Shown here one piece after another: positions 1 through 64,000 of a stretch of DNA of 64,000 bases. Every line of letters begins with the position of its first letter. Within the stretch, counting starts at the first letter, position 1. The DNA is from Bacteroidales bacterium (lineage in GTDB: Bacteria; Bacteroidota; Bacteroidia; Bacteroidales; UBA10428). The notes under the pieces were generated by a model. It ran no database searches. It was given only the letters and a program-made list of their open reading frames with translations, and was not told the origin of the DNA. The stretch lies in NCBI GenBank assembly GCA_016926205.1, contig JAFGPB010000099.1:9414-73413 (forward strand). The letters are read 5' to 3'. The position numbers and the translations under genes are program-made.

Positions 1-618
1 TTTTTTGGCGACAATACCGATGATGCGGACCTGGAAAGGTTTGTCAGTCAGACAGGCGGCAGGCCGCCGGTTTTTCTTGACAATTCGATGCTGATGGCTA
101 CGCGCTGGGGCCTGTACGGAGGAGCATATCCCCATTATCCCGGCCGGCTGAGAGTTTTCAATATTTTTGAACCATTCGGAAATACCGGGATCAGGGAGAT
201 CTTTTCCGGACTGGATCGATCTCATATTTTTATCAATCACACGGCACTTTCGGAAATTGATATGATCAGACTGGCAACAGCTGCTGATTTTACATGGAAC
301 ATGGAACAGTACGATCCTGATTTCTCATTGTGGAAAGTACTGGTGATGCGTTATGGTGTTGATGTTGCAAGTGAACTTATAGCATTTGCATCCAATTATG
401 CAGAAATGCTTGAGATTTTGTTAAGACTGAAGATCAATGAACAGGTTGCCCGAAACCTGAAAAACGGAAAGGACAAACTGCAGGTGATGGACGTTCAGAT
501 GTCAACCCTGGAGGATATTCTTGGAAATGAACACAGATTGACCATGGAACTGAGGTCGCTGCATCAGATCCTGAAGGAGGAACTCATTTATTACCAGCGC
601 AGTCCTTCCACAGGGTAA
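1..618 (+). CDS. 3' part of a CDS cut by the window edge; tentatively the C-terminal region of a GH84-type beta-N-acetylglucosaminidase (O-GlcNAcase/NagJ-like)
   Basis: Frame 1 is open from nt 1 (FFGDNTDDADLERFVSQTGGRPPVFLDNS...) into tracked ORF 88..618. LATAADFTWNMEQYDPDFSLW resembles the ADY-WNP..YDP..SW stretch that closes GH84 catalytic domains, and a helical tail follows. By-eye similarity only. Confidence 0.45.
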   Translation, partial: FFGDNTDDADLERFVSQTGGRPPVFLDNSMLMATRWGLYGGAYPHYPGRLRVFNIFEPFGNTGIREIFSGLDRSHIFINHTALSEIDMIRLATAADFTWNMEQYDPDFSLWKVLVMRYGVDVASELIAFASNYAEMLEILLRLKINEQVARNLKNGKDKLQVMDVQMSTLEDILGNEHRLTMELRSLHQILKEELIYYQRSPSTG

Positions 619-658
619 CCTGCAAATAAACCATATCAACAATATTTACTCTTTGGTT

Positions 659-666
659 ATAAATTT
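659..666 (+). promoter_or_regulatory. Candidate Bacteroidota sigma-A -7 box (TAAATTTG)
   Basis: Exact match to TAnnTTTG, 88 nt upstream of ATG 754. The motif is short and expected by chance about once per 4 kb per strand. Confidence 0.35.
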
Positions 667-753
667 GTTGCCCTGTTTTTGCAGAATTATTGTTGATATC
701 CGGTAAGAATATATAAATTACTTTATTTATATTAGCCAATAACTCAATATGTG

Positions 754-2187
754 ATGTTTTCTGACTGGGATGATTATACGGGTGATGATGATGTGCTGGA
801 ACTTGTGAAGCGCTACCATGATATGCGAAGCAGCAACCGGATTGATTATTTCGATATCGATGAATTCGAAAGCATCATAGAGTATTATTTAAATGAATAC
901 AATTATCAGGAGGCGGTCACGGCAATCAATCTTGCCCTCAGGCAACATCCCTGTGCCCTGTCCGTCAGGTTGAAGAATATACAGGTGCTGATTGAAACAG
1001 GAAGGCCGTCCAGAGCGCTTGACATGATCAGAAAAGTTGAAAAAATTGAACCGTCAAATTACCAGGTTTACCTGTTTAAAGGCATTGCCCTCAATATCAC
1101 CGGAAAAAGCGATGAGGCGCTGAAAAGCTTTAATTGTGCAATTGACCTTTGCAACGATAACCAGGATGATCTGTTGTACTCCGTTGCCCAGTCGTTTTTG
1201 CAGACAGGCCAGTTTGTTACTGCGAACAGTTTCCTGTTGCGAGCACATGATGTGGACAGGACCAATGTCCTTGTGCTGTATGACCTGGCCGAGAATTTTG
1301 AAAGGCTTGATCAATTTGATGAAAGTCTTGAATTTTACCGGAAGTATCTGGATGTAGACCCGTTCGCTGAACAGGTATGGAACAACCTGGGACTTCTCTG
1401 CTGCAAAACGGGAAGATACATGCAGGCCGCGGAAGCTTTTGATTTTGCAACAGCCATAAATCCCAATCATTTCACAGCTTATATGAACAAAGCGGATATG
1501 CTGGTCGGCCAGAATGATCATACGGGCGCGATTGAAATATACCGGGAAATACTTGAAAAGGATGCTGAGAATACGCATGCATTGTGTTCACTTGGTGATT
1601 GCTATGAAGAAACAGGAAATTATTCGGAAGCTCTGAAAGCATACAATCATGCCATTGCCCTTTATCCGGATTTCAGTGATGCCTGGTTTGGGAAAGGGTT
1701 GGTTTTTCTGAAGATCAAAAGATACAGCCAGAGTATCTCATCAATAAAAAGAGCATTACTTTATGAACCGGAAAATCCTGACTGCTGGTTTATGCTTGGT
1801 GAGCTGTATTCCCGTATGAATAAAGACATACAGGCTGTTGAAGCTTATAAAGAGGCTGTAAAGATCAATCCGCTGGATCATGAAGCCTGGCTGGCATGTG
1901 CACAGGTTTTTTTCCGCAAAAGAAAGATCTGTGAGGCCATCAGTACACTGAGCGAATCGTTTGAATTCATAGGTGAAAATCCAACACTTCATTACCGTCT
2001 TGCTGCCTATCATGCGTATCAAAAGGATTTTAATACTGCCATAGTTCATTTTGAGCAGGGCCTCATGCTGAACTATAGTGAATATCAGGAAATGTTCCGG
2101 TTGTTTCCGAAGACCCGCGAATACGGTATTTTTTATGCGCTGATTGAGGAGCATCAGCATAAAGTCAAGCAAAAGATTAATCATTGA
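754..2187 (+). CDS. Tetratricopeptide-repeat protein
   Basis: Long ORF (track 751..2187 starts at GTG; ATG at 754). Repeated 34-aa TPR signatures are present (W..LG..Y...G.Y..A...Y..AL...P). Its stop abuts the next gene's ATG (TGAATG). Confidence 0.85.
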   Translation: MFSDWDDYTGDDDVLELVKRYHDMRSSNRIDYFDIDEFESIIEYYLNEYNYQEAVTAINLALRQHPCALSVRLKNIQVLIETGRPSRALDMIRKVEKIEPSNYQVYLFKGIALNITGKSDEALKSFNCAIDLCNDNQDDLLYSVAQSFLQTGQFVTANSFLLRAHDVDRTNVLVLYDLAENFERLDQFDESLEFYRKYLDVDPFAEQVWNNLGLLCCKTGRYMQAAEAFDFATAINPNHFTAYMNKADMLVGQNDHTGAIEIYREILEKDAENTHALCSLGDCYEETGNYSEALKAYNHAIALYPDFSDAWFGKGLVFLKIKRYSQSISSIKRALLYEPENPDCWFMLGELYSRMNKDIQAVEAYKEAVKINPLDHEAWLACAQVFFRKRKICEAISTLSESFEFIGENPTLHYRLAAYHAYQKDFNTAIVHFEQGLMLNYSEYQEMFRLFPKTREYGIFYALIEEHQHKVKQKINH

Positions 2188-3018
2188 ATGTATTCCGTCC
2201 AAAAAATGAAAATCAAGTTACCCTATCTACCTGAAAGACTGACAAAACCAAGAAATAACGGATTGACCATGGTCATGGACAAAGGATTGAGTCTCCGCCA
2301 GGCCGGGGATTTTATCGAAATGTGCGCCGGATTTACCGACCTCGTCAAATTTGGATTCGGAACTGCTGTGATCAGTGAGAAACTGGAGCAGAAGATCCGG
2401 TTGTACCACCAGGCAGGTATAAAGACTTATCTGGGAGGCACATTGTTTGAGGCTTTCGTGATCCGCAACAAATTCGAAGATTACGTGAAACTGCTCGGTG
2501 ATCTGGAGATCACGGTTGCTGAGGTTTCTGACGGGTCGATGTTCATGCAGCACAGCCAGAAACTCGAATACATCAAAAAACTATCAACCAGCTTCACCGT
2601 TCTTTCAGAGGTAGGTTCAAAACAAAAGGGTGTTGAGATCCCGGACCCTATCTGGGCCCGAATGATGGAGTCCGAACTTGAAGCAGGTTCCTGGAAAGTC
2701 ATTGCAGAAGCACGTGAAAGTGGTACAACAGGCATTTATCACAGTGACGGAACTGCGGATGTGGAACTGATCAGCATGATCAACAAAACGGTAGATACGA
2801 CTAATGTTTTGTGGGAAGCTCCTGCCGGAAAACAACAGGTCTGGTTTATCAAACAACTGGGATGCAATGTTAATCTGGGCAATATTGCAGCACAGGACGT
2901 CATACCCCTTGAATGCCTTCGCCTTGGTTTGCGCGGTGATACATTCTTCGATTTCCTTCCGTCCACCTTTGCCGGGTACAGGCCCGATTCGGAAAAATAC
3001 AAGCAACTGGATTCATGA
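2188..3018 (+). CDS. comA: (2R)-phospho-3-sulfolactate synthase (ComA family)
   Basis: LPERLTKPRNNGLTMVMDKGL...FTDLVKFGFGT...IKTYLGGTLFE...EVSDGS matches the ComA/YitD TIM-barrel family along its whole length. Confidence 0.8.
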   Translation: MYSVQKMKIKLPYLPERLTKPRNNGLTMVMDKGLSLRQAGDFIEMCAGFTDLVKFGFGTAVISEKLEQKIRLYHQAGIKTYLGGTLFEAFVIRNKFEDYVKLLGDLEITVAEVSDGSMFMQHSQKLEYIKKLSTSFTVLSEVGSKQKGVEIPDPIWARMMESELEAGSWKVIAEARESGTTGIYHSDGTADVELISMINKTVDTTNVLWEAPAGKQQVWFIKQLGCNVNLGNIAAQDVIPLECLRLGLRGDTFFDFLPSTFAGYRPDSEKYKQLDS

Positions 3019-3797
3019 ACAAATTCTCCGGATCAGCCGTCATGAAAGGTTATGGTTTGATCGGTTTTCCTCTTACCCATTCATTTTCAAAACAGTTTTT
3101 CATACAAAAATTCAACCGCGAATCCCTTTCGGATTGTTATTATGAGAATTTTCCGATTCAAAGCATTGACCGGCTTCACGACCTGATTGCGGGGAAACCT
3201 GAACTTTCCGGGTTCAACGTGACCATTCCCTATAAAGAAAAGATCCTTCCCCTTCTGGATGATCAGGATGATGAGTCAAGGGAAATAGGAGCCGTGAATA
3301 CGGTAAAAATATACAGGACTGAAAAGACTTACCGGATGAAAGGATTCAATACCGATGCATACGGATTTGAGGCTTCCATTTTGACTTTTCTGAGACCTTC
3401 ACACAGGCGTGCACTTATACTTGGAACCGGAGGAGCATCAAAAGCGGCTGCTTTCGTGCTTAAAAACCACAACTTCAGAATAACCTTCGTATCACGTCAT
3501 CCCAGTGAACAGAACCAGATCTCCTACAAAGATCTTTCAGCCGGCATCATTTCGGAGTTTCAGATCATTGTGAATGCAAGTCCTGCAGGCATGTTTCCTG
3601 ATACAGGCTCATTTCCGGACATACCTTACCATGCACTGAATTCCGGACATATTTTGTATGATCTGGTCTATAATCCGTCCGTTACCAAATTCATGGAAAA
3701 AGGAAAAGCGATGGGCGCAACGGTAATCAACGGGATGGATATGCTCCGGCTTCAGGCTGAAAGAGCATGGGAAATATGGAATGACCCTGAACTATGA
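3015..3797 (+). CDS. aroE: Shikimate 5-dehydrogenase
   Basis: YGLIGFPLTHSFS, NVTIPYKE, GAVNTV, GFNTDAYGF and LILGTGGASKAA (NADP glycine loop). The start overlaps the comA stop (ATGA). Confidence 0.9.
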   Translation: MNKFSGSAVMKGYGLIGFPLTHSFSKQFFIQKFNRESLSDCYYENFPIQSIDRLHDLIAGKPELSGFNVTIPYKEKILPLLDDQDDESREIGAVNTVKIYRTEKTYRMKGFNTDAYGFEASILTFLRPSHRRALILGTGGASKAAAFVLKNHNFRITFVSRHPSEQNQISYKDLSAGIISEFQIIVNASPAGMFPDTGSFPDIPYHALNSGHILYDLVYNPSVTKFMEKGKAMGATVINGMDMLRLQAERAWEIWNDPEL

Positions 3798-3806
3798 GTC
3801 CGGATA

Positions 3807-3888
3807 ATGGGATTTACATTACAATTACTGCCATTTCCCGCAGTTCAATGGGGTTTACATTGCAATTGCTGCCATTTCCCGCAATTCA
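3807..3888. repeat. Two-copy 41-bp tandem duplication (37/41 identical) covering the 3' end and stop codon of the DUF4154 gene
   Basis: 3807-3847 atgggatttacattacaattactgccatttcccgcagttca; 3848-3888 atggggtttacattgcaattgctgccatttcccgcaattca. On the minus strand, copy 2 encodes ELREMAAIAM* (the real C-terminus). Copy 1 encodes a ghost ELREMAVIVM*. Confidence 0.9.
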
Positions 3889-4364
3889 GAACTCAGACTG
3901 ATGCCATATTTGTAAGCATTTTCGGATTTGACCTCGAATTTCATCTTTTCACAAATGATCACAAAATTAATTGCTGATCCTGCCTCCAGAGCTCCGCTTC
4001 TTTCAGTCACCAGCAGCGTGCTTTTCCCGTCCAGGTGTTTTCTGATCTCGGGTATCATCCTGGTCATTGAAAAAGGTATGAACAGGATGTGACATTTTGA
4101 AATTTCTTCAGCAGAGTTGAATTGTACCACCCTGATGTTTTGGGATCCGACCTTCCTGCCCTCCATATAGGATTCAAGTTCACCCAGAATTTCCGAATCA
4201 CCGAAAACACCGATCACAAAGGGTCCGCTCCGGTAACTTTCAGGCCATTCGGTCAACAAAGTAAAATCATGTATAAAAAGCGTCTGTGCTTTGGGTATGG
4301 TATTTTGCAGGTAAGCGGTAGTGAAGATAAAAACTGCGCATAACGTAATAAAAAATCGTTTCAT
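3855..4364 (-). CDS. YfiR/DUF4154-family periplasmic protein
   Basis: Signal peptide MKRFFITLCAVFIFTTAYLQ, followed by the typical DUF4154 pattern (F..F..WP......F.I.V.G......L......K.......V........C.ILFI...). Confidence 0.7.
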   Translation of the reverse strand: MKRFFITLCAVFIFTTAYLQNTIPKAQTLFIHDFTLLTEWPESYRSGPFVIGVFGDSEILGELESYMEGRKVGSQNIRVVQFNSAEEISKCHILFIPFSMTRMIPEIRKHLDGKSTLLVTERSGALEAGSAINFVIICEKMKFEVKSENAYKYGISLSSELREMAAIAM

Positions 4365-4459
4365 ACAACCATACTTTGTTCAGTCCTCTCTTATACGTCA
4401 AAACTGTCAAAATGTTCCTGTGGATGACTTTAAAGTTCAACTGCCATATGAAACCCTGG

Positions 4460-5215
4460 TTACAGGTAAATATCATCAGGATATTTCACGTGAACCAGCG
4501 ACAATCCTTGTGCAGGTGCTGAAAACAACGCCTTGCTGCGATCCCTGCTTTCAATGATATGTGTGAAGTCCTCCCGGGTAATTTTACCGTTTCCCACACC
4601 AATCAGAGTGCCGACAATTGCCCTCACCATATTTCTCAGAAAACGGTCGGCCTCAATTATAAAAACAAGATTTCTGCCGGATTCTTTCCAGCATGCCTTC
4701 TCAATACGGCAAATATTTGTTTTTGCATTGCCGTGGAGCTTGCTGAAACTGGTGAAATCGTTATACAATATCAGTTTCCTGGCAGCATCGTTCATGGCTT
4801 GCACATCAAGGGGCTGTGCGTGGAACCATGAAAGGTCATTCTGAAAAGGATCCTTATGCTTCCGGATCACATATTCATAGGTCCTGGAAATTGCACTGTA
4901 ACGGGCATGGGCTTCCGGTTTGACGGTGCGTATGTCATTTAAAGCTATGTCCGGAGGCAAAACGCAGTTCATTTTATAAAGAAAGTCTGTTTCTTCCCTG
5001 AACAGTTCTTTTTCTGTATCGACATGAGCTATGAAAGACAAGGCATGCACTCCTGCGTCGGTTCTGCCCGACCCGACGACCCTGAGTCGCTCTCCACTGA
5101 TTTTATACAGGGAATCTTCAACAACTTCCTGTATGGTCAGGGCATTCATCTGTTTCTGCCATCCATGGTAGTGTGTGCCCCGGAAAGACAATCCGATGAA
5201 ATACCTTCTCCGCAT
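4460..5215 (-). CDS. truA: tRNA pseudouridine(38-40) synthase
   Basis: RYFIGLSFRGTHYHGWQKQ and the catalytic GRTDAGVHA. The ORF is open to 5254, but ATG 5215 (MRRRYF) fits the family N-terminus. Confidence 0.9.
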   Translation of the reverse strand: MRRRYFIGLSFRGTHYHGWQKQMNALTIQEVVEDSLYKISGERLRVVGSGRTDAGVHALSFIAHVDTEKELFREETDFLYKMNCVLPPDIALNDIRTVKPEAHARYSAISRTYEYVIRKHKDPFQNDLSWFHAQPLDVQAMNDAARKLILYNDFTSFSKLHGNAKTNICRIEKACWKESGRNLVFIIEADRFLRNMVRAIVGTLIGVGNGKITREDFTHIIESRDRSKALFSAPAQGLSLVHVKYPDDIYL

Positions 5216-5515
5216 AATATATGTTGTATTATATAAAGGTGCATAAAATTGCATAATTTTCGGGAAACCGGTTCAGGTTGTACTTTATTAATTATTCACA
5301 ATCATGTATTTAACAATTTTTAACAGAAAATTACCTTCTGATTATCAGTAATATAGTAAAACATACATGAAAGCAGGCTGACGACGTGGTATAAAAATTG
5401 TTACTTTCGCATTCAATCGTGGCAGCACTTTTGTAACAGGCATTCTGAACGGTTGTGTTGCTTCATAATCGCAAAATGAACGTATTGAAATTAACATGCA
5501 TCAATAATCGTTGTT

Positions 5516-6514
5516 ATGGCTGACTTATCGCAACAGATCAGGGAGCTGAATGAAAAAATACAGCAGGAAAGCATTTTTATTGAACGGATCACACAGGAGA
5601 TACGCAAGGTGATCATTGGACAGAAGCATTTGATTGACAGTCTTCTGATTGGACTTCTTTCCGACGGACACATCCTGCTCGAAGGTGTTCCGGGACTTGC
5701 AAAAACATTGGCGATCAATACACTGGCGCATTCTGTCAGTGCAGTTTTCAGTCGCATTCAGTTCACACCTGACCTGCTTCCGGCCGATCTGATCGGGACC
5801 ATGATATACAGCCAGAAAAAAGAAGAGTTTATCGTGCGAAAAGGACCTGTTTTTGCAAATTTTGTACTTGCTGATGAGGTCAACAGATCTCCCGCCAAGG
5901 TTCAGAGTGCATTGCTTGAGGCAATGCAGGAGAAACAGGTGACGATCGGCAGCAAGTCGTTTGATCTTCCGAATCCCTTCATGGTGCTTGCCACACAAAA
6001 TCCCATTGAACAGGAAGGTACGTATCCGCTTCCTGAAGCACAGGTTGACCGGTTTATGATGAAGGTGGTCATTACCTATCCCTCCATGGAAGAAGAAAAG
6101 CTCATCATACGTGAAAATACCGGCAAGGAGTTTCCGGCTGCAAACCCGATCCTCACGCTTGATGACATTATCAGATCCAGAGAGATTGTCAAGGAAGTAT
6201 ATATGGATGACAAAATTGAACAATACATTCTGGATATTGTTTTTGCAACCCGCCAACCCGACAAATACAACCTTCCGCAGTTCAACACAATGATCAGCTA
6301 CGGCGCCTCACCGAGGGCCAGCATCAATCTGGCAAAAGCTGCCAAGGCATTTGCGTTTATCAGGCACAGGGGCTATGTGATTCCTGAGGATGTTCGTGCA
6401 GTATGCCTTGACGTGCTAAGACACAGAATAGGGCTGACCTATGAAGCGGAAGCCGAAAACATCACAACGGAAGATCTCGTGATCGATATTTTGAACAATA
6501 TTGAAGTGCCTTAA
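5516..6514 (+). CDS. moxR: MoxR-family AAA+ ATPase (first gene of the Bat operon)
   Basis: Walker A LLEGVPGLAKT, Walker B VLADEVNRSPAKVQSALLEAMQE, and a C-terminal YGASPRASI lid. Confidence 0.95.
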   Translation: MADLSQQIRELNEKIQQESIFIERITQEIRKVIIGQKHLIDSLLIGLLSDGHILLEGVPGLAKTLAINTLAHSVSAVFSRIQFTPDLLPADLIGTMIYSQKKEEFIVRKGPVFANFVLADEVNRSPAKVQSALLEAMQEKQVTIGSKSFDLPNPFMVLATQNPIEQEGTYPLPEAQVDRFMMKVVITYPSMEEEKLIIRENTGKEFPAANPILTLDDIIRSREIVKEVYMDDKIEQYILDIVFATRQPDKYNLPQFNTMISYGASPRASINLAKAAKAFAFIRHRGYVIPEDVRAVCLDVLRHRIGLTYEAEAENITTEDLVIDILNNIEVP

Positions 6515-6933
6515 TGATGAAAGCTGGAAGCAGAACCATACTGACCCTGGTCTTTTTCATATTTGCCCTGCCGCTTCTGCAGGGACAAAATTATATCGGT
6601 ATGCATAAAGACGATATTGAGAATGTTTTAAGGAGGGATCACCCGCATTTCAGAGCCGATCTTTCAACGGTGAACAACACCTTTAAATATCTTAAGTTCG
6701 TTGACGATGTCAGTGAACAGACCATACTGTTTTTTCTTTCAGATGGTGATGTCTGTACTTATGTGCGCTGGATTTCTGATTATGCAAACCTGAATGACAT
6801 GATCGGAATGCTTGACGGAAACTATAAAAAGATTGGTGAAAAAAGATGGACTTACAGTCAGGATGGAAGACATTATGCGGTGAAACTTGAAGAGGAGGAC
6901 TGGTATTTTACAATCAGCATTCGTGAAGAGTAA
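6514..6933 (+). CDS. Small exported hypothetical protein inserted between moxR and the DUF58 gene
   Basis: The ATG overlaps the moxR stop (TAATG). Signal peptide SRTILTLVFFIFALPLLQGQ. No family recognised. Confidence 0.6.
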   Translation: MMKAGSRTILTLVFFIFALPLLQGQNYIGMHKDDIENVLRRDHPHFRADLSTVNNTFKYLKFVDDVSEQTILFFLSDGDVCTYVRWISDYANLNDMIGMLDGNYKKIGEKRWTYSQDGRHYAVKLEEEDWYFTISIREE

Positions 6934-6951
6934 CATTAAAGTTTTGTTGCA

Positions 6952-7818
6952 TTGGAAACCAACGAACTATTAAAAAAAGTACGCAAAATAGAGATCAAAA
7001 CCAAAGGTCTTTCCCGGCACATTTTTGCCGGTGAATACCATTCTGCATTTAAGGGAAGGGGAATGGCTTTCAGTGAAGTGCGTGAATACCAGTATGGTGA
7101 TGACATCAGGAACGTTGACTGGAATGTGACGGCACGTTTCAATCATCCTTATGTGAAGATATTTGAGGAGGAACGGGAGCTGACGGTCATGTTGCTGGTG
7201 GATGTGAGCAGTTCTTCAAAATTTGGTACCCGATATCGCTATAAAAACAGTCTGATTGCCGAAATGGCATCAGTCCTTTCATTTTCTGCGATCCAGAACA
7301 ACGATAAGGTAGGCATGATCATGTTTACCGACCGGATCGAAAAATTTATACCACCCAAGAAGGGAAGACAGCATATCCTCAGAATCATCCGTGAACTGAT
7401 CGGATATGAACCTGTCAGCAGCAGAACAGATATATCATTACCCCTTCGAACTCTCGTCAATGTGATAAAAAAACGCAGTATTGCATTTCTTATTTCCGAT
7501 TTCATTGATGAGGGCTTCGAAGAAGCACTGAAGATCGCGAACAGGAAACATGACCTCGTAAGTCTTTGGGTTTATGATCAGCGTGAGACCGAATTGCCGA
7601 ATGTGGGACTGCTTAAGCTTCGTGATGCTGAAACCGGCATGATCAGATGGGTTGATACATCGAATAATGAAGTCAGAGACGGTTATCGCATGAGATACAG
7701 AAAACGGCAGGTGGACATTCATGATCTTTTCAACCGGTATGGTGTCGATCATGTTTCAATTGCCACTCATGAGGATTATGTTCAGCCATTGATGAGGCTC
7801 TTCAAGAAAAGGGCATGA
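6952..7818 (+). CDS. DUF58 (vWA-like) protein of MoxR/Bat operons
   Basis: FKGRGMAFSEVREYQYGDDIRNVDWNVTAR is the DUF58 hallmark. Conserved sequence precedes the first in-frame ATG, so TTG 6952 is the only plausible start (in-frame TAA at 6937). Confidence 0.9.
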   Translation: METNELLKKVRKIEIKTKGLSRHIFAGEYHSAFKGRGMAFSEVREYQYGDDIRNVDWNVTARFNHPYVKIFEEERELTVMLLVDVSSSSKFGTRYRYKNSLIAEMASVLSFSAIQNNDKVGMIMFTDRIEKFIPPKKGRQHILRIIRELIGYEPVSSRTDISLPLRTLVNVIKKRSIAFLISDFIDEGFEEALKIANRKHDLVSLWVYDQRETELPNVGLLKLRDAETGMIRWVDTSNNEVRDGYRMRYRKRQVDIHDLFNRYGVDHVSIATHEDYVQPLMRLFKKRA

Positions 7819-7859
7819 TTTTAATGGGTTTATGATAACAGAATAAGTGCTCAGATCTT

Positions 7860-8855
7860 ATGAATGTGGTCGTGAAAAATATTGTGCTCATCCTGGTCGT
7901 ATGTTACCTGTACGGTGCGGTTTTTCCATACAGCCTGTCTGCTCAGGATATCTCAGTCAGCGCCAGCCTGGATACCAACAGGGCATTGATTGGTGATCAT
8001 CTTGACATGCAGCTGAATGTTTCAAAACCTGAGGATACAAAAATAAGTTTCCCTGAAATTACCGGTGAATTGACTGATAAGATTGAAGTGGTAAACAAAT
8101 CTGTGGTTGATACCCTAAGGATATCCGAAGGATATGAAATGCTTCAGCAGAAACTTGTGATTGCCGTATTCGACACGGGATTTTTTGAGATCCCCCCGCT
8201 GAGTTTTGTTGACCGCTCAGGAGAACTTCCTGACACGATCGAAACATTGCCGGTGGCTCTGGAAATCATCCCGCTTCCTCTGGAAACTGATATCAGGGAT
8301 ATCAAGGCGAACTATAATGCACCGGTAACAATTCTGGAACTTTTGCCTTATCTTATTGCGCTGCTGTTTTCCGTCGCGTTAATATTGTTTATAAGATATT
8401 ATTACAGAAAAAGGTATAAAAAAATGCCTGTTGCGCTTGCCTGCCAGATGCTTGATCCGCCGGATGTTGTTGCATTGAATGAGCTGGAAAAGCTAAGGTC
8501 AGATGCTCCGTGGCTGCACAACAGGATCAAATACTATTATATCAGGCTTTCGGAAATTTTACGGAATTACATTGAACGAAGATTTCAAATTGCAGCACCT
8601 GAAAAGACCACAGAGGAGATTCTTCATACCCTGAAAAACCTGGATGAAGATTCCCGGAACGTTCAATTGTTGTTGCAGATCCTGACGCTGGCGGATCTGG
8701 TGAAATTTGCAAAGGTTGTTCCGGACAGGGAGGAAAATGAAAACCAGATCGGACTGGCGGTCGAGTACATCCGAAAAACGACAGCGGGGACAGTGGAGAA
8801 ATTACCGGGAAACCGAAACATAAAACCGGCAATGCTTTTAGAAACACAAACCTGA
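7860..8855 (+). CDS. Bat-operon membrane protein (BatD-like N-terminal domain, one TM helix, DUF4381-like helical C-terminus)
   Basis: Signal peptide, TM helix LLPYLIALLFSVALILFI, and the C-terminal pattern YYYIRLSEILRNYIERRF.I.A.EKTTEE...L..ADLVKFAK. It occupies the position between DUF58 and batA. Confidence 0.75.
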   Translation: MNVVVKNIVLILVVCYLYGAVFPYSLSAQDISVSASLDTNRALIGDHLDMQLNVSKPEDTKISFPEITGELTDKIEVVNKSVVDTLRISEGYEMLQQKLVIAVFDTGFFEIPPLSFVDRSGELPDTIETLPVALEIIPLPLETDIRDIKANYNAPVTILELLPYLIALLFSVALILFIRYYYRKRYKKMPVALACQMLDPPDVVALNELEKLRSDAPWLHNRIKYYYIRLSEILRNYIERRFQIAAPEKTTEEILHTLKNLDEDSRNVQLLLQILTLADLVKFAKVVPDREENENQIGLAVEYIRKTTAGTVEKLPGNRNIKPAMLLETQT

Positions 8856-8856
8856 A

Positions 8857-9855
8857 ATGACTGACATTCAGTTTGCACATCCGGAATATCTTTATCTTCT
8901 GCTGCTGGTGGTACCGGCAATTGTCTGGTATATTTTTTATCACAACAGGACCCAGCCGGATCTTAAGGTTCCCACGGTTTCACAGCTTACAGAAGTGAGA
9001 AATGGCATCCGCAATTATTTGCGGCATATTCCTTTTGCACTCAGAATGTTGACGGGTATTGCGCTGATTCTTGTACTGGCAAGGCCTCAATCAACCAACC
9101 GCTGGAGTGACGAGTCGGTTGAAGGAATTGACATTATGCTTGCGCTGGATATTTCAGGAAGCATGCTTGCAGCGGATTTTTCCCCGAACCGCATTGAAGC
9201 TTCAAAAGATGTGGCCATTGAGTTCGTATCGGGCAGACCAAACGACAGGATCGGTCTGGTTCTCTTCGGTGGAGAAAGTTTTACGCAATGTCCCCTGACT
9301 ACTGATCATGCGGTACTGATAAATTTAATACAGAAAGTGAATGTTGGCATTGTGGAGGATCAGTCGACTGCAATCGGTCTGGGACTGGCAAACGCCATAA
9401 AACGTCTTAAGGAAAGCACTGGCAGAAGCCGTGTCGTGATCCTGGTGACCGACGGAATGAACAATGCGGGTTCAATTGATCCTTACACGGCAGCGGATAT
9501 AGCCAGAACATTTGGCGTCAGGTTATACACCATAGGCGTGGGCACAAGGGGTATGGCACCGGTCCCCTTTCAGGATCGTTACGGCAATATTTATTATCAG
9601 CAGGCGGAAGTGGAAATCGATGAGGAAATGCTCGGGGAAATTGCAAGGCTCACGGACGGTGAATATTTCAGGGCTACCAACAATCAAAAGCTGAGAGAAA
9701 TATATGATCAGATCAACAATCTTGAAACGACAAAAATTGATGTGAGACAGTACTCGAGAAAATATGAGGAATTCAGGATTTTTGGAATCTGGGCATTGTC
9801 GTTCCTGATGCTTGAGATCATTATAAGAAATGCATACTTAAGAAGTATTGTATAG
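8857..9855 (+). CDS. batA: vWA-domain aerotolerance protein BatA
   Basis: N-terminal TM helices, MIDAS motif LALDISGSM, VILVTDGMNNAG, and a C-terminal TM helix. Confidence 0.9.
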   Translation: MTDIQFAHPEYLYLLLLVVPAIVWYIFYHNRTQPDLKVPTVSQLTEVRNGIRNYLRHIPFALRMLTGIALILVLARPQSTNRWSDESVEGIDIMLALDISGSMLAADFSPNRIEASKDVAIEFVSGRPNDRIGLVLFGGESFTQCPLTTDHAVLINLIQKVNVGIVEDQSTAIGLGLANAIKRLKESTGRSRVVILVTDGMNNAGSIDPYTAADIARTFGVRLYTIGVGTRGMAPVPFQDRYGNIYYQQAEVEIDEEMLGEIARLTDGEYFRATNNQKLREIYDQINNLETTKIDVRQYSRKYEEFRIFGIWALSFLMLEIIIRNAYLRSIV

Positions 9856-10880
9856 TGAATAACTTCAGATTCGAGCACATAGAATATCTCTGGCTGCTTG
9901 CAGTGATTCCGGTCCTTGCAGGATTGTACATGGTCATTTCGATCATGAAAAAACGAAATCTGAAGGATTTTGGCGAACCTGTGCTGTTGAAAGGTATGAT
10001 GCCGGATTTTTCAGCATTCAGGATACATCTCAAGTTCCTGCTGATGTTGCTGGCAACTTCTCTGATTATCGTTGCGCTTGCCGGACCACAATTTGGTTCC
10101 AAAATTGTGGATGTCAGGCAAAAAGGACTTGAGATCATCATCTCGCTGGATGTTTCAAACAGCATGCTGGCCGAAGACATCAGACCCAACCGTCTTGAAA
10201 GGGCAAAACAGGAATTGTCGAGACTGATGGACAGACTGGAAAATGATCGTGTGGGACTTATAGTCTTTGCCGGTGAAGCGTATACGCAGATACCCATTAC
10301 AAACGATATTCTTTCCGCCAAAATGTTCCTTTCAGGAATCAGTACTGATATGGTATCCAGACAGGGAACTGCAATCGGTTCAGCGATCGAACTGGCAACA
10401 AAATCATTCAGTCAGGATCAGGATGTCGGAAAAGCGATCATTGTGATCAGCGACGGAGAAAACCATGAGGGTGACGTACTGGAAGCATGCATGGAGGCGG
10501 TTGAGCGAAAAATCAGTGTTTTTGCGATCGGAATGGGGCAGGATCAGGGAGCCAGGATCCCGGTCAGTTCCGCCCCTTATAACAGGGATTATTTAAGGGA
10601 CAGGGACGGGAATTTCATAATATCGGAACTGAATGAACAGATGCTTCTGCAGATTGCTGCTGCCGGAAACGGGAAATATTATCGGGCTTCATTACCAGGG
10701 ATGGGCTTAAATGACATTCTCGATCAGCTTGAAAAACTGGAACAGGCTGAAATGACATCGCAGGTTTATGCGGAATATGAGGAGCAGTTTCCGTATTTCA
10801 TATGGACCGCCTTGTTTATACTGTTACTTGACCTGTTCATACTTGAAAAGAGAAATCAATGGTTGAAACAATTGAAGTAA
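9855..10880 (+). CDS. batB: vWA-domain aerotolerance protein BatB
   Basis: MIDAS motif SLDVSNSM, IVISDGENHEG, and TM helices at both ends. There is a 1-nt overlap with batA. Confidence 0.9.
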   Translation: MNNFRFEHIEYLWLLAVIPVLAGLYMVISIMKKRNLKDFGEPVLLKGMMPDFSAFRIHLKFLLMLLATSLIIVALAGPQFGSKIVDVRQKGLEIIISLDVSNSMLAEDIRPNRLERAKQELSRLMDRLENDRVGLIVFAGEAYTQIPITNDILSAKMFLSGISTDMVSRQGTAIGSAIELATKSFSQDQDVGKAIIVISDGENHEGDVLEACMEAVERKISVFAIGMGQDQGARIPVSSAPYNRDYLRDRDGNFIISELNEQMLLQIAAAGNGKYYRASLPGMGLNDILDQLEKLEQAEMTSQVYAEYEEQFPYFIWTALFILLLDLFILEKRNQWLKQLK

Positions 10881-10895
10881 TTTGTTGTGAGAGGA

Positions 10896-11630
10896 ATGAT
10901 AAGGCTAAACATATTTATGCTGCTGTTCATGGTCAGTGCCGCGGCATATGCACAGGTTGAACAGAAATATCTGCGCCATGGCAACAGGCATTACAGAGAT
11001 CATGAATACCAGGAAGCAGAAATTCATTACCGGAAAGCCCTCGAAAAGGATTCGGAATCGGTCAGGGCGAATTATAATCTGGGAAATTCAATGTATAAGC
11101 AGGACCAGTATGAAGCTGCGGCTTCACGATACGATATGCTTCTGAAACAGTCCGATGACAGTATTGAACGGGCAAAATATTTTTATAACCTGGGGAATTC
11201 CTTTTTTAAATCCCGGAAATACGCAGAAAGTGTTACAGCTTTTAAAAATGCTCTGCTGCTCAGACCGGGTGATATGGATGCAAAACACAACCTGCAAATG
11301 GCACTGAGGATGTTGCATAAAGAAAACCAGACCGGCAGTCAGGGTCAGCAAAATGAAAGTGACCAGGAAAATCAGGACGGTGGCGGTTCTGAACAGCAAC
11401 AGCAGCAGCAGGGGGATGAGGATCAGAACATGCAGGACCGTGCACAGAATGAGCAATATGAAGATTCAGACGATCGTTCGGAACTTCCTGAGCCTCAACG
11501 GGGACAGATATCTCCCGAAGATGCGGAACGTCTGTTACAGGCTCTTGAAAATGAAGAGAAAGATGTTTTAAAGAAGGTGCAGGAACGACAGATGCAAATA
11601 AAAAAAGTTCCGGTTGAAAAGAACTGGTGA
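10896..11630 (+). CDS. batC: TPR protein BatC with an acidic/Q-rich tail
   Basis: Signal peptide MIRLNIFMLLFMVSAAAYAQ (the ORF is open from GTG 10887), TPR units, then the QGQQNESDQENQDGGGSEQQQQQQGDEDQ low-complexity region. Confidence 0.85.
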   Translation: MIRLNIFMLLFMVSAAAYAQVEQKYLRHGNRHYRDHEYQEAEIHYRKALEKDSESVRANYNLGNSMYKQDQYEAAASRYDMLLKQSDDSIERAKYFYNLGNSFFKSRKYAESVTAFKNALLLRPGDMDAKHNLQMALRMLHKENQTGSQGQQNESDQENQDGGGSEQQQQQQGDEDQNMQDRAQNEQYEDSDDRSELPEPQRGQISPEDAERLLQALENEEKDVLKKVQERQMQIKKVPVEKNW

Positions 11631-11675
11631 TTCACCTGTTCTTGCCTGGACAATGAACAATAATTATACTTGACC

Positions 11676-13490
11676 ATGCGGACATTTATGGGTATCATGC
11701 TGACCGTTATATTCAATACCTGTGGTTTTGCACAGGAGGTTGAATTTACAGCATCTGCCACTCCGGATGTTTTGCATGTGGGTGAGCAGTTCAACCTGAT
11801 CTATAGTTCAAATCATCAGATCAGTGACCTGGATCTTCCCGAGATCCGTGAATTTGAATTCCTCGGAGGTCCCAGTCAAGGACACAGCCAGAGCATTTCT
11901 TCGGTGAACGGAAAGATCACCAGAACATCAACATATCAGTATACCTATTTTTTCAGGGCGCTAAAGGAGGGTGAATTTACCATTCCGGCAGCCACTGCAA
12001 AAATCGGGAACAGGGAATACCAGGCGAATCCGGTTTCGATTGAAGTCGTACCTGCCCAGACGACACCTTCTTCAAGGCAAAACCAGCCTGATGGAAATGA
12101 TACGGAACAACCGGAGGAAATCGATGACAACAGCCTGTTCATCAGATTCATGGTCGATAAGACTGAAGCTTACATCGGAGAACAGATTGCGGTTACCATT
12201 AAATTGTATTCCAAGGTTAATTTATCAGGCGTTGACCAGGCTTTCAAAGGACCCGATTTTACCGGTTTTTTCATTGAACCGGTGGAAGTTATGCCATTAA
12301 GAAGTCTTGAACGTGAAGTTTACAACGGAGACATATACGGAACAGGGATCCTCAGACAGATGGTGATCATTCCTCAGCATTCAGGAGACATCACCATAGG
12401 ATCCTTTGACGTAGATGTTTCAGTGCGCCAGGAAGTCAGAAGACGGATTACGGATTCATTTTTTGATGATTTTTTCTTTCCCGATGTGCAGAATGTGCCG
12501 TATACTTTGTCAAGCGGACCGGTCAGGATCAGCGTGAAACCACTTCCGGATGACGCTCCGGATTCATTTGCGGGCGCAGTGGGTAATTTCAGGCTTTCCT
12601 CCTCGATAAGCGGGACTGAGACCATGACCAATGAACCGCTCACACTGAAATATATGATTTCCGGAACTGGCAACCTCAAACTGATGGATGAACTGACTGT
12701 TGACATTCCTGCAGGACTGGAAAGGTATGATCCGGTGATCAGTACAAATCTGGACAATGCCAGGTCAGGGACCAAGACTTATGAATATCTGATCATTCCG
12801 CATAACGCAGGAATTTATTCAATCCCTCCCGCAGAATTCACTTACTTTGATCCTGCATCCCGGGAATACCGAACCCTGTATTCACAATCCTATACGGTAA
12901 ATGTCCGGAAAGGGGAATGGGACAGCCTCTCCCATGCGGTTTCAGGTGTCTATAAGGAAGATGTTCAGTTGCTTAACGAGGATATTCATTATATAAAAAC
13001 CAGATCCATTCGGCTGTCTGACAAGGATTCATATTTTGCCGGATCATGGTTGTTCTATATCTTGTCAGGTGCTGTACTCATCATGTTCATCGTCCTGCTG
13101 ACGGTCCGCAATCGTTTGAAGGCTTATAATGCTGATGTTGTTCAGGTGAGAAAGCGCAGGGCTGATAAATATGCGCTGAAAAGGCTGAAGCATTGCGGGG
13201 GTCTCATAGAACAGGGGAAACATACAGAATTTTATGACGTTTTGCTTGTGGCTTTATGGCGTTATCTGAGTGACAAGCTCAACATACCGCTGTCAGGGTT
13301 ATCCAGGGAAACAGCAATGGAACAACTGAAAATACGCAGCATTGAAGAAGAACTGATCCGTGAATTCTTTAGAATAACGGGTGAATGTGAGGTCGCACGA
13401 TATACCCCCGTAGCGGAACACACTGACATTAAGCAGATATATCAGGATGCGCTGGATGTGATATCAAAAATTCAACAAAAGCTGAAATGA
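11676..13490 (+). CDS. batD: BatD (oxygen-tolerance family) protein
   Basis: Signal peptide, repeated beta-sandwich modules (F....A.P..V.VGE.F), a late TM helix LFYILSGAVLIMFIVLL, and a helical tail. The ORF is open from TTG 11670. Confidence 0.85.
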   Translation: MRTFMGIMLTVIFNTCGFAQEVEFTASATPDVLHVGEQFNLIYSSNHQISDLDLPEIREFEFLGGPSQGHSQSISSVNGKITRTSTYQYTYFFRALKEGEFTIPAATAKIGNREYQANPVSIEVVPAQTTPSSRQNQPDGNDTEQPEEIDDNSLFIRFMVDKTEAYIGEQIAVTIKLYSKVNLSGVDQAFKGPDFTGFFIEPVEVMPLRSLEREVYNGDIYGTGILRQMVIIPQHSGDITIGSFDVDVSVRQEVRRRITDSFFDDFFFPDVQNVPYTLSSGPVRISVKPLPDDAPDSFAGAVGNFRLSSSISGTETMTNEPLTLKYMISGTGNLKLMDELTVDIPAGLERYDPVISTNLDNARSGTKTYEYLIIPHNAGIYSIPPAEFTYFDPASREYRTLYSQSYTVNVRKGEWDSLSHAVSGVYKEDVQLLNEDIHYIKTRSIRLSDKDSYFAGSWLFYILSGAVLIMFIVLLTVRNRLKAYNADVVQVRKRRADKYALKRLKHCGGLIEQGKHTEFYDVLLVALWRYLSDKLNIPLSGLSRETAMEQLKIRSIEEELIREFFRITGECEVARYTPVAEHTDIKQIYQDALDVISKIQQKLK

Positions 13491-14311
13491 ACTTATGCCC
13501 CAATCGATCACCGGATCAGGTCACCGGTCAGACGGTCGCCAGAAAACGATGGCGCATTTTCCTTTTATCTGCCATCTTTATTTCGGCCAGTCAGGCAGCA
13601 ATGAATGCTGTTCAGCCGGATTCACTGATATCGGAAGCAAATCAGCATTACATCGGCCTTCAATTCGATCAGGCTGCTGCACTTTACAGGTCTGTCCTCG
13701 ATTCGGGTTATGAATCTGCAGAACTGTATTACAATCTGGGCAATGCATATTACAAAATGAACCGCCTCGCAGAGGCCATACTGTTTTATGAAAAAGCGCT
13801 GGAACTGTCACCCTATGATGACGACATCAGAAATAACCTTGACATGGCAAACATGTTCATCGTGGATCAGGTGGAAACCATTCCTGTTCTTTTTCTGAAA
13901 CGGTGGTGGAAGCTTGCTGTGAACGTTTTGCCACCTGATGCGTGGGCAGTTCTCAGTCTGCTTTTGTTACTGGTTTCCCTGTCTCTCCTGTTCCTGCATA
14001 TCGTGTTTGCAGACAGGATCAGGCACGGAAAATACCTGTTGCCCTTTGGGTTGACTGTATTGTTTCTTTCAGTGTTGCTCTATGTTTTCAGTATTTCCCG
14101 GAAGAAATCCATCGTGCGGAATGACAAAGCAGTTGTACTGGATCTGTCCGTAACCGTAAGAAGTTCTCCCGATGAGCTGGGTACCAGCGTATTTATGTTG
14201 CATGAAGGTACGAAAGTCGAAATACTGGATAGTCTGGAAAACTGGAGGGAGATCAAAATCGCCAACGGAAATCAGGGATGGTTGTTGAAGAGCTCAATAG
14301 GTGAGATTTAG
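13487..14311 (+). CDS. batE: BatE (TPR + TM + C-terminal SH3-like domain)
   Basis: ATGA overlap with batD. TPR unit AELYYNLGNAYYKMNRLAEAILFYEKALELSP, two TM helices, and an SH3b-like end VRSSPDELGTSVFMLHEGTKVEILD..ENWREIKIANGNQGWL. Confidence 0.85.
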   Translation: MNLCPNRSPDQVTGQTVARKRWRIFLLSAIFISASQAAMNAVQPDSLISEANQHYIGLQFDQAAALYRSVLDSGYESAELYYNLGNAYYKMNRLAEAILFYEKALELSPYDDDIRNNLDMANMFIVDQVETIPVLFLKRWWKLAVNVLPPDAWAVLSLLLLLVSLSLLFLHIVFADRIRHGKYLLPFGLTVLFLSVLLYVFSISRKKSIVRNDKAVVLDLSVTVRSSPDELGTSVFMLHEGTKVEILDSLENWREIKIANGNQGWLLKSSIGEI

Positions 14312-14321
14312 CGGATTCGTT

Positions 14322-14615
14322 TCAAGGCCGGATCTCAAAACCGGTGAAATTCATGAATTCACCTTCCTCCGTGGATACACGGTCAACCCTGGCATGAAGA
14401 GGTCCACTCATACACCACTGGATAAATCCGTCCACAGCAATACTGTCACCTTCAGCTTCCACATATACATCACCATTGTAAAGGTTTCTGACAAAACCAT
14501 GAATTCCCCTCCGCCTGGCTTCAAGCCATGCTGCATAACGAAATCCTACACCCTGCACGACTCCTGAAATGATGATATTAACGTGTATTTTGTTGTCTTT
14601 CATCTTCTGATTCAC
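14322..14615 (-). CDS. acyP: Acylphosphatase
   Basis: ISGVVQGVGFRYAAWLEARRRGIHGFVRNLYNGDVYVEAEG is the acylphosphatase signature, and the 97-aa size fits. Confidence 0.9.
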   Translation of the reverse strand: MNQKMKDNKIHVNIIISGVVQGVGFRYAAWLEARRRGIHGFVRNLYNGDVYVEAEGDSIAVDGFIQWCMSGPLHARVDRVSTEEGEFMNFTGFEIRP

Positions 14616-14639
14616 TAATTTAACAAGAAAATAGCGGAT

Positions 14640-15038
14640 GTGCTAAAGCTGGCTGACATTTTTTTTGTATGTTTTCATTCCATTCTGACGGTTTTCAATG
14701 CATTCGGATGGATACATCCGGCCCTGAGAAAATGGAATCTGGCAACACTGTTGCTTACGGGTGCTTCCTGGTTCGGTCTGGGTATATTCTACGGATGGGG
14801 ATATTGTCCGCTGACCGAATGGCATTTTCGAATTCTTGAAAAACTGGGGTATGTGGATTTGCCTGTTTCATATATCACTTATATGCTCGATCGTTTGTTT
14901 GGTTTATCTGTTCACCAGGATACTGTTGATTTCTTTACCATGACCATGTTCCTTGCGGCTGTGGCACTTTCGTTGGTTCTGAACATCCGGGACCTTCTAT
15001 ACAAAAAAACTGAATGTAAGACACATGAAGAGCTGTAA
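14640..15038 (+). CDS. DUF2784-like small membrane protein
   Basis: 132 aa with four predicted TM helices. GWGYCPLTEWHFRILEKLG is typical of the family. GTG start. Confidence 0.6.
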   Translation: MLKLADIFFVCFHSILTVFNAFGWIHPALRKWNLATLLLTGASWFGLGIFYGWGYCPLTEWHFRILEKLGYVDLPVSYITYMLDRLFGLSVHQDTVDFFTMTMFLAAVALSLVLNIRDLLYKKTECKTHEEL

Positions 15039-15128
15039 TATACTGTCATTATGCCTTCAGGGTATTGAATTCCCTGATCCGTTTCAATGAACATTTTAAC
15101 CTCAAACGTGTTAAGAATGGTGATATGA

Positions 15129-15698
15129 ATGCAAATCAACAATATTGACGAAATGAAAGATATAATACTTATGATGTTGTCCTTAGGATTTTTTAATGTC
15201 ACTGCGAGTCCGCAGGAGAACAAATCATTCCATGACTTTCAGGTTACCGATATCAATGGAAATGAATTTGACATGGGTTCGCTGAAGGGGAAAAAGGTGC
15301 TTGTGGTAAATACAGCCTCCAAATGCGGTTTTACGCCTCAGTATGCGGACCTTGAGAGACTGTATAAAGAATATGGTGACCGGGATTTTGTAATTATCGG
15401 CTTTCCCGCGAACAACTTTCTGGGTCAGGAGCCCGGTACGGACGCGGAAATCAAAGCTTTCTGCCAGCTTAATTACGGTGTTACCTTTCCGATGATGTCA
15501 AAGATCTCGGTGAGAGGAAGAGATATTCATCCCTTGTATGAGTGGTTAACCAGGAAGGAACTGAATGGCGTGATGAATTCAAATGTATCCTGGAATTTCC
15601 AGAAGTACATGATTGATGAATCGGGAAATCTTGTCGGAATGATTTCTCCGCGGGAGAATCCTTATTCGGATGAACTCCTGGAATGGCTGAACAATTAG
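15129..15698 (+). CDS. gpx: Glutathione peroxidase (Cys-type)
   Basis: KVLVVNTASKCGFTPQY, IIGFPANNFLGQEPG and WNFQKY. The active-site codon is TGC (15324-15326), so this is not selenocysteine. Confidence 0.9.
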   Translation: MQINNIDEMKDIILMMLSLGFFNVTASPQENKSFHDFQVTDINGNEFDMGSLKGKKVLVVNTASKCGFTPQYADLERLYKEYGDRDFVIIGFPANNFLGQEPGTDAEIKAFCQLNYGVTFPMMSKISVRGRDIHPLYEWLTRKELNGVMNSNVSWNFQKYMIDESGNLVGMISPRENPYSDELLEWLNN

Positions 15699-15731
15699 TT
15701 GCGCCAGCAGGACAAACACCCGTTATGAATT

Positions 15732-17477
15732 TCAGGATTCTTTGAGAAACAGATCCAGTTTCTCAAAGAATTCCTTTATGTTTATGGGTTTGTCTATATA
15801 CTCATTCATACCTGCTTCCAGGCAGATGCCCCTTTCATCTTCCATAATAAAGGCAGATTGTGCAATGATAGGAGTATACGGTTTGAATTCACGGATTATT
15901 TTTGTAGCTTCCAGACCATTCATTTCAGGCAATTTGATATCCATCAGAATCAGATCAATCTTAATGCTCGATCTGCACAGCTCAACTGCCTGGGATCCAG
16001 TATTGGCCCTGAGCAACTGAACATCCGTTGTATGCAGGACCGCTTCAAGAAATTTATAATTCACATCGTCATCCTCAACAATCAATACCACCTTGTCTTT
16101 CCATCTGTAAGGAGGTATTCTGAATTCTTCCTCAGGAAGTACTTCATGATAGGTGTCGGGCACCTCTTCACGCGGAATGGTGAATGAATAAGTGGATCCC
16201 TGATCCGGAACCGTTTCTATCCATATTTTTCCACCCAGAAGCTTCACCAGGTTCCTGGATATGGTCAGTTCAAGTCCCGAACCTTCATACTTGCCGAAAA
16301 AAGTGAGTTCATCCGTAAAACTTTTCCTGGTCTGTTCCCGTGAACGTCCGGCACTGGTATCTTTTACATAAAAGTCTATTCTGTTTTCCGAACCATACTG
16401 ATATCCGATTTCTATGAAACCTTTTGATGTATGATTGATGGAATGCCGGACCAGGCTGATGATGAGCTGCTGAAGCCTGCCTGCATCCGTATAGGTAACG
16501 ACATCTCTTTCTTCCGGATAATTCACCCTGATTTCGAGATGGGACTTATTGCTGATGGCCTTATGCCGGTTGCAGATCGTTATCACTTCGTGCAGCAACA
16601 ACTCGACATTGCAGGGTGATTTGTTGATTCTCACGATGCCCGTCTCCATCCTGGCGAATTCAGAGATGTCGTCAACCAGTCTCAACAGGTAAATCCCCTG
16701 TTCTTTAATGGTGTTTATGTATTCAGTCCTTTGATCATATGACAGGTTTCCGATATTCAGGATTTCACTGTATCCGATGATCGCATTCATGGGTGTTCTG
16801 ATCTCATGAGAGATGTGCCTTAGCAGCATGTTTTTGTTTTTTTCAAGATCATCGGCCTTATCCTTTGCTTTTTGCAGGTCTCTTTTGATTTTATCCTGAG
16901 CGGTAACATCCGTAACAATGCAAATAACTGCATCATTATCATTCACATTTCCGTAATCTATCGGGAATACTCTGATGGAGATGATTCTGAATTCCCTTCC
17001 TTCGGCTTCTGCTTTTGCAATTTTGAATTCAAGTTCAGAATATTTGCCCTGTTTTTCCGCATTGATCAGGGCTTTCTCGAAAAAGATCCGGTCTTCCGCC
17101 GGAATCAGGTTTTTAATGTCCTCGACCGGAATTTCATGCTCTGTTCTTAACCCGAGTATTTCAGCAGCCTTACGGGAAAGTCTGACAGTTGTCTGGCCTG
17201 ACGGTTTCATAAAGAAACCGATTCCGGCGAGCTCGACAACTTTGAGAAATACCGGTATCCCGGACTGAATACCGGTCAGGTTATGGAATTCGGCAAGTCT
17301 GCTTTTCAGCTTGTTGTTCTCCGCTTCCAGACTCTCGAGCGATCGCCTGAGGTCCTTTAATTCTTTTCTTCTGTTGCCCGGTCCCATTTTCTGTATTTCC
17401 AGAAATGATCCAAAGATATAGCGAGTACCATCATTTAAACACTGATTCCACGCGCTTGATAAGATATTGAATATCAA
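15732..17477 (-). CDS. Cytoplasmic hybrid sensor histidine kinase (coiled coil-PAS-HisKA-HATPase-REC)
   Basis: H-box LLRHISHEIRTPMNAIIGYSEIL, G-box GSGLELTISRNLVKLLGG, and receiver VLIVEDDDVNYKF...LILMDIKLPEMNG. No TM segment. The true start may be ATG 17387, which would remove the 47-nt overlap with the upstream REC gene. Confidence 0.9.
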   Translation of the reverse strand: MIFNILSSAWNQCLNDGTRYIFGSFLEIQKMGPGNRRKELKDLRRSLESLEAENNKLKSRLAEFHNLTGIQSGIPVFLKVVELAGIGFFMKPSGQTTVRLSRKAAEILGLRTEHEIPVEDIKNLIPAEDRIFFEKALINAEKQGKYSELEFKIAKAEAEGREFRIISIRVFPIDYGNVNDNDAVICIVTDVTAQDKIKRDLQKAKDKADDLEKNKNMLLRHISHEIRTPMNAIIGYSEILNIGNLSYDQRTEYINTIKEQGIYLLRLVDDISEFARMETGIVRINKSPCNVELLLHEVITICNRHKAISNKSHLEIRVNYPEERDVVTYTDAGRLQQLIISLVRHSINHTSKGFIEIGYQYGSENRIDFYVKDTSAGRSREQTRKSFTDELTFFGKYEGSGLELTISRNLVKLLGGKIWIETVPDQGSTYSFTIPREEVPDTYHEVLPEEEFRIPPYRWKDKVVLIVEDDDVNYKFLEAVLHTTDVQLLRANTGSQAVELCRSSIKIDLILMDIKLPEMNGLEATKIIREFKPYTPIIAQSAFIMEDERGICLEAGMNEYIDKPINIKEFFEKLDLFLKES

Positions 17478-17811
17478 CAGGCTTTCTTATAAAATCCAAG
17501 GCTCCCATTTCCAATGCCTTGTTCTCACTTCCTTTGTCTGAGAGTGCTGAAATGACAATAACCGGAATATCACGGATTTTCTTTTCTTTCCGAAGTTGTT
17601 CAAAAAAATCAAATCCGCTTGTTTTTGGAATCAGAAGATCCAGCAAAATCAGATCAGGTGTTTTTCTCTTAATAGACAAAAAAGCATCCTGAACGTTCTG
17701 GGCTTTTATAATTTGATATCCCTTATCTTCTAATACTGCCTCCATTAAGGCAATGTTTGTGGAGGAATCGTCAACAATCAAAATGCAGGGTTGGTTTGTT
17801 ATTGCTGCCAT
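17431..17811 (-). CDS. Single-domain response regulator (REC only)
   Basis: ILIVDDSSTNIALMEAVL...DLILLDLLIPKTSGFDF. The ORF is open to 17946, but that extension is low-complexity; ATG 17811 gives a canonical REC N-terminus. Confidence 0.85.
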   Translation of the reverse strand: MAAITNQPCILIVDDSSTNIALMEAVLEDKGYQIIKAQNVQDAFLSIKRKTPDLILLDLLIPKTSGFDFFEQLRKEKKIRDIPVIVISALSDKGSENKALEMGALDFIRKPVDIQYLIKRVESVFK

Positions 17812-17959
17812 CACCAAGAATTCGCAAATAAAAGATCGATAAAAATAATAATTTAACCCGTTGAACGTAATCAAAAACAGCAAAAAATATTGAAACATCC
17901 TATAACTCATATAACAAAATGACGTATATAATGCAAACTGCCACAAAGAGACAAATTGT

Positions 17960-17967
17960 TATCTTTG
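17960..17967 (+). promoter_or_regulatory. Candidate -7 box (TATCTTTG) for the Crp/Fnr gene
   Basis: Exact TAnnTTTG match, 64 nt upstream of ATG 18031. Confidence 0.35.
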
Positions 17968-18001
17968 GCTGAGGAAGTGCATTATTAAGAATTTTAAAGA
18001 T

Positions 18002-18022
18002 TCCGGAGACTGTCCGGAGACT
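18002..18022 (+). promoter_or_regulatory. Direct repeat TCCGGAGACT-g-TCCGGAGACT (11-nt period) in the Crp/Fnr leader
   Basis: The two identical 10-mers lie at 18002-18011 and 18013-18022 and end 9 nt before the ATG. TCCGGA is self-complementary, so the two copies could also form a 6-bp stem with a 5-nt loop. Confidence 0.35.
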
Positions 18023-18030
18023 AAACGTAT

Positions 18031-18714
18031 ATGGATGAACTGCAAAATATTGATCATCTCTGCAACATATACCAGGAGGAATATCTCACGGAGGATGACC
18101 TGGATGAGTTGAGAGTGAACAGCAATGTCGTGACTTATGAAAAGCCCGAAGTAATTTTGCGCCAGAATACCCGCACGTCCCATATTGCGTATGTGAAATC
18201 CGGACTGGTAAAAGTTTACAAAGAAGGCCACAACAGGCGTAATTTTATTTTAAAGGTGGCCTGTGCAGGTGAGTTTCTGGGCCTTACATCGGTGTACGGA
18301 AACGAATTGCACCAGTATTCCGCTTCTGCTTTGCAGACAAGCGAAATATGTTTCATCGATTTCTTCACATTCAATAAAATTACACAGCGGAACAAGCAGT
18401 ATGCCATGGGTCTGATCAGACTGATTTCTGAAGAGAACCTGTTCATTCTCCACCGGCTCATGGGACAAATCCACAAGCAACTTCCGGGCAGAATAGCCGA
18501 TGTGATTCTGTATTTTTCAGAAACCATCTTTCACAACACCACATTCGAATTTCCTTTAAGCAGGAAAGAACTGGCAGAGCTGGCGGGCACGACGAAAGAA
18601 AGCTTCATCAGAACGCTTGCTGAATTTAAACATGATAAAATTATACATGTGGAGGGATCAAAAGTTCATATAAACAGTTTAAAAATCATTCATACTTTAA
18701 GCAAACTGGGTTAA
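18031..18714 (+). CDS. Crp/Fnr-family transcriptional regulator
   Basis: N-terminal cNMP-binding-like beta-barrel and a C-terminal HTH (SRKELAELAGTTKESFIRTLAEFKHDKII). Confidence 0.85.
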   Translation: MDELQNIDHLCNIYQEEYLTEDDLDELRVNSNVVTYEKPEVILRQNTRTSHIAYVKSGLVKVYKEGHNRRNFILKVACAGEFLGLTSVYGNELHQYSASALQTSEICFIDFFTFNKITQRNKQYAMGLIRLISEENLFILHRLMGQIHKQLPGRIADVILYFSETIFHNTTFEFPLSRKELAELAGTTKESFIRTLAEFKHDKIIHVEGSKVHINSLKIIHTLSKLG

Positions 18715-18794
18715 TTTAGCAAACCGGTCGAGTTTCCATATGATCATCCTGACCAGAACTGAATTTCTTTCAGAAAGCATAACAAACAGCGTAC

Positions 18795-19178
18795 ATGAAG
18801 ATAATCATTGCTGATGATGAATTTGCCAACAGGCTGCTGATCTCTGAGATCGTCCGGGATCTGGGGCATGAACTCATTGAGGTTGAAAACGGTGAACAGG
18901 TAGTCAGCATTTTGGAGCAGTACAGTGACGTTGACCTGATCCTGATGGATATTGAAATGCCTGTGATGAACGGAATGGAGGCCGCAAGACAAATACGGAA
19001 GAGATTCCTGTATCCCAAGAATCAGATACCGATCGTGGCGATCACCGGGCACAATCAGGGTGTTTTTCCTGAAGATTGCCTTCACATCGGCTTTGATTGT
19101 TTTCTCACCAAGCCATACTCCATTGACAAATTTACACAACTACTGGAAAGCTATTCCAGGAATGGCAGAAATATCTGA
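18795..19178 (+). CDS. Single-domain response regulator (REC only)
   Basis: MKIIIADDEFANRLL...DLILMDIEMPVMNGMEA...VAITGH...FLTKPY. Confidence 0.85.
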   Translation: MKIIIADDEFANRLLISEIVRDLGHELIEVENGEQVVSILEQYSDVDLILMDIEMPVMNGMEAARQIRKRFLYPKNQIPIVAITGHNQGVFPEDCLHIGFDCFLTKPYSIDKFTQLLESYSRNGRNI

Positions 19179-19185
19179 ATTAAGT

Positions 19186-19650
19186 TCATTTACAAATCAG
19201 CGATGCAATTTTCTCCAGAAAAAACGCATCGGTGTTGTCGAAACAGGATTTTTTTCTGCTGTCGATGTCCAGTACACCAATAATGTTCCCGTCTTTTCCT
19301 GAAAAAGGCACTGCAATTTCAGACTTTGACCTCGGATCGCAGGCTATATGCCCCGGAAATTCATTTACATCATTCACAACAACGGTTTTTTTCTGCTGTA
19401 TGCTGGTCCAGCAGACACCTTTGTACTTCTCCAGCATAAGACAGGCCAAGGGTCCCTGATAAGGTCCGACGATCAGCATTTCTTTCTGCAATAGGTAGAA
19501 ACCTACCCAGTAAAAATCCTGCATTTTATGGTATAGTACGGCATTGATCGTAGCCATTCGGGCAAGTACATCATGAACGGGTTCAAGGAGAGGTTCAATC
19601 TGGTTTATGATCCGCTTGTAACGGGCAGTTTTAAGGTCTGACATCATCAT
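19186..19650 (-). CDS. GAF-domain protein, free methionine-(R)-sulfoxide reductase (YebR/MsrC) family
   Basis: FYWVGFYLL....LIVGPYQG.LAC..L...KGVCW........VVNDVNEFPGHIACD..SKSEIAVP is the fRMsr pattern. The ORF is open to TTG 19671; the ATG triplet at 19644-19650 is the more likely start. Confidence 0.8.
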   Translation of the reverse strand: MMMSDLKTARYKRIINQIEPLLEPVHDVLARMATINAVLYHKMQDFYWVGFYLLQKEMLIVGPYQGPLACLMLEKYKGVCWTSIQQKKTVVVNDVNEFPGHIACDPRSKSEIAVPFSGKDGNIIGVLDIDSRKKSCFDNTDAFFLEKIASLICK

Positions 19651-19821
19651 CTTTGAATGTTTTACCGACAAATATAGAGTGTTACTTTAAATGAATAAAT
19701 TTATATACATTTGCTGAGCGTATAACTGTGTAATTTTAAATAGCTGGATCTGGTGTATGGCCTGACGTTCGTCAGGAATCCGTATGCCTTATCTTTGCGC
19801 CTGTTTCAAAACCGCTGTGCA

Positions 19822-21261
19822 ATGCAAAGGTTACGGACAATTATAGTTTTGTTGTTATTTCCGATTGCCGTTTCAGCCCATCCCTGGAAACCGAAATACT
19901 ATGTAATGGTTGATACGGATTGCGGTTTTGATGATTTGCGGGCTTTGTGTCTGATGCTTGCGTCGCCTGAGATCAGGATACTTTCCATAACCACGTCAAA
20001 CGGTGTGCTGGATGCCGCGACCGGTTACCACAAGGTAAAGTCCCTGCTGCACGATCTGCATCATGAAGGTCTGCTGGTGGGTGCAAATTGTGATACGCTT
20101 GTCAAACCTGCATACTGCCAGCCGGCAGCCAATCTTCAATGGGGCGCGGCCGTTTCTCTTTCCGAAGAAATTCCATCAGCCCTCGAAGTTGTGGAATTTG
20201 TCCTCAACAACATCAGTGAACCCGTTGTGTTTATAAGTCTTGGCAGTCTCAATACTGCCGCAATGTGCATGGAACGATGCAGCTCTTTTGAACAACGGAT
20301 CGACAGGATTTACTGGAGCAGCGGAAGCGATCTCACATTTGAAAACTTCAATTACAGTCTGGATACAGGTTCAGTAGCTAAGATATCCGGAGTCAATACG
20401 GAGGTTTACCAGATCAATGGTGAAACCAATGGAATCAGTTATACCGAATCCTTGACTGATCAGATATGCAGGACCGGCGGACTGCATGCCGCGAAAATCT
20501 GCTCCAGCACAAAACAATCTGATGCACTTAATTCGCAGTTGTTTTTCGATGAAATAATACCCTTGTTTCTGCATTTTCCCGAATTGTTCAGGCACGATAC
20601 AGAAGGTCCTTTCTCGAGGTACACGATAAACTCAGATGTCACATCTGATCAAATAACAACTGGCTGTAAAAAAATTCTGGGAGGTGAAACGGTGAATCAG
20701 AATCAGGTCTTTGATGCATTTCCCATGGATACGGCAACCTATTTTACTGATGTTCAGAAAGACATGAATCAGACAATTGCAATTTACGGTAAGGAGGAGT
20801 GGATTGCTCAGACCATTACTGCAGAATTGCACCGTCATCTGGGTGTGTATGCCGTCATTGGTGTTAAGATGGGGATCAGGGCAAAAGAATATTTCGGTGC
20901 AGGGACTGATGAAATGAGCGTTGTATCCTATGCAGGAAACACTACACCAACCAGCTGTCTGAATGACGGTATACAGGTCAGCACGGGAGCTACACTGGGT
21001 CACGGTCTCATTCATGTTGCCGAGGATCATTCCACCCTTCCAACTGCCGAATTTACCTACATGAACCGGAAGATCATCCTTTCACTTAAGGAGGAATACA
21101 GGAAGAAGGTTGAGCAGGAAATCAGGGAATACAACAGGATATACGGTCTCAGCAGCGATATATACTGGGAACTGGTGAGGAATGCAGCCATCAGATGCTG
21201 GATGAACTGGGACCGGAACGAAATTTTTGATATTCAGGGTACAACGGATATGATTTTTTAG
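19822..21261 (+). CDS. Exported fusion protein: nucleoside-hydrolase-like domain + FmdE/FwdE-like domain
   Basis: Signal peptide MQRLRTIIVLLLFPIAVSA. Aspartate cluster VMVDTDCGFDDLRAL (compare the IU-nucleoside hydrolase DTDPGIDD). The C-terminal HLGVYAVIGVKMGIRAKEYFG...SCLNDGIQVSTGATLGHG matches the FmdE N-terminal fold motif. The ORF is open from GTG 19753. Confidence 0.7.
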   Translation: MQRLRTIIVLLLFPIAVSAHPWKPKYYVMVDTDCGFDDLRALCLMLASPEIRILSITTSNGVLDAATGYHKVKSLLHDLHHEGLLVGANCDTLVKPAYCQPAANLQWGAAVSLSEEIPSALEVVEFVLNNISEPVVFISLGSLNTAAMCMERCSSFEQRIDRIYWSSGSDLTFENFNYSLDTGSVAKISGVNTEVYQINGETNGISYTESLTDQICRTGGLHAAKICSSTKQSDALNSQLFFDEIIPLFLHFPELFRHDTEGPFSRYTINSDVTSDQITTGCKKILGGETVNQNQVFDAFPMDTATYFTDVQKDMNQTIAIYGKEEWIAQTITAELHRHLGVYAVIGVKMGIRAKEYFGAGTDEMSVVSYAGNTTPTSCLNDGIQVSTGATLGHGLIHVAEDHSTLPTAEFTYMNRKIILSLKEEYRKKVEQEIREYNRIYGLSSDIYWELVRNAAIRCWMNWDRNEIFDIQGTTDMIF

Positions 21262-21337
21262 TCACCGGTATCTATGATCTTCATGTAAAAAAAAATAATA
21301 TGCGCCATATTGGCATTTTTTTTGTAACTTTTTTTTA

Positions 21338-21345
21338 TAAATTTG
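21338..21345 (+). promoter_or_regulatory. Candidate -7 box (TAAATTTG) ahead of the PstS-like/TPR/exbBD/tonB gene string
   Basis: Exact TAnnTTTG match, 49 nt upstream of ATG 21394, within an AT-rich spacer. Confidence 0.35.
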
Positions 21346-21393
21346 CTCCTCTTTCCAGGGACAAAGATATATTGAACTGATTTATAGTCATTA

Positions 21394-21618
21394 ATGAGAA
21401 AGAGAAATGTTGGAAGCCTGTTCATGGGCATATTCGGTTACTCGGTTGCCGTTTTGTTTGTGGTGTTGGGATTGTACCTGATATTTACCAAAAGTCTGGA
21501 CAACATTCAACCGGAAATGAGAACAATCCTCGGGATTATTCTTTTGCTGTACGGAGTATTCAGATCGGTAATTAATTATCAGAAACTGAGAGAAGCCAGA
21601 TATGAAGAAGATGAATAA
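21394..21618 (+). CDS. Small two-TM membrane protein
   Basis: 74 aa with two hydrophobic helices. Its end overlaps the next gene by 17 nt. No family recognised. Confidence 0.5.
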   Translation: MRKRNVGSLFMGIFGYSVAVLFVVLGLYLIFTKSLDNIQPEMRTILGIILLLYGVFRSVINYQKLREARYEEDE

Positions 21619-22555
21619 AATATTGCTGTTGTTCATGATTGCCCTTATAACCGGTTGTATTTCATGCAAATCAGCGGTTTCCAGGATGGGAACGGATGAA
21701 AGACCGACAAGGGGTAACATCAGGATCGGTGTTGATGAATCCTACCGGCTGCTTGCAAAAGCGGAAATTGATGCCTTTGAAGCGATATATACAAATGCAG
21801 AGATTGATCCGGTTTATGCTTCGGAAGACAGCATACTCAATTTGTTCCTGAACGATTCCGTCAGACTGATGGTCACGAGCCGTCCGCTTACCGAAAATGA
21901 AATTGCCTATCTGAGACAGGACCTGATCATCGCAAGAACAACGAAAATAGCTTATGACGCAATTGCTTTTGTGGTCAACAGGGACAATCCGGACAGCCGG
22001 ATCAGGTATAATGACTTGCGGGATATTTTCCTGGGCAGGATCAGTTCCTGGAAGCAAATGAATCCTGAGTCCCCGCTGAACAAAATAAAAGTTGTTTTTG
22101 ATGAAGCAGGTTCCGGCAATGTCAGGACCATCATGAATAAGTTTGATATCGACAGCCTGCCTGCATATTGTTATGTTACAGGTTCCCATCCGTCGGTAAT
22201 CGACTATGTCGAGAATGATCCCGGATCCATGGGCATTATCGGCGTGAACTGGATCAGCGATGCGGATGATTCAATCACCCATTCCTTTTTAAACCGCGTG
22301 AAAGTGATGGGTATTACATCTGAATATTTTTCAGATTCAAATGAATATTATCAGCCTCATCCGGCCTATATTGCGGATGAATCCTACCCGTTTATCCGGG
22401 AAGTATACATGATCAGCTGTGAGACATTTGCAGGACTGGGGGGCGGATTTATAGCTTTTGTAGCCGGTGATACGGGGCAGCGTATTCTGTTAAAAATGGG
22501 TATGGTGCCTGCAACAATCCCGGTGAGACTTGTGCAAATTACTAATGAATATTAA
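21602..22555 (+). CDS. PstS-family (type-2 periplasmic binding fold) lipoprotein, not linked to pstCAB
   Basis: Lipobox LITGC. The IRIGVDESY...AFVVNRDNP....L....IF.G.I..W...........V......SGN... pattern resembles phosphate-binding PBP-like proteins. Confidence 0.65.
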   Translation: MKKMNKILLLFMIALITGCISCKSAVSRMGTDERPTRGNIRIGVDESYRLLAKAEIDAFEAIYTNAEIDPVYASEDSILNLFLNDSVRLMVTSRPLTENEIAYLRQDLIIARTTKIAYDAIAFVVNRDNPDSRIRYNDLRDIFLGRISSWKQMNPESPLNKIKVVFDEAGSGNVRTIMNKFDIDSLPAYCYVTGSHPSVIDYVENDPGSMGIIGVNWISDADDSITHSFLNRVKVMGITSEYFSDSNEYYQPHPAYIADESYPFIREVYMISCETFAGLGGGFIAFVAGDTGQRILLKMGMVPATIPVRLVQITNEY

Positions 22556-22572
22556 TAAATAAACTAATAAAG

Positions 22573-24375
22573 ATGAGATCGATAACAACTGCTCTATCAT
22601 GCCTTTTAGCACTTCATGCCTTTGGCCAGCAGGATTTTGATTATGCGCAGAAACTTGTGGAAAGTGAGCAATATGAAGCTGCAGAAGAGGTGTTTGCAGG
22701 TTTGCTGGAAAAGGATCCGGCAAACGGTGATTTATACTATTATTATGGAGAGGCACTGCTTAAGGACTACCTGTCAGATACACTGGCAAATTCTCTTCCG
22801 GAATTTGCAGGCAATGCGGAAGAACTCTTCCAGGAGGGACTTAAACGGGATGCCGGCAATCCGTTGAACCTTGTCGGTGTCGGAGCCGTAATTCTGTTGC
22901 GTACGAACGATACGACCCAGGCACAGCCTTATTTCGACAAGGCTGAGGCTTCAATTCCCACAAAAAAGAGACAAATTACATCCGAACATGCCGTGCTTCT
23001 CTCAGAAATGGCTGAAGCCCAGTTGTACAGCAAAATAATCAATTATCCAAGGATCATCTATTATACTGACAAAGCCAGGGAAATCAGTCCTGAGGATCCA
23101 CACATATATTTAATCCTGGGGGAAATGTATATTACACAGAACGATGCCTCCAACGCATTGTCCAATTACAACAGGGCCAATTATTTCAATCCCGACTGGC
23201 CGGTTCCCAAAATAAAGATCGGTGACATTTATATGCGCATACCCAATCTGAATGCTGCACGGCCATACTTTGAAGAAGCCAGGGATATCGATTCAACTTT
23301 TGCCCCGGTCTATCGGAGTCTGGGAGAGCTTTACTACAAGGCAGGCATGTACGATCTTTCAAATCAGATGTTTGAAAAGTTCATGATGTTGTCGGGATAT
23401 ACAACACCCTCCAAGCTTCAATATGCCAATTCATTGTTCAAGGCCGGTGATCATGAAGGGGCCCTGGAGGTTTACGAGGATATTCTGAAAGTGGACAAGT
23501 CCCGCAATTACATCTATCGAGTGGCCGCGTATTCATGTTACGAGGTCAGACCGCAGCAACTTGAGAAAGGATTGGATTTCATAGAGACATTCCTGAAAAA
23601 TGAAGATCCGGAAAATGTCATTTCAAGGGATTATGCTTACTACGGAAGGATCCTATACAGGATGGCCGATTACAGTGATTCTGCATTGCTTGCCCGATCG
23701 TTCACACAGTTCATGAAAGCATATGAACTGGATTCCACAAACGTGAGCCTTGTCACAGAACTGGCCCTTGACTTTTACAATGCCCGGTGGTATGAGGGTG
23801 CAATCCGGATGTACCAGAGAAAGGCCGAACTCAGAAACGGAGAGGAAAGTTTTGAAGACATCATGAGGATTGGAAGATCTTATTACAACCTGAAAATGAC
23901 GGCTGAAGCGGATTCTGTATTCAGCAAATGCATCGGGTTGCAGCCTGACAATATTGAGGCCTATATGTTTCTGGCAAGGACTTATGCCCTGATGGACCCA
24001 GGAACCGTTAAAGGGTTGGCAGCACCTAAATTCCAGACCGTGATCGACAGGTTCGGCTCGGATGCTGAAAAATACAAAACTCAGCTCTATGAAGCATTTT
24101 CCTACATGGAATTTTACAATCTGCAACAGGGGAATTATACCGCAACCCGGTCCTGGGCTGACAAAATCCTGAACCTGGATCCCCAAAACCGTGATTGGCA
24201 GATTAATGCATTGAGTGCTAAGGCTATCAGCTATTATCGGGTGGATGATTACGTGAATTCACGTGAAATGTACCGGCAGTTGCTCAATTGGAATCCGGGC
24301 AATGCTCCTGAGGTCAGGCAAACCATTGAAGATCTGACGAAGCTGATTAATATGGAAAGAAATTTAAGACAGTAA
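22573..24375 (+). CDS. Large TPR-repeat protein (exported)
   Basis: Signal peptide MRSITTALSCLLALHAFGQ and many TPR-like helical pairs across 600 aa. Confidence 0.8.
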   Translation: MRSITTALSCLLALHAFGQQDFDYAQKLVESEQYEAAEEVFAGLLEKDPANGDLYYYYGEALLKDYLSDTLANSLPEFAGNAEELFQEGLKRDAGNPLNLVGVGAVILLRTNDTTQAQPYFDKAEASIPTKKRQITSEHAVLLSEMAEAQLYSKIINYPRIIYYTDKAREISPEDPHIYLILGEMYITQNDASNALSNYNRANYFNPDWPVPKIKIGDIYMRIPNLNAARPYFEEARDIDSTFAPVYRSLGELYYKAGMYDLSNQMFEKFMMLSGYTTPSKLQYANSLFKAGDHEGALEVYEDILKVDKSRNYIYRVAAYSCYEVRPQQLEKGLDFIETFLKNEDPENVISRDYAYYGRILYRMADYSDSALLARSFTQFMKAYELDSTNVSLVTELALDFYNARWYEGAIRMYQRKAELRNGEESFEDIMRIGRSYYNLKMTAEADSVFSKCIGLQPDNIEAYMFLARTYALMDPGTVKGLAAPKFQTVIDRFGSDAEKYKTQLYEAFSYMEFYNLQQGNYTATRSWADKILNLDPQNRDWQINALSAKAISYYRVDDYVNSREMYRQLLNWNPGNAPEVRQTIEDLTKLINMERNLRQ

Positions 24376-24521
24376 AACTGTTATTAATCATTTACATCTG
24401 AATATAAGCTTAAACATCTAAATTTTGTTTTTTTCATTTCAGGAATTTATTGTTTTAAAAAAATTACTTTCTTTGTAGGCGGAAATTATATTAATTATTA
24501 TACACTTAAATAAACTTGAAC

Positions 24522-25322
24522 ATGAAAACTTTTTTAGAAGCATTAAGATCGATTTTTGTGATAGCGATCCTTGTACTGGCATTGTTAGCTGGTTACCTGA
24601 TCTGGTCAAAAGTCATGGGAAATCCGGCCAATTTTGAGGGTGGCAATCCGGAAGGTGCGGCTTTGCAGGGAAATTATCTGGGTATCGTCTATAAAGGAGG
24701 GTTCGTAGTACCCGTTCTTATTGCTGTAAACCTGATCGTAATTACCTTTGTGATTGAAAGGTTCATTATGCTTTCAATTGCAAGTGGCCGCGGAAGTCTT
24801 GCAAAGTTTGTTCGCAAATTTCAGAATCTTCTGAATGAAGACAAAATTGAAGAAGCATCCGCACTTTGCGACAAGCAGAGAAGCTCACTGGCCAATGTTA
24901 TGAAAGCCGCTCTGGATAGATACAGGGAACTTCAGAATGACAAAACACTGGAGAACGATCAGAAAGTCGTTTCTTTGCAGAAACATCTCGAAGAAGCAAC
25001 TGCTCTTGAATTGCCCGTGCTTTCAAGGAACATTCCGGTGATCGCCACCATTGTTTCGGCATCAGTGCTTATCGGATTGTTCGGTACTGTGCTGGGTATG
25101 ATCCGCGCATTCGGCGCACTGGCCACAGCAGGTGCTCCCGACGCACTGGCCTTGTCAGAAGGCATCTCCGAAGCACTCGTAAATACCGCTTTCGGTATTC
25201 TGGGATCAGTTCTCGCCCTGATATTCTACAATGTTTTCACAACGAAAATTGACAACATGACCTATAAGATCGATGAGGCTGGTTTCAGTCTGGTACAAAC
25301 ATTTTCTGCTTCGCTTAAATAG
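24522..25322 (+). CDS. exbB: MotA/TolQ/ExbB proton-channel protein
   Basis: Three TM helices and a C-terminal GISEALVNTAFGILGSVLALIFYN. The ORF is open from TTG 24516; ATG at 24522. Confidence 0.9.
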   Translation: MKTFLEALRSIFVIAILVLALLAGYLIWSKVMGNPANFEGGNPEGAALQGNYLGIVYKGGFVVPVLIAVNLIVITFVIERFIMLSIASGRGSLAKFVRKFQNLLNEDKIEEASALCDKQRSSLANVMKAALDRYRELQNDKTLENDQKVVSLQKHLEEATALELPVLSRNIPVIATIVSASVLIGLFGTVLGMIRAFGALATAGAPDALALSEGISEALVNTAFGILGSVLALIFYNVFTTKIDNMTYKIDEAGFSLVQTFSASLK

Positions 25323-25391
25323 GATGATCTTGTTGAGGAGATAAAAACATAAGACAACAAATTGGTTTAAAAAATATTAAAAGAGAAAAAC

Positions 25392-26036
25392 ATGGCAAAA
25401 ATTAAAATGCGTAAATCGGCACCAAGGATCGATATGACTCCTATGGTGGACGTGTTTTTTCTCCTGCTTACATTTTTATTGCTGACGGCGCAGTTCAGGA
25501 AACAGGAATCGGTAACCGTTGACACACCCGGATCGATTTCTGAGACTCCTGCTCCTGAAGGTAAAGTGATGACAATTTCCATCAATTCGGAAGATATGGT
25601 GTTTTTCAATATGGATAACGGGGGAATGGACACGTCCCTGCACCTGAGAGGTCATCTTCTGAGAGAGATCGGAGAATTTTACGACATTGAATTTACCAGG
25701 GAGGAAATTGAACAGTTTGAGATGCTGGAATCATTTTCACTAAACGTGCAGAATCTGAGAAACTGGATCAATGCAGAGAATATGCAGGAACGGGCGGCGT
25801 ATGACGAGGGTATCCCTATGGATTCCACCAAATCGGCAAGCAATCAGCTTTTTCACTGGATCAGGGCTGCGCGTACCGTCGAACCGAATCTGACAGTCGT
25901 TATAAGGGGAGATAAAGATGCAGATTATGATAGGGTTAAAAGTGTTATTGATGTTATGCAGGATAACAATGTCAGGAAGTTCAATCTGATTACAAATCTT
26001 GAAGCTGTTGAAGTTTCACTTGAAGAAAATCTTTAA
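25392..26036 (+). CDS. exbD: ExbD/TolR biopolymer transport protein
   Basis: IDMTPMVDVFFLLLTFLLL N-terminal anchor and a C-terminal V.IRGDKDADYDRVKSVIDVM. Confidence 0.85.
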   Translation: MAKIKMRKSAPRIDMTPMVDVFFLLLTFLLLTAQFRKQESVTVDTPGSISETPAPEGKVMTISINSEDMVFFNMDNGGMDTSLHLRGHLLREIGEFYDIEFTREEIEQFEMLESFSLNVQNLRNWINAENMQERAAYDEGIPMDSTKSASNQLFHWIRAARTVEPNLTVVIRGDKDADYDRVKSVIDVMQDNNVRKFNLITNLEAVEVSLEENL

Positions 26037-26047
26037 AAAATAGTATT

Positions 26048-26716
26048 ATGGCTGAAATAGCAGAAACCGGCGGGCAACAGCATAAAGGTAAAAAACGGGC
26101 GAAAAAGCACAGTACGCACATCGACATGACGCCAATGGTGGATCTTGCCTGTTTATTGATTACTTTTTTTGTGCTGACGTCTGCTTTTACGAAAGCAAAG
26201 GTTATGGAAATCGTCTATCCTGAAAGGCAGGAAGAAGGCGAGGAGTCAAACGCTCCTCAGATATCCGAGAGAAGGGCATTCCATATTATACTGACAGAAA
26301 ATGACAGGATCCTGTGGTATGCGGGTCGTGCCGATCCTACACGGGAAACATTGCCGACATTATATGAGACTGATTATAGTGCTGATGGTATCAGAAGGAT
26401 CCTTCTGGAGCGCAACAAAAGTCTGTTTACCCAGATTCAGGAAATGGAGGAAGCTGTTCTCGAAGGAAGGCTTGATGTTCCGAGGGACAGTATTAACGCA
26501 ATGAGAAGACAGATGATGACAGACGATGATGTAGGACCTATTGTTCTCATAAAAGCCACGGATGGTGTCAGGTATAAGAATATGGTTGATATTGTTGATG
26601 AAATGGCCATTACAAATATTGCGCGCTATTCAATCGTTGATATCAATGAGGTTGAGAAGGTAATGGTACGTCGCTTTTTTGCCGCTGAATCATCTGGAGC
26701 CGCCAGTAGTAATTAA
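26048..26716 (+). CDS. exbD: ExbD/TolR biopolymer transport protein (second paralog)
   Basis: IDMTPMVDLACLLITFFVL anchor and VLIKATDGVRYKNMVDIVDEM. Confidence 0.85.
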   Translation: MAEIAETGGQQHKGKKRAKKHSTHIDMTPMVDLACLLITFFVLTSAFTKAKVMEIVYPERQEEGEESNAPQISERRAFHIILTENDRILWYAGRADPTRETLPTLYETDYSADGIRRILLERNKSLFTQIQEMEEAVLEGRLDVPRDSINAMRRQMMTDDDVGPIVLIKATDGVRYKNMVDIVDEMAITNIARYSIVDINEVEKVMVRRFFAAESSGAASSN

Positions 26717-26734
26717 CATTAATTGATCTAAATT

Positions 26735-27520
26735 ATGGAGAACAAACCGAAAAAAAAGGAGGTCCTGACATTCGATGATATCGTTTTTGAATTCAGAAAT
26801 AAAACCTACGGTTCATACTGGCTGCGCAAAAGATTTGGGCGCTATGTATTCATAGGATTTATTCTGGCTTTGATTGCGGTTTCATCGGCTGTTGCAGTGC
26901 CTTTTATCAAAGCCTTAACCAGGGAGGATGAGGAAATTGTTTTGGCGGAAGAAAAATCCGTTGTTATGGAGACCATTGATGTCGATGATGATCTGGCACC
27001 TCCGCCTCCTCCACCACCTCCTCCCTCCGCAGCAGAGCAAGCAGTCAGTTATACGGCACCCGTTGTGGTTGATACGGTTACACAGGAAGTACAGCTTGCC
27101 ATTGTGGATGATGTCAGGGAAACGATTACCAATGAACCGGTTCCAGAAGAGATCATTGAGGTTGTCGAGGAAGAGGAGTCTGTGATTATTGAAGAGGAAC
27201 CTGCCTTTGTATTTGTCGAGGAACAGGCAACTTTCCGTGGAGGTGATCTGAATGATTTTCGCACATGGGTACAGGAAAATATCATCTATCCTCCGCTTGC
27301 AATTGAAAACAACATATTTGGACGTGTAACTGTTCAGTTTGCCGTAAACTCACAGGGTCAGGTAGTGGATGTTGTCATCCTTCGTGGAGTTGATCCTTTG
27401 CTGGATCAGGAGACCTCACGCGTGATCCTTTCATCACCGAGATGGCAGCCTGCCAGACAGGGAGGTAGAGCAGTGAAGCAGCAGTTTACAATACCTGTTG
27501 TATTTACGCTTACGGAATAA
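26735..27520 (+). CDS. tonB: TonB-family energy transducer
   Basis: N-terminal TM helix, proline tract APPPPPPPPS, and a C-terminal TonB_C (YPPLAIENNIFGRVTVQFAVNSQGQV.DV.ILRGVDPLLDQE...). Confidence 0.9.
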   Translation: MENKPKKKEVLTFDDIVFEFRNKTYGSYWLRKRFGRYVFIGFILALIAVSSAVAVPFIKALTREDEEIVLAEEKSVVMETIDVDDDLAPPPPPPPPPSAAEQAVSYTAPVVVDTVTQEVQLAIVDDVRETITNEPVPEEIIEVVEEEESVIIEEEPAFVFVEEQATFRGGDLNDFRTWVQENIIYPPLAIENNIFGRVTVQFAVNSQGQVVDVVILRGVDPLLDQETSRVILSSPRWQPARQGGRAVKQQFTIPVVFTLTE

Positions 27521-27545
27521 AAGATATACATTGATTATTTAAAAA

Positions 27546-27575
27546 CTGTCACCCCTATCAGAGTGACAGTTTTTT

Positions 27576-27577
<2 letters not shown>
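27546..27577 (+). terminator. Intrinsic (bidirectional) terminator between convergent tonB and ligA
   Basis: AAAAA-CTGTCAC-cccctatcaga-GTGACAG-TTTTTTTT: a 7-bp perfect stem flanked by an A-tract and a T-tract. The T-tract overlaps the ligA stop codon (27576-27578). Confidence 0.7.
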
Positions 27578-29753
<2,176 letters not shown>

Positions 29754-29835
29754 TCAACAAATGCTCCGGAATTGGCAAATAACTGCAAATTGTGCATGAT
29801 TGGTAATATGTATATCTAAAATCGCAATTCTTTTA

Positions 29836-29843
29836 TATCTTTG
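29836..29843 (+). promoter_or_regulatory. Candidate -7 box (TATCTTTG) driving the cobalamin riboswitch leader
   Basis: Exact TAnnTTTG match ending 6 nt before the first base of the riboswitch P1 stem (29850). This would put the transcription start right at the aptamer. Confidence 0.5.
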
Positions 29844-29849
29844 TACGGG

Positions 29850-30042
29850 TTATGGTTTCCGGAGACGCTTTCGCATTTCCGGGATAATAGGGAATCAGGT
29901 GTGAATCCTGAACAGTACCCGCTGCTGTAATCTCCTTTATTATTCAGTGTACCTGCAGCCACTGTTGAGGTTCCGGAGATCGATCCGGATGGGAAAACGG
30001 GAAGGCATCACTGAATGGAGTAAGTCAGAAGACCTGCCATAA
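29850..30042 (+). promoter_or_regulatory. Cobalamin (B12) riboswitch
   Basis: P1 pairing TTATGG (29850-29855) with CCATAA (30037-30042). Conserved core AATAGGGAATCAGGTGTGAATCCTGAACAGTACCCGC, GCCACTG (29958-29964), GGGAAGGC, and the B12 box AGTCAGAAGACCTGCC (30023-30038). It sits 32 nt upstream of a TonB-dependent receptor gene. Confidence 0.9.
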
Positions 30043-30074
30043 TTTAAATTTGTTCGGGTTTAAACAATACTGAA

Positions 30075-32021
30075 TTGGCTTTGAAATTATCTGACTTATT
30101 ATTCGTACTATCAACCCTTGTATCGTGTTCCCATGCTTTCTGCCAGATGAAGGAACCAGAAGTGATTTCCATACCGGAAGTCATTGTTACAACAAGCAAT
30201 TCGAAGTTTTTTTCTGAAGACCAGACAATCATTTCTGTCGGTAAAAACGTACTCCCTTTAAGCCGGCAACAAAACCTGGGCATCGTTTTAAGCCATGAAT
30301 CGCCTGCCCTGATACGAAGTTACGGCGGCCAGGGCTCCCTCGTGTCGCTTTCTTTGCACGGAACAGGCTCCAACCATGCCTCGGTAAACTGGAACGGTTT
30401 TCCGGTCAACTCACCTACCACAGGTCAGATCGACCTGTCACTGATACCTTTCGGCTTCATGCAGCATGTAAACATTGTAAATGGCGCTTCGGGTGCGTTG
30501 CATGGCAGCGGCACTTTCGGCGGATTTGTCGAGTTGACAAACGAAGCCGATTGGAACAACAGGTTTTCGGTGAATGTATCGGCAGAGGCAGCCAGTTTTC
30601 ATACACACGGTTATTTTGGATCCATACAGACCGGGGGGGAAAGGTTGCAATATCATCTTTCCCTGCTTGACAGGCGTTCACTGAATGATTTTACTTATAA
30701 GGATATATACCGGTTTGGTTCACCCGAAATCACAGCGGTGCACAATACATTTAAATCGCGTGGCATTATGCAGAACCTTTACCTGAATGCAGGGAACGGA
30801 CATCTGATTGAAGCCGGAACGTGGTTTCAGCATAAGATGAAAGAAACGCCGCCGCTTATGGGGTCTTATAAAGAAAGCAATGCGGTGCAGATAGATCGTA
30901 ATGTCAGGTCATATCTGAATTACCGGAAGACCTTCGGGCGTTCTTTCCTGCTCGTAAAGGCTGCTTACTTTACTGATTTTATGAACTATACCGATAAAAA
31001 CAATGCAACGGACGAAGACTATTCTGTATATTCGAAAATTGACATCAGCAGAATAATGAGCGGAATCGAATACCGTCATACTGTTTCACCGGCTTTCACA
31101 GCGGGCATGGGTGGATCCTATATTTTTAATCATGCTGTTTCCAACAACTACATCAATGAAATACGTGAGCATGAATTCGCATTGTACGGCAATCTTAAGG
31201 TGAAAATGGGAGACTGGATCATCAATACCTCGGCGAGACAGGAGTTTTATGACGGCATAGATCCGGTCTTTCAGTATTCTCTGGGCGTGCGTTTTAAAGC
31301 AAATGAAAACATCATACTGCGGACTAATTTTTCAAATAAATTCAGAAAACCCACATTAAATGAAAAATACTGGAAACCGGGAGGCAACCCGCAATTGAAT
31401 CCCGAACAAGGCTGGGGCGGGGATCTTGCGGCTGAGATCATCATGCTGCAACATGATGACGCAACCCCGATCCTTTCATTAATGCTTTCGGGCTATTACC
31501 AGGGAATTGACAACTGGATACAATGGATTGTACGCGATTCTTTAACACCGGTGGAATACAAGAAGGTTCATTCCCGTGGCGCCGAGGCTGTGATAAATTT
31601 CCGTGTTTTGGCAGGACAGTTCAATATCTCGGGAAATCTGAACTACGGATGCAATTTTGCAACCATAAAGGAAACGTATGACGACAATCAATCCCTGGCA
31701 GGAAATCAGCTTGTTTATATACCGCGGCACGTGGCACGGATGAATCTGAATGTTATGTACAGGAAGTTTACCCTTGGGTGTTATGGTACCATGACAGGGA
31801 AACGGGAGACTGCAGAAAGTTCAGACCCGATCTTACGTTTGCCGGCATACGGACTTGTTGACATCCTGACCGGGTACGACAGACAGTTCGGACAAATCCA
31901 TGCCGGTATTCATTTTCAGATTGAAAACCTGTTTGACAAACAATATGAAGTCATACGTTCCTATGCCATGCCGGGCAGAGCTTTTCATGTTGTTCTGACA
32001 CTCGATTTTGACAAAGAATGA
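30075..32021 (+). CDS. btuB: TonB-dependent outer-membrane receptor, BtuB-like
   Basis: Signal peptide, plug domain (LSHESPALIRSYGGQGSLVSLSLHGTGSNHASVNWNGFPVNSPTTGQIDLSLIP), and a beta-barrel ending in an aromatic-rich terminal strand (RAFHVVLTLDF). It lies downstream of the B12 riboswitch. The signal peptide requires the TTG 30075 start. Confidence 0.85.
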   Translation: MALKLSDLLFVLSTLVSCSHAFCQMKEPEVISIPEVIVTTSNSKFFSEDQTIISVGKNVLPLSRQQNLGIVLSHESPALIRSYGGQGSLVSLSLHGTGSNHASVNWNGFPVNSPTTGQIDLSLIPFGFMQHVNIVNGASGALHGSGTFGGFVELTNEADWNNRFSVNVSAEAASFHTHGYFGSIQTGGERLQYHLSLLDRRSLNDFTYKDIYRFGSPEITAVHNTFKSRGIMQNLYLNAGNGHLIEAGTWFQHKMKETPPLMGSYKESNAVQIDRNVRSYLNYRKTFGRSFLLVKAAYFTDFMNYTDKNNATDEDYSVYSKIDISRIMSGIEYRHTVSPAFTAGMGGSYIFNHAVSNNYINEIREHEFALYGNLKVKMGDWIINTSARQEFYDGIDPVFQYSLGVRFKANENIILRTNFSNKFRKPTLNEKYWKPGGNPQLNPEQGWGGDLAAEIIMLQHDDATPILSLMLSGYYQGIDNWIQWIVRDSLTPVEYKKVHSRGAEAVINFRVLAGQFNISGNLNYGCNFATIKETYDDNQSLAGNQLVYIPRHVARMNLNVMYRKFTLGCYGTMTGKRETAESSDPILRLPAYGLVDILTGYDRQFGQIHAGIHFQIENLFDKQYEVIRSYAMPGRAFHVVLTLDFDKE

Positions 32022-33094
32022 AATTTTATCAACTTATATTATTGTTGCTGCTGACAGTCTTGTTGGCAGCATGTGAGAACGACAATGACGGGCCTGCCGG
32101 CGATACATACGGATCCGGAGTCTATATTATTAATGAAGGATTTTTTTCTGGCAATAACGCAACCATAAGTTACTATGATCAGAATGACGGGACTATGGAC
32201 CATGCAATTTTTTACAACGCAAACGGCCGGGTTATCGGCGATGTTTTACAGTCGTTTACCGTGAATGGAAATACAGGTTTTATTGTGGTCAATAACTCTG
32301 CCAAGGTTGAAGTTGTTGATATGAGTACTTTTGAAACAGTCTCGGAGCCTGTTGCGGCAACATATCCGCGTTATTTTCTGCCGGTAACTGCCGAAAAAGG
32401 ATATCTGACCAACGGGAGCTTTCAGGGTTATGTGCTGATCGTGGATTTGGATGATTTTACTGTAACGGATTCAATACAGGTAGGGTTTGGTCCTGAAACA
32501 TTAATTCAGCTTGAAGACAACATTTTTGTCTGCAACAGTGGCGGATGGGGATCGGACTCTACCATAAGTGTTATTGATCCGGCTACGGATGCAGTGACAG
32601 GTACGATTAAGGTCACTGATACCCCCATGGATATTGTTGCAGATGCAATTGGAAACTTATGGGTGTATTGTAAAGGATATGCAGCGTATGACTGGAATCC
32701 ACCGTATGATCTGATCAGTGAAACGGATGCATACTTGCACCAGGTTGATCCGGCAACCGGAACTATCCTCTGGCAGGGGAAAGTAGGCAAAGCCAGTGAC
32801 TATGTTGTAGTTCCGCCTAAATGTGCCATCTCATCCGACGGACTTACCTTATACTACCTGCGACCTGACGGGGTATATTCGGTTTCTGTTACCAATCCGT
32901 CGATTGCTGATGATCCGCTGATATCCGGCAGTTCTTATTACGGCATTGACGTGAATCCGCAGAACGGGGATCTCTATTTGTGTGAAGCAAGTCTTTCCGG
33001 CAACGGTTCTCTTAAGATATATGACGCAGAAATAAACTCTGTTGCATCTTATGCAGTGGGTATCATGCCGAATGGTGCGATATTTGTTCCCTGA
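32018..33094 (+). CDS. YncE-like beta-propeller surface lipoprotein (same locus position and predicted fold class as BtuG-type corrinoid binders)
   Basis: ATGA overlap with btuB. Lipobox LLAAC. Repeated blade signatures (GFIVVNNSAKVEVVD, GYVLIVDLDDFTV, IFVCNSGG...ISVIDPATDAV, LHQVDPATGTI, DLYLCEA...LKIYD). Confidence 0.7.
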   Translation: MKFYQLILLLLLTVLLAACENDNDGPAGDTYGSGVYIINEGFFSGNNATISYYDQNDGTMDHAIFYNANGRVIGDVLQSFTVNGNTGFIVVNNSAKVEVVDMSTFETVSEPVAATYPRYFLPVTAEKGYLTNGSFQGYVLIVDLDDFTVTDSIQVGFGPETLIQLEDNIFVCNSGGWGSDSTISVIDPATDAVTGTIKVTDTPMDIVADAIGNLWVYCKGYAAYDWNPPYDLISETDAYLHQVDPATGTILWQGKVGKASDYVVVPPKCAISSDGLTLYYLRPDGVYSVSVTNPSIADDPLISGSSYYGIDVNPQNGDLYLCEASLSGNGSLKIYDAEINSVASYAVGIMPNGAIFVP

Positions 33095-33177
33095 TTAAAG
33101 GATGTCGGCACTTCCTTGATCATTTTTCGGTATCTTTCCGTTAAAAACCATATATTCACGGAGTGAATGATGCCGTT

Positions 33178-35325
33178 ATGAGACCAGCAACGTTTGACCG
33201 GGGCATTTTACTGAATTTTTTTTTATTCATGAGTTCATTCGCGGTCTGCCAGGTGTCAAGACCCGGAAAACCATTGCTGCTGAACTATGAGGGAGCAAAA
33301 CAACTTATTGTATATGAGATAGAGGTTCCCGGGAAGGAAGAATCTGCTGAGTCTGCCAAAGAAGTCCATCCGTGGCTGAAACCTGCCGGTTCAGGATTTT
33401 TGGCAGATGTCGGTTTTGACATCTACGAGACCGGCACATGGGATACGCTGCAGGACGGGACAAAAGTCTGGCGTGCAGCCTTTCTGGTCAGCCATGCCAC
33501 AGCCCTGAATGTCGTTTTCAACACATACAGGGTGAACAAGGGTGTAAAGGTATACCTTTATGATTACGAACAGCAGCATGTTCTGGGTGCATTTACAGAT
33601 ATGAACAACAAAACTGCAGGTATGCTCGCCACAGCGCAGCTCTTCAGTGAACTGCTGATCGTAGAGGTACAGGTTCCGTCGTATCTTGATCATGCTGGTG
33701 AGCTGGTCGTTGCACAGATCGGATGCGATTTTTCAGTTGACCGTGAAACAAAAGCATTAAAGGACGGCTGGTATGGCTTATCGGGTGACTGCAATGAGGA
33801 CATCAACTGTTATGACAGCCCCCTTTACCAGCAGCTCAAATATTCTGTCGTCCGCATCGTTTACCAGGGGGGGGAACGGTGTACAGGGGCGCTGCTGAAC
33901 AATACCTCGGAAAACGGACGCAATTACGTGATCACTGCAGAACATTGCATCAGCAATGAAAATATTGCCAATACCTCTGTTTTTTATTTCGATTATGAAA
34001 GTCCGTTTTGTGACGGTCCGGACGGGAACAGCAGCAGGAGCATATCGGGATCGACCATACGTGCGAAAGGTGACTGTCTCGATTTTGTACTGCTGGAATT
34101 GCTGGAACCCGTTCCCTATACTTACCGCCCCTATTATGCGGGATGGGATGTAACGGGCAATGCGCCTCTTTCAGGTGTTGCCATACACCATCCGAAGGGG
34201 GATGTCAAGAAAATCGCTGTTGAAAATCACAGCCTGACCACCGCAACATTCAGCAGTGAATATGTTGAAAATTCACACTGGCTTGTTCACCACTGGGAAT
34301 CAGGTACTACCGAAGCGGGTTCATCGGGAGGACCCTTCTTCGATCAGCATGGCAGGATCACGGGAACACTGACAGGCGGTCAGGCTACCTGCAGTGATCC
34401 GGTCAACGATTATTTTCAAAAGGTGGCAGGCGAATGGGACTTCCTGCGCTTATGGCTGGATCCTGCCGTGGTGCATCCGGGATTCGTTGACGGATATGAT
34501 CCATGGGCGGAATTCTGGAGGAGCGGGGACACGCTTTCCAACATACGGGAATCGGAGCAGCTGGTAACCCTGAAGGACGGCCTGGTATGGGGAAATTTAT
34601 CGGGTCATAATTCTGCATACCTTACGCAGTTTGCCGAGCAATACAGGATCCTTGACAAAAAAACCCTGTTCGGAATATTGCTGAACATATCCCAGAATGA
34701 TGTCACTTCAGCGGCTTCCCACCTCATCGTAAAAGTCTGGCAGGGCGGATCCTTTCCTGAAGAAACAATTTTTGAAAAGGATGTTCTTCTGGCGGATCTG
34801 ATACAGGATGAGGTGAACCTGATCGAGACGGATTCAGCTGTATACGTTGCCGATACATTTTATGTCGGATATGAACTTTTTTATGGTCAGCCCCAGGATA
34901 CATTTGCCGTGCGGATGGCCATCAGCCGCCCCGTTCAGCAGGAAAACACCGCATTTGTTTTCGACGGTACGAAATGGATGTCCATGAGCGATTACACTTC
35001 CGGCATTGTGAATACCTCCTTCAGCATCTTTCCGGTTGTATATGATCAGGATCCTGTGGATCCGGATGATGATCCTGAAGAAGCTGTCAAGGTCTATCCG
35101 AATCCGGTCTCAGATGAATGCTGGATAGATTTCAGGGAAATGACCTCCGGACCGGTAACACTCAGGTTGTACAATTTGTCGGGACAGCCGGTTTACCGGC
35201 AGGATTTCCCGCCTTATCAGACCAAGATTCATCTGCAGACCGGAAATCTCACATCCGGTGTTTATATCCTGAAAGTTACGGGAGATCACGGAACCTCGAC
35301 TGCAAAGCTGATCATATTTAGGTGA
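33178..35325 (+). CDS. Secreted S1-family (trypsin-fold, lysyl-endopeptidase-like) serine protease with a T9SS C-terminal sorting domain
   Basis: Catalytic triad: H in VITAEHC (33943), D in CLDFVLLEL (34081), S in GSSGGPFF (34324). Signal peptide present. The last ~80 aa (35083-35322; KVYPNPVSDE..LRLYNLSGQPVY...SGVYILKV) form a type-A T9SS CTD. The ORF is open from GTG 33163. Confidence 0.85.
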   Translation: MRPATFDRGILLNFFLFMSSFAVCQVSRPGKPLLLNYEGAKQLIVYEIEVPGKEESAESAKEVHPWLKPAGSGFLADVGFDIYETGTWDTLQDGTKVWRAAFLVSHATALNVVFNTYRVNKGVKVYLYDYEQQHVLGAFTDMNNKTAGMLATAQLFSELLIVEVQVPSYLDHAGELVVAQIGCDFSVDRETKALKDGWYGLSGDCNEDINCYDSPLYQQLKYSVVRIVYQGGERCTGALLNNTSENGRNYVITAEHCISNENIANTSVFYFDYESPFCDGPDGNSSRSISGSTIRAKGDCLDFVLLELLEPVPYTYRPYYAGWDVTGNAPLSGVAIHHPKGDVKKIAVENHSLTTATFSSEYVENSHWLVHHWESGTTEAGSSGGPFFDQHGRITGTLTGGQATCSDPVNDYFQKVAGEWDFLRLWLDPAVVHPGFVDGYDPWAEFWRSGDTLSNIRESEQLVTLKDGLVWGNLSGHNSAYLTQFAEQYRILDKKTLFGILLNISQNDVTSAASHLIVKVWQGGSFPEETIFEKDVLLADLIQDEVNLIETDSAVYVADTFYVGYELFYGQPQDTFAVRMAISRPVQQENTAFVFDGTKWMSMSDYTSGIVNTSFSIFPVVYDQDPVDPDDDPEEAVKVYPNPVSDECWIDFREMTSGPVTLRLYNLSGQPVYRQDFPPYQTKIHLQTGNLTSGVYILKVTGDHGTSTAKLIIFR

Positions 35326-35463
35326 TGCAGGTAAAAGGAAGTATGGCTGTGAGGTGGAGTCATGGCTTCCGGCGGCATTGGTGAAAACAGATTTTTCAGG
35401 CTCAAATTGGTAACATTTGTGGCCAAAATCAAGTATAGTATTGTGGTCATAATGATTTTCACA

Positions 35464-38367
35464 ATGTCGGGATACAGGATAACCTTTCTTTTCCTTTTAT
35501 CGGTGATGTTCATGTCCGTTAACGGACAGGACGCTGCTTCATCTGCCTCTCTCAATGTACGGGGCGTTTCTGAACTTGATATGGAACCACTGCCCGGTGC
35601 CACCGCAACACTGTATGAAGGGGGCAAACGTATAAATTCTGTAAGGACGGGTACAGACGGTAGGTTTTCGTTCACACTTGAAGTGAACAGGCAGTATACG
35701 ATCGAAATCTCAAAAGAAGGACTGATCAGCAAGAGGATCAGTTTCAACACCACCATGCCGGATGAAGAAAAAGGCGTATGGACAAGTGAATTTTCCATGG
35801 GACTTGTCAGGTTCTGTGATGGTGTTGATTACAGTATTCTGGATGAACCTGTGGATGTTGTGGAATTTGATGCAGGGAGAAGGGAATTTGTATCCAATAA
35901 GGAATATGTTTCGAGAATGCGACCCAAAATTGAAGATGTGCTCATGGATTATGAAACCTGCATGCTGGACAAGTATGATGCTGCCATGAGAAAGGCCGAT
36001 CAGGCCTATGCCAGGAAAGAGTATCAGGAAGCAATTTCAGAATACAATGCTGCCCTGGAAATTTATCCTGACGAAAAACTGCCGGGTAAACGTATTGCAG
36101 AAATTGAAACGCTGATCGAAGATGAACGGAATACAGATGAAGCATACGACCGGGCAATTGCTCAGGCTGATGCCTTATTCGAACGACAAAAATTTACTGA
36201 AGCACTTTCAAAGTACAGGGAAGCGTCGGCCCTCAAACCCCGGGAGAATTACCCGAAAGAAAAAATCTCAGCCTCTGAGGCAGCGTACTCTGTGCAGCAG
36301 GCCGAACTTAATGAACAGCGCGACAGGGAGGACGCCTATAACCTGACTCTGGCAAAAGCCGGTACGGCATATACACAGAAGGACTACAGCAAGGCACTTG
36401 AATATTATCAGGCTGCGGCTGAAATAAAACCTTCAGAGGCTTTACCGAAAACCAGACTTGAAGAGATTCATGAAATTCTGGAGAAGAAAGCTGCTGAAGA
36501 AGCAAGCATCAGGAAAATTGATGATGCGTACAGAAATGCAATTGCTGAAGCTGAAGCCCTGGTAAACAGCGGGGATTATGATGCCGCGAGGCAGAAGTAC
36601 GCATATGCGCTGACAGTCAAGCCTGCTGAGGCATACCCAAAGACAAAAATGACTGAGATTGACCGTATTGTCGAAGCTCAGGCCCGTGCTGAGGAAAATG
36701 CAAAAAAGGCATTAATGGAGAAGGAGTATCAGTCGGTTCTCACTGAGGCGGACAGGTTGTACCGGAACAAGGACTATGAAGGAGCCAGAGCGGCTTATGT
36801 AAAAGCTCTTGAGGTGAAGCCGTCAGAGCCGTTTCCGAGACAGAGGATCACTGCCATAGAGAATGCTGTGGCTGCGGAACAGGCTGCACAGCAAATGGCT
36901 GTGGAAAAAGAATACCAGGCTGCAATCACTGCCGCGAATGCTGCATTGTCACAGAAAAATTACGTGGAGGCAGTATCATTGCTGAACAGGGCGCTTGAAT
37001 ACAGGCCGGATGATCCTTTTGCAATGAAGAAACTTAATGAAACGGACATCCTGATCGCGGAACAGGAAAGGAACCAGGAGATGCGGCAACATCAGGATGA
37101 ACAGTACAATGATGCCCTGCTGGCCGGCGATCAGTTTCTGGCCCGGAAAGAATATGACAATGCCAGGCAACAATTTCAGAGAGCCATGGAGATAAAACCG
37201 GGAGATCCGGTTGCCCGGAAAATGCTGACACAGATTGAAGAAATCCTTCTGGCCGAGAAGACAGCAGTTCAGAGGGAATTCGAGCTTTCTTATTCCGCAG
37301 CAATGACGAAGGGCGTTGAATCACTCACGAAAAAAAATTATGCGGATGCCGGGGATGCTTTCAGGGAGGCACTTGCCATCAAGCCTGATGATGTCTCTGC
37401 AAAACAAAAACTGAATGAAACTGAAAGGGTGCTTTCTCTTGAAGCACAGCGTCTGGTTGCCGAAACGGAAAAAAAACAGAATTATGATGAGGTTGTTATG
37501 AGGGGTGACGGATTGTTTGCCGGCAAAGAATATTCAGGAGCAAAACAAGCTTATGAGGATGCGCTGCGGATCATTCCCGGTGAACCCTATCCCCGGCAGA
37601 AAATAACAGAAATAAACCAGATCATTGAGGAACAGGATCAGCTGCTGCAGGAGTTGCAGGCGGTAGAAAACACCTATCAAAAAGCCCTCACCTATGCGGA
37701 CAACTATTATGAAATGAAGGATTATGCGGGTGCGCGTGAAGAATATATCAGGGCAGCAGAAATTAAGCCGGATGAAACGTATGCCAGGGAAAGACTTGAA
37801 GAAGTAGAGGAACTGATACGTGTCAGGGAGATTGAACAGGCTGAGGTTTCAAAAAGGGCAGATGCCTACGCTGCGACCATCAGCAAAGCGAATGATTCAT
37901 TCAATAAAAAGAAATACCAGGATGCCAGAAGCAGTTACAATCTTGCACTTCAGCTTATCCCCGGCGATGTTTATGCAAAAGAACAGATCGCCAGAATTGA
38001 CCGCATAACAACGATGTCATCACGGTCACAGTCTTCAGAGGCTGAAGGCCAGGCAACACTATTGTCAGCAACTGCACCGGACAAGCTTGAGTTTTCATCC
38101 GATCAGGAAAAGGACAACTATTTTGAAGAGCTCAGGAGAAGTTACCCGGGAGGAATTACCCTGGAAATTTACCGGGAAGAATACAAAGAGACCCTGCGCT
38201 ATATTGTCATAAGAAATGACATTGTAAATGAATTCAGAAAGCTCAGATTTCTTACCTTTGGCCAGGAGGAGTATTCTGTGAACGGCAAACCCATTACGGA
38301 GATGTATTTCCTTTCACAGATCAAACAACGTGAAGGAGAACAATATAAAGAGATTGTAATGCAATGA
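35464..38367 (+). CDS. Exported CarboxypepD_reg-domain protein with about 11 tandem ~62-aa helical (TPR-like) repeats
   Basis: Signal peptide MSGYRITFLFLLSVMFMSVNGQ. Ig-like domain LNVRGVS...GATATLYEGGKRINSVRTGTDGRFSFTLEVNRQYTIEISKEG (35548-35751). Repeats with consensus Y..A...AD..F..K.Y..A...Y..AL.IKP.E.YP...I.EI. Globular 118-aa tail. The ORF is open from 35362. Confidence 0.85.
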   Translation: MSGYRITFLFLLSVMFMSVNGQDAASSASLNVRGVSELDMEPLPGATATLYEGGKRINSVRTGTDGRFSFTLEVNRQYTIEISKEGLISKRISFNTTMPDEEKGVWTSEFSMGLVRFCDGVDYSILDEPVDVVEFDAGRREFVSNKEYVSRMRPKIEDVLMDYETCMLDKYDAAMRKADQAYARKEYQEAISEYNAALEIYPDEKLPGKRIAEIETLIEDERNTDEAYDRAIAQADALFERQKFTEALSKYREASALKPRENYPKEKISASEAAYSVQQAELNEQRDREDAYNLTLAKAGTAYTQKDYSKALEYYQAAAEIKPSEALPKTRLEEIHEILEKKAAEEASIRKIDDAYRNAIAEAEALVNSGDYDAARQKYAYALTVKPAEAYPKTKMTEIDRIVEAQARAEENAKKALMEKEYQSVLTEADRLYRNKDYEGARAAYVKALEVKPSEPFPRQRITAIENAVAAEQAAQQMAVEKEYQAAITAANAALSQKNYVEAVSLLNRALEYRPDDPFAMKKLNETDILIAEQERNQEMRQHQDEQYNDALLAGDQFLARKEYDNARQQFQRAMEIKPGDPVARKMLTQIEEILLAEKTAVQREFELSYSAAMTKGVESLTKKNYADAGDAFREALAIKPDDVSAKQKLNETERVLSLEAQRLVAETEKKQNYDEVVMRGDGLFAGKEYSGAKQAYEDALRIIPGEPYPRQKITEINQIIEEQDQLLQELQAVENTYQKALTYADNYYEMKDYAGAREEYIRAAEIKPDETYARERLEEVEELIRVREIEQAEVSKRADAYAATISKANDSFNKKKYQDARSSYNLALQLIPGDVYAKEQIARIDRITTMSSRSQSSEAEGQATLLSATAPDKLEFSSDQEKDNYFEELRRSYPGGITLEIYREEYKETLRYIVIRNDIVNEFRKLRFLTFGQEEYSVNGKPITEMYFLSQIKQREGEQYKEIVMQ
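35971..38010 (+). repeat. Coding tandem-repeat array (about 11 units of ~185 nt, diverged at the DNA level) inside the gene above
   Basis: Each unit ends with a (I/V/L)KP-x-(E/D)-x-(Y/F)P-x-x-(K/R)-(I/L)-x-E(I/T) motif. Units were read directly from the translation. Confidence 0.8.
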
Positions 38368-39512
38368 GGTGCTGGTGCATCAGCCTGTCCGTATGGCTCA
38401 TACTGTCAGGCTGCAATAGCAGGGAACCTGGAACAGTAAAGGTAAATACCAGTCGCGGTGCATCTTCCGGCCGGGTCACATATGCAAGCGGTTTCACAAT
38501 TGAGAACAATGAGGACAGAGTGGTGCTCAGCATTAAAAATCCCTGGCAGAATGCTGAGCAGATAAGCTATTCCTACATTCTTTGCAATTCAGCGGAATCA
38601 TCCTCCGCAATCGGCGGAAGGGAAAACCTGATAAAAGTTCCTGTCAGCCGTGTCGTCTGTCTTTCGACCACACACATAGGTTTTATCGATGATCTGGGAA
38701 TGACGGAAAGCATCGTCGGCATCTCGGGAAAGGATCTTGTTGTTAGTCCCGTGATGAGGAAAAGGATAGAAGTGGATGAAATCCGGGATGTGGGGTATGA
38801 TGAAAACATCAATTATGAACTGTTGCTTGAACTGGATCCTGATGTCGTTTTTGCATACGGAGTAACGGGCTCGGTTACCAAAATCCTAAATAAGCTTGAA
38901 GAGTTGAACATACCGTTTGTGCTGGTTGCGGAATACCTTGAACAGAAACCTCTGGCCAAAATGGAATGGATCAAGTTCTTCGCAGAGTTTTACGGAATGG
39001 GAACAGAAGCAGAGCTGCATTTTGATTCTGTCGCTGATGAATACAACAGGCTTAAGGGACTTACATCCCGGATTGAGGAAAGACCTGAGGTAATTCTGGG
39101 ATTGCCCTGGAGGGGTACATGGTATGTTTCCGGGGGACAGAGTTATGTGGCTGAGCTTATCGCGGATGCAGGAGGGAACTATGTATGGAAATCACTGGAT
39201 TACAGGGACAGCAGACCCATGGAGCTTGAGAAGGTATTTGAGAAAGCACTGACAGCTGACTTCTGGCTCAATACAGGAGCTGCCCGGTCAATTGCTGAAA
39301 TTATCAGGACGGACGAGCGTTTTAAGAACCTGCAGGCCTTCAGACGAAACACGATCTATAACAACAATAAACTGTTGAATGATACCGGCGGCAATGCGTA
39401 TTTTGAATCAGGTGTCGCGGAACCCCATGTTATTCTCGCAGATCTTATATCCATTTTACATCCGCAATTGTTACCTTCGCATGAACTAAAGTATTACCAG
39501 AAACTTCAGTAG
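38364..39512 (+). CDS. btuF: ABC-transporter periplasmic binding lipoprotein (class III, BtuF/FhuD-like)
   Basis: The ATG overlaps the preceding stop (ATGA). Lipobox LILSGC. RVVCLSTTHIGFIDDLG and DPDVVFAYG are typical of cobalamin/siderophore binding proteins. The B12 assignment rests on context. Confidence 0.8.
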   Translation: MRCWCISLSVWLILSGCNSREPGTVKVNTSRGASSGRVTYASGFTIENNEDRVVLSIKNPWQNAEQISYSYILCNSAESSSAIGGRENLIKVPVSRVVCLSTTHIGFIDDLGMTESIVGISGKDLVVSPVMRKRIEVDEIRDVGYDENINYELLLELDPDVVFAYGVTGSVTKILNKLEELNIPFVLVAEYLEQKPLAKMEWIKFFAEFYGMGTEAELHFDSVADEYNRLKGLTSRIEERPEVILGLPWRGTWYVSGGQSYVAELIADAGGNYVWKSLDYRDSRPMELEKVFEKALTADFWLNTGAARSIAEIIRTDERFKNLQAFRRNTIYNNNKLLNDTGGNAYFESGVAEPHVILADLISILHPQLLPSHELKYYQKLQ

Positions 39513-39528
39513 ACCGCGAAAGGAAAGT

Positions 39529-40581
39529 ATGAAACAAATCCATCCCGGCAAGGGGCCCCATACATCTTTACTGATCATTTTTCTGCTGGCCATTGCAGCC
39601 TTTCTGTTCATGCTCGACCTGGTAACCGGACCGGTGGAAATTCCGTTCAGACTGGTTTTCACCACCCTTTTACATCCCGGATCCGTTGATCCGGTATGGA
39701 AACAGGTGATGTTTGACTTCAGGATCCCCAAAGCCCTTACGGCTGTTGTCGCAGGTTCTGCACTTGCTGTAAGCGGATTGCAGATGCAGACGGTTTTCAG
39801 GAATCCGCTGGCAGGACCCGATGTGCTCGGCATCAGTTCCGGCGCGGGTCTGGGTGTCGCACTTGTGGTTCTTGGATTCGGAAGGATTTTTTCCGGTGGT
39901 GAAATGCTGTACATCAGCGGATGGATTCAAATTGCGGCTGCCTGGGCCGGTGCCGCTGTCGTACTGTTTCTGGTAATGGCGGTATCATTGCGCGTGCGTG
40001 ATATAATGACCATACTGATCCTCGGCATACTATTCGGAAGTGCGGTATCGGCTGTTGTGAGCATTCTTCAGTATTTCAGCGAACAGGCCATGCTGAAGAC
40101 CTATGTCATATGGACCATGGGAAGTCTGGGCAGTCTCACGAATGTGCAGCTGAATGTATTGCTGGTAAGTATTGTCACGGGATTTATTATTTCAGTACTT
40201 TCACTGAAACGAATGAATATATTGCTGACCGGTGAAACGTATGCCCGGAGTCTGGGACTAAACCAGAAATCTTCCAGGATCCTGATCTTTTTATCAACCA
40301 GTATCCTGACCGGAAGCGTAACTGCTTTCTGCGGGCCGATCGGATTTGTCGGAATCGCAGTCCCGCATCTTGCAAGACTTTTGTTCCGCAGTGCCGATCA
40401 TAAAGTGTTGTTTCCGGGTAGTATCCTGCTGGGGGCGATAATGTTGCTGATCAGTGACCTTGTCTCTCAGATGCCGCCGCAGGATACGCATCTTCCTGTG
40501 AATGCAGTCACTGCACTCCTGGGAATTCCCATAGTGATGTGGATTATCTTTAAAAACCAGAGGCTGGTCAGCGTTTCATGA
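39529..40581 (+). CDS. btuC: FecCD-family ABC permease (BtuC-like)
   Basis: About 10 TM helices, RIPKALTAVVAGSALAVSGLQMQTVFRNPLAGPDVLGISSGAG, and FCGPIGFVGIAVPHLARLL. Confidence 0.9.
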   Translation: MKQIHPGKGPHTSLLIIFLLAIAAFLFMLDLVTGPVEIPFRLVFTTLLHPGSVDPVWKQVMFDFRIPKALTAVVAGSALAVSGLQMQTVFRNPLAGPDVLGISSGAGLGVALVVLGFGRIFSGGEMLYISGWIQIAAAWAGAAVVLFLVMAVSLRVRDIMTILILGILFGSAVSAVVSILQYFSEQAMLKTYVIWTMGSLGSLTNVQLNVLLVSIVTGFIISVLSLKRMNILLTGETYARSLGLNQKSSRILIFLSTSILTGSVTAFCGPIGFVGIAVPHLARLLFRSADHKVLFPGSILLGAIMLLISDLVSQMPPQDTHLPVNAVTALLGIPIVMWIIFKNQRLVSVS

Positions 40582-40597
40582 ACGCTACAGAAATGAA

Positions 40598-41623
40598 ATG
40601 GACCATAAGAACAAGAAGAATATTATAGATCTTAAAGAACTTATGATCGGTTACCGTACTCAGCACACACGGACTTCATTTGCCTACGGACCCATCAACC
40701 TGAGCATTCGCTCCGGTGACATGATTGCATTGATTGGTCGCAACGGCATTGGTAAAAGCTCATTATTGCGCACCATAGCACAGCTGCAAAATCCTTTGGG
40801 AGGGAACGTCCGCTTGTTTGGGAAGGAGAGCGACCGTTATGGCAGACGGGAACTGGCACAGATCATAAGTTTTGTATCGACTGAAATTGTCAGCATTCAG
40901 AACCTGAAGGTGTATGATCTGATTTCCCTGGGACGGGCTCCTTATACGAACTGGCTGGGGAAGCTGATGGATCATGACCATTCGGGGATTCAGTCAGCAC
41001 TTGACAAGGTGAAAATCCCGCATCTGGGGGCAAAATTCATGCACCAGCTCAGCGATGGTGAACGGCAAAAGGTCATGATTGCCAGAGCACTTGCACAGGA
41101 TACACCGGTTATCATACTGGATGAGCCCACGGCATTCCTTGATCTGCCCTCCCGGTATGAAGTACTGCGGTTGTTGAACGAACTCTCAATCCGGGAGGGA
41201 AAAACAATTCTGTTCTCAACGCATGATCTTGATATTGCAATTCATGAAGCGGATATCATCTGGCTGATGATCAGTGAAGGTATTACAGAAGGGGCACCGG
41301 AGGATTTGCTTTTTAAGAAACAATTTCATAAATTGTTCTTAAATTCATGTCTGGAATACGACCAGCAGTCGGATGGTTTCAGATTGCAAAAAGGGAGCCA
41401 AAAGAGTATCGGATTGAAAGGGACGGAGGAATCCGTGCACTTCACTGGAAAAGCTTTAAGAAGAATAGGATTTCAGGTGGATGGAACAAATAAGGGCATC
41501 GGCAGGATTGAAATTGTATCCGAAGGCGGAAAAATTGTCTGGATTCTGGATACAGGTGCTGAAAAGCAGGTATTTCAATCAATTTATGAGCTGACGGATT
41601 ATTTAAAATACAACTGTAAATAA
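40598..41623 (+). CDS. btuD: ABC ATPase (BtuD/FepC-like) with a ~85-aa C-terminal extension
   Basis: Walker A GRNGIGKSSLL, signature LSDGERQKV, Walker B VIILDEPTAFLD, and H-loop STHD. The extra C-terminal domain starts at about GFRLQKGSQ. Confidence 0.9.
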   Translation: MDHKNKKNIIDLKELMIGYRTQHTRTSFAYGPINLSIRSGDMIALIGRNGIGKSSLLRTIAQLQNPLGGNVRLFGKESDRYGRRELAQIISFVSTEIVSIQNLKVYDLISLGRAPYTNWLGKLMDHDHSGIQSALDKVKIPHLGAKFMHQLSDGERQKVMIARALAQDTPVIILDEPTAFLDLPSRYEVLRLLNELSIREGKTILFSTHDLDIAIHEADIIWLMISEGITEGAPEDLLFKKQFHKLFLNSCLEYDQQSDGFRLQKGSQKSIGLKGTEESVHFTGKALRRIGFQVDGTNKGIGRIEIVSEGGKIVWILDTGAEKQVFQSIYELTDYLKYNCK

Positions 41624-41629
41624 AAACTG

Positions 41630-41842
41630 ATGGAAACAATGATGAAAAAAGTCGTGTCCTATATTCTGATAGCAATGGTTCTTATATTTACCGTTGTCGC
41701 AATACTGGGTATATGGGATATCATTGATCTGAGGAATGTTATGATGAATGCGATCTTAACACTCATCATCATATTTGCGGCATCGGCGGTGATCCTGTTT
41801 ATATATACCGTTTTTATGAGGGATACAGAAAGAAAGGATTAA
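41630..41842 (+). CDS. Small two-TM membrane protein
   Basis: 70 aa with two hydrophobic helices, starting 6 nt after the ATPase gene. No family recognised. Confidence 0.5.
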   Translation: METMMKKVVSYILIAMVLIFTVVAILGIWDIIDLRNVMMNAILTLIIIFAASAVILFIYTVFMRDTERKD

Positions 41843-41878
41843 CTTTGGCCTCATTGTTTACGGAAACGAGATAAAAGA

Positions 41879-42793
41879 ATGCTGTCAATTCTGATTCCTG
41901 TTTATAATTTCAGCATTGTATCGCTTGTCACTGAGCTGCACCGTCAGTCCCTGAAAGCTGAAGTCCCTTTTGAGATTGTCGTTCTGGATGATTGTTCGTC
42001 AGAATTGCTGCGCGATCAGAACAAAGGTGTGCGCAAACTGAAGCATGTCCGTTTCATTGAGCTTGAAAAGAACATCGGACGGGCCCGCATCCGGAACAGG
42101 CTTGCGGACATGGCAAAGTATTCATCACTTCTTTTTATGGATTGTGATTCCGAGGTTCCGGACGATCAATATATTGACAGGTACCTGCCTTATGTCGGTC
42201 ATGAAGTTGTCGTTTGCGGGGGTCGGGCATACAAGCCTGAGCAGCCCGAGGAACCTGAATACTTTCTGAGGTGGCTCTACGGACTGAGCCGCGAACAGAT
42301 ACCTGCAAAAATCAGGGCCAAACATCCATACAGGTCCTTTATGACCAACAATTTCATGATCCCCAGGTCAATTCTGATGCAGATTCAGTTTGATGAAAGT
42401 ATTGTAAAATACGGCCATGAAGATACCCTTTTCGGTCTTGAACTAAAAAAAAGAAACATTCCCATAGTGCATATTCAGAATCCCCTGATCCACATAGGAG
42501 TTGAAGCTGCCGGTGAGTTTCTAATCAAGATGAGTGAAAGCATTGAAAATCTGGTGAAACTGGTCAAATCCGGCAAGATTGACAAAAAACATTATGATGA
42601 TGTCAGAATCCTGAGGTATTATGCTTTCCTGAAGAGATACGGACTGACAAAAACCTTCCTGAATATTTTTGACGGATTGTCCAATGCGTTGTACCGTAAC
42701 ATGTCAGGCAACAATCCAAGTCTTTTTCTCTTCAGCATATACAAACTTACACTCTTTTGCAGAGCGATGAACAAGAAAGATCAGGAAAGCTGA
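41879..42793 (+). CDS. Family-2 glycosyltransferase
   Basis: LSILIPVYNF....L...L........EIVVLDDCS, and a later DCD acidic motif. Confidence 0.8.
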   Translation: MLSILIPVYNFSIVSLVTELHRQSLKAEVPFEIVVLDDCSSELLRDQNKGVRKLKHVRFIELEKNIGRARIRNRLADMAKYSSLLFMDCDSEVPDDQYIDRYLPYVGHEVVVCGGRAYKPEQPEEPEYFLRWLYGLSREQIPAKIRAKHPYRSFMTNNFMIPRSILMQIQFDESIVKYGHEDTLFGLELKKRNIPIVHIQNPLIHIGVEAAGEFLIKMSESIENLVKLVKSGKIDKKHYDDVRILRYYAFLKRYGLTKTFLNIFDGLSNALYRNMSGNNPSLFLFSIYKLTLFCRAMNKKDQES

Positions 42794-42865
42794 TCCGTTG
42801 CCGGCAGTCCGGTACATATCCCGGATCGCCCGTTACACAAACCGGGAAGACCTGCCGCGAGGGCT

Positions 42866-44659
42866 TCAGGGTTTTACAAATGAAGGTTTAACAGTTTCAT
42901 CTGAGAACAGGATCGCTGATTGGATCAGTGCAATATGCGAATATCCCTGAGGAAAATTACCGAGCAGCCTCCGGGAACTGAAATCGATATCCTCGCTCAG
43001 TAATCCCAGATGGTTTGCACAGGATGCGGTTTTTTCAAAGATCTCCCTTGCCTCATCCTTCATTCCGATTTTATAGAGGCTGCTGACCAGCCAGAAGGTA
43101 CATATGGTGAAAGATGAATGTGGCAGGCCAAGACCGTCGGCATGTTTGTAACGATACATCAGTCCGTCCCTCAGCAACTCTTTTTTAACAGCATGAACGG
43201 TGTTAACATAATGTTCATCGTCCGCTTTCAGAAAGCCGCTGTCTTCGACCAGCAACAGGGACGCATCCAGATTCTCCCCGCCGTATACCTGTACAAAGGA
43301 CTTTTTGTTATTACTCCACCCCCTGCTCATAATATCATGGCGGATCTGGTTTGCAGTTTTTTCCCATTCCGCAATGTATTCCGTACGGTGGAGCATCCGG
43401 GCGATCTTTATGCCCCGGTCGACCGCAACCCAGCATTGGATTTTTGAAAAGACATAATGTCTGGGTTCCTGACGGATCTCCCAGATACCGTGGTCGGGAT
43501 TTTTCCAGACATTGGAAACGGTCCGGACCAGGCTGCGGGTAATCGACCAGATGTCCTCCATTTCATCCAGTGTTCCCGAAAAATATTGGTAGTACTGCAG
43601 GATCAAATCGAGCAAAAACCCGTATATGTCATTCTGAATCTGAAGATATGCTGCATTTCCAATGCGTACGGGTCTGGAATGCATGTATCCGGAAAGATGT
43701 CCGAGTATTTTTTCATCAAGCGTCCTTTCTCCCCGGATCCCGTACATGATCTGAAAGTGCTCATCCTTGGATTTGATAATATTTTTAAGATAGGTCATGT
43801 ACCGGCGTGCTGCGGAAAAATGGCCCAGCCTGACCAGTGTATTCAATGTGAGGGATGCATCCCTCAGCCAGCAGAAACGGTAATCCCAGTTCCTGCTTTC
43901 GCCAATGGTCTCCGGCAGTGAAGTTGTCGGTGCCGCCAATATTGCTCCTGAACCCTGATACGACAGCAGTTTCAATACAAGTAAACTTCTGTTTATCAAA
44001 TCGTTGTATAGAGGGTAGTCCCGGGAACGATTGATCCAGTTCAGCCAGTAGACCTTGGTTCTCTGGTATTCAAGGTATACACGGTTGAGATCGATATCGA
44101 TGAGTTTCTCGTTGTATGAGATCAGGATGTATCCTGAATTCTTTAACGTGATTTCATTGGATTCCAGGATATCCTGTAACTGAAATGAAGTATACAGATA
44201 GACGGATTCATATCTTGAACCCGAAATATAACTCTTGATGCAGTCGCTTTTTAAAACATGCTGCGTTTCTCCTGAAGCATAATTGAGCTTCGGATCATAT
44301 TTAAATCTGACTGCAGGTGTCCCTGACAAAATCCTGATATAACGGTAGATTTCCGGAGGTGTGAAATACTGGTTATACTCGGTTTTGTAACGGGGCATGA
44401 AATCAAGGACTTCAAAGGAATTGCTTCCATCGGTAAAAATTGTGTGCAATATATTGGTGTTTTTCAGATAGCTCTGAGATGACCTGTAGTCTTCACGCAG
44501 CAATATTTGCATGGATCCTCCGGTTTTTTCGTCCAGTATCCTGGCAAAAACAGAAGGTGAATCAAACTCAGGCAGACAACACCAGTCAATGGCTCCGTCC
44601 ATTGATATCAATGCCGCACTTTTACAGTTGCCGATCAGTCCATAGTTGAGATTTTCCAT
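42866..44659 (-). CDS. Glycoside hydrolase family 15 protein (glucoamylase/trehalase-like)
   Basis: NYGLIGNCKSAALISMDGAIDWCCLPEFDSPSVFARIL N-terminal signature, CWLRDAS, and an (alpha/alpha)6 region. The ATG shares one nucleotide with the otsAB stop (TGATG). Confidence 0.9.
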   Translation of the reverse strand: MENLNYGLIGNCKSAALISMDGAIDWCCLPEFDSPSVFARILDEKTGGSMQILLREDYRSSQSYLKNTNILHTIFTDGSNSFEVLDFMPRYKTEYNQYFTPPEIYRYIRILSGTPAVRFKYDPKLNYASGETQHVLKSDCIKSYISGSRYESVYLYTSFQLQDILESNEITLKNSGYILISYNEKLIDIDLNRVYLEYQRTKVYWLNWINRSRDYPLYNDLINRSLLVLKLLSYQGSGAILAAPTTSLPETIGESRNWDYRFCWLRDASLTLNTLVRLGHFSAARRYMTYLKNIIKSKDEHFQIMYGIRGERTLDEKILGHLSGYMHSRPVRIGNAAYLQIQNDIYGFLLDLILQYYQYFSGTLDEMEDIWSITRSLVRTVSNVWKNPDHGIWEIRQEPRHYVFSKIQCWVAVDRGIKIARMLHRTEYIAEWEKTANQIRHDIMSRGWSNNKKSFVQVYGGENLDASLLLVEDSGFLKADDEHYVNTVHAVKKELLRDGLMYRYKHADGLGLPHSSFTICTFWLVSSLYKIGMKDEAREIFEKTASCANHLGLLSEDIDFSSRRLLGNFPQGYSHIALIQSAILFSDETVKPSFVKP

Positions 44660-46851
44660 CAGGTCAGGCTTGTTTTATCCTGTGTCAGACATTCAAGGAA
44701 TTCAATGAATTCATTGTGGGAATGCAGATAATATTTTGCATTTTGTGAATATCCCCCGATTTTAATGGTAATGGCTTTATCCGGAAGCACCATAAACATA
44801 TCCTCGTCAGTGGTATCATCACCAGCTGCAAGAATGTAATCGGACGGGAAAAAATCAAGCATTGAGATTGCAGCGGCTCCTTTGTTGACACCGGGATACT
44901 TGATTTCAACGATTTTGTTTCCTTTCATAATCTGAAGTTTCAGTCGGGTACAGGGGTATATCAATGTGTCCAGCAGTTGCTTGACCCGGAGATCTGCCAG
45001 CCACAGGTCTGTCTTCCTGTAATGCCACACAATGGAAGCTTCCTTAATTTCGATTGATGAACCGGGTGTCCTGTCCGTTATGGGTTGAATCAGTTCAGAT
45101 ATCTCTTCCTTCCATGCATGCTTCTGCCTGCTGAATTTTCTGGTCCATTTTCCCTGTTTTCGGATGAATGAACCGTGTTCAGCAACCAGAATGAGTTCTG
45201 ACTGGGGAAAGTATTGTTCAAGGAATTTCCTGTCCCTTCCTGAAATGATCACGACCTTGTTTCTGGAAGATGCGATGAGCTGACTGATCAGGATCTTCAG
45301 CTTTTCATCCGGTACGGCTTTGTACGGATCTTTTGCGAATCCTGTAAGAGTTCCGTCATAATCAAGAAGGAACAGTCTTTTTCTTTTATTCTGGTATGCA
45401 TTGATGATTGAATTCCGGTTACCGGCATCGATGTATTTCCCGCTGATCTTTTTCCGGATCAGTCCGATATTATTAAGCTCGGAGAAAAAATCACTTGTCC
45501 ATCTGGCATTTGTCTGCCGGCTGAGCACTTGCTGCATTTTCTCCAGCCGCTGTATTTGCTCGGATTCCGGTATGTTCAGCGCAAAGAACAGGGTATCCTT
45601 GATTTCTTCAATATTGTTGGGATTCACACGCAGGGCTTCATTCAATTCAATGATCGCACCGGTCATCTCACTCAGGATTAAAACACCCGGTTTGTTCTTT
45701 TTGGTGGCAACGTATTCCTTTGCAATGAGATTCATCCCGTCCCTGAGAGGAGTTACAAGGGCAACATCTGAGATGTAATACAAAGCACAAAGGTGTTTGA
45801 TGTCAAAGGACCGGTAAAGGTAATGCACGGGTGCCCAGTTAATATCACTGTATTTGCCGTTCAGGTATCCGGCATACTCGTCGATTTTGGTCTTCAGATC
45901 CTGATACTTTTCCACATTGTCCCGGGAAGGAACGACAAGAAGGATCAGCACCACATTCTTCCTGTATACCGGATAGGTTTCGAGAAAACGATCATAGGCC
46001 TGCAGCCTGTGCAGGATTCCTTTGCTGTAATCCAGCCGGTCGACCGAAAAGATGATTGTTTTATTCTTAAACTGTTGTGAATAACGTTCAATATGCATCC
46101 TGGTCTCCGGATCTTCTGCAATGTTGTGGTAGAGGTCATAATTAATTCCCATAGGGAAATTGTCAACCCTTACAGGCCGGTTTTTGTGGATTGTTTCATT
46201 GACGGTAAATTCAAGCCCGAGGATTCTGTAAACCGAACTGATGAAGTGGCGCATGTATTCGAATGTATGGAAGCCTACCAGATCAGCACCAAGCAAACCC
46301 TGCAATATTTCTGCCCTTTCAGGCAGAACCCTGAACAATTCGTATGAAGGAAATGGTATGTGCAGGAAAAATCCGATGCGGCAATCGGGTAAATGATCCC
46401 GCAACATTCCCGGCAGGAGCATCAGATGATAATCATGGATCCAGATGAGATCATCAGGTTGCACAACTTTTTTCACTTCCTCCAGAAATAGCTGGTTCAC
46501 GCTTTTGTATGTTTCCCAGAACCTGGCATCGTACTCGGTATATACGAAGAAATAATGGAAAAGCGGCCAGATGGTACTGTTGCTATAGCCTTCATAGTAA
46601 TAACTGATCTGCTCGGCTGACAGGAATACGGGATGGATATTCTGATTCTTGAGATCACGGGATATTTTTTGTTTTTTGCCTGCATCATCAGGATGAATAC
46701 CGGGCCATCCGATCCAGTGCATCTCTGTCTGAAAATTAAGTGAATCAAGACCTGTAGCGAGTCCGCCCACACTTTTTGTATAACTGATACCCTCTTCGTT
46801 ATCTGTTATACTGACGGGCAAACGGTTTGAAATGATAATGAGTCTTTTCAT
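44659..46851 (-). CDS. otsA: Bifunctional trehalose-6-phosphate synthase / trehalose-6-phosphate phosphatase (OtsA-OtsB fusion)
   Basis: The N-terminal IIISNRLPV and GT20 core (IWIHDYHLMLLP, GFFLHIPFP) are followed by a HAD phosphatase with LFLLDYDGTL. Confidence 0.95.
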   Translation of the reverse strand: MKRLIIISNRLPVSITDNEEGISYTKSVGGLATGLDSLNFQTEMHWIGWPGIHPDDAGKKQKISRDLKNQNIHPVFLSAEQISYYYEGYSNSTIWPLFHYFFVYTEYDARFWETYKSVNQLFLEEVKKVVQPDDLIWIHDYHLMLLPGMLRDHLPDCRIGFFLHIPFPSYELFRVLPERAEILQGLLGADLVGFHTFEYMRHFISSVYRILGLEFTVNETIHKNRPVRVDNFPMGINYDLYHNIAEDPETRMHIERYSQQFKNKTIIFSVDRLDYSKGILHRLQAYDRFLETYPVYRKNVVLILLVVPSRDNVEKYQDLKTKIDEYAGYLNGKYSDINWAPVHYLYRSFDIKHLCALYYISDVALVTPLRDGMNLIAKEYVATKKNKPGVLILSEMTGAIIELNEALRVNPNNIEEIKDTLFFALNIPESEQIQRLEKMQQVLSRQTNARWTSDFFSELNNIGLIRKKISGKYIDAGNRNSIINAYQNKRKRLFLLDYDGTLTGFAKDPYKAVPDEKLKILISQLIASSRNKVVIISGRDRKFLEQYFPQSELILVAEHGSFIRKQGKWTRKFSRQKHAWKEEISELIQPITDRTPGSSIEIKEASIVWHYRKTDLWLADLRVKQLLDTLIYPCTRLKLQIMKGNKIVEIKYPGVNKGAAAISMLDFFPSDYILAAGDDTTDEDMFMVLPDKAITIKIGGYSQNAKYYLHSHNEFIEFLECLTQDKTSLT

Positions 46852-46918
46852 GATACCGGCAATTTAGTTCATGCAGAATCCCGGATGTTACTGCCGGGGA
46901 TCAGGATTTGTTAACTAA

Positions 46919-46926
46919 CAAAGATA
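46919..46926 (-). promoter_or_regulatory. Candidate -7 box for otsAB (TATCTTTG on the minus strand)
   Basis: The plus strand reads CAAAGATA, an exact reverse complement of TAnnTTTG, 68 nt upstream of ATG 46851. Confidence 0.35.
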
Positions 46927-47078
46927 CCAATTATCGTGTGTTAAACCTGACAAATATCCGTAAAATCGCTTTGAAACGCTGCTTAACCTGCTCTTTTACT
47001 GATATATTCGTGTAACGTTATCCGTAATGGTGAAACTTGTGTATTTTCTGCCAGGTAAATAGGTTCCGGAATCATAAA

Positions 47079-47092
47079 GCCCGTCTGCGGGC
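47079..47092 (-). terminator. Candidate intrinsic terminator of the DUF4956 gene
   Basis: The minus strand reads GCCCG-cAGA-CGGGC followed by TTTATGATT, 68 nt downstream of the stop at 47160. The stem is short and the U-tract imperfect. Confidence 0.45.
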
Positions 47093-47159
47093 GTGCCGGT
47101 AGAACTGCCACCGGTAAACACATGATGCCGGCACAGAGAGAGACGCTGCTCTTATGAAT

Positions 47160-47804
47160 TCATCCGGTGTTCTGTGATTCATCCCCTGACGGGGCAGTGA
47201 GATCACGATAATAGATCACTATACGTGCCCTTCGGGTGGTGTAATTGATGCGTCTGATTTCAAACCGGTTGATTTCCAGTCCTGTTTTCTTCCTTAAGTC
47301 CTCAATGAGCTCCTGACGTTTTTCAGGGACGAGCAGGTCCAGGTGATCATAGATAATGGTTTGTGAGAATTCATTTTGCTGAAGCCACAGTTTTTCCAGT
47401 CCGTAAACGATAATGATGATGACAAGGTTGGTGAATACGAGCTCAATAAAACTGAATGTATCCCCTGCAAGGGCATTGATCACGGAAATCCCGATCAGAA
47501 CAAACAAATAGGTCATTTCTTTGATGGGGATCTGATTGGTACGAAAACGGAGTATGCCAAAGATGGCAAACATGCCGAAAGCAAATCCCAGCTGCAGTTC
47601 GACGCTTTCCAGCAGATAACATAGCAGAAATACCAGTGTGGATACAAGCGTAAAACTGAACAGATAGTCCTTTCGTCTGGCAATAGGATAGTAAAGAAGT
47701 CTTACAATGACCAGTATGACACTGCTGTTGATCGCGAATCTCAGAAGCAGTTCATTAAAACTGGTCGCATGGAAAAGATCCAGACCCAATATTGTATTTT
47801 GCAT
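47160..47804 (-). CDS. DUF4956-family membrane protein
   Basis: FNELLLRFAINSSVILVIVRLLYYP..R.KDYLFSF and GFAFGMFAIFGILRFRT are typical of the family. The ORF is open to 47906, but ATG 47804 (MQNTILG) fits. Confidence 0.7.
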   Translation of the reverse strand: MQNTILGLDLFHATSFNELLLRFAINSSVILVIVRLLYYPIARRKDYLFSFTLVSTLVFLLCYLLESVELQLGFAFGMFAIFGILRFRTNQIPIKEMTYLFVLIGISVINALAGDTFSFIELVFTNLVIIIIVYGLEKLWLQQNEFSQTIIYDHLDLLVPEKRQELIEDLRKKTGLEINRFEIRRINYTTRRARIVIYYRDLTAPSGDESQNTG

Positions 47805-47874
47805 GGTTTGATGTATTGATGCTTTCGCAAATAATTTCTTCCAAATTAAGAGCTTCCCGTTGACTTCTGCAACA

Positions 47875-47882
47875 CAAATATA
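47875..47882 (-). promoter_or_regulatory. Candidate -7 box for the DUF4956 gene
   Basis: The plus strand reads CAAATATA, the reverse complement of TATATTTG (TAnnTTTG), 71 nt upstream of ATG 47804. Confidence 0.3.
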
Positions 47883-48059
47883 AGTTTGGGATTTATTTAC
47901 CGACAAACCCTCCTGTTTTCAGCTTCAGTCATAAACCGGCTGAATGGTCCCGGCGTCCGGAACTCAGGAACTTTCAGGTACGATCCTTGGAAACCTGTCA
48001 TTAAGATATGTTGACGGTTGACCGGGGGAAAATATCGATAAAACTGCTTACTTTGCAGT

Positions 48060-48815
48060 ATGATAAACAACAAAACCATCACCGTCGTCCTACCCGCATA
48101 CAATGCAGAAAAAACCCTGGAAAAGACATACCATGAAATCCCTTTCGACATTGTCGATCACGTGATCCTGGTTGATGATTTGAGTGAGGACAATACTTTG
48201 GAAAAAGCAAAGACTTTGGGCATCAAACACATCATTCCGCATATGCAGAATATGGGTTACGGATCAAACCAGAAAACATGCTATAAGAAGGCCCTGGAAT
48301 TGAACTCGGATATCATCGTGATGCTGCATCCTGATTACCAGTATTCACCGCGACTGATACATTCCATGTGTTACCTGATAGCGAACGGTGTGTACGAAGT
48401 CGTTCTCGGATCGAGAATACTTGGGAAAGGAGCATTGAATGGAGGTATGCCTGTCTACAAATATGCGGCAAACCGGATCCTGACTTTTGTGCAAAATCTG
48501 CTCATGAACCAGAAACTGTCTGAATACCATACAGGTTTCAGAGCATACTCCAGAATTGTCCTGGAAACGATCAACTACCAGGTGAACGCGGAAGGTTTTG
48601 TCTTTGACAACCAGATCCTTGCACAAATTTTTCATGCGGGATTCGAGGTTGCTGAAATTACCTGTCCCACTCAATATGCTGATGATGCTTCATCAATTAA
48701 TTTTTCAGACAGTATAAAATATGGTCTCGGTGTACTGGTTGTCTCATTGTCCTATTTGTTGCAGAAGACCGGGATCTTTCATTTCAAAATCTTTTCAAAA
48801 AAAAGTGAGAACTAA
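48060..48815 (+). CDS. Family-2 glycosyltransferase (dolichyl/polyprenyl-phosphate sugar transferase-like)
   Basis: ITVVLPAYNAEKTLEKTY, ILVDDLSEDNT and IVMLHPDYQY. Confidence 0.85.
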   Translation: MINNKTITVVLPAYNAEKTLEKTYHEIPFDIVDHVILVDDLSEDNTLEKAKTLGIKHIIPHMQNMGYGSNQKTCYKKALELNSDIIVMLHPDYQYSPRLIHSMCYLIANGVYEVVLGSRILGKGALNGGMPVYKYAANRILTFVQNLLMNQKLSEYHTGFRAYSRIVLETINYQVNAEGFVFDNQILAQIFHAGFEVAEITCPTQYADDASSINFSDSIKYGLGVLVVSLSYLLQKTGIFHFKIFSKKSEN

Positions 48816-48826
48816 AACAAAAATTT

Positions 48827-50467
48827 ATGAGAGCAATACTATTCAACGTGTTAACAGCATTTTTGTGCATCATCCTGCCAGGATGCAATCCTGCCTCCTC
48901 CGAAAGAAATGTGCAAACCAATGATTCTTTAATTATGAAACTGAATGATTTCGCTACATTCAGACTGACAACCGATCTTTCGGTATTGTCTGAAAACCAG
49001 AAGAAAATGATACCCATACTGATTGAAGCAGCTCAGATCATGGATGAAATTTTCTGGATGGAAGCATTCGGCGACCGGAACGCTTTTTTGGAAAGTCTGG
49101 ATAACAATGCTGAAAGACAGCTTGGAACAATAAATTACGGTCCATGGGAACGTTTAAATGACAACCGTCCGTTTGCAGAAGGTTTCGGACCGAAACCGCC
49201 GGGAGCAAATTTTTATCCGGCGGGTTTGACAAAGGAAGAATTTGAGAGTTTCGATGGTGCGGGAAAAACCAGCTCCTATACTCTGATCCGAAGGGATGTT
49301 GAAGGAAAACTTCGGGTTGTACCTTACCACGAGGCCTTCAGGGACCAGGTGGAAACAGCCTCGGGGTTAATCCTTGAAGCAGCCGCCCTGGCTGATGACC
49401 CCGGATTTAAAGAATATCTGAAGCTCAGGGCAGAAGCATTGCTTTCTGACAATTATTATATGAGTGACATGGCCTGGATGGAGATGAAAGAAAATATCAT
49501 CGATTTTGTAGTGGGCCCCATTGAAACTTATGAAGACCAGTTGTTCGGATATAAGGCATCACATGAAGCATTCATTTTGATAAAGGATCTGGAATGGACT
49601 GAAAGGTTGTCGAAATATGAAGCTTTACTGCCTCTGCTTCAGGAGCAGTTGCCGGTCGATGGAGTATATAAGTCAGAGATTCCGGGGAGCAGCTCCGATC
49701 TTGGAGTCTATGATGCAATATATTATGCGGGTGATTGCAATGCAGGGTCCAAGACAATAGCCATAAACCTTCCTAATGATGAACGTGTGCAGCAGGCAAA
49801 GGGCAGCCGGCGGTTACAGTTAAAAAATGCAATGCAGGCAAAATTTGATGAAATTTTGGTTCCCATTGGATATGAGCTCATCTCTGAAAGTGACCGGGGA
49901 CATATAACCTTTGATGCATTTTTTACGAATACAATGTTTCATGAGATCGCACACGGACTGGGATGCAACCATACAATAAACGGAAAGGGCACAGTGCGTG
50001 AAGCTTTAAAGGAACATTACACGACGATTGAGGAAAGCAAAGCGGACATTCTGGGCTTATACCTTGTTACGAAGCTTAATGAAATGGGGGTGACGGAGGT
50101 CGATCTGATGGATTCCTATACGACGTTTCTTACCGGTATTTTCAGGTCGGTTCGTTTCGGCGCATCCAGTGCCCATGGCAGAGCCAACCTGATAAGGTTT
50201 AATTACTTCAGGGAACAGGAGGCATTCCGCATAACGGATGACGGACATTATGCCGTTGATTTTGGTAAAATGCAGGAGGCTGTTTTGTCTCTTTCCAATC
50301 TGATCATCACAATTCAGGGTGACGGGGATTATGACAAAGCGGGTGAGCTGATAGAAACATATGGAATTATTGACGGACAGCTGAAAAGTTCTCTTCAACG
50401 TATTGAAGATCAGGACATCCCCGTAGATATTGTTTTTGAGCAGGGTCTGGATGTACTCGGTCTTTGA
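48827..50467 (+). CDS. Lipoprotein zinc metallopeptidase, DPP-III (M49)-like
   Basis: Lipobox ILPGC. Zinc motifs FHEIAHGLG (HExxH) and EESKADILG (EExxAD, compare the M49 EExxAE). Confidence 0.6.
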   Translation: MRAILFNVLTAFLCIILPGCNPASSERNVQTNDSLIMKLNDFATFRLTTDLSVLSENQKKMIPILIEAAQIMDEIFWMEAFGDRNAFLESLDNNAERQLGTINYGPWERLNDNRPFAEGFGPKPPGANFYPAGLTKEEFESFDGAGKTSSYTLIRRDVEGKLRVVPYHEAFRDQVETASGLILEAAALADDPGFKEYLKLRAEALLSDNYYMSDMAWMEMKENIIDFVVGPIETYEDQLFGYKASHEAFILIKDLEWTERLSKYEALLPLLQEQLPVDGVYKSEIPGSSSDLGVYDAIYYAGDCNAGSKTIAINLPNDERVQQAKGSRRLQLKNAMQAKFDEILVPIGYELISESDRGHITFDAFFTNTMFHEIAHGLGCNHTINGKGTVREALKEHYTTIEESKADILGLYLVTKLNEMGVTEVDLMDSYTTFLTGIFRSVRFGASSAHGRANLIRFNYFREQEAFRITDDGHYAVDFGKMQEAVLSLSNLIITIQGDGDYDKAGELIETYGIIDGQLKSSLQRIEDQDIPVDIVFEQGLDVLGL

Positions 50468-50551
50468 ACGCTGCTGGTTTTAATGATCCTTTACGGTATC
50501 CTGGTTTAACCGGTAATAGAATTAAATTGTGAAGCTTGTCCGGCTTCCGTA

Positions 50552-51841
50552 TTATTTCAATAAAATGCCTGCGATCCGGTTATCCAGACTGGTCTGGTCC
50601 GCTGCAAAGCTTGCCAGTCCGGCCAGATTCAACAATGCATCGAGAGCGAGTTCACCCGACCGGATGCGTTTTTCCCAGTGGCTGTGTACCGGTATTTTAC
50701 CGTCCCTTGCAATTTGATTCAGGTCTTCTTCTGCGAGTATGGGGAACAAATCTCCGCATCCTGACTGATGGGCCAGGTTGATGAGCTCAATGCCGCTTTT
50801 GGGAGGATCCCTGCTGAATTCATTTGCAAGAAGCAGCTCATTTTCAGTGACTTCCCACAGTTTCTCAAAATGGCAACCTTCAGCCTGTCGGCCGAACACA
50901 ACAGGAAAATCACGGTCCGAAACGAAAGAATATGAACCCGGGAGTTTCTTTTTACAGCTTTCTGCCGCAATTCTTACCGGTATGGTCAATGTATCCACGC
51001 CGGTCAGGTTTTCAACCTGTTCTGCAGTCCGTATGCTCGCAGCGATCAGTCGTGTCTGATACCCGGATTCAGACGAAAGCTTATTTACGAGTTTCTGCGT
51101 TGCAAGGGTGGTGCGCTCACCTATACCAAATTCACTTCCGAGATCGTTGTTTTTGAAATATGCGCCGATCCTTCCCAAAAACACATTGACATAAGCAGGT
51201 CGTGCAACAAGTGCCGCGAATGCATTCTGCCGGGCGCTGAATTCAAGGGTAAGGTTGATTTTCACACCTCGCTCACCAAGATATCTTGCAGCAAGCAAGC
51301 CGGTTGCCGTAAAGGGTACCTTGATCAGAAAATGATCTGGACATATTTCAAACAGCCGCAAAGCGTAATTGACCGTAGCCGCAAAATCATGTGCCAGATC
51401 CGTATGCAGCTCCACGCTTACCAAACTTCCAAATCTTCTGACAAGCCGAAATCCGTGCCTTGCATTTAACATAAAGGCTATTTCGGTGATCTGTTGTTTC
51501 GGGGAAAGGTCTTTTACGATTCTTTTTGCCTGTGCGATATAATCATCGTACATACCTTTCTGGATTTCCTTGTTCAGCAATGTGTTGTTTGTGGTTAATG
51601 CGGTCATTTCTTCAGACCACAGAGAACCTGCATCCTCAATATCACCCGTATCAAGCCATATTTCGGTGCCCTTATCCCTGAGGCTTTTCCAGAACGGATC
51701 AGAATGGGCCATAACAATGGTTTCATCAATGTCTTTCAAGACAAAGCTTTTGATTTCTTCTTTTATTGCGCTACCGATATTCATTTGATTGATATACTTT
51801 TGTCGGAGAATCAATTTAGTGAAATCCCGGGTCATAACCAA
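50552..51841 (-). CDS. Transaldolase-family protein
   Basis: IWLDTGDIE, LTTNNTLL and FLIKVPFTATGLLAARYL...GVKINLTLEFS (Schiff-base lysine context). Confidence 0.75.
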   Translation of the reverse strand: MVMTRDFTKLILRQKYINQMNIGSAIKEEIKSFVLKDIDETIVMAHSDPFWKSLRDKGTEIWLDTGDIEDAGSLWSEEMTALTTNNTLLNKEIQKGMYDDYIAQAKRIVKDLSPKQQITEIAFMLNARHGFRLVRRFGSLVSVELHTDLAHDFAATVNYALRLFEICPDHFLIKVPFTATGLLAARYLGERGVKINLTLEFSARQNAFAALVARPAYVNVFLGRIGAYFKNNDLGSEFGIGERTTLATQKLVNKLSSESGYQTRLIAASIRTAEQVENLTGVDTLTIPVRIAAESCKKKLPGSYSFVSDRDFPVVFGRQAEGCHFEKLWEVTENELLLANEFSRDPPKSGIELINLAHQSGCGDLFPILAEEDLNQIARDGKIPVHSHWEKRIRSGELALDALLNLAGLASFAADQTSLDNRIAGILLK

Positions 51842-51970
51842 TCGAATTCTTAATTATTTTGGTCAATGGTTCCGGATGCATTTTTCCTGAAGCAAAAACC
51901 CGGAACATTCCTGGCTTTTGAACGATGATATTCATTAAAATGTGGTAATTTTCATTCCCGGTTCAGTGTT

Positions 51971-54900
51971 ATGTCACAGTTGAAGGTAATACGTGCATCT
52001 GCCGGTTCGGGAAAGACATTCAGTCTTACGAACGAGTTCCTGAGTCTGCTTTTCAGGGATACGGATTATTTTATGCATATCCTTGCGGTAACTTTCACGA
52101 ATAAAGCAACTGAAGAAATGAAAAGCCGGATCATAAAGGAATTGTTTTATCTTTCTTCAGGAAGGGAGAGCGGACAACTGCAGGAACTGATTAAAAAAAC
52201 CGGTCTTCATGAAGCCGCTGTGCGCAATAAAGCCCGGATTGTGCTGAAAAAAATACTCCACCAATATTCACGGTTTTCAATCAGTACAATCGACAGCTTT
52301 TTTCAGAAGATCATACGTTCCTTTACAAAAGAGCTTGGGATCCAAAGCGGTTACATGATAGAACTGGATACGGACGCTGTGATTGCCGTTCTGATTGAAA
52401 GACTGCTGGTAGAACTTGAAAATGATAAATCCTTGCTGGAATGGCTTATTCGCTATGCTGAAACCCTGATAGAACAGGGGGAAAACTGGAATTTCAAAGA
52501 CAGCATGACAAGGCTGGGCAAGGAAATATTCCGGGAAGCATTCTTTGGTCATCAGGAGAAGCTGGGCAGTGTTTTTTACGATCGGAGTGCTCTTGGAGAT
52601 TACCAGTCATCACTTCATGCCATAATTGAAACATGCCGGAAAGAGTACACGGCAATCGGAAGGCAGGCAGTGGAATTCATAGAATCTTACAACCTCGCGA
52701 TTGATGATTTTTCCAGAAAGGATAAAGGACCTGCGGGTTTTCTTTACCGGATCGCTGGGGGGGAATTTAAAGAACCTGCTGCAAGTGCCGTGGAAGCTGC
52801 AGCTGATGTTAAAAGATGGTATACCAGGACTTCCTCTAAAAAAGAAGTGATCGAGTCGTTATTTCATAACGGACTGCAGTCATTCATGCAACAGGCTGTC
52901 GGGTTTTACAGTCAGAGGAATAAAGATTATCAGACGGCAGATGTGATCCTGAAGAATCTTTTCACATTGGGAATCTTATCTGATTTAATCAGGCTTTCAT
53001 CTGATTACTGCAATGAAAACAATGTCTTTCTGCTGAGTGAAGCAGCCATTTTCTTAAACCGGATCATCCGTGATAATGACACACCGTTTATTTATGAAAA
53101 GACGGGTTACTGGTATTACCATTTCATGATCGATGAATTTCAGGATACATCCATGATGCAATGGAAGAATTTCAGGCCACTCATCAGCAACAGTCTTTCA
53201 CAGGATTTTGACAATCTGGTTGTGGGTGATGTAAAACAATCAATTTACCGTTGGCGTAACAGCAACTGGGAGATACTTGCCGAAGGAATACAACAGGATT
53301 ACCGGAACGAAAGCCTTGAAATTTGCACATTGCATGAAAACTGGAGGTCAGACAACCGGATCATTGAATTCAACAATTCATTTTTTATGCTCGCTGCAGC
53401 CATAATGCAGGATGCTTATGATGAGAGTCTTAAGGAATCCGGACCTGATTCCCGGGACCCTGACAGTACATCCATCCTGAATGTCTATTCAGATGTTGGT
53501 CAAAAACAAGGAAAGGAGCGGGATGAATCCGGTCTGGTTCAGATAGATATCATCAGGAAAGATGAGAAAAGAACCTATGACGAAATCATATCCTCGAAAC
53601 TTATTCAGCACCTCTGTGACCTGCAGGATAAAGGTTATGCATTAAGTCAGATTGCAATTATTGTACGAAAAAACAGCGAAGCTGAACAACTGGCCGCTAT
53701 GCTGATTGATCACAACAACAAATATGGTGACGGATTGCACCGGTTTGATGTCATATCGGATGATGCTTTGCGTCTGGGCAGCTCATCCTTAATTGGTTTT
53801 ATCATTGCCCTGCTCAAATATATTGCACATCCGGACGATGAGGTAAACAAATACCTGATCCTCTCGGATTATCTGAATTATATCAGGGATGGAAATCCGG
53901 ACCGCAACTTTGACGTACCGGATAATACAAAAGCATCATGGAACGATATTTTCACTAAGATACTTCCCCGTGAATTCTTCATGCTGGCCGAATTTCAGGG
54001 TAGGATTTCGCTGACGGAGACCATCCAGCAATTGATGCGTCTGTTCGGGCTTGACCGGTTTGAAGGTGAAATTGCATACATTCAGGCATTTCAGGATCTT
54101 GTCCTGGAGTTCTCCAAAAGGCATGCATCTGATCTTGTCCGTTTTCTGGAATTCTGGCAGGAAACCGGAATGAAAAGGTCTGTTGCAGCTCCGGCAGGCC
54201 AGGAGGCGGTCAGGATATTGACGATCCACAAGGCGAAAGGACTTGAATTTGATGTTGTGATCTTACCCTATTGCAACTGGAGGATCAATCCAGGAAAGGA
54301 TACCATAGTATGGTGTGATGCCGGAAATGTTTTCGGCGGCAATTTCGACGTTCTGCCTGTCTATTATTCTCAGCGGCTCAGGAATACCCATTTCGCCCAG
54401 GAATATTATAAAGAATTACGCAGACAATATGTTGACAACCTGAATCTTTTGTACGTTTCATTTACCCGGGCACGTCATGGTCTCTTCGCATATTGTCCGG
54501 ATCCAGGAAACGACAGGCTGACTGATGTATCTGACCTTATAAGTCGCGTATTGGAAAATGCCGGACCGTCAACCCCAGATGCAACTGCAAAGCTGGATTT
54601 TCAGAAGCATTTTGATCGGAATGCGGGAATCTTCCGATACGGAAGTCTGCCGATAAAGGAACGTAAAGCAGATACGAAAAAGGATCCAGTGCTGACACTC
54701 ATCCAAGATCCCTTTGAACCGTACGAAACCGTGGCGGAGAAGATTCGCATTGCCTATCAGGGCAGCCTGTATCTTGATGCAACAACAGGACGGTTGTCCC
54801 GTCCCGTAAATCAGGGTAAGATCATGCATGAGATATTCAGCAGGATCGTTTGTCCGGATGACATACCCGCATCCATTCAGAGAATCTGCATTCAGGGTAA

Positions 54901-55228
54901 GATCGACAGGAAATCGGGTGAAAGGCTGTTAAAGCATTCCTGGGAACTGTTGAATGATATTCAGGTATTATCTTGGTTTACAGGCGACTGGAAAGTCCTT
55001 ACAGAAGCTGAAATCATACTTCCGGACGGTCTTGTGAAAAGACCTGACCGTGTGCTGGTAAGGGATAATAGGGCTGTCATCATTGATTTTAAATTCGGCA
55101 GATCCTTCCGCAGACAGGATGAATTGCAGGTAAAGGGATATTCTGAAATATTGAAAGCCATGGGGTACGAACAGGTGGAGGGTTATCTCTGGTATGTTGA
55201 GGCCGGCACAGTGAAGAAAATAGCATGA
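51971..55228 (+). CDS. UvrD/AddA-like helicase with a C-terminal PD-(D/E)XK nuclease domain
   Basis: Walker A ASAGSGKTFSL, AVTFTNKATEEM, DEFQDTS, VGDVKQSIYRWR and TIHKAKGLEFD. C-terminal nuclease motif RPDRV...AVIIDFKFG. Confidence 0.85.
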   Translation: MSQLKVIRASAGSGKTFSLTNEFLSLLFRDTDYFMHILAVTFTNKATEEMKSRIIKELFYLSSGRESGQLQELIKKTGLHEAAVRNKARIVLKKILHQYSRFSISTIDSFFQKIIRSFTKELGIQSGYMIELDTDAVIAVLIERLLVELENDKSLLEWLIRYAETLIEQGENWNFKDSMTRLGKEIFREAFFGHQEKLGSVFYDRSALGDYQSSLHAIIETCRKEYTAIGRQAVEFIESYNLAIDDFSRKDKGPAGFLYRIAGGEFKEPAASAVEAAADVKRWYTRTSSKKEVIESLFHNGLQSFMQQAVGFYSQRNKDYQTADVILKNLFTLGILSDLIRLSSDYCNENNVFLLSEAAIFLNRIIRDNDTPFIYEKTGYWYYHFMIDEFQDTSMMQWKNFRPLISNSLSQDFDNLVVGDVKQSIYRWRNSNWEILAEGIQQDYRNESLEICTLHENWRSDNRIIEFNNSFFMLAAAIMQDAYDESLKESGPDSRDPDSTSILNVYSDVGQKQGKERDESGLVQIDIIRKDEKRTYDEIISSKLIQHLCDLQDKGYALSQIAIIVRKNSEAEQLAAMLIDHNNKYGDGLHRFDVISDDALRLGSSSLIGFIIALLKYIAHPDDEVNKYLILSDYLNYIRDGNPDRNFDVPDNTKASWNDIFTKILPREFFMLAEFQGRISLTETIQQLMRLFGLDRFEGEIAYIQAFQDLVLEFSKRHASDLVRFLEFWQETGMKRSVAAPAGQEAVRILTIHKAKGLEFDVVILPYCNWRINPGKDTIVWCDAGNVFGGNFDVLPVYYSQRLRNTHFAQEYYKELRRQYVDNLNLLYVSFTRARHGLFAYCPDPGNDRLTDVSDLISRVLENAGPSTPDATAKLDFQKHFDRNAGIFRYGSLPIKERKADTKKDPVLTLIQDPFEPYETVAEKIRIAYQGSLYLDATTGRLSRPVNQGKIMHEIFSRIVCPDDIPASIQRICIQGKIDRKSGERLLKHSWELLNDIQVLSWFTGDWKVLTEAEIILPDGLVKRPDRVLVRDNRAVIIDFKFGRSFRRQDELQVKGYSEILKAMGYEQVEGYLWYVEAGTVKKIA

Positions 55229-55229
55229 T

Positions 55230-56177
55230 ATGGATTTTGGTGGGAGTCACAGAAGAAGATTCAACAGTTATATTGACCATATGCGCGGGATCTATGGCAG
55301 CCGTGTTCAGAAACTCGCAATAGATGCCGGATTTACCTGCCCCAACCGTGATGGAACAAAGGGCAGGGGAGGGTGTACTTTTTGCCTGAACGATGCTTTT
55401 AATCCTTCTTATTGTGATCCTGCCAGACCTGTGAGACAGCAGATTGCCGAAGGTATTGAATTTCACCGGAAGCGGTACAAAAGAGCCTGTAATTATGTGG
55501 CGTATTTCCAGGCATACTCAAACACACACGCTCCGGTCAGCAGACTGACAGACCTGATCAATGAAGCCCTTGGTATCGAGGGGATCGTTGGAATTGTTGT
55601 GGCTACCCGTCCGGATTGTGTGGACGATGAAAAACTCGGGCTTTTCAGGGCTTTATCAGATCAATATTATGTGATGATTGAATACGGAATCGAATCGGTT
55701 TTCAATAAGACCCTTGAACGGGTCAACCGGTGTCATTCATTTGAAGATACCGCCAGGGCAATAAGGATGACTGCCGCAAGAGGAATCCGGGCAGGCGGAC
55801 ACATGATTTTCGGCCTTCCGGGTGAAACACGCGATGAGATGCTCCAGAGTGCCGGGATTGTTTCGGAACTGCCCCTGACCAGTATCAAATTTCATCAGCT
55901 GCAGATTTTCAGGGGTACTGCCATGGAACAGGAATACTTAAAGAATCCTGGCGATTTTCATTTGTTTGGCATGGAGGACTACCTGGAATTTTTAGCCGAT
56001 TACATTGAACTGCTCAATCCCGGATTTATCATTGAAAGAGTTGCAGCTGAAACGCCTCCGCGTTATGCCTTCCTGCCGTCATGGGGTCCCCGGTACGACA
56101 CTGTCCTGATGAAATTTGAAAGACTTCTTGAAGAAAGGAATTCCTGGCAGGGTAAACGGTTCGTGTTTAAGTTGTGA
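55230..56177 (+). CDS. TIGR01212-family radical SAM protein
   Basis: FTCPNRDGTKGRGGCTFC is the family-specific cluster motif. The gene starts 1 nt after the helicase stop. Confidence 0.9.
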   Translation: MDFGGSHRRRFNSYIDHMRGIYGSRVQKLAIDAGFTCPNRDGTKGRGGCTFCLNDAFNPSYCDPARPVRQQIAEGIEFHRKRYKRACNYVAYFQAYSNTHAPVSRLTDLINEALGIEGIVGIVVATRPDCVDDEKLGLFRALSDQYYVMIEYGIESVFNKTLERVNRCHSFEDTARAIRMTAARGIRAGGHMIFGLPGETRDEMLQSAGIVSELPLTSIKFHQLQIFRGTAMEQEYLKNPGDFHLFGMEDYLEFLADYIELLNPGFIIERVAAETPPRYAFLPSWGPRYDTVLMKFERLLEERNSWQGKRFVFKL

Positions 56178-56206
56178 ATGGATCTCTCAAAGACTAAAGG
56201 ATCGAT

Positions 56207-57073
56207 ATGTATAAAGGTGTGCTTTTGCTTGTATCGGCCGAATTCAGTTTTGCCCTGGCAACCGTGTTCGTGAAATTCATTACCAGCAATTCTGACATAC
56301 CGCCCATTGAAATCACTTTCTTCAGGGTGCTCATCGGAACATTTGTTACTCTGGTATACATGGTCAGAACAAATGCTTCATTTCGTCCGAAAAGACCTGT
56401 CCTGGTCTTCGTCAGGGCACTTTTCAGTTTGGCTGCCCTGATTGCTTTTTTTTACGCAGTAGAGAAAACTTCCGTAACCAAAGCCAATATGCTGAATATG
56501 ACCTATCCTGTATTCATCTTTATCCTGGCACCTCTGTTCAGAATTCAGAAGGCACATAAATCAGCAGTCATTTTTCTCATTTCTGCAATGGCAGGTATAA
56601 CTCTGGTAATGAATCCGGATTTTTCCAGAATTCAAACGGGAGATCTTATCGGCCTGTTGTCTGGTATTCTTGCCGCCTTTGCCATAATTGCACTCTCGTT
56701 TGCAAGACTTTATGATTCCACAGTATTGATCGTTTTTTATCTCATGGTACTGGGCACAGTGTGCAATGGTCTGATCATGATACCTTTCTTTGTGATGCCT
56801 CAGGATTCTGAGTTTGTACTTCTCATTGCATCAGGTGTTTCAGGCGTGGCAGGTCAGGTATTCCTTACCATGGGCTATAAGTATGTAAATGCAAGAACCG
56901 GATCCATGATATCCTCATCAAGGATATTGTTTTCTGCTTTGCTGGGGGTTTTGTTTTTTTCCGACAAGCTTTCATGGCATATCATTACAGGCGGAATCAT
57001 GATCATGACGGCGATAATCGGGATAAGCGCGCTGCAGAAAAGGAACCAGGAACCGCAGTTCAGGAGTCAATGA
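56207..57073 (+). CDS. EamA/DMT-family transporter
   Basis: Ten predicted TM helices in two EamA halves. Confidence 0.8.
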   Translation: MYKGVLLLVSAEFSFALATVFVKFITSNSDIPPIEITFFRVLIGTFVTLVYMVRTNASFRPKRPVLVFVRALFSLAALIAFFYAVEKTSVTKANMLNMTYPVFIFILAPLFRIQKAHKSAVIFLISAMAGITLVMNPDFSRIQTGDLIGLLSGILAAFAIIALSFARLYDSTVLIVFYLMVLGTVCNGLIMIPFFVMPQDSEFVLLIASGVSGVAGQVFLTMGYKYVNARTGSMISSSRILFSALLGVLFFSDKLSWHIITGGIMIMTAIIGISALQKRNQEPQFRSQ

Positions 57074-58043
57074 TCTTCTTCTTTTTTGCCAGATGCTCAA
57101 TAAGCCATATCATACAGTAACCGGCTATCATCAGAAACAGGCAGAAGACTACCTCAAAACTGACTGTACCAGGTATATACCATTCATAACCCATGATTTT
57201 TTCGCTGCTGTCCTGTAATTTAAGTGCAATTTCATGCTTCCATGGCCACAATATCCCGAGTGAACCAAAAATAAAACCTGTCAGTATGGCAATGGTCAGG
57301 TCCCTGTAATTTTTAAAGATCCAGGCCAGTAAGCGGGAAAAAGCGATCAGTCCCAAAAAAGCTCCCAGCAATAAAGGAATGAGCACCTGAAAGTCCATAT
57401 TCTTTACGGAATGGATCATGACAAGCTCATAATTGCCCATCAGTAGCAATACATAAGAACCTGATAATCCGGGAAGTATCATGCTGCAAATGGCTACTAT
57501 GCCACACAGGAATACATACCAGATGGCATTGTTCTCACTGGCAGGTCTGAGCACAACCGTTACGAAAACGGCTATCAATGTGCCGGCGAAAAAAATCAGG
57601 ATCACACCGGCTGACCACTTTTTTATCTTGCGTCCGACAAAATAAACAGAAGCAAGGATAAGACCGAAAAAGAAGGCCCATACAAAATGGGGATAATCGC
57701 GAAACAAAGGTTCAAGAACAAAGGCCAGAGTATATATACCGGCTGCAGCCCCCCCGAAAACAACAACAAGGAACAGGAAACCGGTCCTTTCCTGAAATTC
57801 CCTGATCCGGCCGGTAAACAACATTTTTAACGCAGTGAGGTCAATTGATTTAATTGACACTATCAAATCTTCAAATATTTCTGTGATCAGGGCTATGGTA
57901 CCGCCGGAGACACCCGGAATGATATTTGCGGCTCCCATACCGATACCTTTGAGGAACAATATTGCGTATTTCATGAATGCTGCCTTCATGTGTGTACCTG
58001 ATACTAAACGGATGATCTGCCGGTATGCGGCAATTTTCTCCAA
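57060..58043 (-). CDS. DUF368-family membrane protein
   Basis: GMGAANIIPGVSGGTIALI, with a second LPGLSGSYVLLLMG half. The true start is probably an internal ATG (57989 or 57974). The 3' end overlaps the convergent EamA gene by 14 nt. Confidence 0.8.
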   Translation of the reverse strand: MEKIAAYRQIIRLVSGTHMKAAFMKYAILFLKGIGMGAANIIPGVSGGTIALITEIFEDLIVSIKSIDLTALKMLFTGRIREFQERTGFLFLVVVFGGAAAGIYTLAFVLEPLFRDYPHFVWAFFFGLILASVYFVGRKIKKWSAGVILIFFAGTLIAVFVTVVLRPASENNAIWYVFLCGIVAICSMILPGLSGSYVLLLMGNYELVMIHSVKNMDFQVLIPLLLGAFLGLIAFSRLLAWIFKNYRDLTIAILTGFIFGSLGILWPWKHEIALKLQDSSEKIMGYEWYIPGTVSFEVVFCLFLMIAGYCMIWLIEHLAKKKKIIDS

Positions 58044-58220
58044 ATATAATTAAACCTGCGAATTTTGGTTTCTTCGGACATGCAATCAACCATTATGTGA
58101 TATCAGGATGAAAGGTTTTGCACGGATCCCTGAAAAAATGGTGCTGGTGTTTCTATGTTCCGTCTAAATAGAGTAATTTAACCGAATCAACAGCATATGT
58201 TTTCAATGATTTCGTTTTAA

Positions 58221-58763
58221 TTGAAAAATTATAAAAATAAGGAAATTTCATCCCTGAAATCAGGGGATATCGCTGCATATGAGTCGTTGTTCAGGCAATA
58301 TTATGCTGCACTTGTATTGTTCGCTGTAAAATATGTCTCCGATATCGATATTGCCCGTGAAATCGTTCAGGATTTTTTTGTCAGACTTTATGAGAAAAGA
58401 CTTACGATATCTATTGATGTATCCATAAAATCATATCTGTACCGTTCGGTATATAATTCCTGCATAAACTATTTGAATCAACGCAACATCCACGAAAAGC
58501 ATGTCAATAACATGAGAATTGAAAATGAACTGGATGAGGATGCCGAAAAGGAAATCATGACCCTTGATTTGCAACACAAAATATATGCAATCATTGAAGA
58601 ATTGCCTGTTAAATGCCGGCAGATTTTCAAGATGAACCGGTTTGAAGGCCTTAAGAATGAGGAAATTGCCCAAATGCTGAACCTGTCAAAACGCACCGTT
58701 GAGACGCAAATCAGCAAGGCATTGAAGATATTGCGGAAAAGACTTGCAGGATTTGAGATTTGA
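58221..58763 (+). CDS. ECF-type RNA polymerase sigma-70 factor
   Basis: Region 2 (AYESLFRQYY..L..FA.KYV.D...AREIVQDFF..L) and region 4 (LP.KCRQIF.MNRFEGLKNEEIAQMLNLS.RTVETQISKAL). Region 2 precedes the first in-frame ATG, so the TTG at 58221 (directly after an in-frame TAA) is the likely start. Confidence 0.9.
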   Translation: MKNYKNKEISSLKSGDIAAYESLFRQYYAALVLFAVKYVSDIDIAREIVQDFFVRLYEKRLTISIDVSIKSYLYRSVYNSCINYLNQRNIHEKHVNNMRIENELDEDAEKEIMTLDLQHKIYAIIEELPVKCRQIFKMNRFEGLKNEEIAQMLNLSKRTVETQISKALKILRKRLAGFEI

Positions 58764-58911
58764 CTGGTTTTATCTTTTGTGATAATATAAAAACATTTGT
58801 TTGATCATGAATAACGCAGATTGTAACCATTTAAGATCCATTAAATTGGAGATTTGAATTATTACATGAATAAGTGTATTTGTTAATTTATATGTCATAA
58901 TATAATGAGTC

Positions 58912-59895
58912 ATGGATGTACTTAAAATGCCTTACAAAGCAATCATAAAAATGCTTGAAAATAAGGCAAAAAACATTGAATATCAGACGTATATGAATCA
59001 GATCAACAACGAATCTAACAGGACTGATGAACAGGCGAGAATCCGTAAGATCTGGAATGAGTCTGAGAATGCCCGAAAGTTTGAGCAGATCAATTTGGCG
59101 GGCGACTGGAAGACAGTGAGGTCAAGGATGCGTGTGACCATGTCTGCTGGTTCGGAACAGATTGCGTTTCCGATGGTTCTGTCCCGGATAGCTGCAGTAC
59201 TGATCATTGCCGTTGGTCTCGGTTATGGTTTTTATAAAGTTCTTACCAGTCAGAAATTTCAGACGGTTAAAATCTATACATACAGGGCTGATCGTAATGT
59301 TGAAGAAGTTTATATGCCGGATGGCTCGGTAATAAATCTGAACGTTGGTTCATCACTTGTATACCGGGATGATTTCAACCGTTCAAGTCGTGATGTGATT
59401 CTTGAGGGAGAAGGACTGTTTGATGTGGTACCCGGTCACACTTTACCCTTTAGGGTATATACCGGAGAATCTGTCGTTGAAGTTACGGGTACCACTTTCA
59501 GCATTTATGAAAAAGATGGAGTTGTTAAAGTCTCTGTCATTGACGGTACGGTAACATTATCACCCGTTGATAACAGCAACAGCCAGATCCAGATTTCCAA
59601 AAACCAGTCGGGTTACATGTTGGCCAATAAAGAGCTTAAAATCAGGGATGGAATCGATGTCAACAACCTGTCCTGGAAAACAAGACTTCTTATATTTGAT
59701 GAAACACCGCTTGATTCAGCGTTGGTTGATATTGCACATTATTTCCGGAAGAACCTTTCCATTGAAGCTGAAGTTACTGAGAAAGTAACTGCCGAATTTG
59801 AGAACCAACCCTTGAGTGAAATACTCGATGAACTGGAACAGGTTGCCGGACTTGTTTTTGACACTACCGGAGGATCACTCTCGGTCAGAAGATAA
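58912..59895 (+). CDS. FecR-family anti-sigma factor
   Basis: Cytoplasmic N-terminus, TM helix IAAVLIIAVGLGYGFY, periplasmic FecR domain (V.LPDGS.I.LN.GS.L.Y......R.V.LEGE..F.V), and a C-terminal DUF4974-like segment (F...PL..AL..I...F.). Confidence 0.85.
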   Translation: MDVLKMPYKAIIKMLENKAKNIEYQTYMNQINNESNRTDEQARIRKIWNESENARKFEQINLAGDWKTVRSRMRVTMSAGSEQIAFPMVLSRIAAVLIIAVGLGYGFYKVLTSQKFQTVKIYTYRADRNVEEVYMPDGSVINLNVGSSLVYRDDFNRSSRDVILEGEGLFDVVPGHTLPFRVYTGESVVEVTGTTFSIYEKDGVVKVSVIDGTVTLSPVDNSNSQIQISKNQSGYMLANKELKIRDGIDVNNLSWKTRLLIFDETPLDSALVDIAHYFRKNLSIEAEVTEKVTAEFENQPLSEILDELEQVAGLVFDTTGGSLSVRR

Positions 59896-59907
59896 CCTTC
59901 ACCGATT

Positions 59908-61545
59908 ATGATCCTGCGGGAAACATACCAACGCATCTTTCCCGTCCTTTTTTCGCTGTTCCTGCTGGTTGGCACACAAGTCCGGGCCCAGCAAAAAAGC
60001 ATTCTCGAACGGGAGGTAAACCTGTCACAAACGACAGGCGAGATCGACGTTTTGCTGAAAGAGATCAGTCGGAAGGCGAATTTCTCCTTCACGTATACTT
60101 CACAGATACAGGTTCACAGAATTGCGTCCGTATCGCAAAAGAGGCAAAGTGTCGGTAAGCATCTGGGTGAGATTTTTCGCTTTGACAGCATTCAGTTTGT
60201 TGAACAATACAATAAGGTCCTGCTAATTCCTTTAACAAGGAAGTCTGAGACGGTTGCCGATTACAGGTTGATAAAAGGCCTTGTAATTGATGCCAGGAAC
60301 CGCAAACCCCTGTCCTTCGCAAATATCTTTCTCCTGAATAAAAGCATCGGAACCATATCCAATGCTTCAGGCAGGTTTGAACTTAAGCTTAAAACTTATG
60401 AAGATGATGATACCATCGGAATTTCTTTCATCGGATATAAAATGTACAAAGCTCCATTGGCAACTGTGGATACTGCAACACTTATCGTCAGATTATCCTC
60501 TGAAATGGTTCATATTGATGAAGTTATTGTCAAACCCATGGATCCGATATACATTCTTACCAAGGCCATAGAGCAGATACGTGTAAACTATGATCACCAG
60601 CAAAACGTATTAACCGCTTTTTACAGGGAGACCACACGGCAGGACGGAAACAACATATCATCTTCCGAAGCGGTTATCAATATATTCAAAGAGGCATATA
60701 CTTCAACCAGGCTGGATCAGGTCAGGTTGTTCAAGGGGAGAAAATGGATCAATACCGCCGACAAGGCATATATTGATCTGATTGTGCAGGGTGGACTTTA
60801 CAACAGCTTCCAGCTTGACATTGTAAAAAATTTACCCACTTTTCTCGATGCAGATTATTTTGCCCTTTATGAGTATAATGTCGAAAGAATTATCCTTCAT
60901 TATGAAAGGCCGACCTATGTAATATCCTTTGACCAGCGGGAGGATGTGATATATCCCTGCTATAAAGGTCAGCTTTATATTGATGTTGAATCCCTTGCCA
61001 TTGTGGGTGCATCTTTTGAAATGAGTGAAAAGAACCTGAATTACAATACCCGGGACTATGTGAAGAAAAGTCCGAGGACCATCCGTGCCAATCCGACGGG
61101 TGTGTTTTATGAAGTATACTACAGATATTACGGCAACAAATGGAATCTGAGCAACGCCAGAAGTGAAATACAGATACGTATAAGGCAGAGAAGAGATCAG
61201 GACCAGGATAAGTTCAACAGCATTTTTGAATCTGTTTCGGAATTTGTCATTACGAGTAAAGACACAACTGATGTGAGCCGGTTCAGATTTAACGAAACTT
61301 CCAAACCCAGGGACATTCTCGTTGAACAGATCGGAGAGACAGATATCGAATTCTGGGGCAGCGAGAATATCATCATACCGGAGGAACCCATAGAAAGAAC
61401 CATATTGCGCCTGGGTCGAAGAAACAACTTATTTACAGAAGAAGAGATCAGGCTGATCAAGATCGAGGAAGAAAAAGAGGCAGATCGCTACAAGAAAGAT
61501 ACAGACGAAAATAATGAGGTTATTGACCTAATAATGAAGGAATGA
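59908..61545 (+). CDS. Exported protein with an STN-like signalling domain + CarboxypepD_reg domain + ~330-aa uncharacterised domain; no plug or beta-barrel
   Basis: Signal peptide FPVLFSLFLLVGTQVRAQ. STN-like segment at 60010-60234 (VNLSQTTGEIDVLLKEISRKANFSFTYTS...VLLIPL). CarboxypepD_reg at 60268-60531 (IKGLVIDARNRKPLSFANIFLLN...GRFELK...IDEVIV). The remainder is not TBDT-like and ends in a charged tail. Confidence 0.7.
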   Translation: MILRETYQRIFPVLFSLFLLVGTQVRAQQKSILEREVNLSQTTGEIDVLLKEISRKANFSFTYTSQIQVHRIASVSQKRQSVGKHLGEIFRFDSIQFVEQYNKVLLIPLTRKSETVADYRLIKGLVIDARNRKPLSFANIFLLNKSIGTISNASGRFELKLKTYEDDDTIGISFIGYKMYKAPLATVDTATLIVRLSSEMVHIDEVIVKPMDPIYILTKAIEQIRVNYDHQQNVLTAFYRETTRQDGNNISSSEAVINIFKEAYTSTRLDQVRLFKGRKWINTADKAYIDLIVQGGLYNSFQLDIVKNLPTFLDADYFALYEYNVERIILHYERPTYVISFDQREDVIYPCYKGQLYIDVESLAIVGASFEMSEKNLNYNTRDYVKKSPRTIRANPTGVFYEVYYRYYGNKWNLSNARSEIQIRIRQRRDQDQDKFNSIFESVSEFVITSKDTTDVSRFRFNETSKPRDILVEQIGETDIEFWGSENIIIPEEPIERTILRLGRRNNLFTEEEIRLIKIEEEKEADRYKKDTDENNEVIDLIMKE

Positions 61546-61566
61546 TTATTATAAAACATCACAGTC

Positions 61567-64000
61567 ATGATAAAGTTGACCAATAAGTATACATTTCTGT
61601 TGTTTGTGTTTACAGCATCCATTTTTGTTTTATCATTTTCTCCGGGCAAACAGGAAGATGGATTTATTAACGGGCTGAAGGCTATGCTGAAACGTTATAA
61701 TGATTTGTTCTGCTCGGAAAAGGCCTTTCTGTTTACAGACAGGTATCTCTATCGGCCGGGCGAAGTTATTTGGTTCCAGGGTTTTGTTTCATCCGGACCG
61801 TCTGGAGGGACCGGTTCTTACAGTGAGGATTTTTATATCAAATTATTGAACAACAATGGTGAAGAAACAGCATTTCGTCGTTATCCTCTGGTGAACAATA
61901 TGACCACCGGTAATTTGAGCCTGCCGAAGACATTGATACCGGGCAAATATCACCTGGTAGCATACACAAGCTGGATGAAAAACCAACCCACCGTAGAAGC
62001 ATTCCGCAAAGAAATCCTGATCACCAAATACTTCGACAGGAGACTGAAAGTGGAAGTCCTTTACGAAGAACTTTTCTATTATCCCGGAGACAGTCTGCAT
62101 GCCTATATCAGCATTTCCGATCATGAAGGGTCACCATTGACACGAACAGATTTTGACTATTCGGTCGCGACCTTCCGTAAAGATTTGATTAAGGGGACGG
62201 CTGAAACGGATGCACAGGGAAATGGAGCGATTTCCGTTATCCTTCCTGAAACAGATGAGATACTTTTGCTGAATATTCAATTGAAAAGAAGAAAGAACTT
62301 AGGGACTTATTCCGTTTATATACCCATGTCCTCTTCTGTTCCGGCAATATCTTTCTTTCCTGAGAGCCGGAAACTGATCAGAAATCTGGATACAAGAGTC
62401 GCTTTTAAGGCAAACGATCGTTTTGGATTTCCCATGATGATCGAAGGGGAAATTGTGGACCGGTCGGGCAACAAAATTGCAGATGTTCAATCGAATGCAT
62501 CTGGTTTGGGAATGTTCTCGTATATTCCTGACAGCGAGAGTACTTTTTTGAAAATTATCATTCCGGAAGGCGTGGACAGGCTGTATCCTTTGCCTGCCGC
62601 TCAGGAGCACGGCGTGATCATGAATCTGTCTGAGATGGATGATGATTCTGCAACATTCACCATCCAATCATCTGAAGCGGCTCCTGAGAATTGCTACCTG
62701 GTGGCTGTAATGAACAGTCAGATCGTATGGAGCAAAAGATTACATTTTAACGGAAGCTGCATTGTTGGCCTGCCAATTCATGATCTGGATGAAGGAATTC
62801 TGCAGCTTGATGTTTTTGACACAGAGGGCAATGTCATGGCGGAAAGGCTTCTCGGAATACATGATAAAAATACTGATCTTTCCATACATTCCAACCGGAG
62901 CGTTTACGGGAATCGTCAACGGGTTACATTATCACTGGAATATAACGGTCCGTCTGAATATGTCGACCTGGCTTTGTCGGTTTCACTCGATCAGATGGCA
63001 GAACACGCCAAGATGATGAGTTTCGGACAGGTATTGCAGGGTATACCATGTGATACAACCCGAATCATTTCACTCTCTGATAAACAAATATCTGATCTGG
63101 AAATCCTTACGTCAGATCACAGGATTGTTGACTGGAACAGGGTGCTCACTCTTACTGACAAATCAGAACAGTATTTCAATCAGGACGGGATTTCCGGGGT
63201 AGTTGTCGATAAAAAGGACAATCCTTCACAATTGGCGAAAGTCAGGATTACTTCGATTCCAAGTTACAGATCATTTGAAACACAAACTGATGATCAGGGT
63301 CAGTTCTGGGTTCGGTTTGGATCAGACATTATTGATTTCAACTATCTTAATGTTGAAGCTTACGATGCAACTGGCAAAGCAAGTATGAAAACAGTAATTG
63401 ATTATGAGTATTCGGAGAAACTAAAGGAAGATTTCAACAGGATGAAGAGAAACACTGACTATGAAAAAATCACAGATATCGTTGCCTATGGTGATCCTGA
63501 TCTCATTTATTCCCTCAGGTACGGATCCGGAAGATTCAGAAGGACCGCATCGATCATGCGCAAGAAATATGACCCATACCATTACAGGGATTATTCAGAT
63601 GTTATGGACGTAATAAGAGATATCAGGGATTATGACCTGGTAGGGAATAAGATCATTTTCAAGGATATTGATGAGAACTTCCTGGAGAACATTCATCAGA
63701 AATCAGCTCTGATCGTGATAAACGGGGTATTATGGGGCGATCAGGTTGATATAATGAGTTCGATAGCGCCTTCAGATATCACCAATCTGGTGATATCGAG
63801 TGCGCCAAGCGACATCCACCGGTACACGCCCGTTAATTTTGCAGCGGTGGTTGAGATAACAACCATCCAGGGGATGTACAGATACCAGAAACGACCGATT
63901 CAGTTTATCAGGGATCTGATCAATCCGGAACATGACTTTTATACACCGGACTACTCGTTTGAGAGTCTTGCATCGCCTGATAACCGCAAAACGCTTTACT
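61567..64000 (+). CDS. 5' part (811 codons) of a large exported MG2 (alpha-2-macroglobulin-like) / CarboxypepD_reg / Plug-like protein; runs off the window
   Basis: Not in the ORF track because no stop codon occurs. I read frame 1 codon by codon from ATG 61567 to 64000 and found no stop. Signal peptide present. MG2-type motif FLFTDRYLYRPGEVIWFQGFV (61726-61788), CarboxypepD_reg-like ISGVVVDKKDNP..VRI...TDDQGQFWVRF (63190-63318), and Plug-like ALIVINGVLWG...IAPSDITNLVI...AAVVEITTIQG (63706-63873). Confidence 0.8.
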   Translation, partial: MIKLTNKYTFLLFVFTASIFVLSFSPGKQEDGFINGLKAMLKRYNDLFCSEKAFLFTDRYLYRPGEVIWFQGFVSSGPSGGTGSYSEDFYIKLLNNNGEETAFRRYPLVNNMTTGNLSLPKTLIPGKYHLVAYTSWMKNQPTVEAFRKEILITKYFDRRLKVEVLYEELFYYPGDSLHAYISISDHEGSPLTRTDFDYSVATFRKDLIKGTAETDAQGNGAISVILPETDEILLLNIQLKRRKNLGTYSVYIPMSSSVPAISFFPESRKLIRNLDTRVAFKANDRFGFPMMIEGEIVDRSGNKIADVQSNASGLGMFSYIPDSESTFLKIIIPEGVDRLYPLPAAQEHGVIMNLSEMDDDSATFTIQSSEAAPENCYLVAVMNSQIVWSKRLHFNGSCIVGLPIHDLDEGILQLDVFDTEGNVMAERLLGIHDKNTDLSIHSNRSVYGNRQRVTLSLEYNGPSEYVDLALSVSLDQMAEHAKMMSFGQVLQGIPCDTTRIISLSDKQISDLEILTSDHRIVDWNRVLTLTDKSEQYFNQDGISGVVVDKKDNPSQLAKVRITSIPSYRSFETQTDDQGQFWVRFGSDIIDFNYLNVEAYDATGKASMKTVIDYEYSEKLKEDFNRMKRNTDYEKITDIVAYGDPDLIYSLRYGSGRFRRTASIMRKKYDPYHYRDYSDVMDVIRDIRDYDLVGNKIIFKDIDENFLENIHQKSALIVINGVLWGDQVDIMSSIAPSDITNLVISSAPSDIHRYTPVNFAAVVEITTIQGMYRYQKRPIQFIRDLINPEHDFYTPDYSFESLASPDNRKTLY

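Follow-up and report, generated by a model that had tools for sequence, protein, structure and literature searches.

A conserved accessory gene in the B12 uptake operons of Bacteroidia encodes a T9SS-sorted lysyl endopeptidase-type protease with a possible role in corrinoid liberation

Among Bacteroidia, most of them environmental, a gene coding for a T9SS-sorted serine protease is a conserved accessory component of operons for B12 uptake. We describe it here in a 64-kb stretch of Bacteroidales DNA (the window; all coordinates are positions within it, and residue numbers refer to the 720-aa form of the protein that begins at a GTG codon). The gene context points to proteolytic corrinoid liberation as the function of the protease: an active, Lys-specific secreted enzyme would cut extracellular proteins that hold corrinoids, and the cofactor would then be imported via BtuG, BtuB and BtuFCD. 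We regard this as a serious but tentative reading, with somewhat less than an even chance of being correct, in which B12-dependent expression, cleavage of a pro-domain, the substrate and the release of corrinoid are all inferred.

The protease gene is part of one same-strand cluster that runs from a cobalamin riboswitch through btuB, btuG, the protease gene and a TPR protein gene to btuF, btuC and btuD, and the components other than the protease, together with a conserved downstream neighbour, are as follows:

29836–30055, forward strand: cobalamin riboswitch aptamer (Rfam RF00174, 100.7 bits, E 5e-24)
30075–32021, forward strand: btuB, TonB-dependent B12 receptor (Plug and TonB_dep_Rec_b-barrel domains; best NCBIfam match TonB-B12)
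32018–33094, forward strand: btuG, surface beta-propeller B12-binding lipoprotein (PF16819 DUF5074, E 1e-22)
35362–38367, forward strand: 1001-aa TPR protein with an N-terminal CarboxypepD_reg-like domain (Pfam)
38364–39512, forward strand: btuF-like periplasmic binding lipoprotein (Peripla_BP_2, E 3.7e-22; 4-nt overlap with the TPR gene)
39529–40581, forward strand: btuC-like permease (FecCD, E 1e-73; BtuC the best NCBIfam match, E 8e-57)
40598–41623, forward strand: btuD-like ABC ATPase (ABC_tran, E 2e-29; NCBIfam corrinoid/FecE-type ATPases)
41879–42793, forward strand: GT2 glycosyltransferase, the conserved downstream neighbour

The 5′ end of the riboswitch is formed by TAnnTTTG, the -7 promoter box of Bacteroidota (TATCTTTG at 29836), which is invariant across seven aligned riboswitches. 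The genes from btuB to btuD lie on a single strand with intergenic gaps of -4 to 83 nt, btuG overlapping btuB by 4 nt, and no TAnnTTTG box was found in the btuG–protease and protease–TPR gaps. These two gaps also contain no terminator-like matches, the frequency of which over the scanned region was not above chance, and a scan for sigma-70 promoters and terminators gave counts equal to chance, the consensus being ill-suited to Bacteroidota. The initial annotation placed the protease inside a B12 locus, and the Rfam riboswitch, the PDB matches of btuB and btuG described below, and the Peripla_BP_2, FecCD and ABC_tran genes confirm that this is a riboswitch-led B12 uptake cluster. Judged from the sequence, the protease is most likely co-transcribed in the window with btuB, btuG and btuFCD from the riboswitch promoter, and it would consequently be made when B12 is scarce. 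In the clade of the window the TPR gene is a conserved partner, lying in the same position between the protease gene and btuF at loci L001–L008, L081, L082 and L089–L091. The GT2 gene is preceded by TAACTTTG at 41840, where it probably has its own promoter, and it is doubtful that this gene is part of the B12 system.

The position of the protease gene downstream of a cobalamin riboswitch is also consistent with a B12-sparing response, in which B12-dependent methionine synthase stalls for want of B12 and a derepressed secreted protease supplies peptides and methionine from external protein. Bacteroides without MetE require B12 or methionine, and B12-independent bypass genes are often under riboswitch control, and we count this background in favor of such a response. 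However, the gene is wedged among uptake components and translationally coupled to btuF rather than forming a separate riboswitch unit, the cluster contains no peptide transporter or methionine gene, and a Lys-specific endopeptidase would be a poor source of methionine. We therefore consider this explanation quite unlikely.

The organization of the locus resembles that of the BtuB–BtuG systems of B. thetaiotaomicron, which are likewise led by riboswitches and combine btuB, btuG (PF16819) and btuFCD with additional accessory genes for surface proteins (PMC6143338, PMC13616437, PMC13398666). The window BtuB and BtuG are clear homologues of their B. thetaiotaomicron counterparts: the best PDB matches of BtuB are the B. 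thetaiotaomicron BtuB chains 8bmx_C, 8p98_A and 8blw_A, and BtuG, which has a lipobox (LLAAC) followed by an acidic stretch (ENDND), matches 8bmx_D and 8bmy/8bmz (BtuG2) with E values of about 1e-31 to 1e-33, 8BMZ being the BtuG2-AdoCbl complex (PMC13616437). The difference is in the accessory genes, as the accessory proteins so far described, such as BtuH, BtuJ and BtuK of B. thetaiotaomicron, are all non-enzymatic B12-binding lipoproteins, whereas the window locus has a T9SS-sorted protease and a TPR protein. Current models of Bacteroidota uptake, which are based on B. thetaiotaomicron, consist of binding proteins and transporters only, and an operon-conserved protease would extend them by an enzymatic step of 'liberation'. 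A search of the literature on lysyl endopeptidases, proteases and the T9SS in connection with cobalamin, cobamides, BtuB and BtuG yielded no report of a protease in Bacteroidota B12 loci; a transcriptome paper on F. psychrophilum, which came up repeatedly, is irrelevant to the question. In a review from 2026 on the relay in B. thetaiotaomicron the word 'protease' occurs once, in a reference title, and T9SS nowhere.

From its N-terminus onward the protease comprises a probable signal peptide, a pro-type domain, a catalytic domain of the LysC/Achromobacter protease I (API) type, a lectin-like jelly-roll and a type A T9SS domain, so that the domain architecture claimed in the initial annotation is borne out, with its features at the coordinates given there:

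33163–35325, forward strand: protease open reading frame, 720 aa from GTG
33178–35325, forward strand: protease coding sequence, 715 aa from the ATG at 33178, encoding a serine endopeptidase of the LysC family that carries a T9SS sorting domain
33178–33249, forward strand: probable Sec signal peptide, M6–C29, followed by Gln30 (hydrophobic stretch, AF2 helix, Gln conservation)
33259–33732, forward strand: N-terminal beta-sandwich, aa 33–190, a probable pro-domain (AF2 pLDDT 85–94, profile search)
33733–33774, forward strand: flexible Lys-containing linker, aa 191–204 (...RETKALKDGWY; low AF2 confidence, Lys conservation)
33775–34518, forward strand: catalytic domain, aa 205–452 (phmmer alignment to 4nsv, Foldseek to 4nsy)
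33943–33945, forward strand: His261, codon CAT, in VITAEHC
34081–34083, forward strand: Asp307, codon GAT, in DFVLLEL
34324–34326, forward strand: Ser388, codon TCG, in GSSGGP
34408–34410, forward strand: S1-pocket Asp416 (alignment to D225)
34519–35073, forward strand: lectin-like beta jelly-roll, aa 453–637 (separate AF2 model with pLDDT 92, Foldseek)
35083–35322, forward strand: type A T9SS C-terminal sorting domain (PF18962, TIGR04183)

An identical protein in public annotation (P0001) has 715 aa and starts at the ATG at 33178. The AF2 model of the protease has a pLDDT of 86 and shows a helix at aa 4–18 (715-aa numbering) at the hydrophobic N-terminus, directly behind which 71 of 75 protease family members have a Gln, and we infer that this segment is a Sec signal peptide.

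By sequence and predicted structure the protease is a member of the LysC/API family of S1 serine peptidases. The triad noted previously is present in canonical order, with the H261, D307 and S388 codons in frame and at exactly the positions reported. Pfam matches are to Trypsin_2 (E 3.4e-8, aa 240–401) and Trypsin (E 1e-5), and in a PDB sequence search aa 205–447 match lysyl endopeptidase (4nsv, 4nsy and 1arb) with E values of 1e-29 to 1e-27. In the phmmer alignment 4nsv residues H57, D113, S194 and D225 correspond to H261, D307, S388 and D416, with D416 in the context VNDYF compared with RSDYY around D225, and all four residues are invariant in the 75 locus proteins (75/75). Asp225 at the bottom of the API S1 pocket is the residue that we take to confer Lys specificity. 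The modeled catalytic domain superimposes on LysC 4nsy with a TM score of 0.85 and an rmsd of 2.3 Å at 32% identity (Foldseek, AF2 model). The six API cysteines pair into three disulfides, and the window protease has C210, C216, C240, C262, C283 and C410 at the positions of API Cys6, 12, 36, 58, 80 and 216; C210, C216, C283 and C410 are invariant among the 75 relatives, of which 64–65 retain the C240/C262 pair and about ten have other residues there. The protease thus has the fold, triad, S1 Asp and six Cys positions in common with API/LysC (S1, EC 3.4.21.50; 1arb, 4nsv, 4nsy), and the homology starts at the equivalent of the mature N-terminus, where GLSGDCN at aa 205 aligns with GVSGSCN of LysC/API. 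The window protein, a precursor, extends beyond the catalytic domain at both ends, as does the API precursor. Unlike API/LysC, it has a type A T9SS domain and a family-specific jelly-roll and is encoded inside a B12 uptake operon, a placement that is not known for the proteobacterial enzymes. A C25 gingipain-type cysteine protease was considered and excluded, the catalytic domain being that of an S1 serine protease.

The profile of the N-domain matches 5310 cluster representatives, N-terminally every time, and Pfam analysis of eight of these representatives places Trypsin_2 straight after the N-domain in six, with C-terminal parts that vary in all eight; PF27052 (Lysyl_endopep_N) is annotated on a paralogue in precomputed Pfam. 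This N-terminal region of about 200 aa is not specific to B12 but represents a pro-type domain that occurs generically in a large Bacteroidota family of LysC-like proteases. The linker that follows has a pLDDT below 50 at model aa 189–194, and at least one Lys is present in it in 71 of 75 relatives, suggesting a linker Lys as a candidate site of pro-domain cleavage. The jelly-roll is the part that distinguishes the orthogroup of about 720 aa from the examined paralogues with other C-terminal domains, and in PDB it is matched best by receptor-binding modules of phage baseplates and the lectin-like domain of Cwp84, at query-normalised TM scores of about 0.55–0.6.

A corrinoid-binding fold had been suggested as something to look for in these non-catalytic regions, and it is conceivable that the protease is mainly a surface corrinoid binder, with proteolysis secondary, as the known binders at B12 loci include beta jelly-rolls (DUF4465; PMC13398666) and its middle domain is a jelly-roll. 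The search with Pfam, PDB, Foldseek and hhalign revealed no known fold of this type. Sequence and profile searches of aa 33–203 and aa 450–637 against Pfam (local copy) and PDB gave no matches, hhalign against DUF4465 gave a probability of 0.3% for the jelly-roll and 0.1% for the N-domain, and no B12-binding protein is among the top 50 Foldseek PDB matches of the jelly-roll. No domain homologous to the known B12 binders (the BtuG propeller, BtuH/BtuJ DUF4465 and BtuK) was found in the protease, nor any carrier-recognition feature in its accessory domains. The jelly-roll motif WGxxSGHNS, with a candidate His, was dropped, as this sole conserved His is retained in just 29 of 51 linked members, and no jelly-roll alignment column separates linked from unlinked proteins. 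These observations, together with the invariant catalytic residues of all 75 relatives, make a primary role in binding very unlikely.

The protease is predicted to be exported by the T9SS. The sorting domain at 35083–35322 was recognized previously as type A and is confirmed by both models, with PF18962 (Por_Secre_tail; E 4.3e-13, aa 644–718) scoring 49.8 bits against a cut-off of 27 and TIGR04183 (NCBIfam) scoring 47.3 bits against a cut-off of 23; with Trypsin_2, all of the HMM matches proposed as a check are therefore found. Of the 81 family proteins encoded at the loci, 80 have the domain, and the remaining one is truncated by a contig end. By description the protease resembles PepK (PGN_1416/PG0553) of P. 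gingivalis, another member of the Bacteroidota. PepK is a serine endopeptidase with Lys specificity that the T9SS secretes and that is anchored to the cell surface by A-LPS, although it is described as a virulence-associated cargo that is activated by Rgp and has no reported B12 link (PMC4674972). A plausible sequence of events for an active Lys-specific serine endopeptidase of this kind is that Sec exports it, that the T9SS moves it over the outer membrane via the type A domain, that the N-terminal pro-domain is probably removed at the linker Lys to activate the enzyme, and that the protease then stays on the surface or is released.

To determine how widely the association with B12 genes is conserved we surveyed 80 orthologue loci, each from a different species. 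In 48 of these the protease gene directly adjoins B12 uptake genes (btuB, btuG, DUF4465 or btuFCD) on the same strand, and 24 orthologues are solitary, in unrelated contexts; in five additional metagenome look-ups all five proteases are linked to B12 genes. A location of orthologues consistently outside B12 loci had been raised as evidence against a B12 role, and this is not the pattern observed. A riboswitch search with an nhmmer profile built from seven Rfam-confirmed riboswitches identified one upstream on the same strand at 31 of the 80 loci, and L082 also has one. The linked loci have at least four layouts, including the following, in which RS is the riboswitch and P the protease gene:

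Layout 1: RS-btuB-btuG-P-(TPR)-btuFCD
Layout 2: RS-DUF4465-P-btuFCD
Layout 3: RS-DUF4465-x9-btuB-btuG-P-btuFCD
Layout 4: P-btuFCD

The P-btuFCD operons of Prolixibacteraceae and Mariniphaga have no riboswitch detectable within 10 kb at Rfam gathering thresholds or by nhmmer at E values up to 10. With this riboswitch-less clade and the 24 solitary orthologues, B12 control of the protease is not universal.

These exceptions could be taken to indicate a general nutritional or housekeeping T9SS protease that stands beside btu genes through inherited synteny and has no role specific to B12, and the very large family formed by the N-domain and LysC module, with its many C-terminal architectures, as well as the generic lectin-like fold of the jelly-roll, would agree with this. 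Linkage nevertheless persists at identities as low as about 30%, in several families and in the different layouts, and linked members are scattered over the entire protease family tree. The median gap between the protease stop codon and the next gene is 6 nt, and in 12 loci there is a 4-nt overlap of the translational-coupling type, often with btuF. In addition, all five paralogues with other C-terminal domains are unlinked (three of their contigs are short), and as there are few btu loci per genome, chance adjacency is estimated at well under 1% per gene. A housekeeping role is thus improbable.

A different possibility is that the protease acts on the cell's own BtuG, DUF4465 or T9SS-sorted binders rather than on foreign carriers, maturing them or shedding them as soluble scavengers. 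There is precedent for this in P. gingivalis, where limited proteolysis by Kgp releases the hemophore HmuY from the cell surface (PMC12094164). The supernatant of B. thetaiotaomicron also contains BtuG2 (PMC6143338), and in many loci the protease gene directly follows a btuG or DUF4465 gene. However, P-btuFCD operons occur without any adjacent surface binder, and the B. thetaiotaomicron systems function without such a protease (PMC6143338), so that we view it as unlikely. The tightest partner of the protease gene is btuF, which encodes a periplasmic protein, rather than the surface components btuB and btuG, and an extracellular role for the protease does not explain this pairing.

If the function is corrinoid liberation from foreign proteins, the substrates would be holo-enzymes from lysed cells or the high-affinity binders of competitors, and the freed corrinoid would be captured by BtuG and passed through BtuB and BtuFCD. 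Intrinsic factor, haptocorrin and transcobalamin were put forward at the outset as natural substrates, but these are improbable, as the relatives are mainly labeled as environmental MAGs or isolates in their record titles; the corrinoid proteins of microbes, or the binders of competitors, are likelier substrates than host carriers. BtuG of B. thetaiotaomicron alone can strip B12 from intrinsic factor without proteolysis (PMC6143338), and a protease is therefore not obligatory. Proteolysis before hand-over to the next high-affinity binder does occur in mammalian B12 handling, where haptocorrin is degraded by host enzymes and B12 then passes to intrinsic factor (PMC6143338), although the setting there is digestion in a host, the proteins are unrelated, and the parallel is an analogy only.

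The closest mechanistic analogue is heme acquisition in P. gingivalis, in which the Lys-gingipain Kgp frees heme from hemoproteins for HmuY and HmuR (PMC12094164). The logic of a T9SS Lys-specific protease, lipoprotein capture and a TonB-dependent transporter is the same, applied to another tetrapyrrole, but Kgp is a C25 cysteine protease with an unrelated fold, encoded outside the hmu operon, whereas the window protease belongs to the serine proteases, has its gene within the uptake operon and acts on a substrate that is putative. Corrinoids are traded and contested in microbial communities, and several surface binders hold B12 very tightly, the affinity of BtuG2 being femtomolar, so that much environmental corrinoid may be protein-bound. 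We propose, more tentatively and as a possibility only, that many environmental Bacteroidia have a dedicated, B12-starvation-induced proteolytic first step of corrinoid acquisition, in which a T9SS Lys-specific protease destroys the corrinoid proteins of others, including competitors' femtomolar binders of the BtuG/DUF4465 type, and the cofactor is pirated. This would be the B12 counterpart of gingipain heme piracy, encoded within the uptake operon; it would help to explain how auxotrophs gain access to protein-bound corrinoids in sediments and digesters, and would give the T9SS a role in vitamin acquisition.

The carriers of the protease gene include a cultured organism, Prolixibacter bellariivorans ATCC BAA-1284 (locus L035). 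As a separate observation, the B12 operons of relatives encode further T9SS cargo, namely a fusion of DUF4465 with Por_Secre_tail and a 343-aa CTD protein.

The open reading frame at 33163-35325 (+) encodes 720 aa when read from GTG, and an identical public protein of 715 aa, labelled 'T9SS type A sorting domain-containing protein' in a Bacteroidales MAG, starts at ATG 33178. The triad codons are in frame as H261 (VITAEHC), D307 (DFVLLEL) and S388 (GSSGGP), the Pfam matches are Trypsin_2, Trypsin and Por_Secre_tail (aa 644-718), and the NCBIfam type A sorting domain TIGR04183 scores above its cut-off. A PDB sequence search returned the lysyl endopeptidases of Lysobacter (LysC, 4nsv/4nsy) and Achromobacter (API, 1arb) over aa 205-447 with E values of 1e-29 to 1e-27, aligning H261, D307 and S388 with H57, D113 and S194 of lysyl endopeptidase, and D416 with D225, the residue conferring lysine specificity in this family. 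Cysteines occupy 6/6 API cysteine positions, and H261, D307, S388 and D416 are invariant in 75/75 full-length relatives from other genomes. The triad, the domains, the PDB match and this invariance confirm, far beyond chance, the catalytic features that the initial annotation had noted, and the protein is very probably an exported, Lys-specific protease. T9SS type A cargo crosses the outer membrane and is then surface-attached or released. The enzyme is a new LysC/API family member with a Bacteroidota T9SS architecture like that of P. gingivalis PepK, a T9SS-secreted Lys-specific serine endopeptidase (PMC4674972) that is itself type A cargo, as is predicted here.

An AlphaFold2 model of the protease (115 homologues used; mean pLDDT 86) has the following parts:

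N-terminal end: predicted signal-peptide helix
aa ~33-190: N-domain, a beta-sandwich
between N-domain and catalytic domain: disordered linker
aa 205-452: catalytic domain (Foldseek against LysC: TM 0.85, rmsd 2.3 A, 32% identity)
aa ~453-637: second beta domain, followed by the sorting domain

The N-domain has no match in the local Pfam copy or the PDB, and its profile matched 5310 cluster representatives among 1.84 billion proteins, always starting at residues ~25-60, in proteins 500-2000 aa long. In a Pfam check of eight representatives, Trypsin_2 follows the N-domain directly in six and a T9SS sorting domain is terminal in seven, with intervening modules that include none, MAM, Big_2 + CBM6 + fn3, PKD + GEVED, CUB and others. 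Because homology to mature LysC starts exactly past the linker (PDB sequence alignment), the linker contains Lys in 71/75 relatives, one paralogue is assigned PF27052 'Lysyl_endopep_N' in precomputed Pfam annotation, and the N-domain family is so widespread, we infer that the N-domain is the pro-domain of the whole protease family and not a B12-specific part.

The middle domain is a jelly-roll (pLDDT 92 when modelled alone). By Foldseek it comes closest, within the PDB, to receptor-binding modules of phage baseplates and to a lectin-like domain in Cwp84, a surface protease of C. difficile. That the non-catalytic regions contain a corrinoid-binding fold, as suggested earlier, is unsupported: neither accessory domain is detectably related to the B12-binding DUF4465 jelly-roll (hhalign probability 0.3% for the middle domain, 0.1% for the N-domain), and no position separates B12-linked from unlinked family members. 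These negative fold and profile tests, together with the invariant active site, weaken the idea that the protein binds rather than catalyses, which we regard as highly improbable.

The protease lies within the following B12 cluster of the window:

29836-30055 (+): cobalamin riboswitch (Rfam, 100.7 bits)
first gene after the riboswitch (+): TonB-dependent receptor (btuB); in the PDB it is closest to the BtuB chains in BtuBG complexes of B. thetaiotaomicron
second gene (+): PF16819 beta-propeller lipoprotein (btuG); best relatives include BtuG2 entry 8bmy/8bmz, E about 1e-31
33163-35325 (+), third gene: protease with LysC-type and T9SS domains
35362-38367 (+), fourth gene: TPR protein of 1001 aa (domain search)
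after the TPR gene (+): btuFCD-like genes, Peripla_BP_2, FecCD and ABC ATPase (Pfam, NCBIfam)

Entry 8BMZ is identified as BtuG2 (PMC13616437). The first eight nucleotides of the riboswitch (29836-29843) match TAnnTTTG, the -7 promoter motif of Bacteroidota, and since all seven aligned riboswitches of related loci (the window, L001, L011, L018, L045, L046 and L075) begin with this invariant box, the Rfam match appears to start at or beside the promoter itself. The cluster genes share a strand and are spaced by 83 nt at most, with overlaps of up to 4 nt, and neither a TAnnTTTG box nor a terminator-like hairpin was found in the btuG-protease and protease-TPR gaps, so that the protease is likely co-transcribed from the riboswitch promoter. 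The enzyme might instead spare B12 by scavenging peptides or methionine, a role that we think very unlikely. The next intergenic box on the + strand, at 41840 (TAACTTTG), precedes a GT2 glycosyltransferase gene (41879-42793 (+), weak HfsG-like match) that is conserved downstream of btuD in many loci and probably has its own promoter.

Just upstream of the operon is an ExbB-ExbD-ExbD-TonB set (24516-27520 (+)), which may energise BtuB as its TonB complex; ligA (27576-29735 (-)) alone lies in between, and the order ExbD-ExbD-TonB-ligA(-)-btuB recurs in L082, L090 and L091. Directly downstream, 42866-46851 (-) holds a GH15/trehalase-like gene and a fused trehalose-6-phosphate synthase/phosphatase (GT20 + Trehalose_PPase). 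The TPR protein (1000-1220 aa in relatives) is found between protease and btuF in every window-clade member. It has a signal peptide and a CarboxypepD_reg-like domain, some twelve TPRs and, over its C-terminal ~100 aa, a distinct region; L014 and L009, which lack btuFCD, still keep the pairing of protease and TPR protein.

Scanning one genome per GTDB species by pattern search and tblastn yielded 80 loci with full-length relatives (29-50% identity). Neighbours were scored with window genes as tblastn queries and, for selected ORFs, with Pfam, and riboswitches by Rfam and an nhmmer profile built from seven Rfam-confirmed sequences. The contexts and layouts (RS, riboswitch; P, protease) are:

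48/80 loci: same-strand B12-uptake genes directly flank the protease
4/80 loci: B12 genes nearby on the opposite strand
4/80 loci: TPR partner alone detected (two with short flanks)
24/80 loci: stand-alone protease
Commonest layout: RS-btuB-btuG-P-(TPR)-btuF-btuC-btuD
L060, L074: RS-DUF4465-P-btuFCD
L013, L052, L075: RS-DUF4465-(343-aa T9SS protein)-btuB-btuG-P-btuFCD
Prolixibacter, Mariniphaga and others: P-btuFCD alone

With 48 of 80 linked, orthologues are not consistently located outside B12 loci, the distribution that the initial annotation had named as contrary to its proposal. Same-strand riboswitches lie upstream of the protease in 31/80 loci, and the median distance between its stop codon and the gene that follows, btuF or TPR, is 6 nt, with a 4-nt overlap in 12 loci. 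Linked members are scattered throughout a neighbour-joining tree of the family and carry the record labels Bacteroidales, Rikenellaceae, Porphyromonadaceae, Bacteroidaceae, Prolixibacteraceae, Marinilabiliales, Salinivirgaceae and 'Chlorobiota'. Five of five further relatives on long metagenome contigs have P-TPR-btuFCD, four with btuB-btuG also upstream, and none of five paralogues with the same N-domain and catalytic module and other C-terminal domains adjoins B12 genes (three on short contigs). From these counts, the several layouts and the tree-wide spread, the linkage is old, widespread and specific to the ~720-aa orthogroup, yet not universal. A general T9SS protease that sits beside btu genes through inherited synteny is an unlikely explanation. 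The strongest point against it is that linkage survives several rearrangements of layout; the translational-coupling-type overlaps also weaken it. A GT2 gene is retained a few kb downstream of unlinked orthologues L026, L032 and L066, and of L069, which has RS-btuB-btuG upstream and lacks btuFCD; this fits an ancestral P-btuFCD-GT2 arrangement with later loss of btuFCD.

Six Prolixibacteraceae-type operons (L033, L034, L035, L048, L051 and L076; L035 from cultured Prolixibacter bellariivorans ATCC BAA-1284) consist of protease-btuF-btuC-btuD with varied upstream neighbours, and neither Rfam nor nhmmer found a cobalamin riboswitch within 10 kb. In two close relatives, an opposite-strand GFO_IDH_MocA oxidoreductase gene separates btuG from the protease (L082 7571-8893 (-), L089 6563-7930 (-)), so that a separate promoter must drive protease-TPR-btuFCD there; nhmmer found no second riboswitch in L082.

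The gene-context signal for a B12 link is strong, and the function of the protease is a proposal from that context. The enzyme would be made under B12 limitation, exported and activated by pro-domain removal, and would cleave corrinoid-holding extracellular proteins, with the freed cofactor captured by BtuG and imported by BtuB and BtuFCD. We consider it probable that the protease is functionally tied to B12 acquisition, and quite possible, if more tentative, that it specifically frees corrinoids from proteins. Its tightest partner, btuF, is periplasmic, although the enzyme is predicted to be secreted. The affinity of Bacteroidota surface binders for B12 is femtomolar to picomolar (PMC6143338, PMC13616437), and where binding is so tight proteolysis would be one of few routes to protein-bound cofactor. 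The T9SS Lys-gingipain Kgp degrades hemoproteins, serving HmuY, a lipoprotein, and HmuR, a TonB-dependent receptor (PMC12094164); the logic of liberation, capture and import, proven there for heme, is what we propose by analogy for B12. Relatives' B12 operons also encode further T9SS-sorted proteins, among them a DUF4465 B12-binding domain fused to Por_Secre_tail (L071 5261-6454) and a 343-aa protein whose sole recognisable part is a sorting domain (L013 5834-6865), with others in L052, L075 and L042; in environmental Bacteroidota, such T9SS cargo may take the place of lipoproteins in B12 capture. The tight binders, the T9SS-sorted DUF4465 and the heme precedent make liberation attractive. Kgp is also a precedent for a protease that processes or sheds capture proteins of its own cell, since it acts so on HmuY, but we judge this role improbable for the present protease. 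Intrinsic factor, haptocorrin and transcobalamin, the host carriers first suggested, are unlikely natural substrates, as record labels place the relatives mainly in springs, sediments, bioreactors, vents and soils.

A review from 2026 on the cobamide relay of B. thetaiotaomicron contains 'protease' once, in a reference title, and never mentions T9SS (PMC13616437), and a DUF4465 genome-neighbourhood analysis describes transporters and propellers only (PMC13398666). In the literature searched in full text, which takes in a minority of subscription journals, we found no description of a protease as a Bacteroidota B12-locus component, and we rate the system as a known type of B12 uptake to which an enzymatic accessory component, conserved but so far unremarked, is added. 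In some genomes several T9SS-sorted proteases are clustered, unrelated to B12 loci (L085 8001-18991; L070; L080), with two LysC-like paralogues carrying Big_2/CBM6 domains and an M6 peptidase beside PorP/SprF genes.

Follow-up and report, generated by a model that had tools for sequence, protein, structure and literature searches.

What does a 967-residue repeat protein do when its gene lies between the outer-membrane and the inner-membrane genes of a vitamin B12 uptake cluster? The question is raised by a 64,000-nucleotide stretch of a Bacteroidales bacterium (contig JAFGPB010000099.1; the window), in which a co-directional set on the + strand runs in the order riboswitch, BtuB-like receptor, BtuG-like propeller, T9SS protease, repeat protein, BtuF-like lipoprotein, permease, ATPase. 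The cobalamin riboswitch that heads it (29836-30055, +; Rfam RF00174, full-length, 100.7 bits vs. gathering 31.5) had been missed in the first-pass annotation of this DNA, and each related locus that has a receptor gene carries one 5′ of it. Directly 3′ of it is the gene for a BtuB-like TonB-dependent receptor (30075-32021, +; Pfam Plug and TonB_dep_Rec_b-barrel), whose best NCBIfam matches are TonB-B12/BtuB models, below their cut-offs. The following gene (32018-33094, +) encodes a BtuG-like seven-bladed propeller of Pfam DUF5074, a surface lipoprotein with a LAAC lipobox and then acidic residues; its PDB matches, 8bmx_D, 8p97_B and 8bmy_A (E about 1e-32), are BtuB-BtuG and BtuG structures. 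The protease (33163-35325, +) is a lysyl-endopeptidase-like serine protease. Its residues 205-447 match PDB 4nsv and 1arb (lysyl endopeptidase / Achromobacter protease I; E 1e-29), its motifs TAEHC, DFVLLEL and GSSGGP align with lysyl endopeptidase, and it carries a type A T9SS C-terminal domain (Por_Secre_tail, aa 644-718).

On the other side of the repeat-protein gene are the genes for a BtuF-like class III periplasmic binding lipoprotein (38364-39512, +; Pfam Peripla_BP_2, E 4e-22; lipobox LSGC), a FecCD-type permease (39529-40581, +; Pfam FecCD, E 1e-73) and an ABC ATPase (40598-41623, +; Pfam ABC_tran, E 2e-29). The binding protein matches the NCBIfam IsdE and BtuF models weakly, and lipoboxes are present in its orthologues in all loci; its substrate, assigned from context, would be a corrinoid. 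The repeat-protein gene thus lies within the riboswitch-headed order btuB-btuG-protease-TPR-btuFCD. As judged from sequence, the B12 assignment of the locus is stronger than the first-pass annotation knew, because a high-scoring riboswitch precedes the receptor gene and the DUF5074 gene encodes a homologue of BtuG. In a promoter and terminator scan of 29700-42900, signals were no better than in shuffled sequence.

The repeat-protein reading frame (35464-38367, +) is open for 967 aa plus stop, a length that does not justify the word ‘giant’ once applied to it. ATG 35464 is the likely start, because 967-aa orthologues start at the same site and the N-terminus reads as a signal peptide. The peptide, which had been noticed before, is of type I and covers aa 1-21 (35464-35526, +; MSGYRITFLFLLSVMFMSVNG); a Gln is the first residue of the mature protein, and mature orthologues likewise begin with Q. 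Reading of the sequence found neither a hydrophobic segment after the signal peptide nor a lipobox Cys in or after it, and thus no signal for surface export as a lipoprotein; the only two cysteines, Cys118 and Cys166, are both invariant among orthologues. The protein also lacks the all-β sandwich of a T9SS sorting domain (Por_Secre_tail type A or CHU_C type B), with no T9SS C-terminal domain match in Pfam or NCBIfam, whereas the upstream protease has one. An exported, elongated protein with two terminal domains is a supported description, and it is probably located in the periplasm.

The first of the terminal domains is a β-sandwich of the prealbumin/CarboxypepD_reg kind. In the AlphaFold2 model of the N-domain and repeats (pLDDT 93.9), aa 29-144 (35548-35895, +) are all-β. 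Foldseek matches this part to 4v4c_B (E 8.5e-7), the carboxypeptidase-like domain of teneurin (6fb3), the regulatory domain of carboxypeptidase N (2nsm) and CnaB domains (E 1e-6 to 1e-4), so that the best PDB matches are transthyretin/carboxypeptidase-regulatory-type domains. The corresponding profile, PF13620 (CarboxypepD_reg), reaches 25.8 bits over aa 39-93 (E 1.4e-5) vs. a gathering cut-off of 32.3, and precomputed PF13620 matches are present on several homologues. A CarboxypepD_reg-type domain had been reported at 35548-35751; the domain is there in the model, but was drawn too small. The conserved N-module as a whole reaches aa 161 and includes Cys118, which probably forms a disulfide with Cys166 that staples the domain to the first long helix.

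Next comes a rod of eleven units (aa 162-853; 35947-38022, +), each a long helix and a short helix with one TPR motif. A profile HMM built for the unit found exactly 11 copies with periods of 57-66 aa, mostly 62-64, at 40-86 bits per unit. This agrees with the first-pass estimate of about 11 repeats of ~62 aa, and the Y..A...AD core motif written down then is found in each of the 11; the array also lies where it had been placed, although its bounds are wider than 35971-38010. In Pfam, the protein scores 114.6 bits with TPR_2 (cut-off 27; E 3e-34) and 74.7 bits with TPR_1 (cut-off 27.8), both above the gathering scores of these TPR clan profiles. AlphaFold2 builds each unit from one 35-42-aa helix and one 14-aa helix. 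The ‘charged coiled-coil-like linker’ described earlier is not a separate element in this model: it is the N-terminal half of the continuous 35-42-residue helix, and the C-terminal half is TPR helix A. Each unit therefore has the helix A / helix B motif of canonical TPR scaffolds (TPR_1/TPR_2; 1na0, 2fo7), but their period is 34 residues, not 57-66, and here helix A is lengthened N-terminally, which spaces the motifs along the rod. There is no run of contiguous 34-residue repeats, and consensus TPR structures align only at an rmsd of 20-27 Å (Foldseek). On the predicted structure, the repeat unit is a stretched TPR variant and not part of a canonical TPR superhelix. TPR arrays generally act as protein-protein scaffolds. 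Whatever its function, the 62-64-residue stretched unit would be a natural example of a helical spacer of variable length.

The number of units differs between species: 11, 12, 13, 15 or 17 in close relatives and roughly 6-30 across the family; the first-pass annotation had proposed a survey of homologues for such variation. Within the window gene, Tandem Repeats Finder and a direct-repeat search found no repeat at the DNA level, and the array is therefore old and diverged; only the 17-unit orthologue retains a faint 366-nt periodicity in its DNA.

The rod is followed by a Ser/Thr/Gln/Ala-rich low-complexity linker (aa 854-872; 38023-38079, +), of variable length and 5-26% identity among orthologues, and then by a 95-aa α/β domain (aa 873-967; 38080-38364, +) that AlphaFold2 predicts with a pLDDT of 94.2 in the order helix, four strands, helix, strand. 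What had been called a 118-aa globular tail does end in a folded domain, but only these 95 aa are folded, and some 19 aa belong to the unconserved linker. We found no significant Pfam or PDB sequence match for the domain, and a fold search of the PDB yielded no match either (best E 0.04, TM 0.43). Its relatives number only 227 among 1.84 billion representative proteins, and in every match listed it sits at, or a few residues from, the end of the protein. In a scan of nine distant members, of 595-2282 aa, TPR arrays turned up in eight, and a recognisable CarboxypepD_reg domain as well in four. By these searches and its predicted fold, the C-terminal domain is an undescribed domain family.

Several known families were considered for this tail and set aside. 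A glyoxalase/VOC module was rejected since the PF00903 matches in paralogues lie within the repeats and not in the tail, broken into many short pieces below threshold. SPOR or R3H-like domains gave marginal matches and do not agree with the order of helices and strands predicted for the tail: only 3/26 tails match SPOR, at E 0.06 or weaker, and the SPOR order is β-α-β-β-α-β. Finally, the constant C-terminal place of the domain brought up a new T9SS sorting domain, but no profile matched and the predicted fold is mixed α/β with two helices.

Identity among orthologues is about 64% in the N-domain and about 54% in the tail, but about 40% in the repeats and about 10% in the linker. Fixed, conserved ends around a variable middle are what one would expect a spacer to have. 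On the other hand, related species have anywhere from 11 to 17 units, a difference in rod length of about 50%, and this fits poorly with a strict ruler across a fixed periplasm.

The partners of the protein are suggested by its neighbours. As first noted, its stop codon overlaps the ATG of the binding-lipoprotein gene (ATGA; 38364-38367, +). We examined 26 related species genomes; in all 23 that have downstream sequence, the binding-protein gene is directly 3′ of the repeat-protein gene. In each of the 21 related loci with both genes intact, stop and start codons overlap (−4 or −1), although the C-terminal residues differ, and the two genes remain adjacent at 29-33% identity with unrelated flanks (L004, L005, L038, L040). 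The tie to the binding protein and ABC importer proposed at the outset is upheld by these relatives. An unconserved neighbourhood or overlap, which the first-pass annotation had said would count against it, was not what they revealed. On this comparative sequence evidence, the genomic link of the repeat protein to a BtuF-type importer is well supported.

We tentatively propose, with somewhat less than even confidence, that the repeat protein is an exported, probably periplasmic rod that serves as a dedicated accessory, a scaffold or tether, of the BtuF/BtuCD-type importer. We infer the tethering mechanism, the docking partners and the rigidity of the rod. The protein would consist of the conserved β-sandwich, a stiff rod of 11 stretched TPR units and the 95-aa domain on its short flexible linker, and would be made together with lipoprotein BtuF through the overlapping stop and start codons; the importer, in this genome, would be part of a riboswitch-headed corrinoid (vitamin B12) uptake cluster. 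One end may dock on membrane-anchored BtuF/BtuCD and the other on the outer membrane, BtuB-BtuG or the cell wall, and the rod, as spacer or scaffold, would hold together what the uptake route has in the outer and in the inner membrane. A conserved rod protein that is exported and co-translated with BtuF, from a gene between the outer- and inner-membrane sets, would be a testable candidate for the missing periplasmic step. A stronger form, in which a rigid rod of tunable length joins BtuB-BtuG to BtuF/BtuCD, or itself passes B12 through the periplasm by way of its undescribed C-terminal domain, we regard as unlikely; if true, B12 import in these Bacteroidales would be a continuous trans-envelope assembly, not diffusion between two membranes.

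The most serious competitor, doubtful but with a real chance of being right, is that the protein has a general structural role in the envelope, as a spacer or tether of, for example, the outer membrane to the cell wall, and that it stands among B12 genes through inherited synteny, with no part in transport. A sister clade that shares the N-domain and repeats (and a weak tail match in 2/3 members examined) would suit such a role: there, the neighbours of the gene are a 334-aa gene, the gene of an OMP_b-brl_2 outer-membrane barrel, and DUF4846 rather than an importer, and therefore the end domains cannot be B12-specific. Locus L007 points the same way, having kept the protease and the repeat protein and lost the importer, as does the lack of a riboswitch at distant loci L005, L029, L032-L034, L036-L038 and L040. 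Moreover, the close relatives all belong to a single uncultured lineage of Bacteroidales, and some of the synteny is therefore inherited and not independently selected. Against this stands the adjacency to the binding-protein gene at 29-33% identity, where the flanks are unrelated; and a stop/start overlap that is kept while the junction sequence changes is not expected of neutral synteny.

Quite unlikely, in our view, is that the protein works primarily with the T9SS protease, holding, inhibiting or positioning it within the periplasm before export or anchoring it afterwards, the link to the importer being secondary. The protease gene is directly 5′ of the repeat-protein gene in 24/26 species genomes and in L004, L005 and L007, and in L007 this pair alone is kept. 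However, L028, L030, L038 and L040 have no protease gene while the repeat-protein and binding-protein genes still adjoin, and other proteins with the tail domain have no protease neighbour. The usual gap between protease and repeat-protein genes is 81-158 nt (7-19 nt in L005 and L007), in contrast to the overlap with btuF. The earlier suggestion of a link to the protease thus survives, as a weaker one than that to BtuF. Apart from the repeat protein, a lysine-specific T9SS protease in a B12 locus suggests proteolytic release of protein-bound corrinoids. Our literature search returned nothing relevant on a TPR protein in B12 loci or on a lysyl endopeptidase tied to B12.

Very unlikely is a periplasmic corrinoid carrier, with an end domain that binds B12 and hands it on from BtuB to anchored BtuF, much as the surface proteins BtuG, BtuH, BtuJ and BtuK relay it outside the cell. 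The thought is encouraged by Bacteroides B12 loci, which encode many accessory proteins that bind B12 and have unrelated and novel folds (PMC13616437), by a tail domain without known relative and by the apparent co-translation with BtuF. But no B12-binding motif or fold was recognised in the repeat protein, paralogues with no connection to a transporter share its N-domain and show weak matches to its tail, and a carrier has no need of a long rod. That the protein is just one more TPR protein, standing alone without specific partner or neighbourhood, is scarcely credible and already contradicted: TPR proteins are very common, and homologues are labelled just ‘tetratricopeptide repeat protein’ or ‘hypothetical protein’ in the databases (a 100% identical NCBI model is ‘MAG: Bacteroidales bacterium, tetratricopeptide repeat protein’), but the three-part architecture with two non-TPR end domains is conserved, as are the neighbourhood and overlap, and the repeat geometry is non-canonical.

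The proposed importer accessory can be set beside known systems. Bacteroidota keep BtuF anchored in the inner membrane. The BtuF of Bacteroides is a lipoprotein with such a membrane anchor, and a recent review calls the effect of this anchoring on cobamide capture and BtuC docking unknown (PMC13616437); the BtuF-like protein here is a lipoprotein too. BtuG, BtuH, BtuJ, BtuK and BtuL (PMC13616437) resemble the repeat protein in being encoded by non-core genes between btuB and btuFCD in riboswitch-headed loci, and BtuL shows that the product of such a gene need not bind B12. Those accessories, however, are β-rich surface lipoproteins, whereas the repeat protein carries a type I signal peptide, consists mostly of helices and probably resides in the periplasm; the literature that we found on the Bacteroides B12 uptake system mentions no TPR protein. 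PorE (PG1058) and CHU_0125 are Bacteroidota envelope proteins with TPR, β-propeller, CarboxypepD_reg and peptidoglycan-binding OmpA_C domains (PMC5053529, PMC5891637). They share with our protein the combination of TPR and a CarboxypepD_reg-type sandwich, and the PorE family tethers envelope machinery. Here the order is reversed, with the sandwich first, and the C-terminal fold is a different, undescribed one. Pfam and NCBIfam gave no OmpA and no propeller match, and the CHU_0125 model (NF053607) reached 17.2 bits vs. a 620-bit cut-off, over the sandwich only. The kinship with OmpA-family or PorE-type proteins that had been suspected is thus not borne out, and the repeat protein is not a member of that family. 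TolA domain II, Braun lipoprotein Lpp and CpoB/YbgF span the periplasm or act as spacers; they too are exported, helical and elongated, and their length has a bearing on the geometry of the envelope. We found no sequence or fold kinship with them; unlike them, the repeat protein has no membrane or lipid anchor and is built of repeats in variable number.

One arrangement among relatives speaks against the proposed reading: in many, an opposite-strand GFO/IDH/MocA gene splits riboswitch-btuB-btuG from protease-TPR-btuFCD, with no second riboswitch 5′ of the protease in the split loci. Finally, a conserved 70-aa reading frame with two hydrophobic, probably transmembrane, stretches lies 3′ of the ATPase gene (41630-41842, +), and clearly alignable copies of it are found in L002, L004, L007 and L038.

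Positions 29836-30055 (+), directly upstream of a TonB-dependent receptor gene, match the cobalamin riboswitch over its full length (RF00174, 100.7 bits). This element, which the first-pass annotation had not recorded, identifies the locus as a B12 uptake cluster. The riboswitch immediately precedes a run of co-directional genes, beginning with the receptor, whose best NCBIfam matches are B12 receptor models, and a DUF5074 lipoprotein with matches (E about 1e-32) to the BtuG chains in PDB 8bmx, 8p97 and 8bmy, entries that a 2026 review gives as BtuB-BtuG and BtuG structures. Between btuG and the repeat gene lies the gene for a 720-aa protease (33163-35325, +), a homologue of lysyl endopeptidase/Achromobacter protease I (E 1e-29) with aligning lysyl endopeptidase catalytic motifs and a type A T9SS sorting domain. 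With a lysine-specific secreted protease encoded in a B12 locus, protein-bound corrinoids may be released by proteolysis. The repeat gene (35464-38367, +) separates the protease gene from that of a 382-aa, BtuF-like Peripla_BP_2 lipoprotein (38364-39512, +), in which about 80 residues lead from the lipobox (LSGC) to the start of the domain at aa 97 and about 50 follow the domain. FecCD permease and ABC ATPase genes (from domain matches), a 70-aa ORF with two hydrophobic stretches (41630-41842, +) and a family 2 glycosyltransferase gene (also from a domain match) complete the run.

The repeat gene is open throughout and encodes 967 aa. An upstream ATG at 35362 would allow a longer reading, and NCBI models the identical protein (P0001, 'MAG: Bacteroidales bacterium') with 982 aa; 967-aa orthologues begin at the position of the ATG at 35464, from which a type I signal peptide ending in VNG, before Q, can be read. 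Lacking a lipid or membrane anchor and any T9SS signal, the protein would by default end up in the periplasm. It has only two cysteines, both invariant: C118, after a strand of the N-terminal sandwich, and C166, in the first long helix. A disulfide between them would fix the sandwich to the rod of repeats, and would be consistent with a site outside the cytoplasm. The repeat gene's stop codon and the start codon of the binding-protein gene overlap (ATGA, 38364-38367). The earlier description of a secreted tandem-repeat protein coupled in this way was thus borne out, with corrected domain limits.

In Pfam, TPR families match strongly (TPR_2, E 3e-34), CarboxypepD_reg falls below threshold at aa 39-93 (25.8 bits vs. 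a cut-off of 32.3), and no OmpA, T9SS sorting or further domain is found; NCBIfam returned only partial TPR matches, far below cut-off. A profile made from the units delimits exactly 11, over aa 162-853, with periods of 57, 64, 64, 66, 62, 64, 62, 64, 64 and 64 aa. No DNA-level repeat was found in the gene, and the array is therefore ancient. An AlphaFold2 model of aa 22-346, computed with 20 orthologues (pLDDT 93.9), places an all-beta domain before long helices (35-42 residues) alternating with short ones (14 residues). Each unit's TPR motif is made up of the C-terminal part of a long helix and the short helix. What had been read as a charged coiled-coil-like linker is, in the model, the N-terminal part of the next long helix. 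In a Foldseek search of the PDB, the beta domain aligned with transthyretin/carboxypeptidase-regulatory-type sandwiches (4v4c_B, E 8.5e-7; teneurin; carboxypeptidase N, 2nsm; CnaB). The N-terminal Ig-like domain proposed earlier has a CarboxypepD_reg fold, with modeled limits of aa 29-144. Consensus TPR arrays aligned with the model only at rmsd 20-27 Å; the predicted array is therefore TPR-derived but no canonical superhelix, a TPR by sequence and not by geometry. The suggested likeness to OmpA-family proteins fails: unlike PorE/CHU_0125-type proteins, the repeat protein lacks both OmpA_C and a propeller (17 bits on the CHU_0125 family model vs. a cut-off of 620). Nor is it a T9SS cargo, as no sorting domain was found.

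Past the last unit, an unconserved Ser/Thr/Gln-rich linker of about 19 aa leads to a 95-aa tail domain modeled as helix, four strands, helix, strand (pLDDT 94.2). The '118-aa globular tail' described earlier is thus a folded C-terminal domain, but only in its last 95 residues. Sequence searches of Pfam and the PDB gave no significant match for the tail, and its fold matched no PDB entry (best E 0.04, TM 0.43). Its profile retrieved only 227 of 1.84 billion representative proteins at E up to 0.001; in every match listed it sits at the C-terminus or a few residues from it. Nine distant members that we scanned (595 to 2282 aa) carry TPR arrays in eight cases and also a recognisable CarboxypepD_reg domain in four.

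Many full-length relatives occur among the 5.8 billion proteins searched, and 67 of them, 910 to 1343 aa long, share both the N-terminal sandwich (about 45-80% identity) and the tail (about 43-80%). In 11-unit orthologues, the sandwich is about 64% identical to that of the window protein and the tail about 54%, against about 40% for the repeats and 10% for the linker. Across the species-genome set, lengths change in steps of one or two units; 24 orthologues from related genomes have 11, 12, 13, 15 or 17 units, two-unit steps being frequent, and a faint 366-nt periodicity is left in the 17-unit gene. Overall, the family design is one of two fixed ends and a middle that varies freely in length. 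In several paralogues (P0051, P0067, P0105, P0078, P0189, P0192), Pfam matches to Glyoxalase, PRTRC_E and tyr_de_CO2_C lie within the repeat arrays, broken into many short fragments of which none is a significant stretch by itself. Such matches seem to be repeat artefacts, and automatic annotation could be misled by them.

We compared neighbourhoods by tblastn with the window proteins, in eight homologue loci and in a scan of one genome per species that yielded 26 loci, all from uncultured Bacteroidales MAGs. Of the 26, all 23 loci that reach far enough have the binding-protein gene next after the repeat gene; the two overlap by -4 (ATGA) or -1 (TAATG) in all 21 loci with both genes intact, despite differing last codons (in L013 the ATGA is visible though the script missed it). 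In the remaining two a stop interrupts the repeat gene, leaving frames of 248 aa (L018, 9920-10666) and 727 aa (L033, 3638-5821), which could reflect a pseudogene or an error in sequencing; downstream, both the tail and the binding-protein gene persist. Adjacency persists in L004 (33% identity, 1-nt gap, different upstream genes), in L005 (31%, 32-nt gap) and in the distant branch L038 and L040 (29-30% overall; gaps of 8 and 60 nt), where the flanks are wholly different and an acetyltransferase gene is inserted behind the binding-protein gene. The BtuF-like orthologues in all loci have a lipobox. The constant partner of the repeat protein is the BtuF-type binding protein with its ABC importer, a module that belongs, in the window genome, to the B12 uptake cluster. 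This genomic coupling is solid, and stronger than the first-pass annotation had proposed; its scaffold idea gains partial support, and the T9SS link that it also drew is secondary.

A scaffold or spacer serving the importer is the reading we favour, tentatively. Conserved ends flank a variable, less conserved middle; a disulfide probably staples the head to the rod, and the tail is flexibly tethered. Together these features suggest a spacer whose ends would dock on partners. Translational coupling to BtuF suggests BtuF or BtuCD as one partner; for the other, the outer membrane, BtuB-BtuG and peptidoglycan are candidates. The BtuF of Bacteroides is membrane-anchored, with consequences for cobamide capture and docking stated as unknown (PMC13616437), which would give such a scaffold a plausible job. 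The Btu accessory proteins described there are beta-rich surface lipoproteins, unlike the repeat protein, and full-text literature searches turned up no account of B12 loci that contain a TPR protein. The repeat protein would be a TPR-derived scaffold with an undescribed terminal domain, in a new genomic role.

Several observations count against an importer scaffold, and a general envelope role with inherited synteny, though unlikely, is the next reading to consider. Related species differ by half in the length of the rod, and L007 keeps the protease, repeat gene, small ORF and glycosyltransferase with no importer. The sandwich and weak tail matches also occur in paralogues that have no transporter nearby: a sister clade (P0070, P0105, P0116; 1500-1670 aa) with the same N-domain and repeats, and a weak tail match in 2/3, has its own conserved neighbourhood of a 334-aa gene, an OMP_b-brl_2 barrel and DUF4846 (L009, 8001-15590; L010, 8001-14372; L039, 1-7079), the unannotated 334-aa gene being absent in L010. 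P0081 represents a further class, with similar repeats, other ends and unrelated neighbours. The riboswitch link is also indirect in many genomes. A riboswitch was found wherever the receptor is, and none was found in L005, L029, L032-L034, L036-L038 or L040. In many relatives an opposite-strand GFO/IDH/MocA oxidoreductase gene (L002, 6290-7609; L003, 6302-7624; most of L013-L025) parts the riboswitch-headed btuB-btuG unit from the protease-TPR-btuFCD unit, and no second riboswitch was found there; this oxidoreductase gene is absent from the window and from its nearest relative. Partnership with the protease is improbable: its gene lies upstream in 24/26 loci and in L004, L005 and L007, but L028 and L030, in which btuG comes immediately before the repeat gene, lack it, as do L038 and L040. 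Least probable of these readings is a periplasmic B12 carrier. A further point against the scaffold is that the binding protein's substrate is assigned by context, given its weak sequence matches to BtuF and IsdE.

The small ORF is clearly conserved (67-70 aa; L002, 16958-17170; L004, 17571-17783; L007, 13888-14100; L038, 15111-15314), even in importer-less L007 and distant L038. About 2 kb upstream of the family member in L038, a 275-aa TPR protein (3988-4815, +) with a weak N-domain match (23% over 131 aa) may be a short paralogue. Other envelope-related window genes encode a BatD-domain protein, a conventional 600-aa TPR protein and a CarbopepD_reg_2-domain protein, and trehalose-6-phosphate synthase/phosphatase and GH15 genes lie downstream (jointly 11670-13490, 22573-24375 and 59908-61545, all +, and 42866-46851, -); none resembles the repeat protein's end domains. 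A 502-aa ORF (19753-21261, +) joins an inosine-uridine nucleoside hydrolase domain to a C-terminal FmdE domain, an unusual pairing.

Follow-up and report, generated by a model that had tools for sequence, protein, structure and literature searches.

The 64,000-nucleotide stretch of Bacteroidales DNA analysed here (the window) carries an ECF sigma/FecR pair that is probably wired to a soluble exported STN+NTE protein, P3, without an outer-membrane transporter. We put at about 0.6 the probability of this reading, in which the cassette is of the cell-surface-signalling type and a soluble periplasmic P3 replaces the usual TonB-dependent transducer. The P3 family, from Bacteroidia, is large, conserved and uncharacterised (849 or more clusters at 50% identity, E≤1e-30), so sigma/FecR signalling can probably do without a transport barrel. 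Four genes, for the sigma factor, FecR, P3 and a further protein, P4, lie on the forward strand, with 12 nt between fecR and P3 and 21 nt between P3 and P4; open reading frames and gaps are all as described in an earlier analysis of the letters alone (the sequence-only reading). No barrel gene was found linked to the cassette, and no SusD-like gene is present in it.

Sigma factor, FecR and promoter-like motif

The first gene (58221..58763, + strand) encodes a 180-aa ECF sigma factor of the Bacteroidetes FecI-like type, which scored 173 bits against TIGR02985 Sig70_bacteroi1 (cutoff 126.4) and also matched Sigma70_r2 and r4_2. The second (58912..59895, +) encodes a 327-aa FecR-type anti-sigma factor, above the cutoff for both PF04773 (57.8 bits) and PF16344 FecR_C (28.3 bits). 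Its single hydrophobic segment, at about aa 84–108 with the hydrophobicity peak at aa 84–102, predicts a single-pass protein with a cytoplasmic N-terminus and with the FecR and FecR_C domains in the periplasm. In the V-x-G-T-x-F motif of the FecR domain, the G, T and F were invariant across all 79 of the 79 cassette FecR sequences aligned. We take the Gly193-Thr194 pair of this motif (59488..59493, +) to correspond to the Gly-Thr pair at which regulators of the FecR/FoxR type cleave themselves, and to be a putative cleavage site here.

P3 accompanies this pair in its relatives. An STN-bearing P3 stood directly after fecR in 76 of 77 genomic loci, a sigma gene lay upstream of fecR in all 75 related loci with enough flank, and the sigma/FecR/P3 synteny persists in relatives with between 88% and 28% identity; the genetic linkage of P3 to the pair is strict even in very divergent relatives. 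Two cassette types were distinguished: type A is sigma-FecR-P3-P4, as in the window, and type B is P3short-sigma-FecR-P3long, P3short being an STN-less paralogue upstream of the sigma gene.

Thirteen nucleotides upstream of the fecR ATG stands a two-block promoter-like motif, TAAGTG-N15-ATGTCWTA, which reads TAAGTGTATTTGTTAATTTATATGTCATA in the window (58871..58899, +). This was its sole match in the 64 kb (0 expected). In 32 type-A loci it occurred exactly once per locus, with position and strand unchanged, its two blocks conserved and the flanks variable. It is probably an ECF-type promoter of fecR-P3-P4, and P3 is probably part of the regulon since it lies, with fecR, downstream of this motif.

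The position of both genes behind the motif would also suit a P3 that is made under sigma control and acts, through its STN domain, only to stabilise or titrate FecR, by feedback or protection from proteolysis; the signal would then enter elsewhere, for example at FecR or via an unlinked protein. TonB-dependent transducers reportedly bind the anti-sigma factor in the absence of signal and shield it from proteolysis (PMC11637429). However, a pure stabiliser needs neither the large conserved ligand-binding-type C-terminal domain nor the conserved Ton-box-like motif of P3, and the strict STN-FecR adjacency is the same as in true transducers. We consider this reading unlikely.

Domains of the P3 head

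P3 (59908..61545, +; 545 aa) is an exported, barrel-less protein with an STN domain, an NTE domain and a probably LolA-like body, and the presumed partner of FecR. The signal peptide at its N-terminus (aa 1–27, 59908..59988, +), a helix at residues 3–29 in the AF2 model with a hydrophobicity peak at aa 7–28, is its sole hydrophobic segment; as read from the sequence, cleavage would occur at ...QVRA/QQ. The single Cys of P3 is at aa 351 and no lipobox was found in the protein; a signal peptide of this kind points to a periplasmic location.

The STN (signalling) domain occupies aa 35–109 (60010..60234, +). With the threshold relaxed to E≤10, Pfam STN still gave no match to this segment of P3. 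In hhalign, the type-A segment matched the equivalent segment of distant type-B relatives (97.1% probability, E=7e-11, 81 columns), several of which exceed the Pfam STN cutoff (40.6, 38.2 and 40.7 bits compared with 28.4). The AF2 model of the segment (pLDDT about 87–90) retrieved in Foldseek the PupB NTSD (6ovk_B, TM 0.70) and the FecA NTD (2d1u, TM 0.55), each with a probability of 1.0 and an rmsd of about 2.4 Å, and the family profile gave weak in-register matches in the PDB to PilQ N0 and the PupA signalling domain. It is exactly this segment that is missing from the STN-less P3 paralogue.

A SusC-type NTE domain follows (aa 122–208, 60271..60531, +). It scored 54.5 bits against PF13715 CarbopepD_reg_2, matched TIGR04056 at model positions 3–83 and aligned in Foldseek with the SusC NTE 9hfj (TM 0.81, rmsd 1.8 Å); profile matches of the P3 family to SusC NTEs went down to E=7e-12. 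Across the STN+NTE head, P3 is colinear with proteins annotated as SusC/RagA or TonB-dependent receptors (28–29% identity, >90% coverage, E down to 5e-19), and no plug or barrel was found in P3. The sequence-only reading had placed an STN-like segment at 60010–60234 and a CarboxypepD_reg domain at 60268–60531, as a SusC-type head on a protein without plug or barrel, and this description is borne out.

Where SusC has its Ton box, P3 carries I203-D-E-V-I-V-K209 (60514..60534, +), kept as I.Ei.VkP in type A, IplQEVIIR in the long and L.eitirP in the short type-B proteins. In Bt1763 the Ton box is VDEVVV/DEVVVTG, immediately after the NTE (PMC7782687). We regard the P3 motif as Ton-box-like and as a candidate TonB site; alternatively, since the final positions of the Pfam NTE model overlap it, it could be no more than the terminal strand of the NTE domain.

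P4 and the two cassette types

The window holds the first 811 of the 862 residues of P4 (61567..64000, +), whose gene continues past it. A database protein of 862 aa (P0121) is identical to P4 across all 811 residues, and at an 88% identical syntenic locus (L001) a convergent Fe-ADH gene follows the P4 gene; P4 thus ends beyond nt 64000 without a barrel. Neither P3 nor P4 contains a 22-strand barrel, since there is no room for one in either protein. In P4 we also found no thioester motif CxEQ and saw no lipobox.

The AF2 model of P4 (pLDDT 80.8, pTM 0.72) matched complement C3, C4 and C5 and bacterial alpha-2-macroglobulins (5a42, 4u48) in Foldseek with E down to about 1e-20. The MG2 motif noticed earlier was recovered at aa 52–141 (PF01835, 38.5 bits, cutoff 32.8), within an array of MG-type beta-sandwiches (aa 50–474, 61714..62988, +) that aligned with the C3 beta-chain (about 480 columns, TM about 0.48); relatives of P4 match MG4 and Big_1. 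P4 shares this N-terminal array (Pfam MG2) with E. coli ECAM/YfhM, Salmonella A2M and complement C3. Unlike them, it has only 862 aa, no thioester domain or CxEQ, and an NTE-like sandwich and a plug-like remnant after the array.

These last two segments agree in part with what the sequence-only reading had claimed. Its second CarboxypepD_reg domain stands as an NTE-like beta-sandwich in the AF2 strands (aa 542–611, 63190..63399, +), but PF13620 was sub-threshold (25.6 bits, cutoff 32.3; matched in 37 of 44 relatives). Its Plug-like segment (aa 682–773, 63610..63885, +) aligns in position with the Pfam Plug of protein P0168 (25.5 bits, cutoff 23.9), and a mixed profile matched RagA/SusC plugs at E=4e-10, but an orthologue-only profile gave zero plug matches and hhalign against Plug-positive distant relatives, though in register, gave only P=0.005. 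A weak, transitive assignment, the least secure of those for P3 and P4, would make this segment a divergent plug remnant.

P3 and P4 might be the halves of a split barrel-less transducer-like complex, with STN, NTE and Ton box on P3 and NTE and plug on P4, possibly docking on an unlinked outer-membrane barrel. The sequence-only reading had suggested that the two proteins might work together. The two genes, only 21 nt apart, are adjacent in 31 loci, P4 lying downstream; P4 has the NTE-like sandwich and plug-like remnant, and the order sigma-antisigma-P3-P4 mimics sigma-antisigma-SusC-SusD. In contrast, 40 type-B loci keep the sigma/FecR/P3long core without P4, distant P4 relatives occur with neither sigma/FecR nor P3 nearby (Pedobacter, for example, has them in tandem), the evidence for a plug is weak and the cassette has no linked barrel gene. 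We find such a split rather improbable. Type B, which occurs in Parabacteroides distasonis too, is the larger branch; no locus surveyed had both P4 and the STN-less P3 paralogue, and the latter was never in the FecR-adjacent slot. P4 is thus not a general or obligatory partner, since it is confined to type A and its distant relatives lie away from sigma/FecR; it resembles an output transcribed along with the cassette rather than a central component of the signalling.

The P3 body, related systems and a possible mechanism

After the head, P3 continues into an open beta-domain (aa 213–450, 60544..61257, +) with 9–10 long antiparallel strands and helices in the AF2 model, whose pTM is only 0.45 for P3. 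The tail (61258..61542, +) consists of a stretch of low confidence (aa 451–489), conserved nonetheless and holding an invariant FWG.EN motif, and a long charged helix (aa 495–544); the last ~30–40 residues are type-A specific, type-B proteins stopping about 30–40 residues earlier. Foldseek matched the body to 3g3l, DUF1329 4z48, P. gingivalis LolA3 9tp6 and E. coli LolA 6f3z, and also to lipovitellin and ApoB (E 2e-5 to 7e-3, probability 0.8–1.0, low TM). When 75 P3-family sequences were scanned, Pfam LolA_like was matched weakly in 2 (0.005) and DUF5686 weakly in 5 (best 9.5e-7). The domain is probably LolA-like. The protein 3g3l, a putative membrane-associated protein of Bacteroides fragilis and one of the best matches (E=2e-5), aligns by its N-terminus with the NTE part of the P3 family profile. 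3g3l, DUF5686 and P3 are all NTE-plus-beta-domain proteins of Bacteroidota; unlike P3, the first two have no STN or known sigma/FecR link, and the similarity is low (TM 0.22).

Long antiparallel strands, together with some porins in the Foldseek list, could also indicate a small outer-membrane beta-barrel and make P3 a compact membrane receptor. This is very unlikely: porin probabilities were 0.06–0.28 versus 0.8–1.0 for LolA-type/lipid-binding folds, invariant charged residues are numerous in the strands (R240, E241, E254, K261, K276, R278 and D304 among them), and the protein ends in a charged helix (...LIMKE), not in an aromatic OMP terminus. That P3 is a decayed, functionless remnant of a SusC-like gene, to which its homology with SusC transducer heads might point, is effectively refuted by conservation, as hundreds of divergent lineages have intact full-length ORFs, with many invariant residues in every domain and a distinct conserved C-terminal domain, a pattern indicating purifying selection on the family.

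If P3 takes the place of a transducer, its STN domain would dock on FecR at the C-terminal domain in the periplasm, like the STN of FecA or SusC, and its open beta-domain would bind a hydrophobic periplasmic ligand such as a lipid, the acyl chain of a lipoprotein or an intermediate resembling lipid A. Binding of this ligand would lift the FecR block and trigger FecR proteolysis, possibly assisted by a TonB pull on the Ton-box-like strand. Free sigma would transcribe fecR-P3-P4 from the conserved TAAGTG-N15-ATGTC promoter, the type-A output being P4, an exported thioester-less alpha-2-macroglobulin-like protein; this output side is not general, since the larger type-B branch lacks P4. Both steps have precedents: TonB drives the release of the C-terminal domain of FecR (PMC12036975), and the LolA-like lipid sensors RseB and MucB gate anti-sigma cleavage (PMC7400510).

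The cassette shares with Bacteroides PUL sigma/anti-sigma/SusC-like systems and E. coli FecI-FecR-FecA a TIGR02985-type sigma, a FecR with FecR_C and the order sigma, anti-sigma, STN-bearing partner; P3 shares with SusC/RagA the colinear STN-then-NTE head and the Ton-box-like motif after the NTE. Unlike SusC and FecA, P3 has no plug or 22-strand barrel, so the cassette has no outer-membrane channel or substrate passage to report, and its body is a probably LolA-like soluble domain. The cassette may respond to some signal other than the passage of a substrate through a barrel. Unlike the PUL systems, it has no SusD-like gene. The statement that no example had been characterised was too strong, and the concept of a barrel-less STN partner is already known: VreA (PA0674) of PUMA3 in Pseudomonas aeruginosa is a barrel-less STN-type receptor that works with an ECF sigma factor and a FecR-like regulator (PMC2729926). 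VreA-VreI-VreR thus resembles the cassette in having a small receptor-like STN protein without beta-barrel alongside such a pair. VreA differs from P3 in its size (about 23 kDa), its TonB/TolA-C-terminal-like second domain and its lack of an NTE, and PUMA3 is proteobacterial with the order receptor-sigma-regulator; the known likeness of VreA to P3 is the STN fold only.

For the C-terminal domain of P3 we propose RseB/MucB (sigma-E/AlgU envelope stress) as a functional analogue, a periplasmic LolA/LolB-like half-barrel that senses lipid or lipid A and gates proteolysis of the single-pass anti-sigma RseA/MucA (PMC7400510). The analogy is one of fold, from a moderately supported assignment for P3; RseB/MucB, unlike P3, has no STN, NTE or Ton box, and its anti-sigma is RseA-type, not FecR-type. 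Another non-canonical route from the Bacteroidota envelope to an ECF sigma has a receptor barrel fused to the anti-sigma factor, whereas the cassette has no barrel and its STN partner is a separate soluble protein. Finally, a Parabacteroides RNA-seq table contains two genes that are both about 4-fold down (PMC12893687); by product names and locus-tag spacing, these two are candidates for P3short and P3long.

Genes of the cassette and the signalling head of P3

The cassette opens with an ECF sigma gene (58221-58763, 180 aa, TTG start), followed by fecR (58912-59895, 327 aa), the gene for P3, the 545-aa exported protein (59908-61545, beginning 12 nt past fecR), and the gene for P4, the protein with an MG2 motif, which begins 21 nt past P3 at 61567 and is open to the window edge, with 811 codons inside the window. 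These coordinates come from a six-frame ORF list and agree with the four ORFs and spacings of the sequence-only reading. The sigma factor is a Bacteroidetes-type ECF sigma, FecI-like (TIGR02985, 173 bits for a cutoff of 126.4), that also matches Sigma70_r2 and r4_2. FecR carries PF04773 (57.8 bits) and FecR_C, PF16344 (28.3 bits), both over cutoff, and is a single-pass protein: its sole hydrophobic segment spans roughly aa 84-108, and its FecR and FecR_C domains are periplasmic. Its Gly193-Thr194 pair, which we take to be the autoproteolysis site of FecR/FoxR-type regulators, lies in a V-x-G-T-x-F motif (59488-59493) that is invariant in 79 of the 79 cassette FecRs aligned; from its sequence this motif is probably such a site. 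Except for a weakly STN-like FecR C-terminus, no other protein bearing the STN signalling domain and no SusC transducer was found in the window or in the 80 related loci that we compared.

Looking at hydrophobicity, P3 and P4 each have an N-terminal signal-peptide-like segment only, and P3 has no lipobox since its single cysteine is distant from the N-terminus. The sole Pfam match of P3 was CarbopepD_reg_2 (PF13715, aa 122-208, 54.5 bits), hereafter NTE, which it shares with the N-terminus of SusC/RagA proteins; indeed, the stretch aligns to positions 3-83 of the 981 positions of TIGR04056 (SusC/RagA), with 41.3 bits for a cutoff of 368, and a full-length match including plug and barrel was not obtained. 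Neither Plug nor TonB_dep_Rec was matched in P3 by Pfam, and AlphaFold2 (AF2) gave an open beta-domain instead. P3 is thus without the plug and 22-strand barrel of a TonB-dependent transducer.

The AF2 model of P3, built on a 71-sequence alignment, had an overall pLDDT of 72 and a pTM of 0.45, with pLDDT values of 77-90 for the two N-terminal domains. It comprises a beta-alpha-beta type domain (aa 36-108), a beta-sandwich (aa 120-196), a region of 9-10 long antiparallel strands and accompanying helices (aa 213-449), a stretch of low confidence (aa 451-489) and a long charged helix (aa 495-544). In the window this helical tail occupies 61390-61542 (aa 495-545); the final 30-40 residues or so of the highly charged helix (EEEIRLIKIEEEKEADRYKKDTDENNEVIDLIMKE) are found in P3 of type-A cassettes only (sigma-FecR-P3-P4, as in the window) and are missing from the relatives of type B (P3short-sigma-FecR-P3long). 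When the model was compared with the PDB by Foldseek, the sandwich superposed on the SusC NTE crystal structure 9hfj (TM 0.81, rmsd 1.8 A), and the first domain matched the PupB signalling domain in its complex with PupR (6ovk_B, 6ovm_B; TM 0.70, rmsd 2.4 A, probability 1.0) and that of FecA (2d1u, TM 0.55).

An STN fold had been proposed for the first domain (60010-60234) from the sequence. The Pfam STN model itself was negative on the window P3, even with the segment excised and at E<=10. In three distant relatives the corresponding segment scored 40.6, 38.2 and 40.7 bits, over the model's cutoff of 28.4 bits, and 32 of 75 sequences (the window P3 and 74 representatives) gave STN matches at E<=0.01. 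Alignment by hhalign of the type-A with the type-B segment alone reached a probability of 97.1% (E=7e-11, 81 columns). Against the PDB, a diverse P3-family profile gave weak in-register matches, PilQ N0 at E=0.035 and the signalling domain of PupA at E=0.25, and the type-A profile A1 retrieved SusC NTE domains and spurious Ig chains only. As the link to STN-positive relatives and the structural matches to PupB and FecA agree, the proposal stands, and we accept the first domain as a predicted, divergent STN domain.

The order of the two domains was then compared with that of real transducers. A tblastn search of plasmid records with a type-B STN-NTE head (L079, a type-B locus, 6034-6621) gave single-piece alignments over more than 90% of the query to genes of Parabacteroides, Bacteroides and Chondrinema whose annotation is SusC/RagA or TonB-dependent receptor (28-29% identity, E to 5e-19). 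Because these alignments are colinear, the STN-then-NTE order of P3 is that of SusC-type transducers; they contradict the statement that the NTE precedes the STN domain in all cases (PMC7782687). Directly after the NTE, P3 carries the motif I203-D-E-V-I-V-K209, which the family keeps in each of its three forms. It sits where Bt1763 has its experimentally defined Ton box (VDEVVV / DEVVVTG), directly after the NTE (PMC7782687), and also lies within the last part of the Pfam model of the NTE. By sequence the motif is Ton-box-like and a putative contact for TonB.

The C-terminal domain of P3 has no Pfam family and, with profile A1, no sequence-level match in the PDB. Its best Foldseek matches were lipid- or acyl-chain-binding open beta-structures throughout: a Bacteroides fragilis protein of unknown function (3g3l, E=2e-5), DUF1329 (4z48, E=1e-4), LolA3 of Porphyromonas gingivalis (9tp6, E=1e-3), Escherichia coli LolA (6f3z, E=7e-3), and lipovitellin, ApoB and MTP. 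Five of the 75 P3 family sequences scanned are weakly positive for DUF5686. Two database proteins, P0172 (901 aa) and P0303 (627 aa), each contain two stretches that match the P3 profile, and their second halves give weak Pfam LolA_like matches; these sequences suggest that P3-like modules were duplicated in tandem or fused.

Relatives of P3, synteny and the P4 protein

A word-indexed search returned 351 P3 relatives, which among the 120 listed were 52-100% identical and near-full-length or fragmentary, and an exhaustive search gave at least 849 clusters at 50% identity (E<=1e-30), whose proteins measure either about 510-545 or about 417-436 aa. One genome per species was also scanned, which yielded 150 P3-encoding stretches; the best 80, all from Bacteroidales or Bacteroidia MAGs, were taken for synteny, and all their ORFs were searched with profiles of the four window proteins. 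Among these best 80 of 150, loci whose P3 is at least 42% identical to that of the window are of type A, with P4 adjoining P3 in 31 of them, and those at about 30% identity are of type B (40 loci). P3short has its NTE at once after the signal peptide, lacking exactly the STN segment, and P4 and P3short occur together in none of these loci. In the same set, fecR lies immediately upstream of the STN-bearing P3 in 76 of 77 loci, and the sigma gene is upstream in all 75 loci with enough flank, within 300 nt of fecR in 73. The four-gene survey called for by the sequence-only reading thus upheld the sigma-FecR-P3 linkage. A 796-aa Fulvitalea 'carboxypeptidase-like' protein encoded after sigma and FecR genes was considered as a second barrel-less type and dropped as an ordinary transducer, since it has Plug and a barrel trace.

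We then studied P4. The window P3 and an identical database entry (P0001) are absent from the contig index, and genomic context was taken from L001, an 88%-identical syntenic locus, and P4 from the database protein P0121. The latter has 862 aa, the first 811 identical to the window P4, and the gene for the 863-aa orthologue in L001 has a convergent Fe-ADH gene behind it. Full-length P4 is therefore without a barrel, settling how the gene ends past nt 64000. Its AF2 model (pLDDT 80.8, pTM 0.72) shows MG-type (macroglobulin-type) sandwiches (aa 50-474), a further sandwich (aa 542-611), a helical region, an alpha/beta segment (aa 679-773) and a final sandwich (aa 809-860). The MG2-type motif read from the sequence was recovered by PF01835 (38.5 bits, over 32.8), and Foldseek found an alpha-2-macroglobulin-like MG array, with matches to C3, C4, C5, TEP1 and bacterial alpha-2-macroglobulins (ECAM) at E ~1e-20; the first 480 or so residues gave a TM of about 0.48 with the C3 beta-chain. 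P4 shares this array with alpha-2-macroglobulin/thioester proteins but not their thioester domain: no CxEQ motif is present among the four cysteines of the 862-aa protein, and no A2M or thioester-domain Pfam match was found in its orthologues.

The Plug-like segment proposed for P4, examined at aa 682-773, fared less well and is the weakest part of the sequence-only reading. In its favour, a mixed profile of P4 orthologues and distant relatives matched RagA/SusC plugs (E=4e-10), and Pfam Plug was positive in one of 44 P4 relatives, the distant P0168, where it maps to aa 682-761 of P4. Against it, the orthologue-only profile had no match to this segment in the PDB, hhalign of the orthologues with the distant relatives in this segment was in register with a P of 0.005, and Pfam Plug gave nothing useful on the window P4 or its excised sub-sequences at E<=10. 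As a rival to a P3 that acts by itself, P3 and P4 might form a split complex; P4 adjoins P3 in the 31 loci and the 40 type-B loci are without it, so P4 cannot be retained as the general partner. Genes past type-B cassettes are variable, and distant P4-like proteins are not beside sigma/FecR genes. The synteny of both cassette types thus points to a conserved core of sigma, FecR and STN-bearing P3, with P4 as a clade-specific addition.

A type-A locus, L033 (1-1551, 4350-10134), has an extra divergent P4-like gene upstream of sigma besides the usual downstream one. In Pedobacter sp. KR3-3 (L081), three tandem P4-like paralogues (1-888 on the minus strand, 7001-9736 and 9819-12551 on the plus strand) have no sigma or FecR gene nearby. 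With an MG array, NTE-like and plug-like segments, about 840-910 aa and no barrel, they are a separate uncharacterised family of barrel-less 'plug-domain' proteins.

Candidate regulatory motifs

A two-block motif, TAAGTG-N15-ATGTCWTA, lies just upstream of fecR (58871-58899, plus strand) and is the sole match in the 64-kb window, where none is expected by chance. In the sigma-fecR gap of type-A loci it takes the fixed-spacing form TAAGTGaAtTT-N6-ttAAATGTCwTAT, 13-25 nt ahead of the fecR start, and is present exactly once in each of 32 loci, always in this position and orientation. Its AAC-type -35 block and GTC-type -10 block resemble ECF promoters, and judging from this pattern it is the probable sigma-dependent promoter of fecR-P3-P4, a by-product of the analysis that supplies a candidate promoter motif for the sigma subgroup of the window cassette. 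A generic scan of 57900-64000 for sigma-70 promoters and terminators did no better than shuffles.

A sub-clade of type-B loci has a related motif, TGTGTAACTTTACC.TCCC.GTA, in the P3short-sigma gap; for type B, a candidate promoter motif is TGTGTAACTTT...GTAC. The same gap contains a long conserved inverted repeat, AAAGCGCTGTCTG ... CAGACAGCGCTTTTT, whose loop of about 45 nt holds the TGTGTAACTTTACC.TCCC.GTA motif (L057, a type-B locus, about 7183-7290; also L061, L062, L068, L071, L073 and L079). Candidate roles for this repeat are those of a terminator, promoter, operator or RNA switch.

Proposed role of P3 and comparison with known systems

In the accepted view, FecR-type trans-envelope signalling accompanies TonB-dependent transport as a by-product: a ligand binds the barrel, the Ton box is exposed, TonB pulls and FecR is released. 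The P3 family breaks this rule, since a large and ancient family of Bacteroidia keeps STN, NTE and a Ton-box-like strand, all the periplasmic signalling parts, without the barrel. With FecIRA/SusC-type signalling the cassette shares a FecI-like sigma, a single-pass FecR with FecR_C and an adjoining STN-bearing partner, but the defining plug-and-barrel transducer is missing.

In the canonical pathway the Ton box of FecA becomes exposed when ligand binds; the signalling domain then relays the motor action of TonB to the C-terminal fragment of FecR, and FecR proteolysis begins once this fragment is released (PMC12036975). We propose that P3 would act as a soluble receptor in the periplasm and bind FecR through its STN domain, a contact with FecR_C that is backed by synteny. 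Its C-terminal domain would bind a periplasmic ligand, probably hydrophobic; ligand binding, possibly together with TonB, would release FecR, and the freed sigma would then raise fecR-P3-P4. We put the probability that P3 is a barrel-less STN partner of FecR at roughly 0.6. As a rival to this role, P3 could be a mere stabiliser of the system or, being encoded behind the candidate promoter, one of its outputs. Two other explanations were rejected, namely that P3 is itself a small barrel of the outer membrane and that it is a pseudogene or remnant.

The functional analogy for the receptor model is with RseB and MucB, half-barrels of the LolA type that detect lipid A and control cleavage of the anti-sigma factor (PMC7400510). 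NTE domains are also present on some B. thetaiotaomicron TonB homologues, where they are suspected to aid formation of the TBDT-TonB complex (PMC10350073). In a narrower form of the receptor model, which we consider unlikely, P3 would represent a class of barrel-less, possibly TonB-coupled periplasmic sensors of Bacteroidia, whose LolA-like domain would watch for hydrophobic intermediates of the envelope (mislocalised lipoproteins, lipid A/LPS or other lipids, for instance) and report them to FecR via the STN-NTE-Ton-box head. It would then be a functional counterpart of RseB/MucB made of transporter signalling parts, serving an envelope-integrity response and not nutrient uptake, and the enigmatic SusC NTE would gain a role open to study apart from any transporter. 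More generally, if P3 signals, the head would be a portable module that can couple to periplasmic ligand-binding domains, which would widen the sensing range of Bacteroidota ECF/FecR systems and offer a simple soluble system for SusC NTE function and STN-FecR coupling.

The sequence-only reading knew of no characterised example of such an arrangement. This was too strong, because a barrel-less STN receptor is established in VreA of the Pseudomonas PUMA3 system, which joins STN to a TonB/TolA-like domain (PMC2729926). Like VreA, P3 places STN on a small exported barrel-less protein beside an ECF sigma and a FecR-like regulator; by description they differ in phylum, gene order and C-terminal fold, that of P3 matching LolA-type folds and not TonB/TolA in Foldseek, and P3 adds the NTE and the Ton-box-like strand. 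The P3 family is a large, uncharacterised family of Bacteroidia, and the barrel-less STN receptor as a concept is already known.

The proposed role of P3 is testable because the cassette is present in a cultured gut species, Parabacteroides distasonis, as a type-B cassette (NZ_OY725779.1, 2157-7449) in which PGAP names the sigma 'RNA polymerase sigma-70 factor' and FecR 'FecR domain-containing protein', and the P3-family profile matches the long and short P3 proteins with E=8e-88 and E=2e-81, respectively. The protein accessions of the P. distasonis cassette are WP_005856515.1, WP_005856513.1, WP_009276021.1 and WP_009276022.1. We found no functional study of the family in the literature, and the P3 product name in one paper only, in an RNA-seq table (PMC12893687). 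There, two genes three locus tags apart, NQ542_RS07340 and NQ542_RS07355, carry two P3 product names and are both about 4-fold down in the tested condition; by product names and tag spacing they may be P3short and P3long of such a cassette, and the pattern would then fit co-regulation. In NZ_OY725779.1 the gene immediately upstream of the cassette is oxyR-like ('hydrogen peroxide-inducible genes activator').
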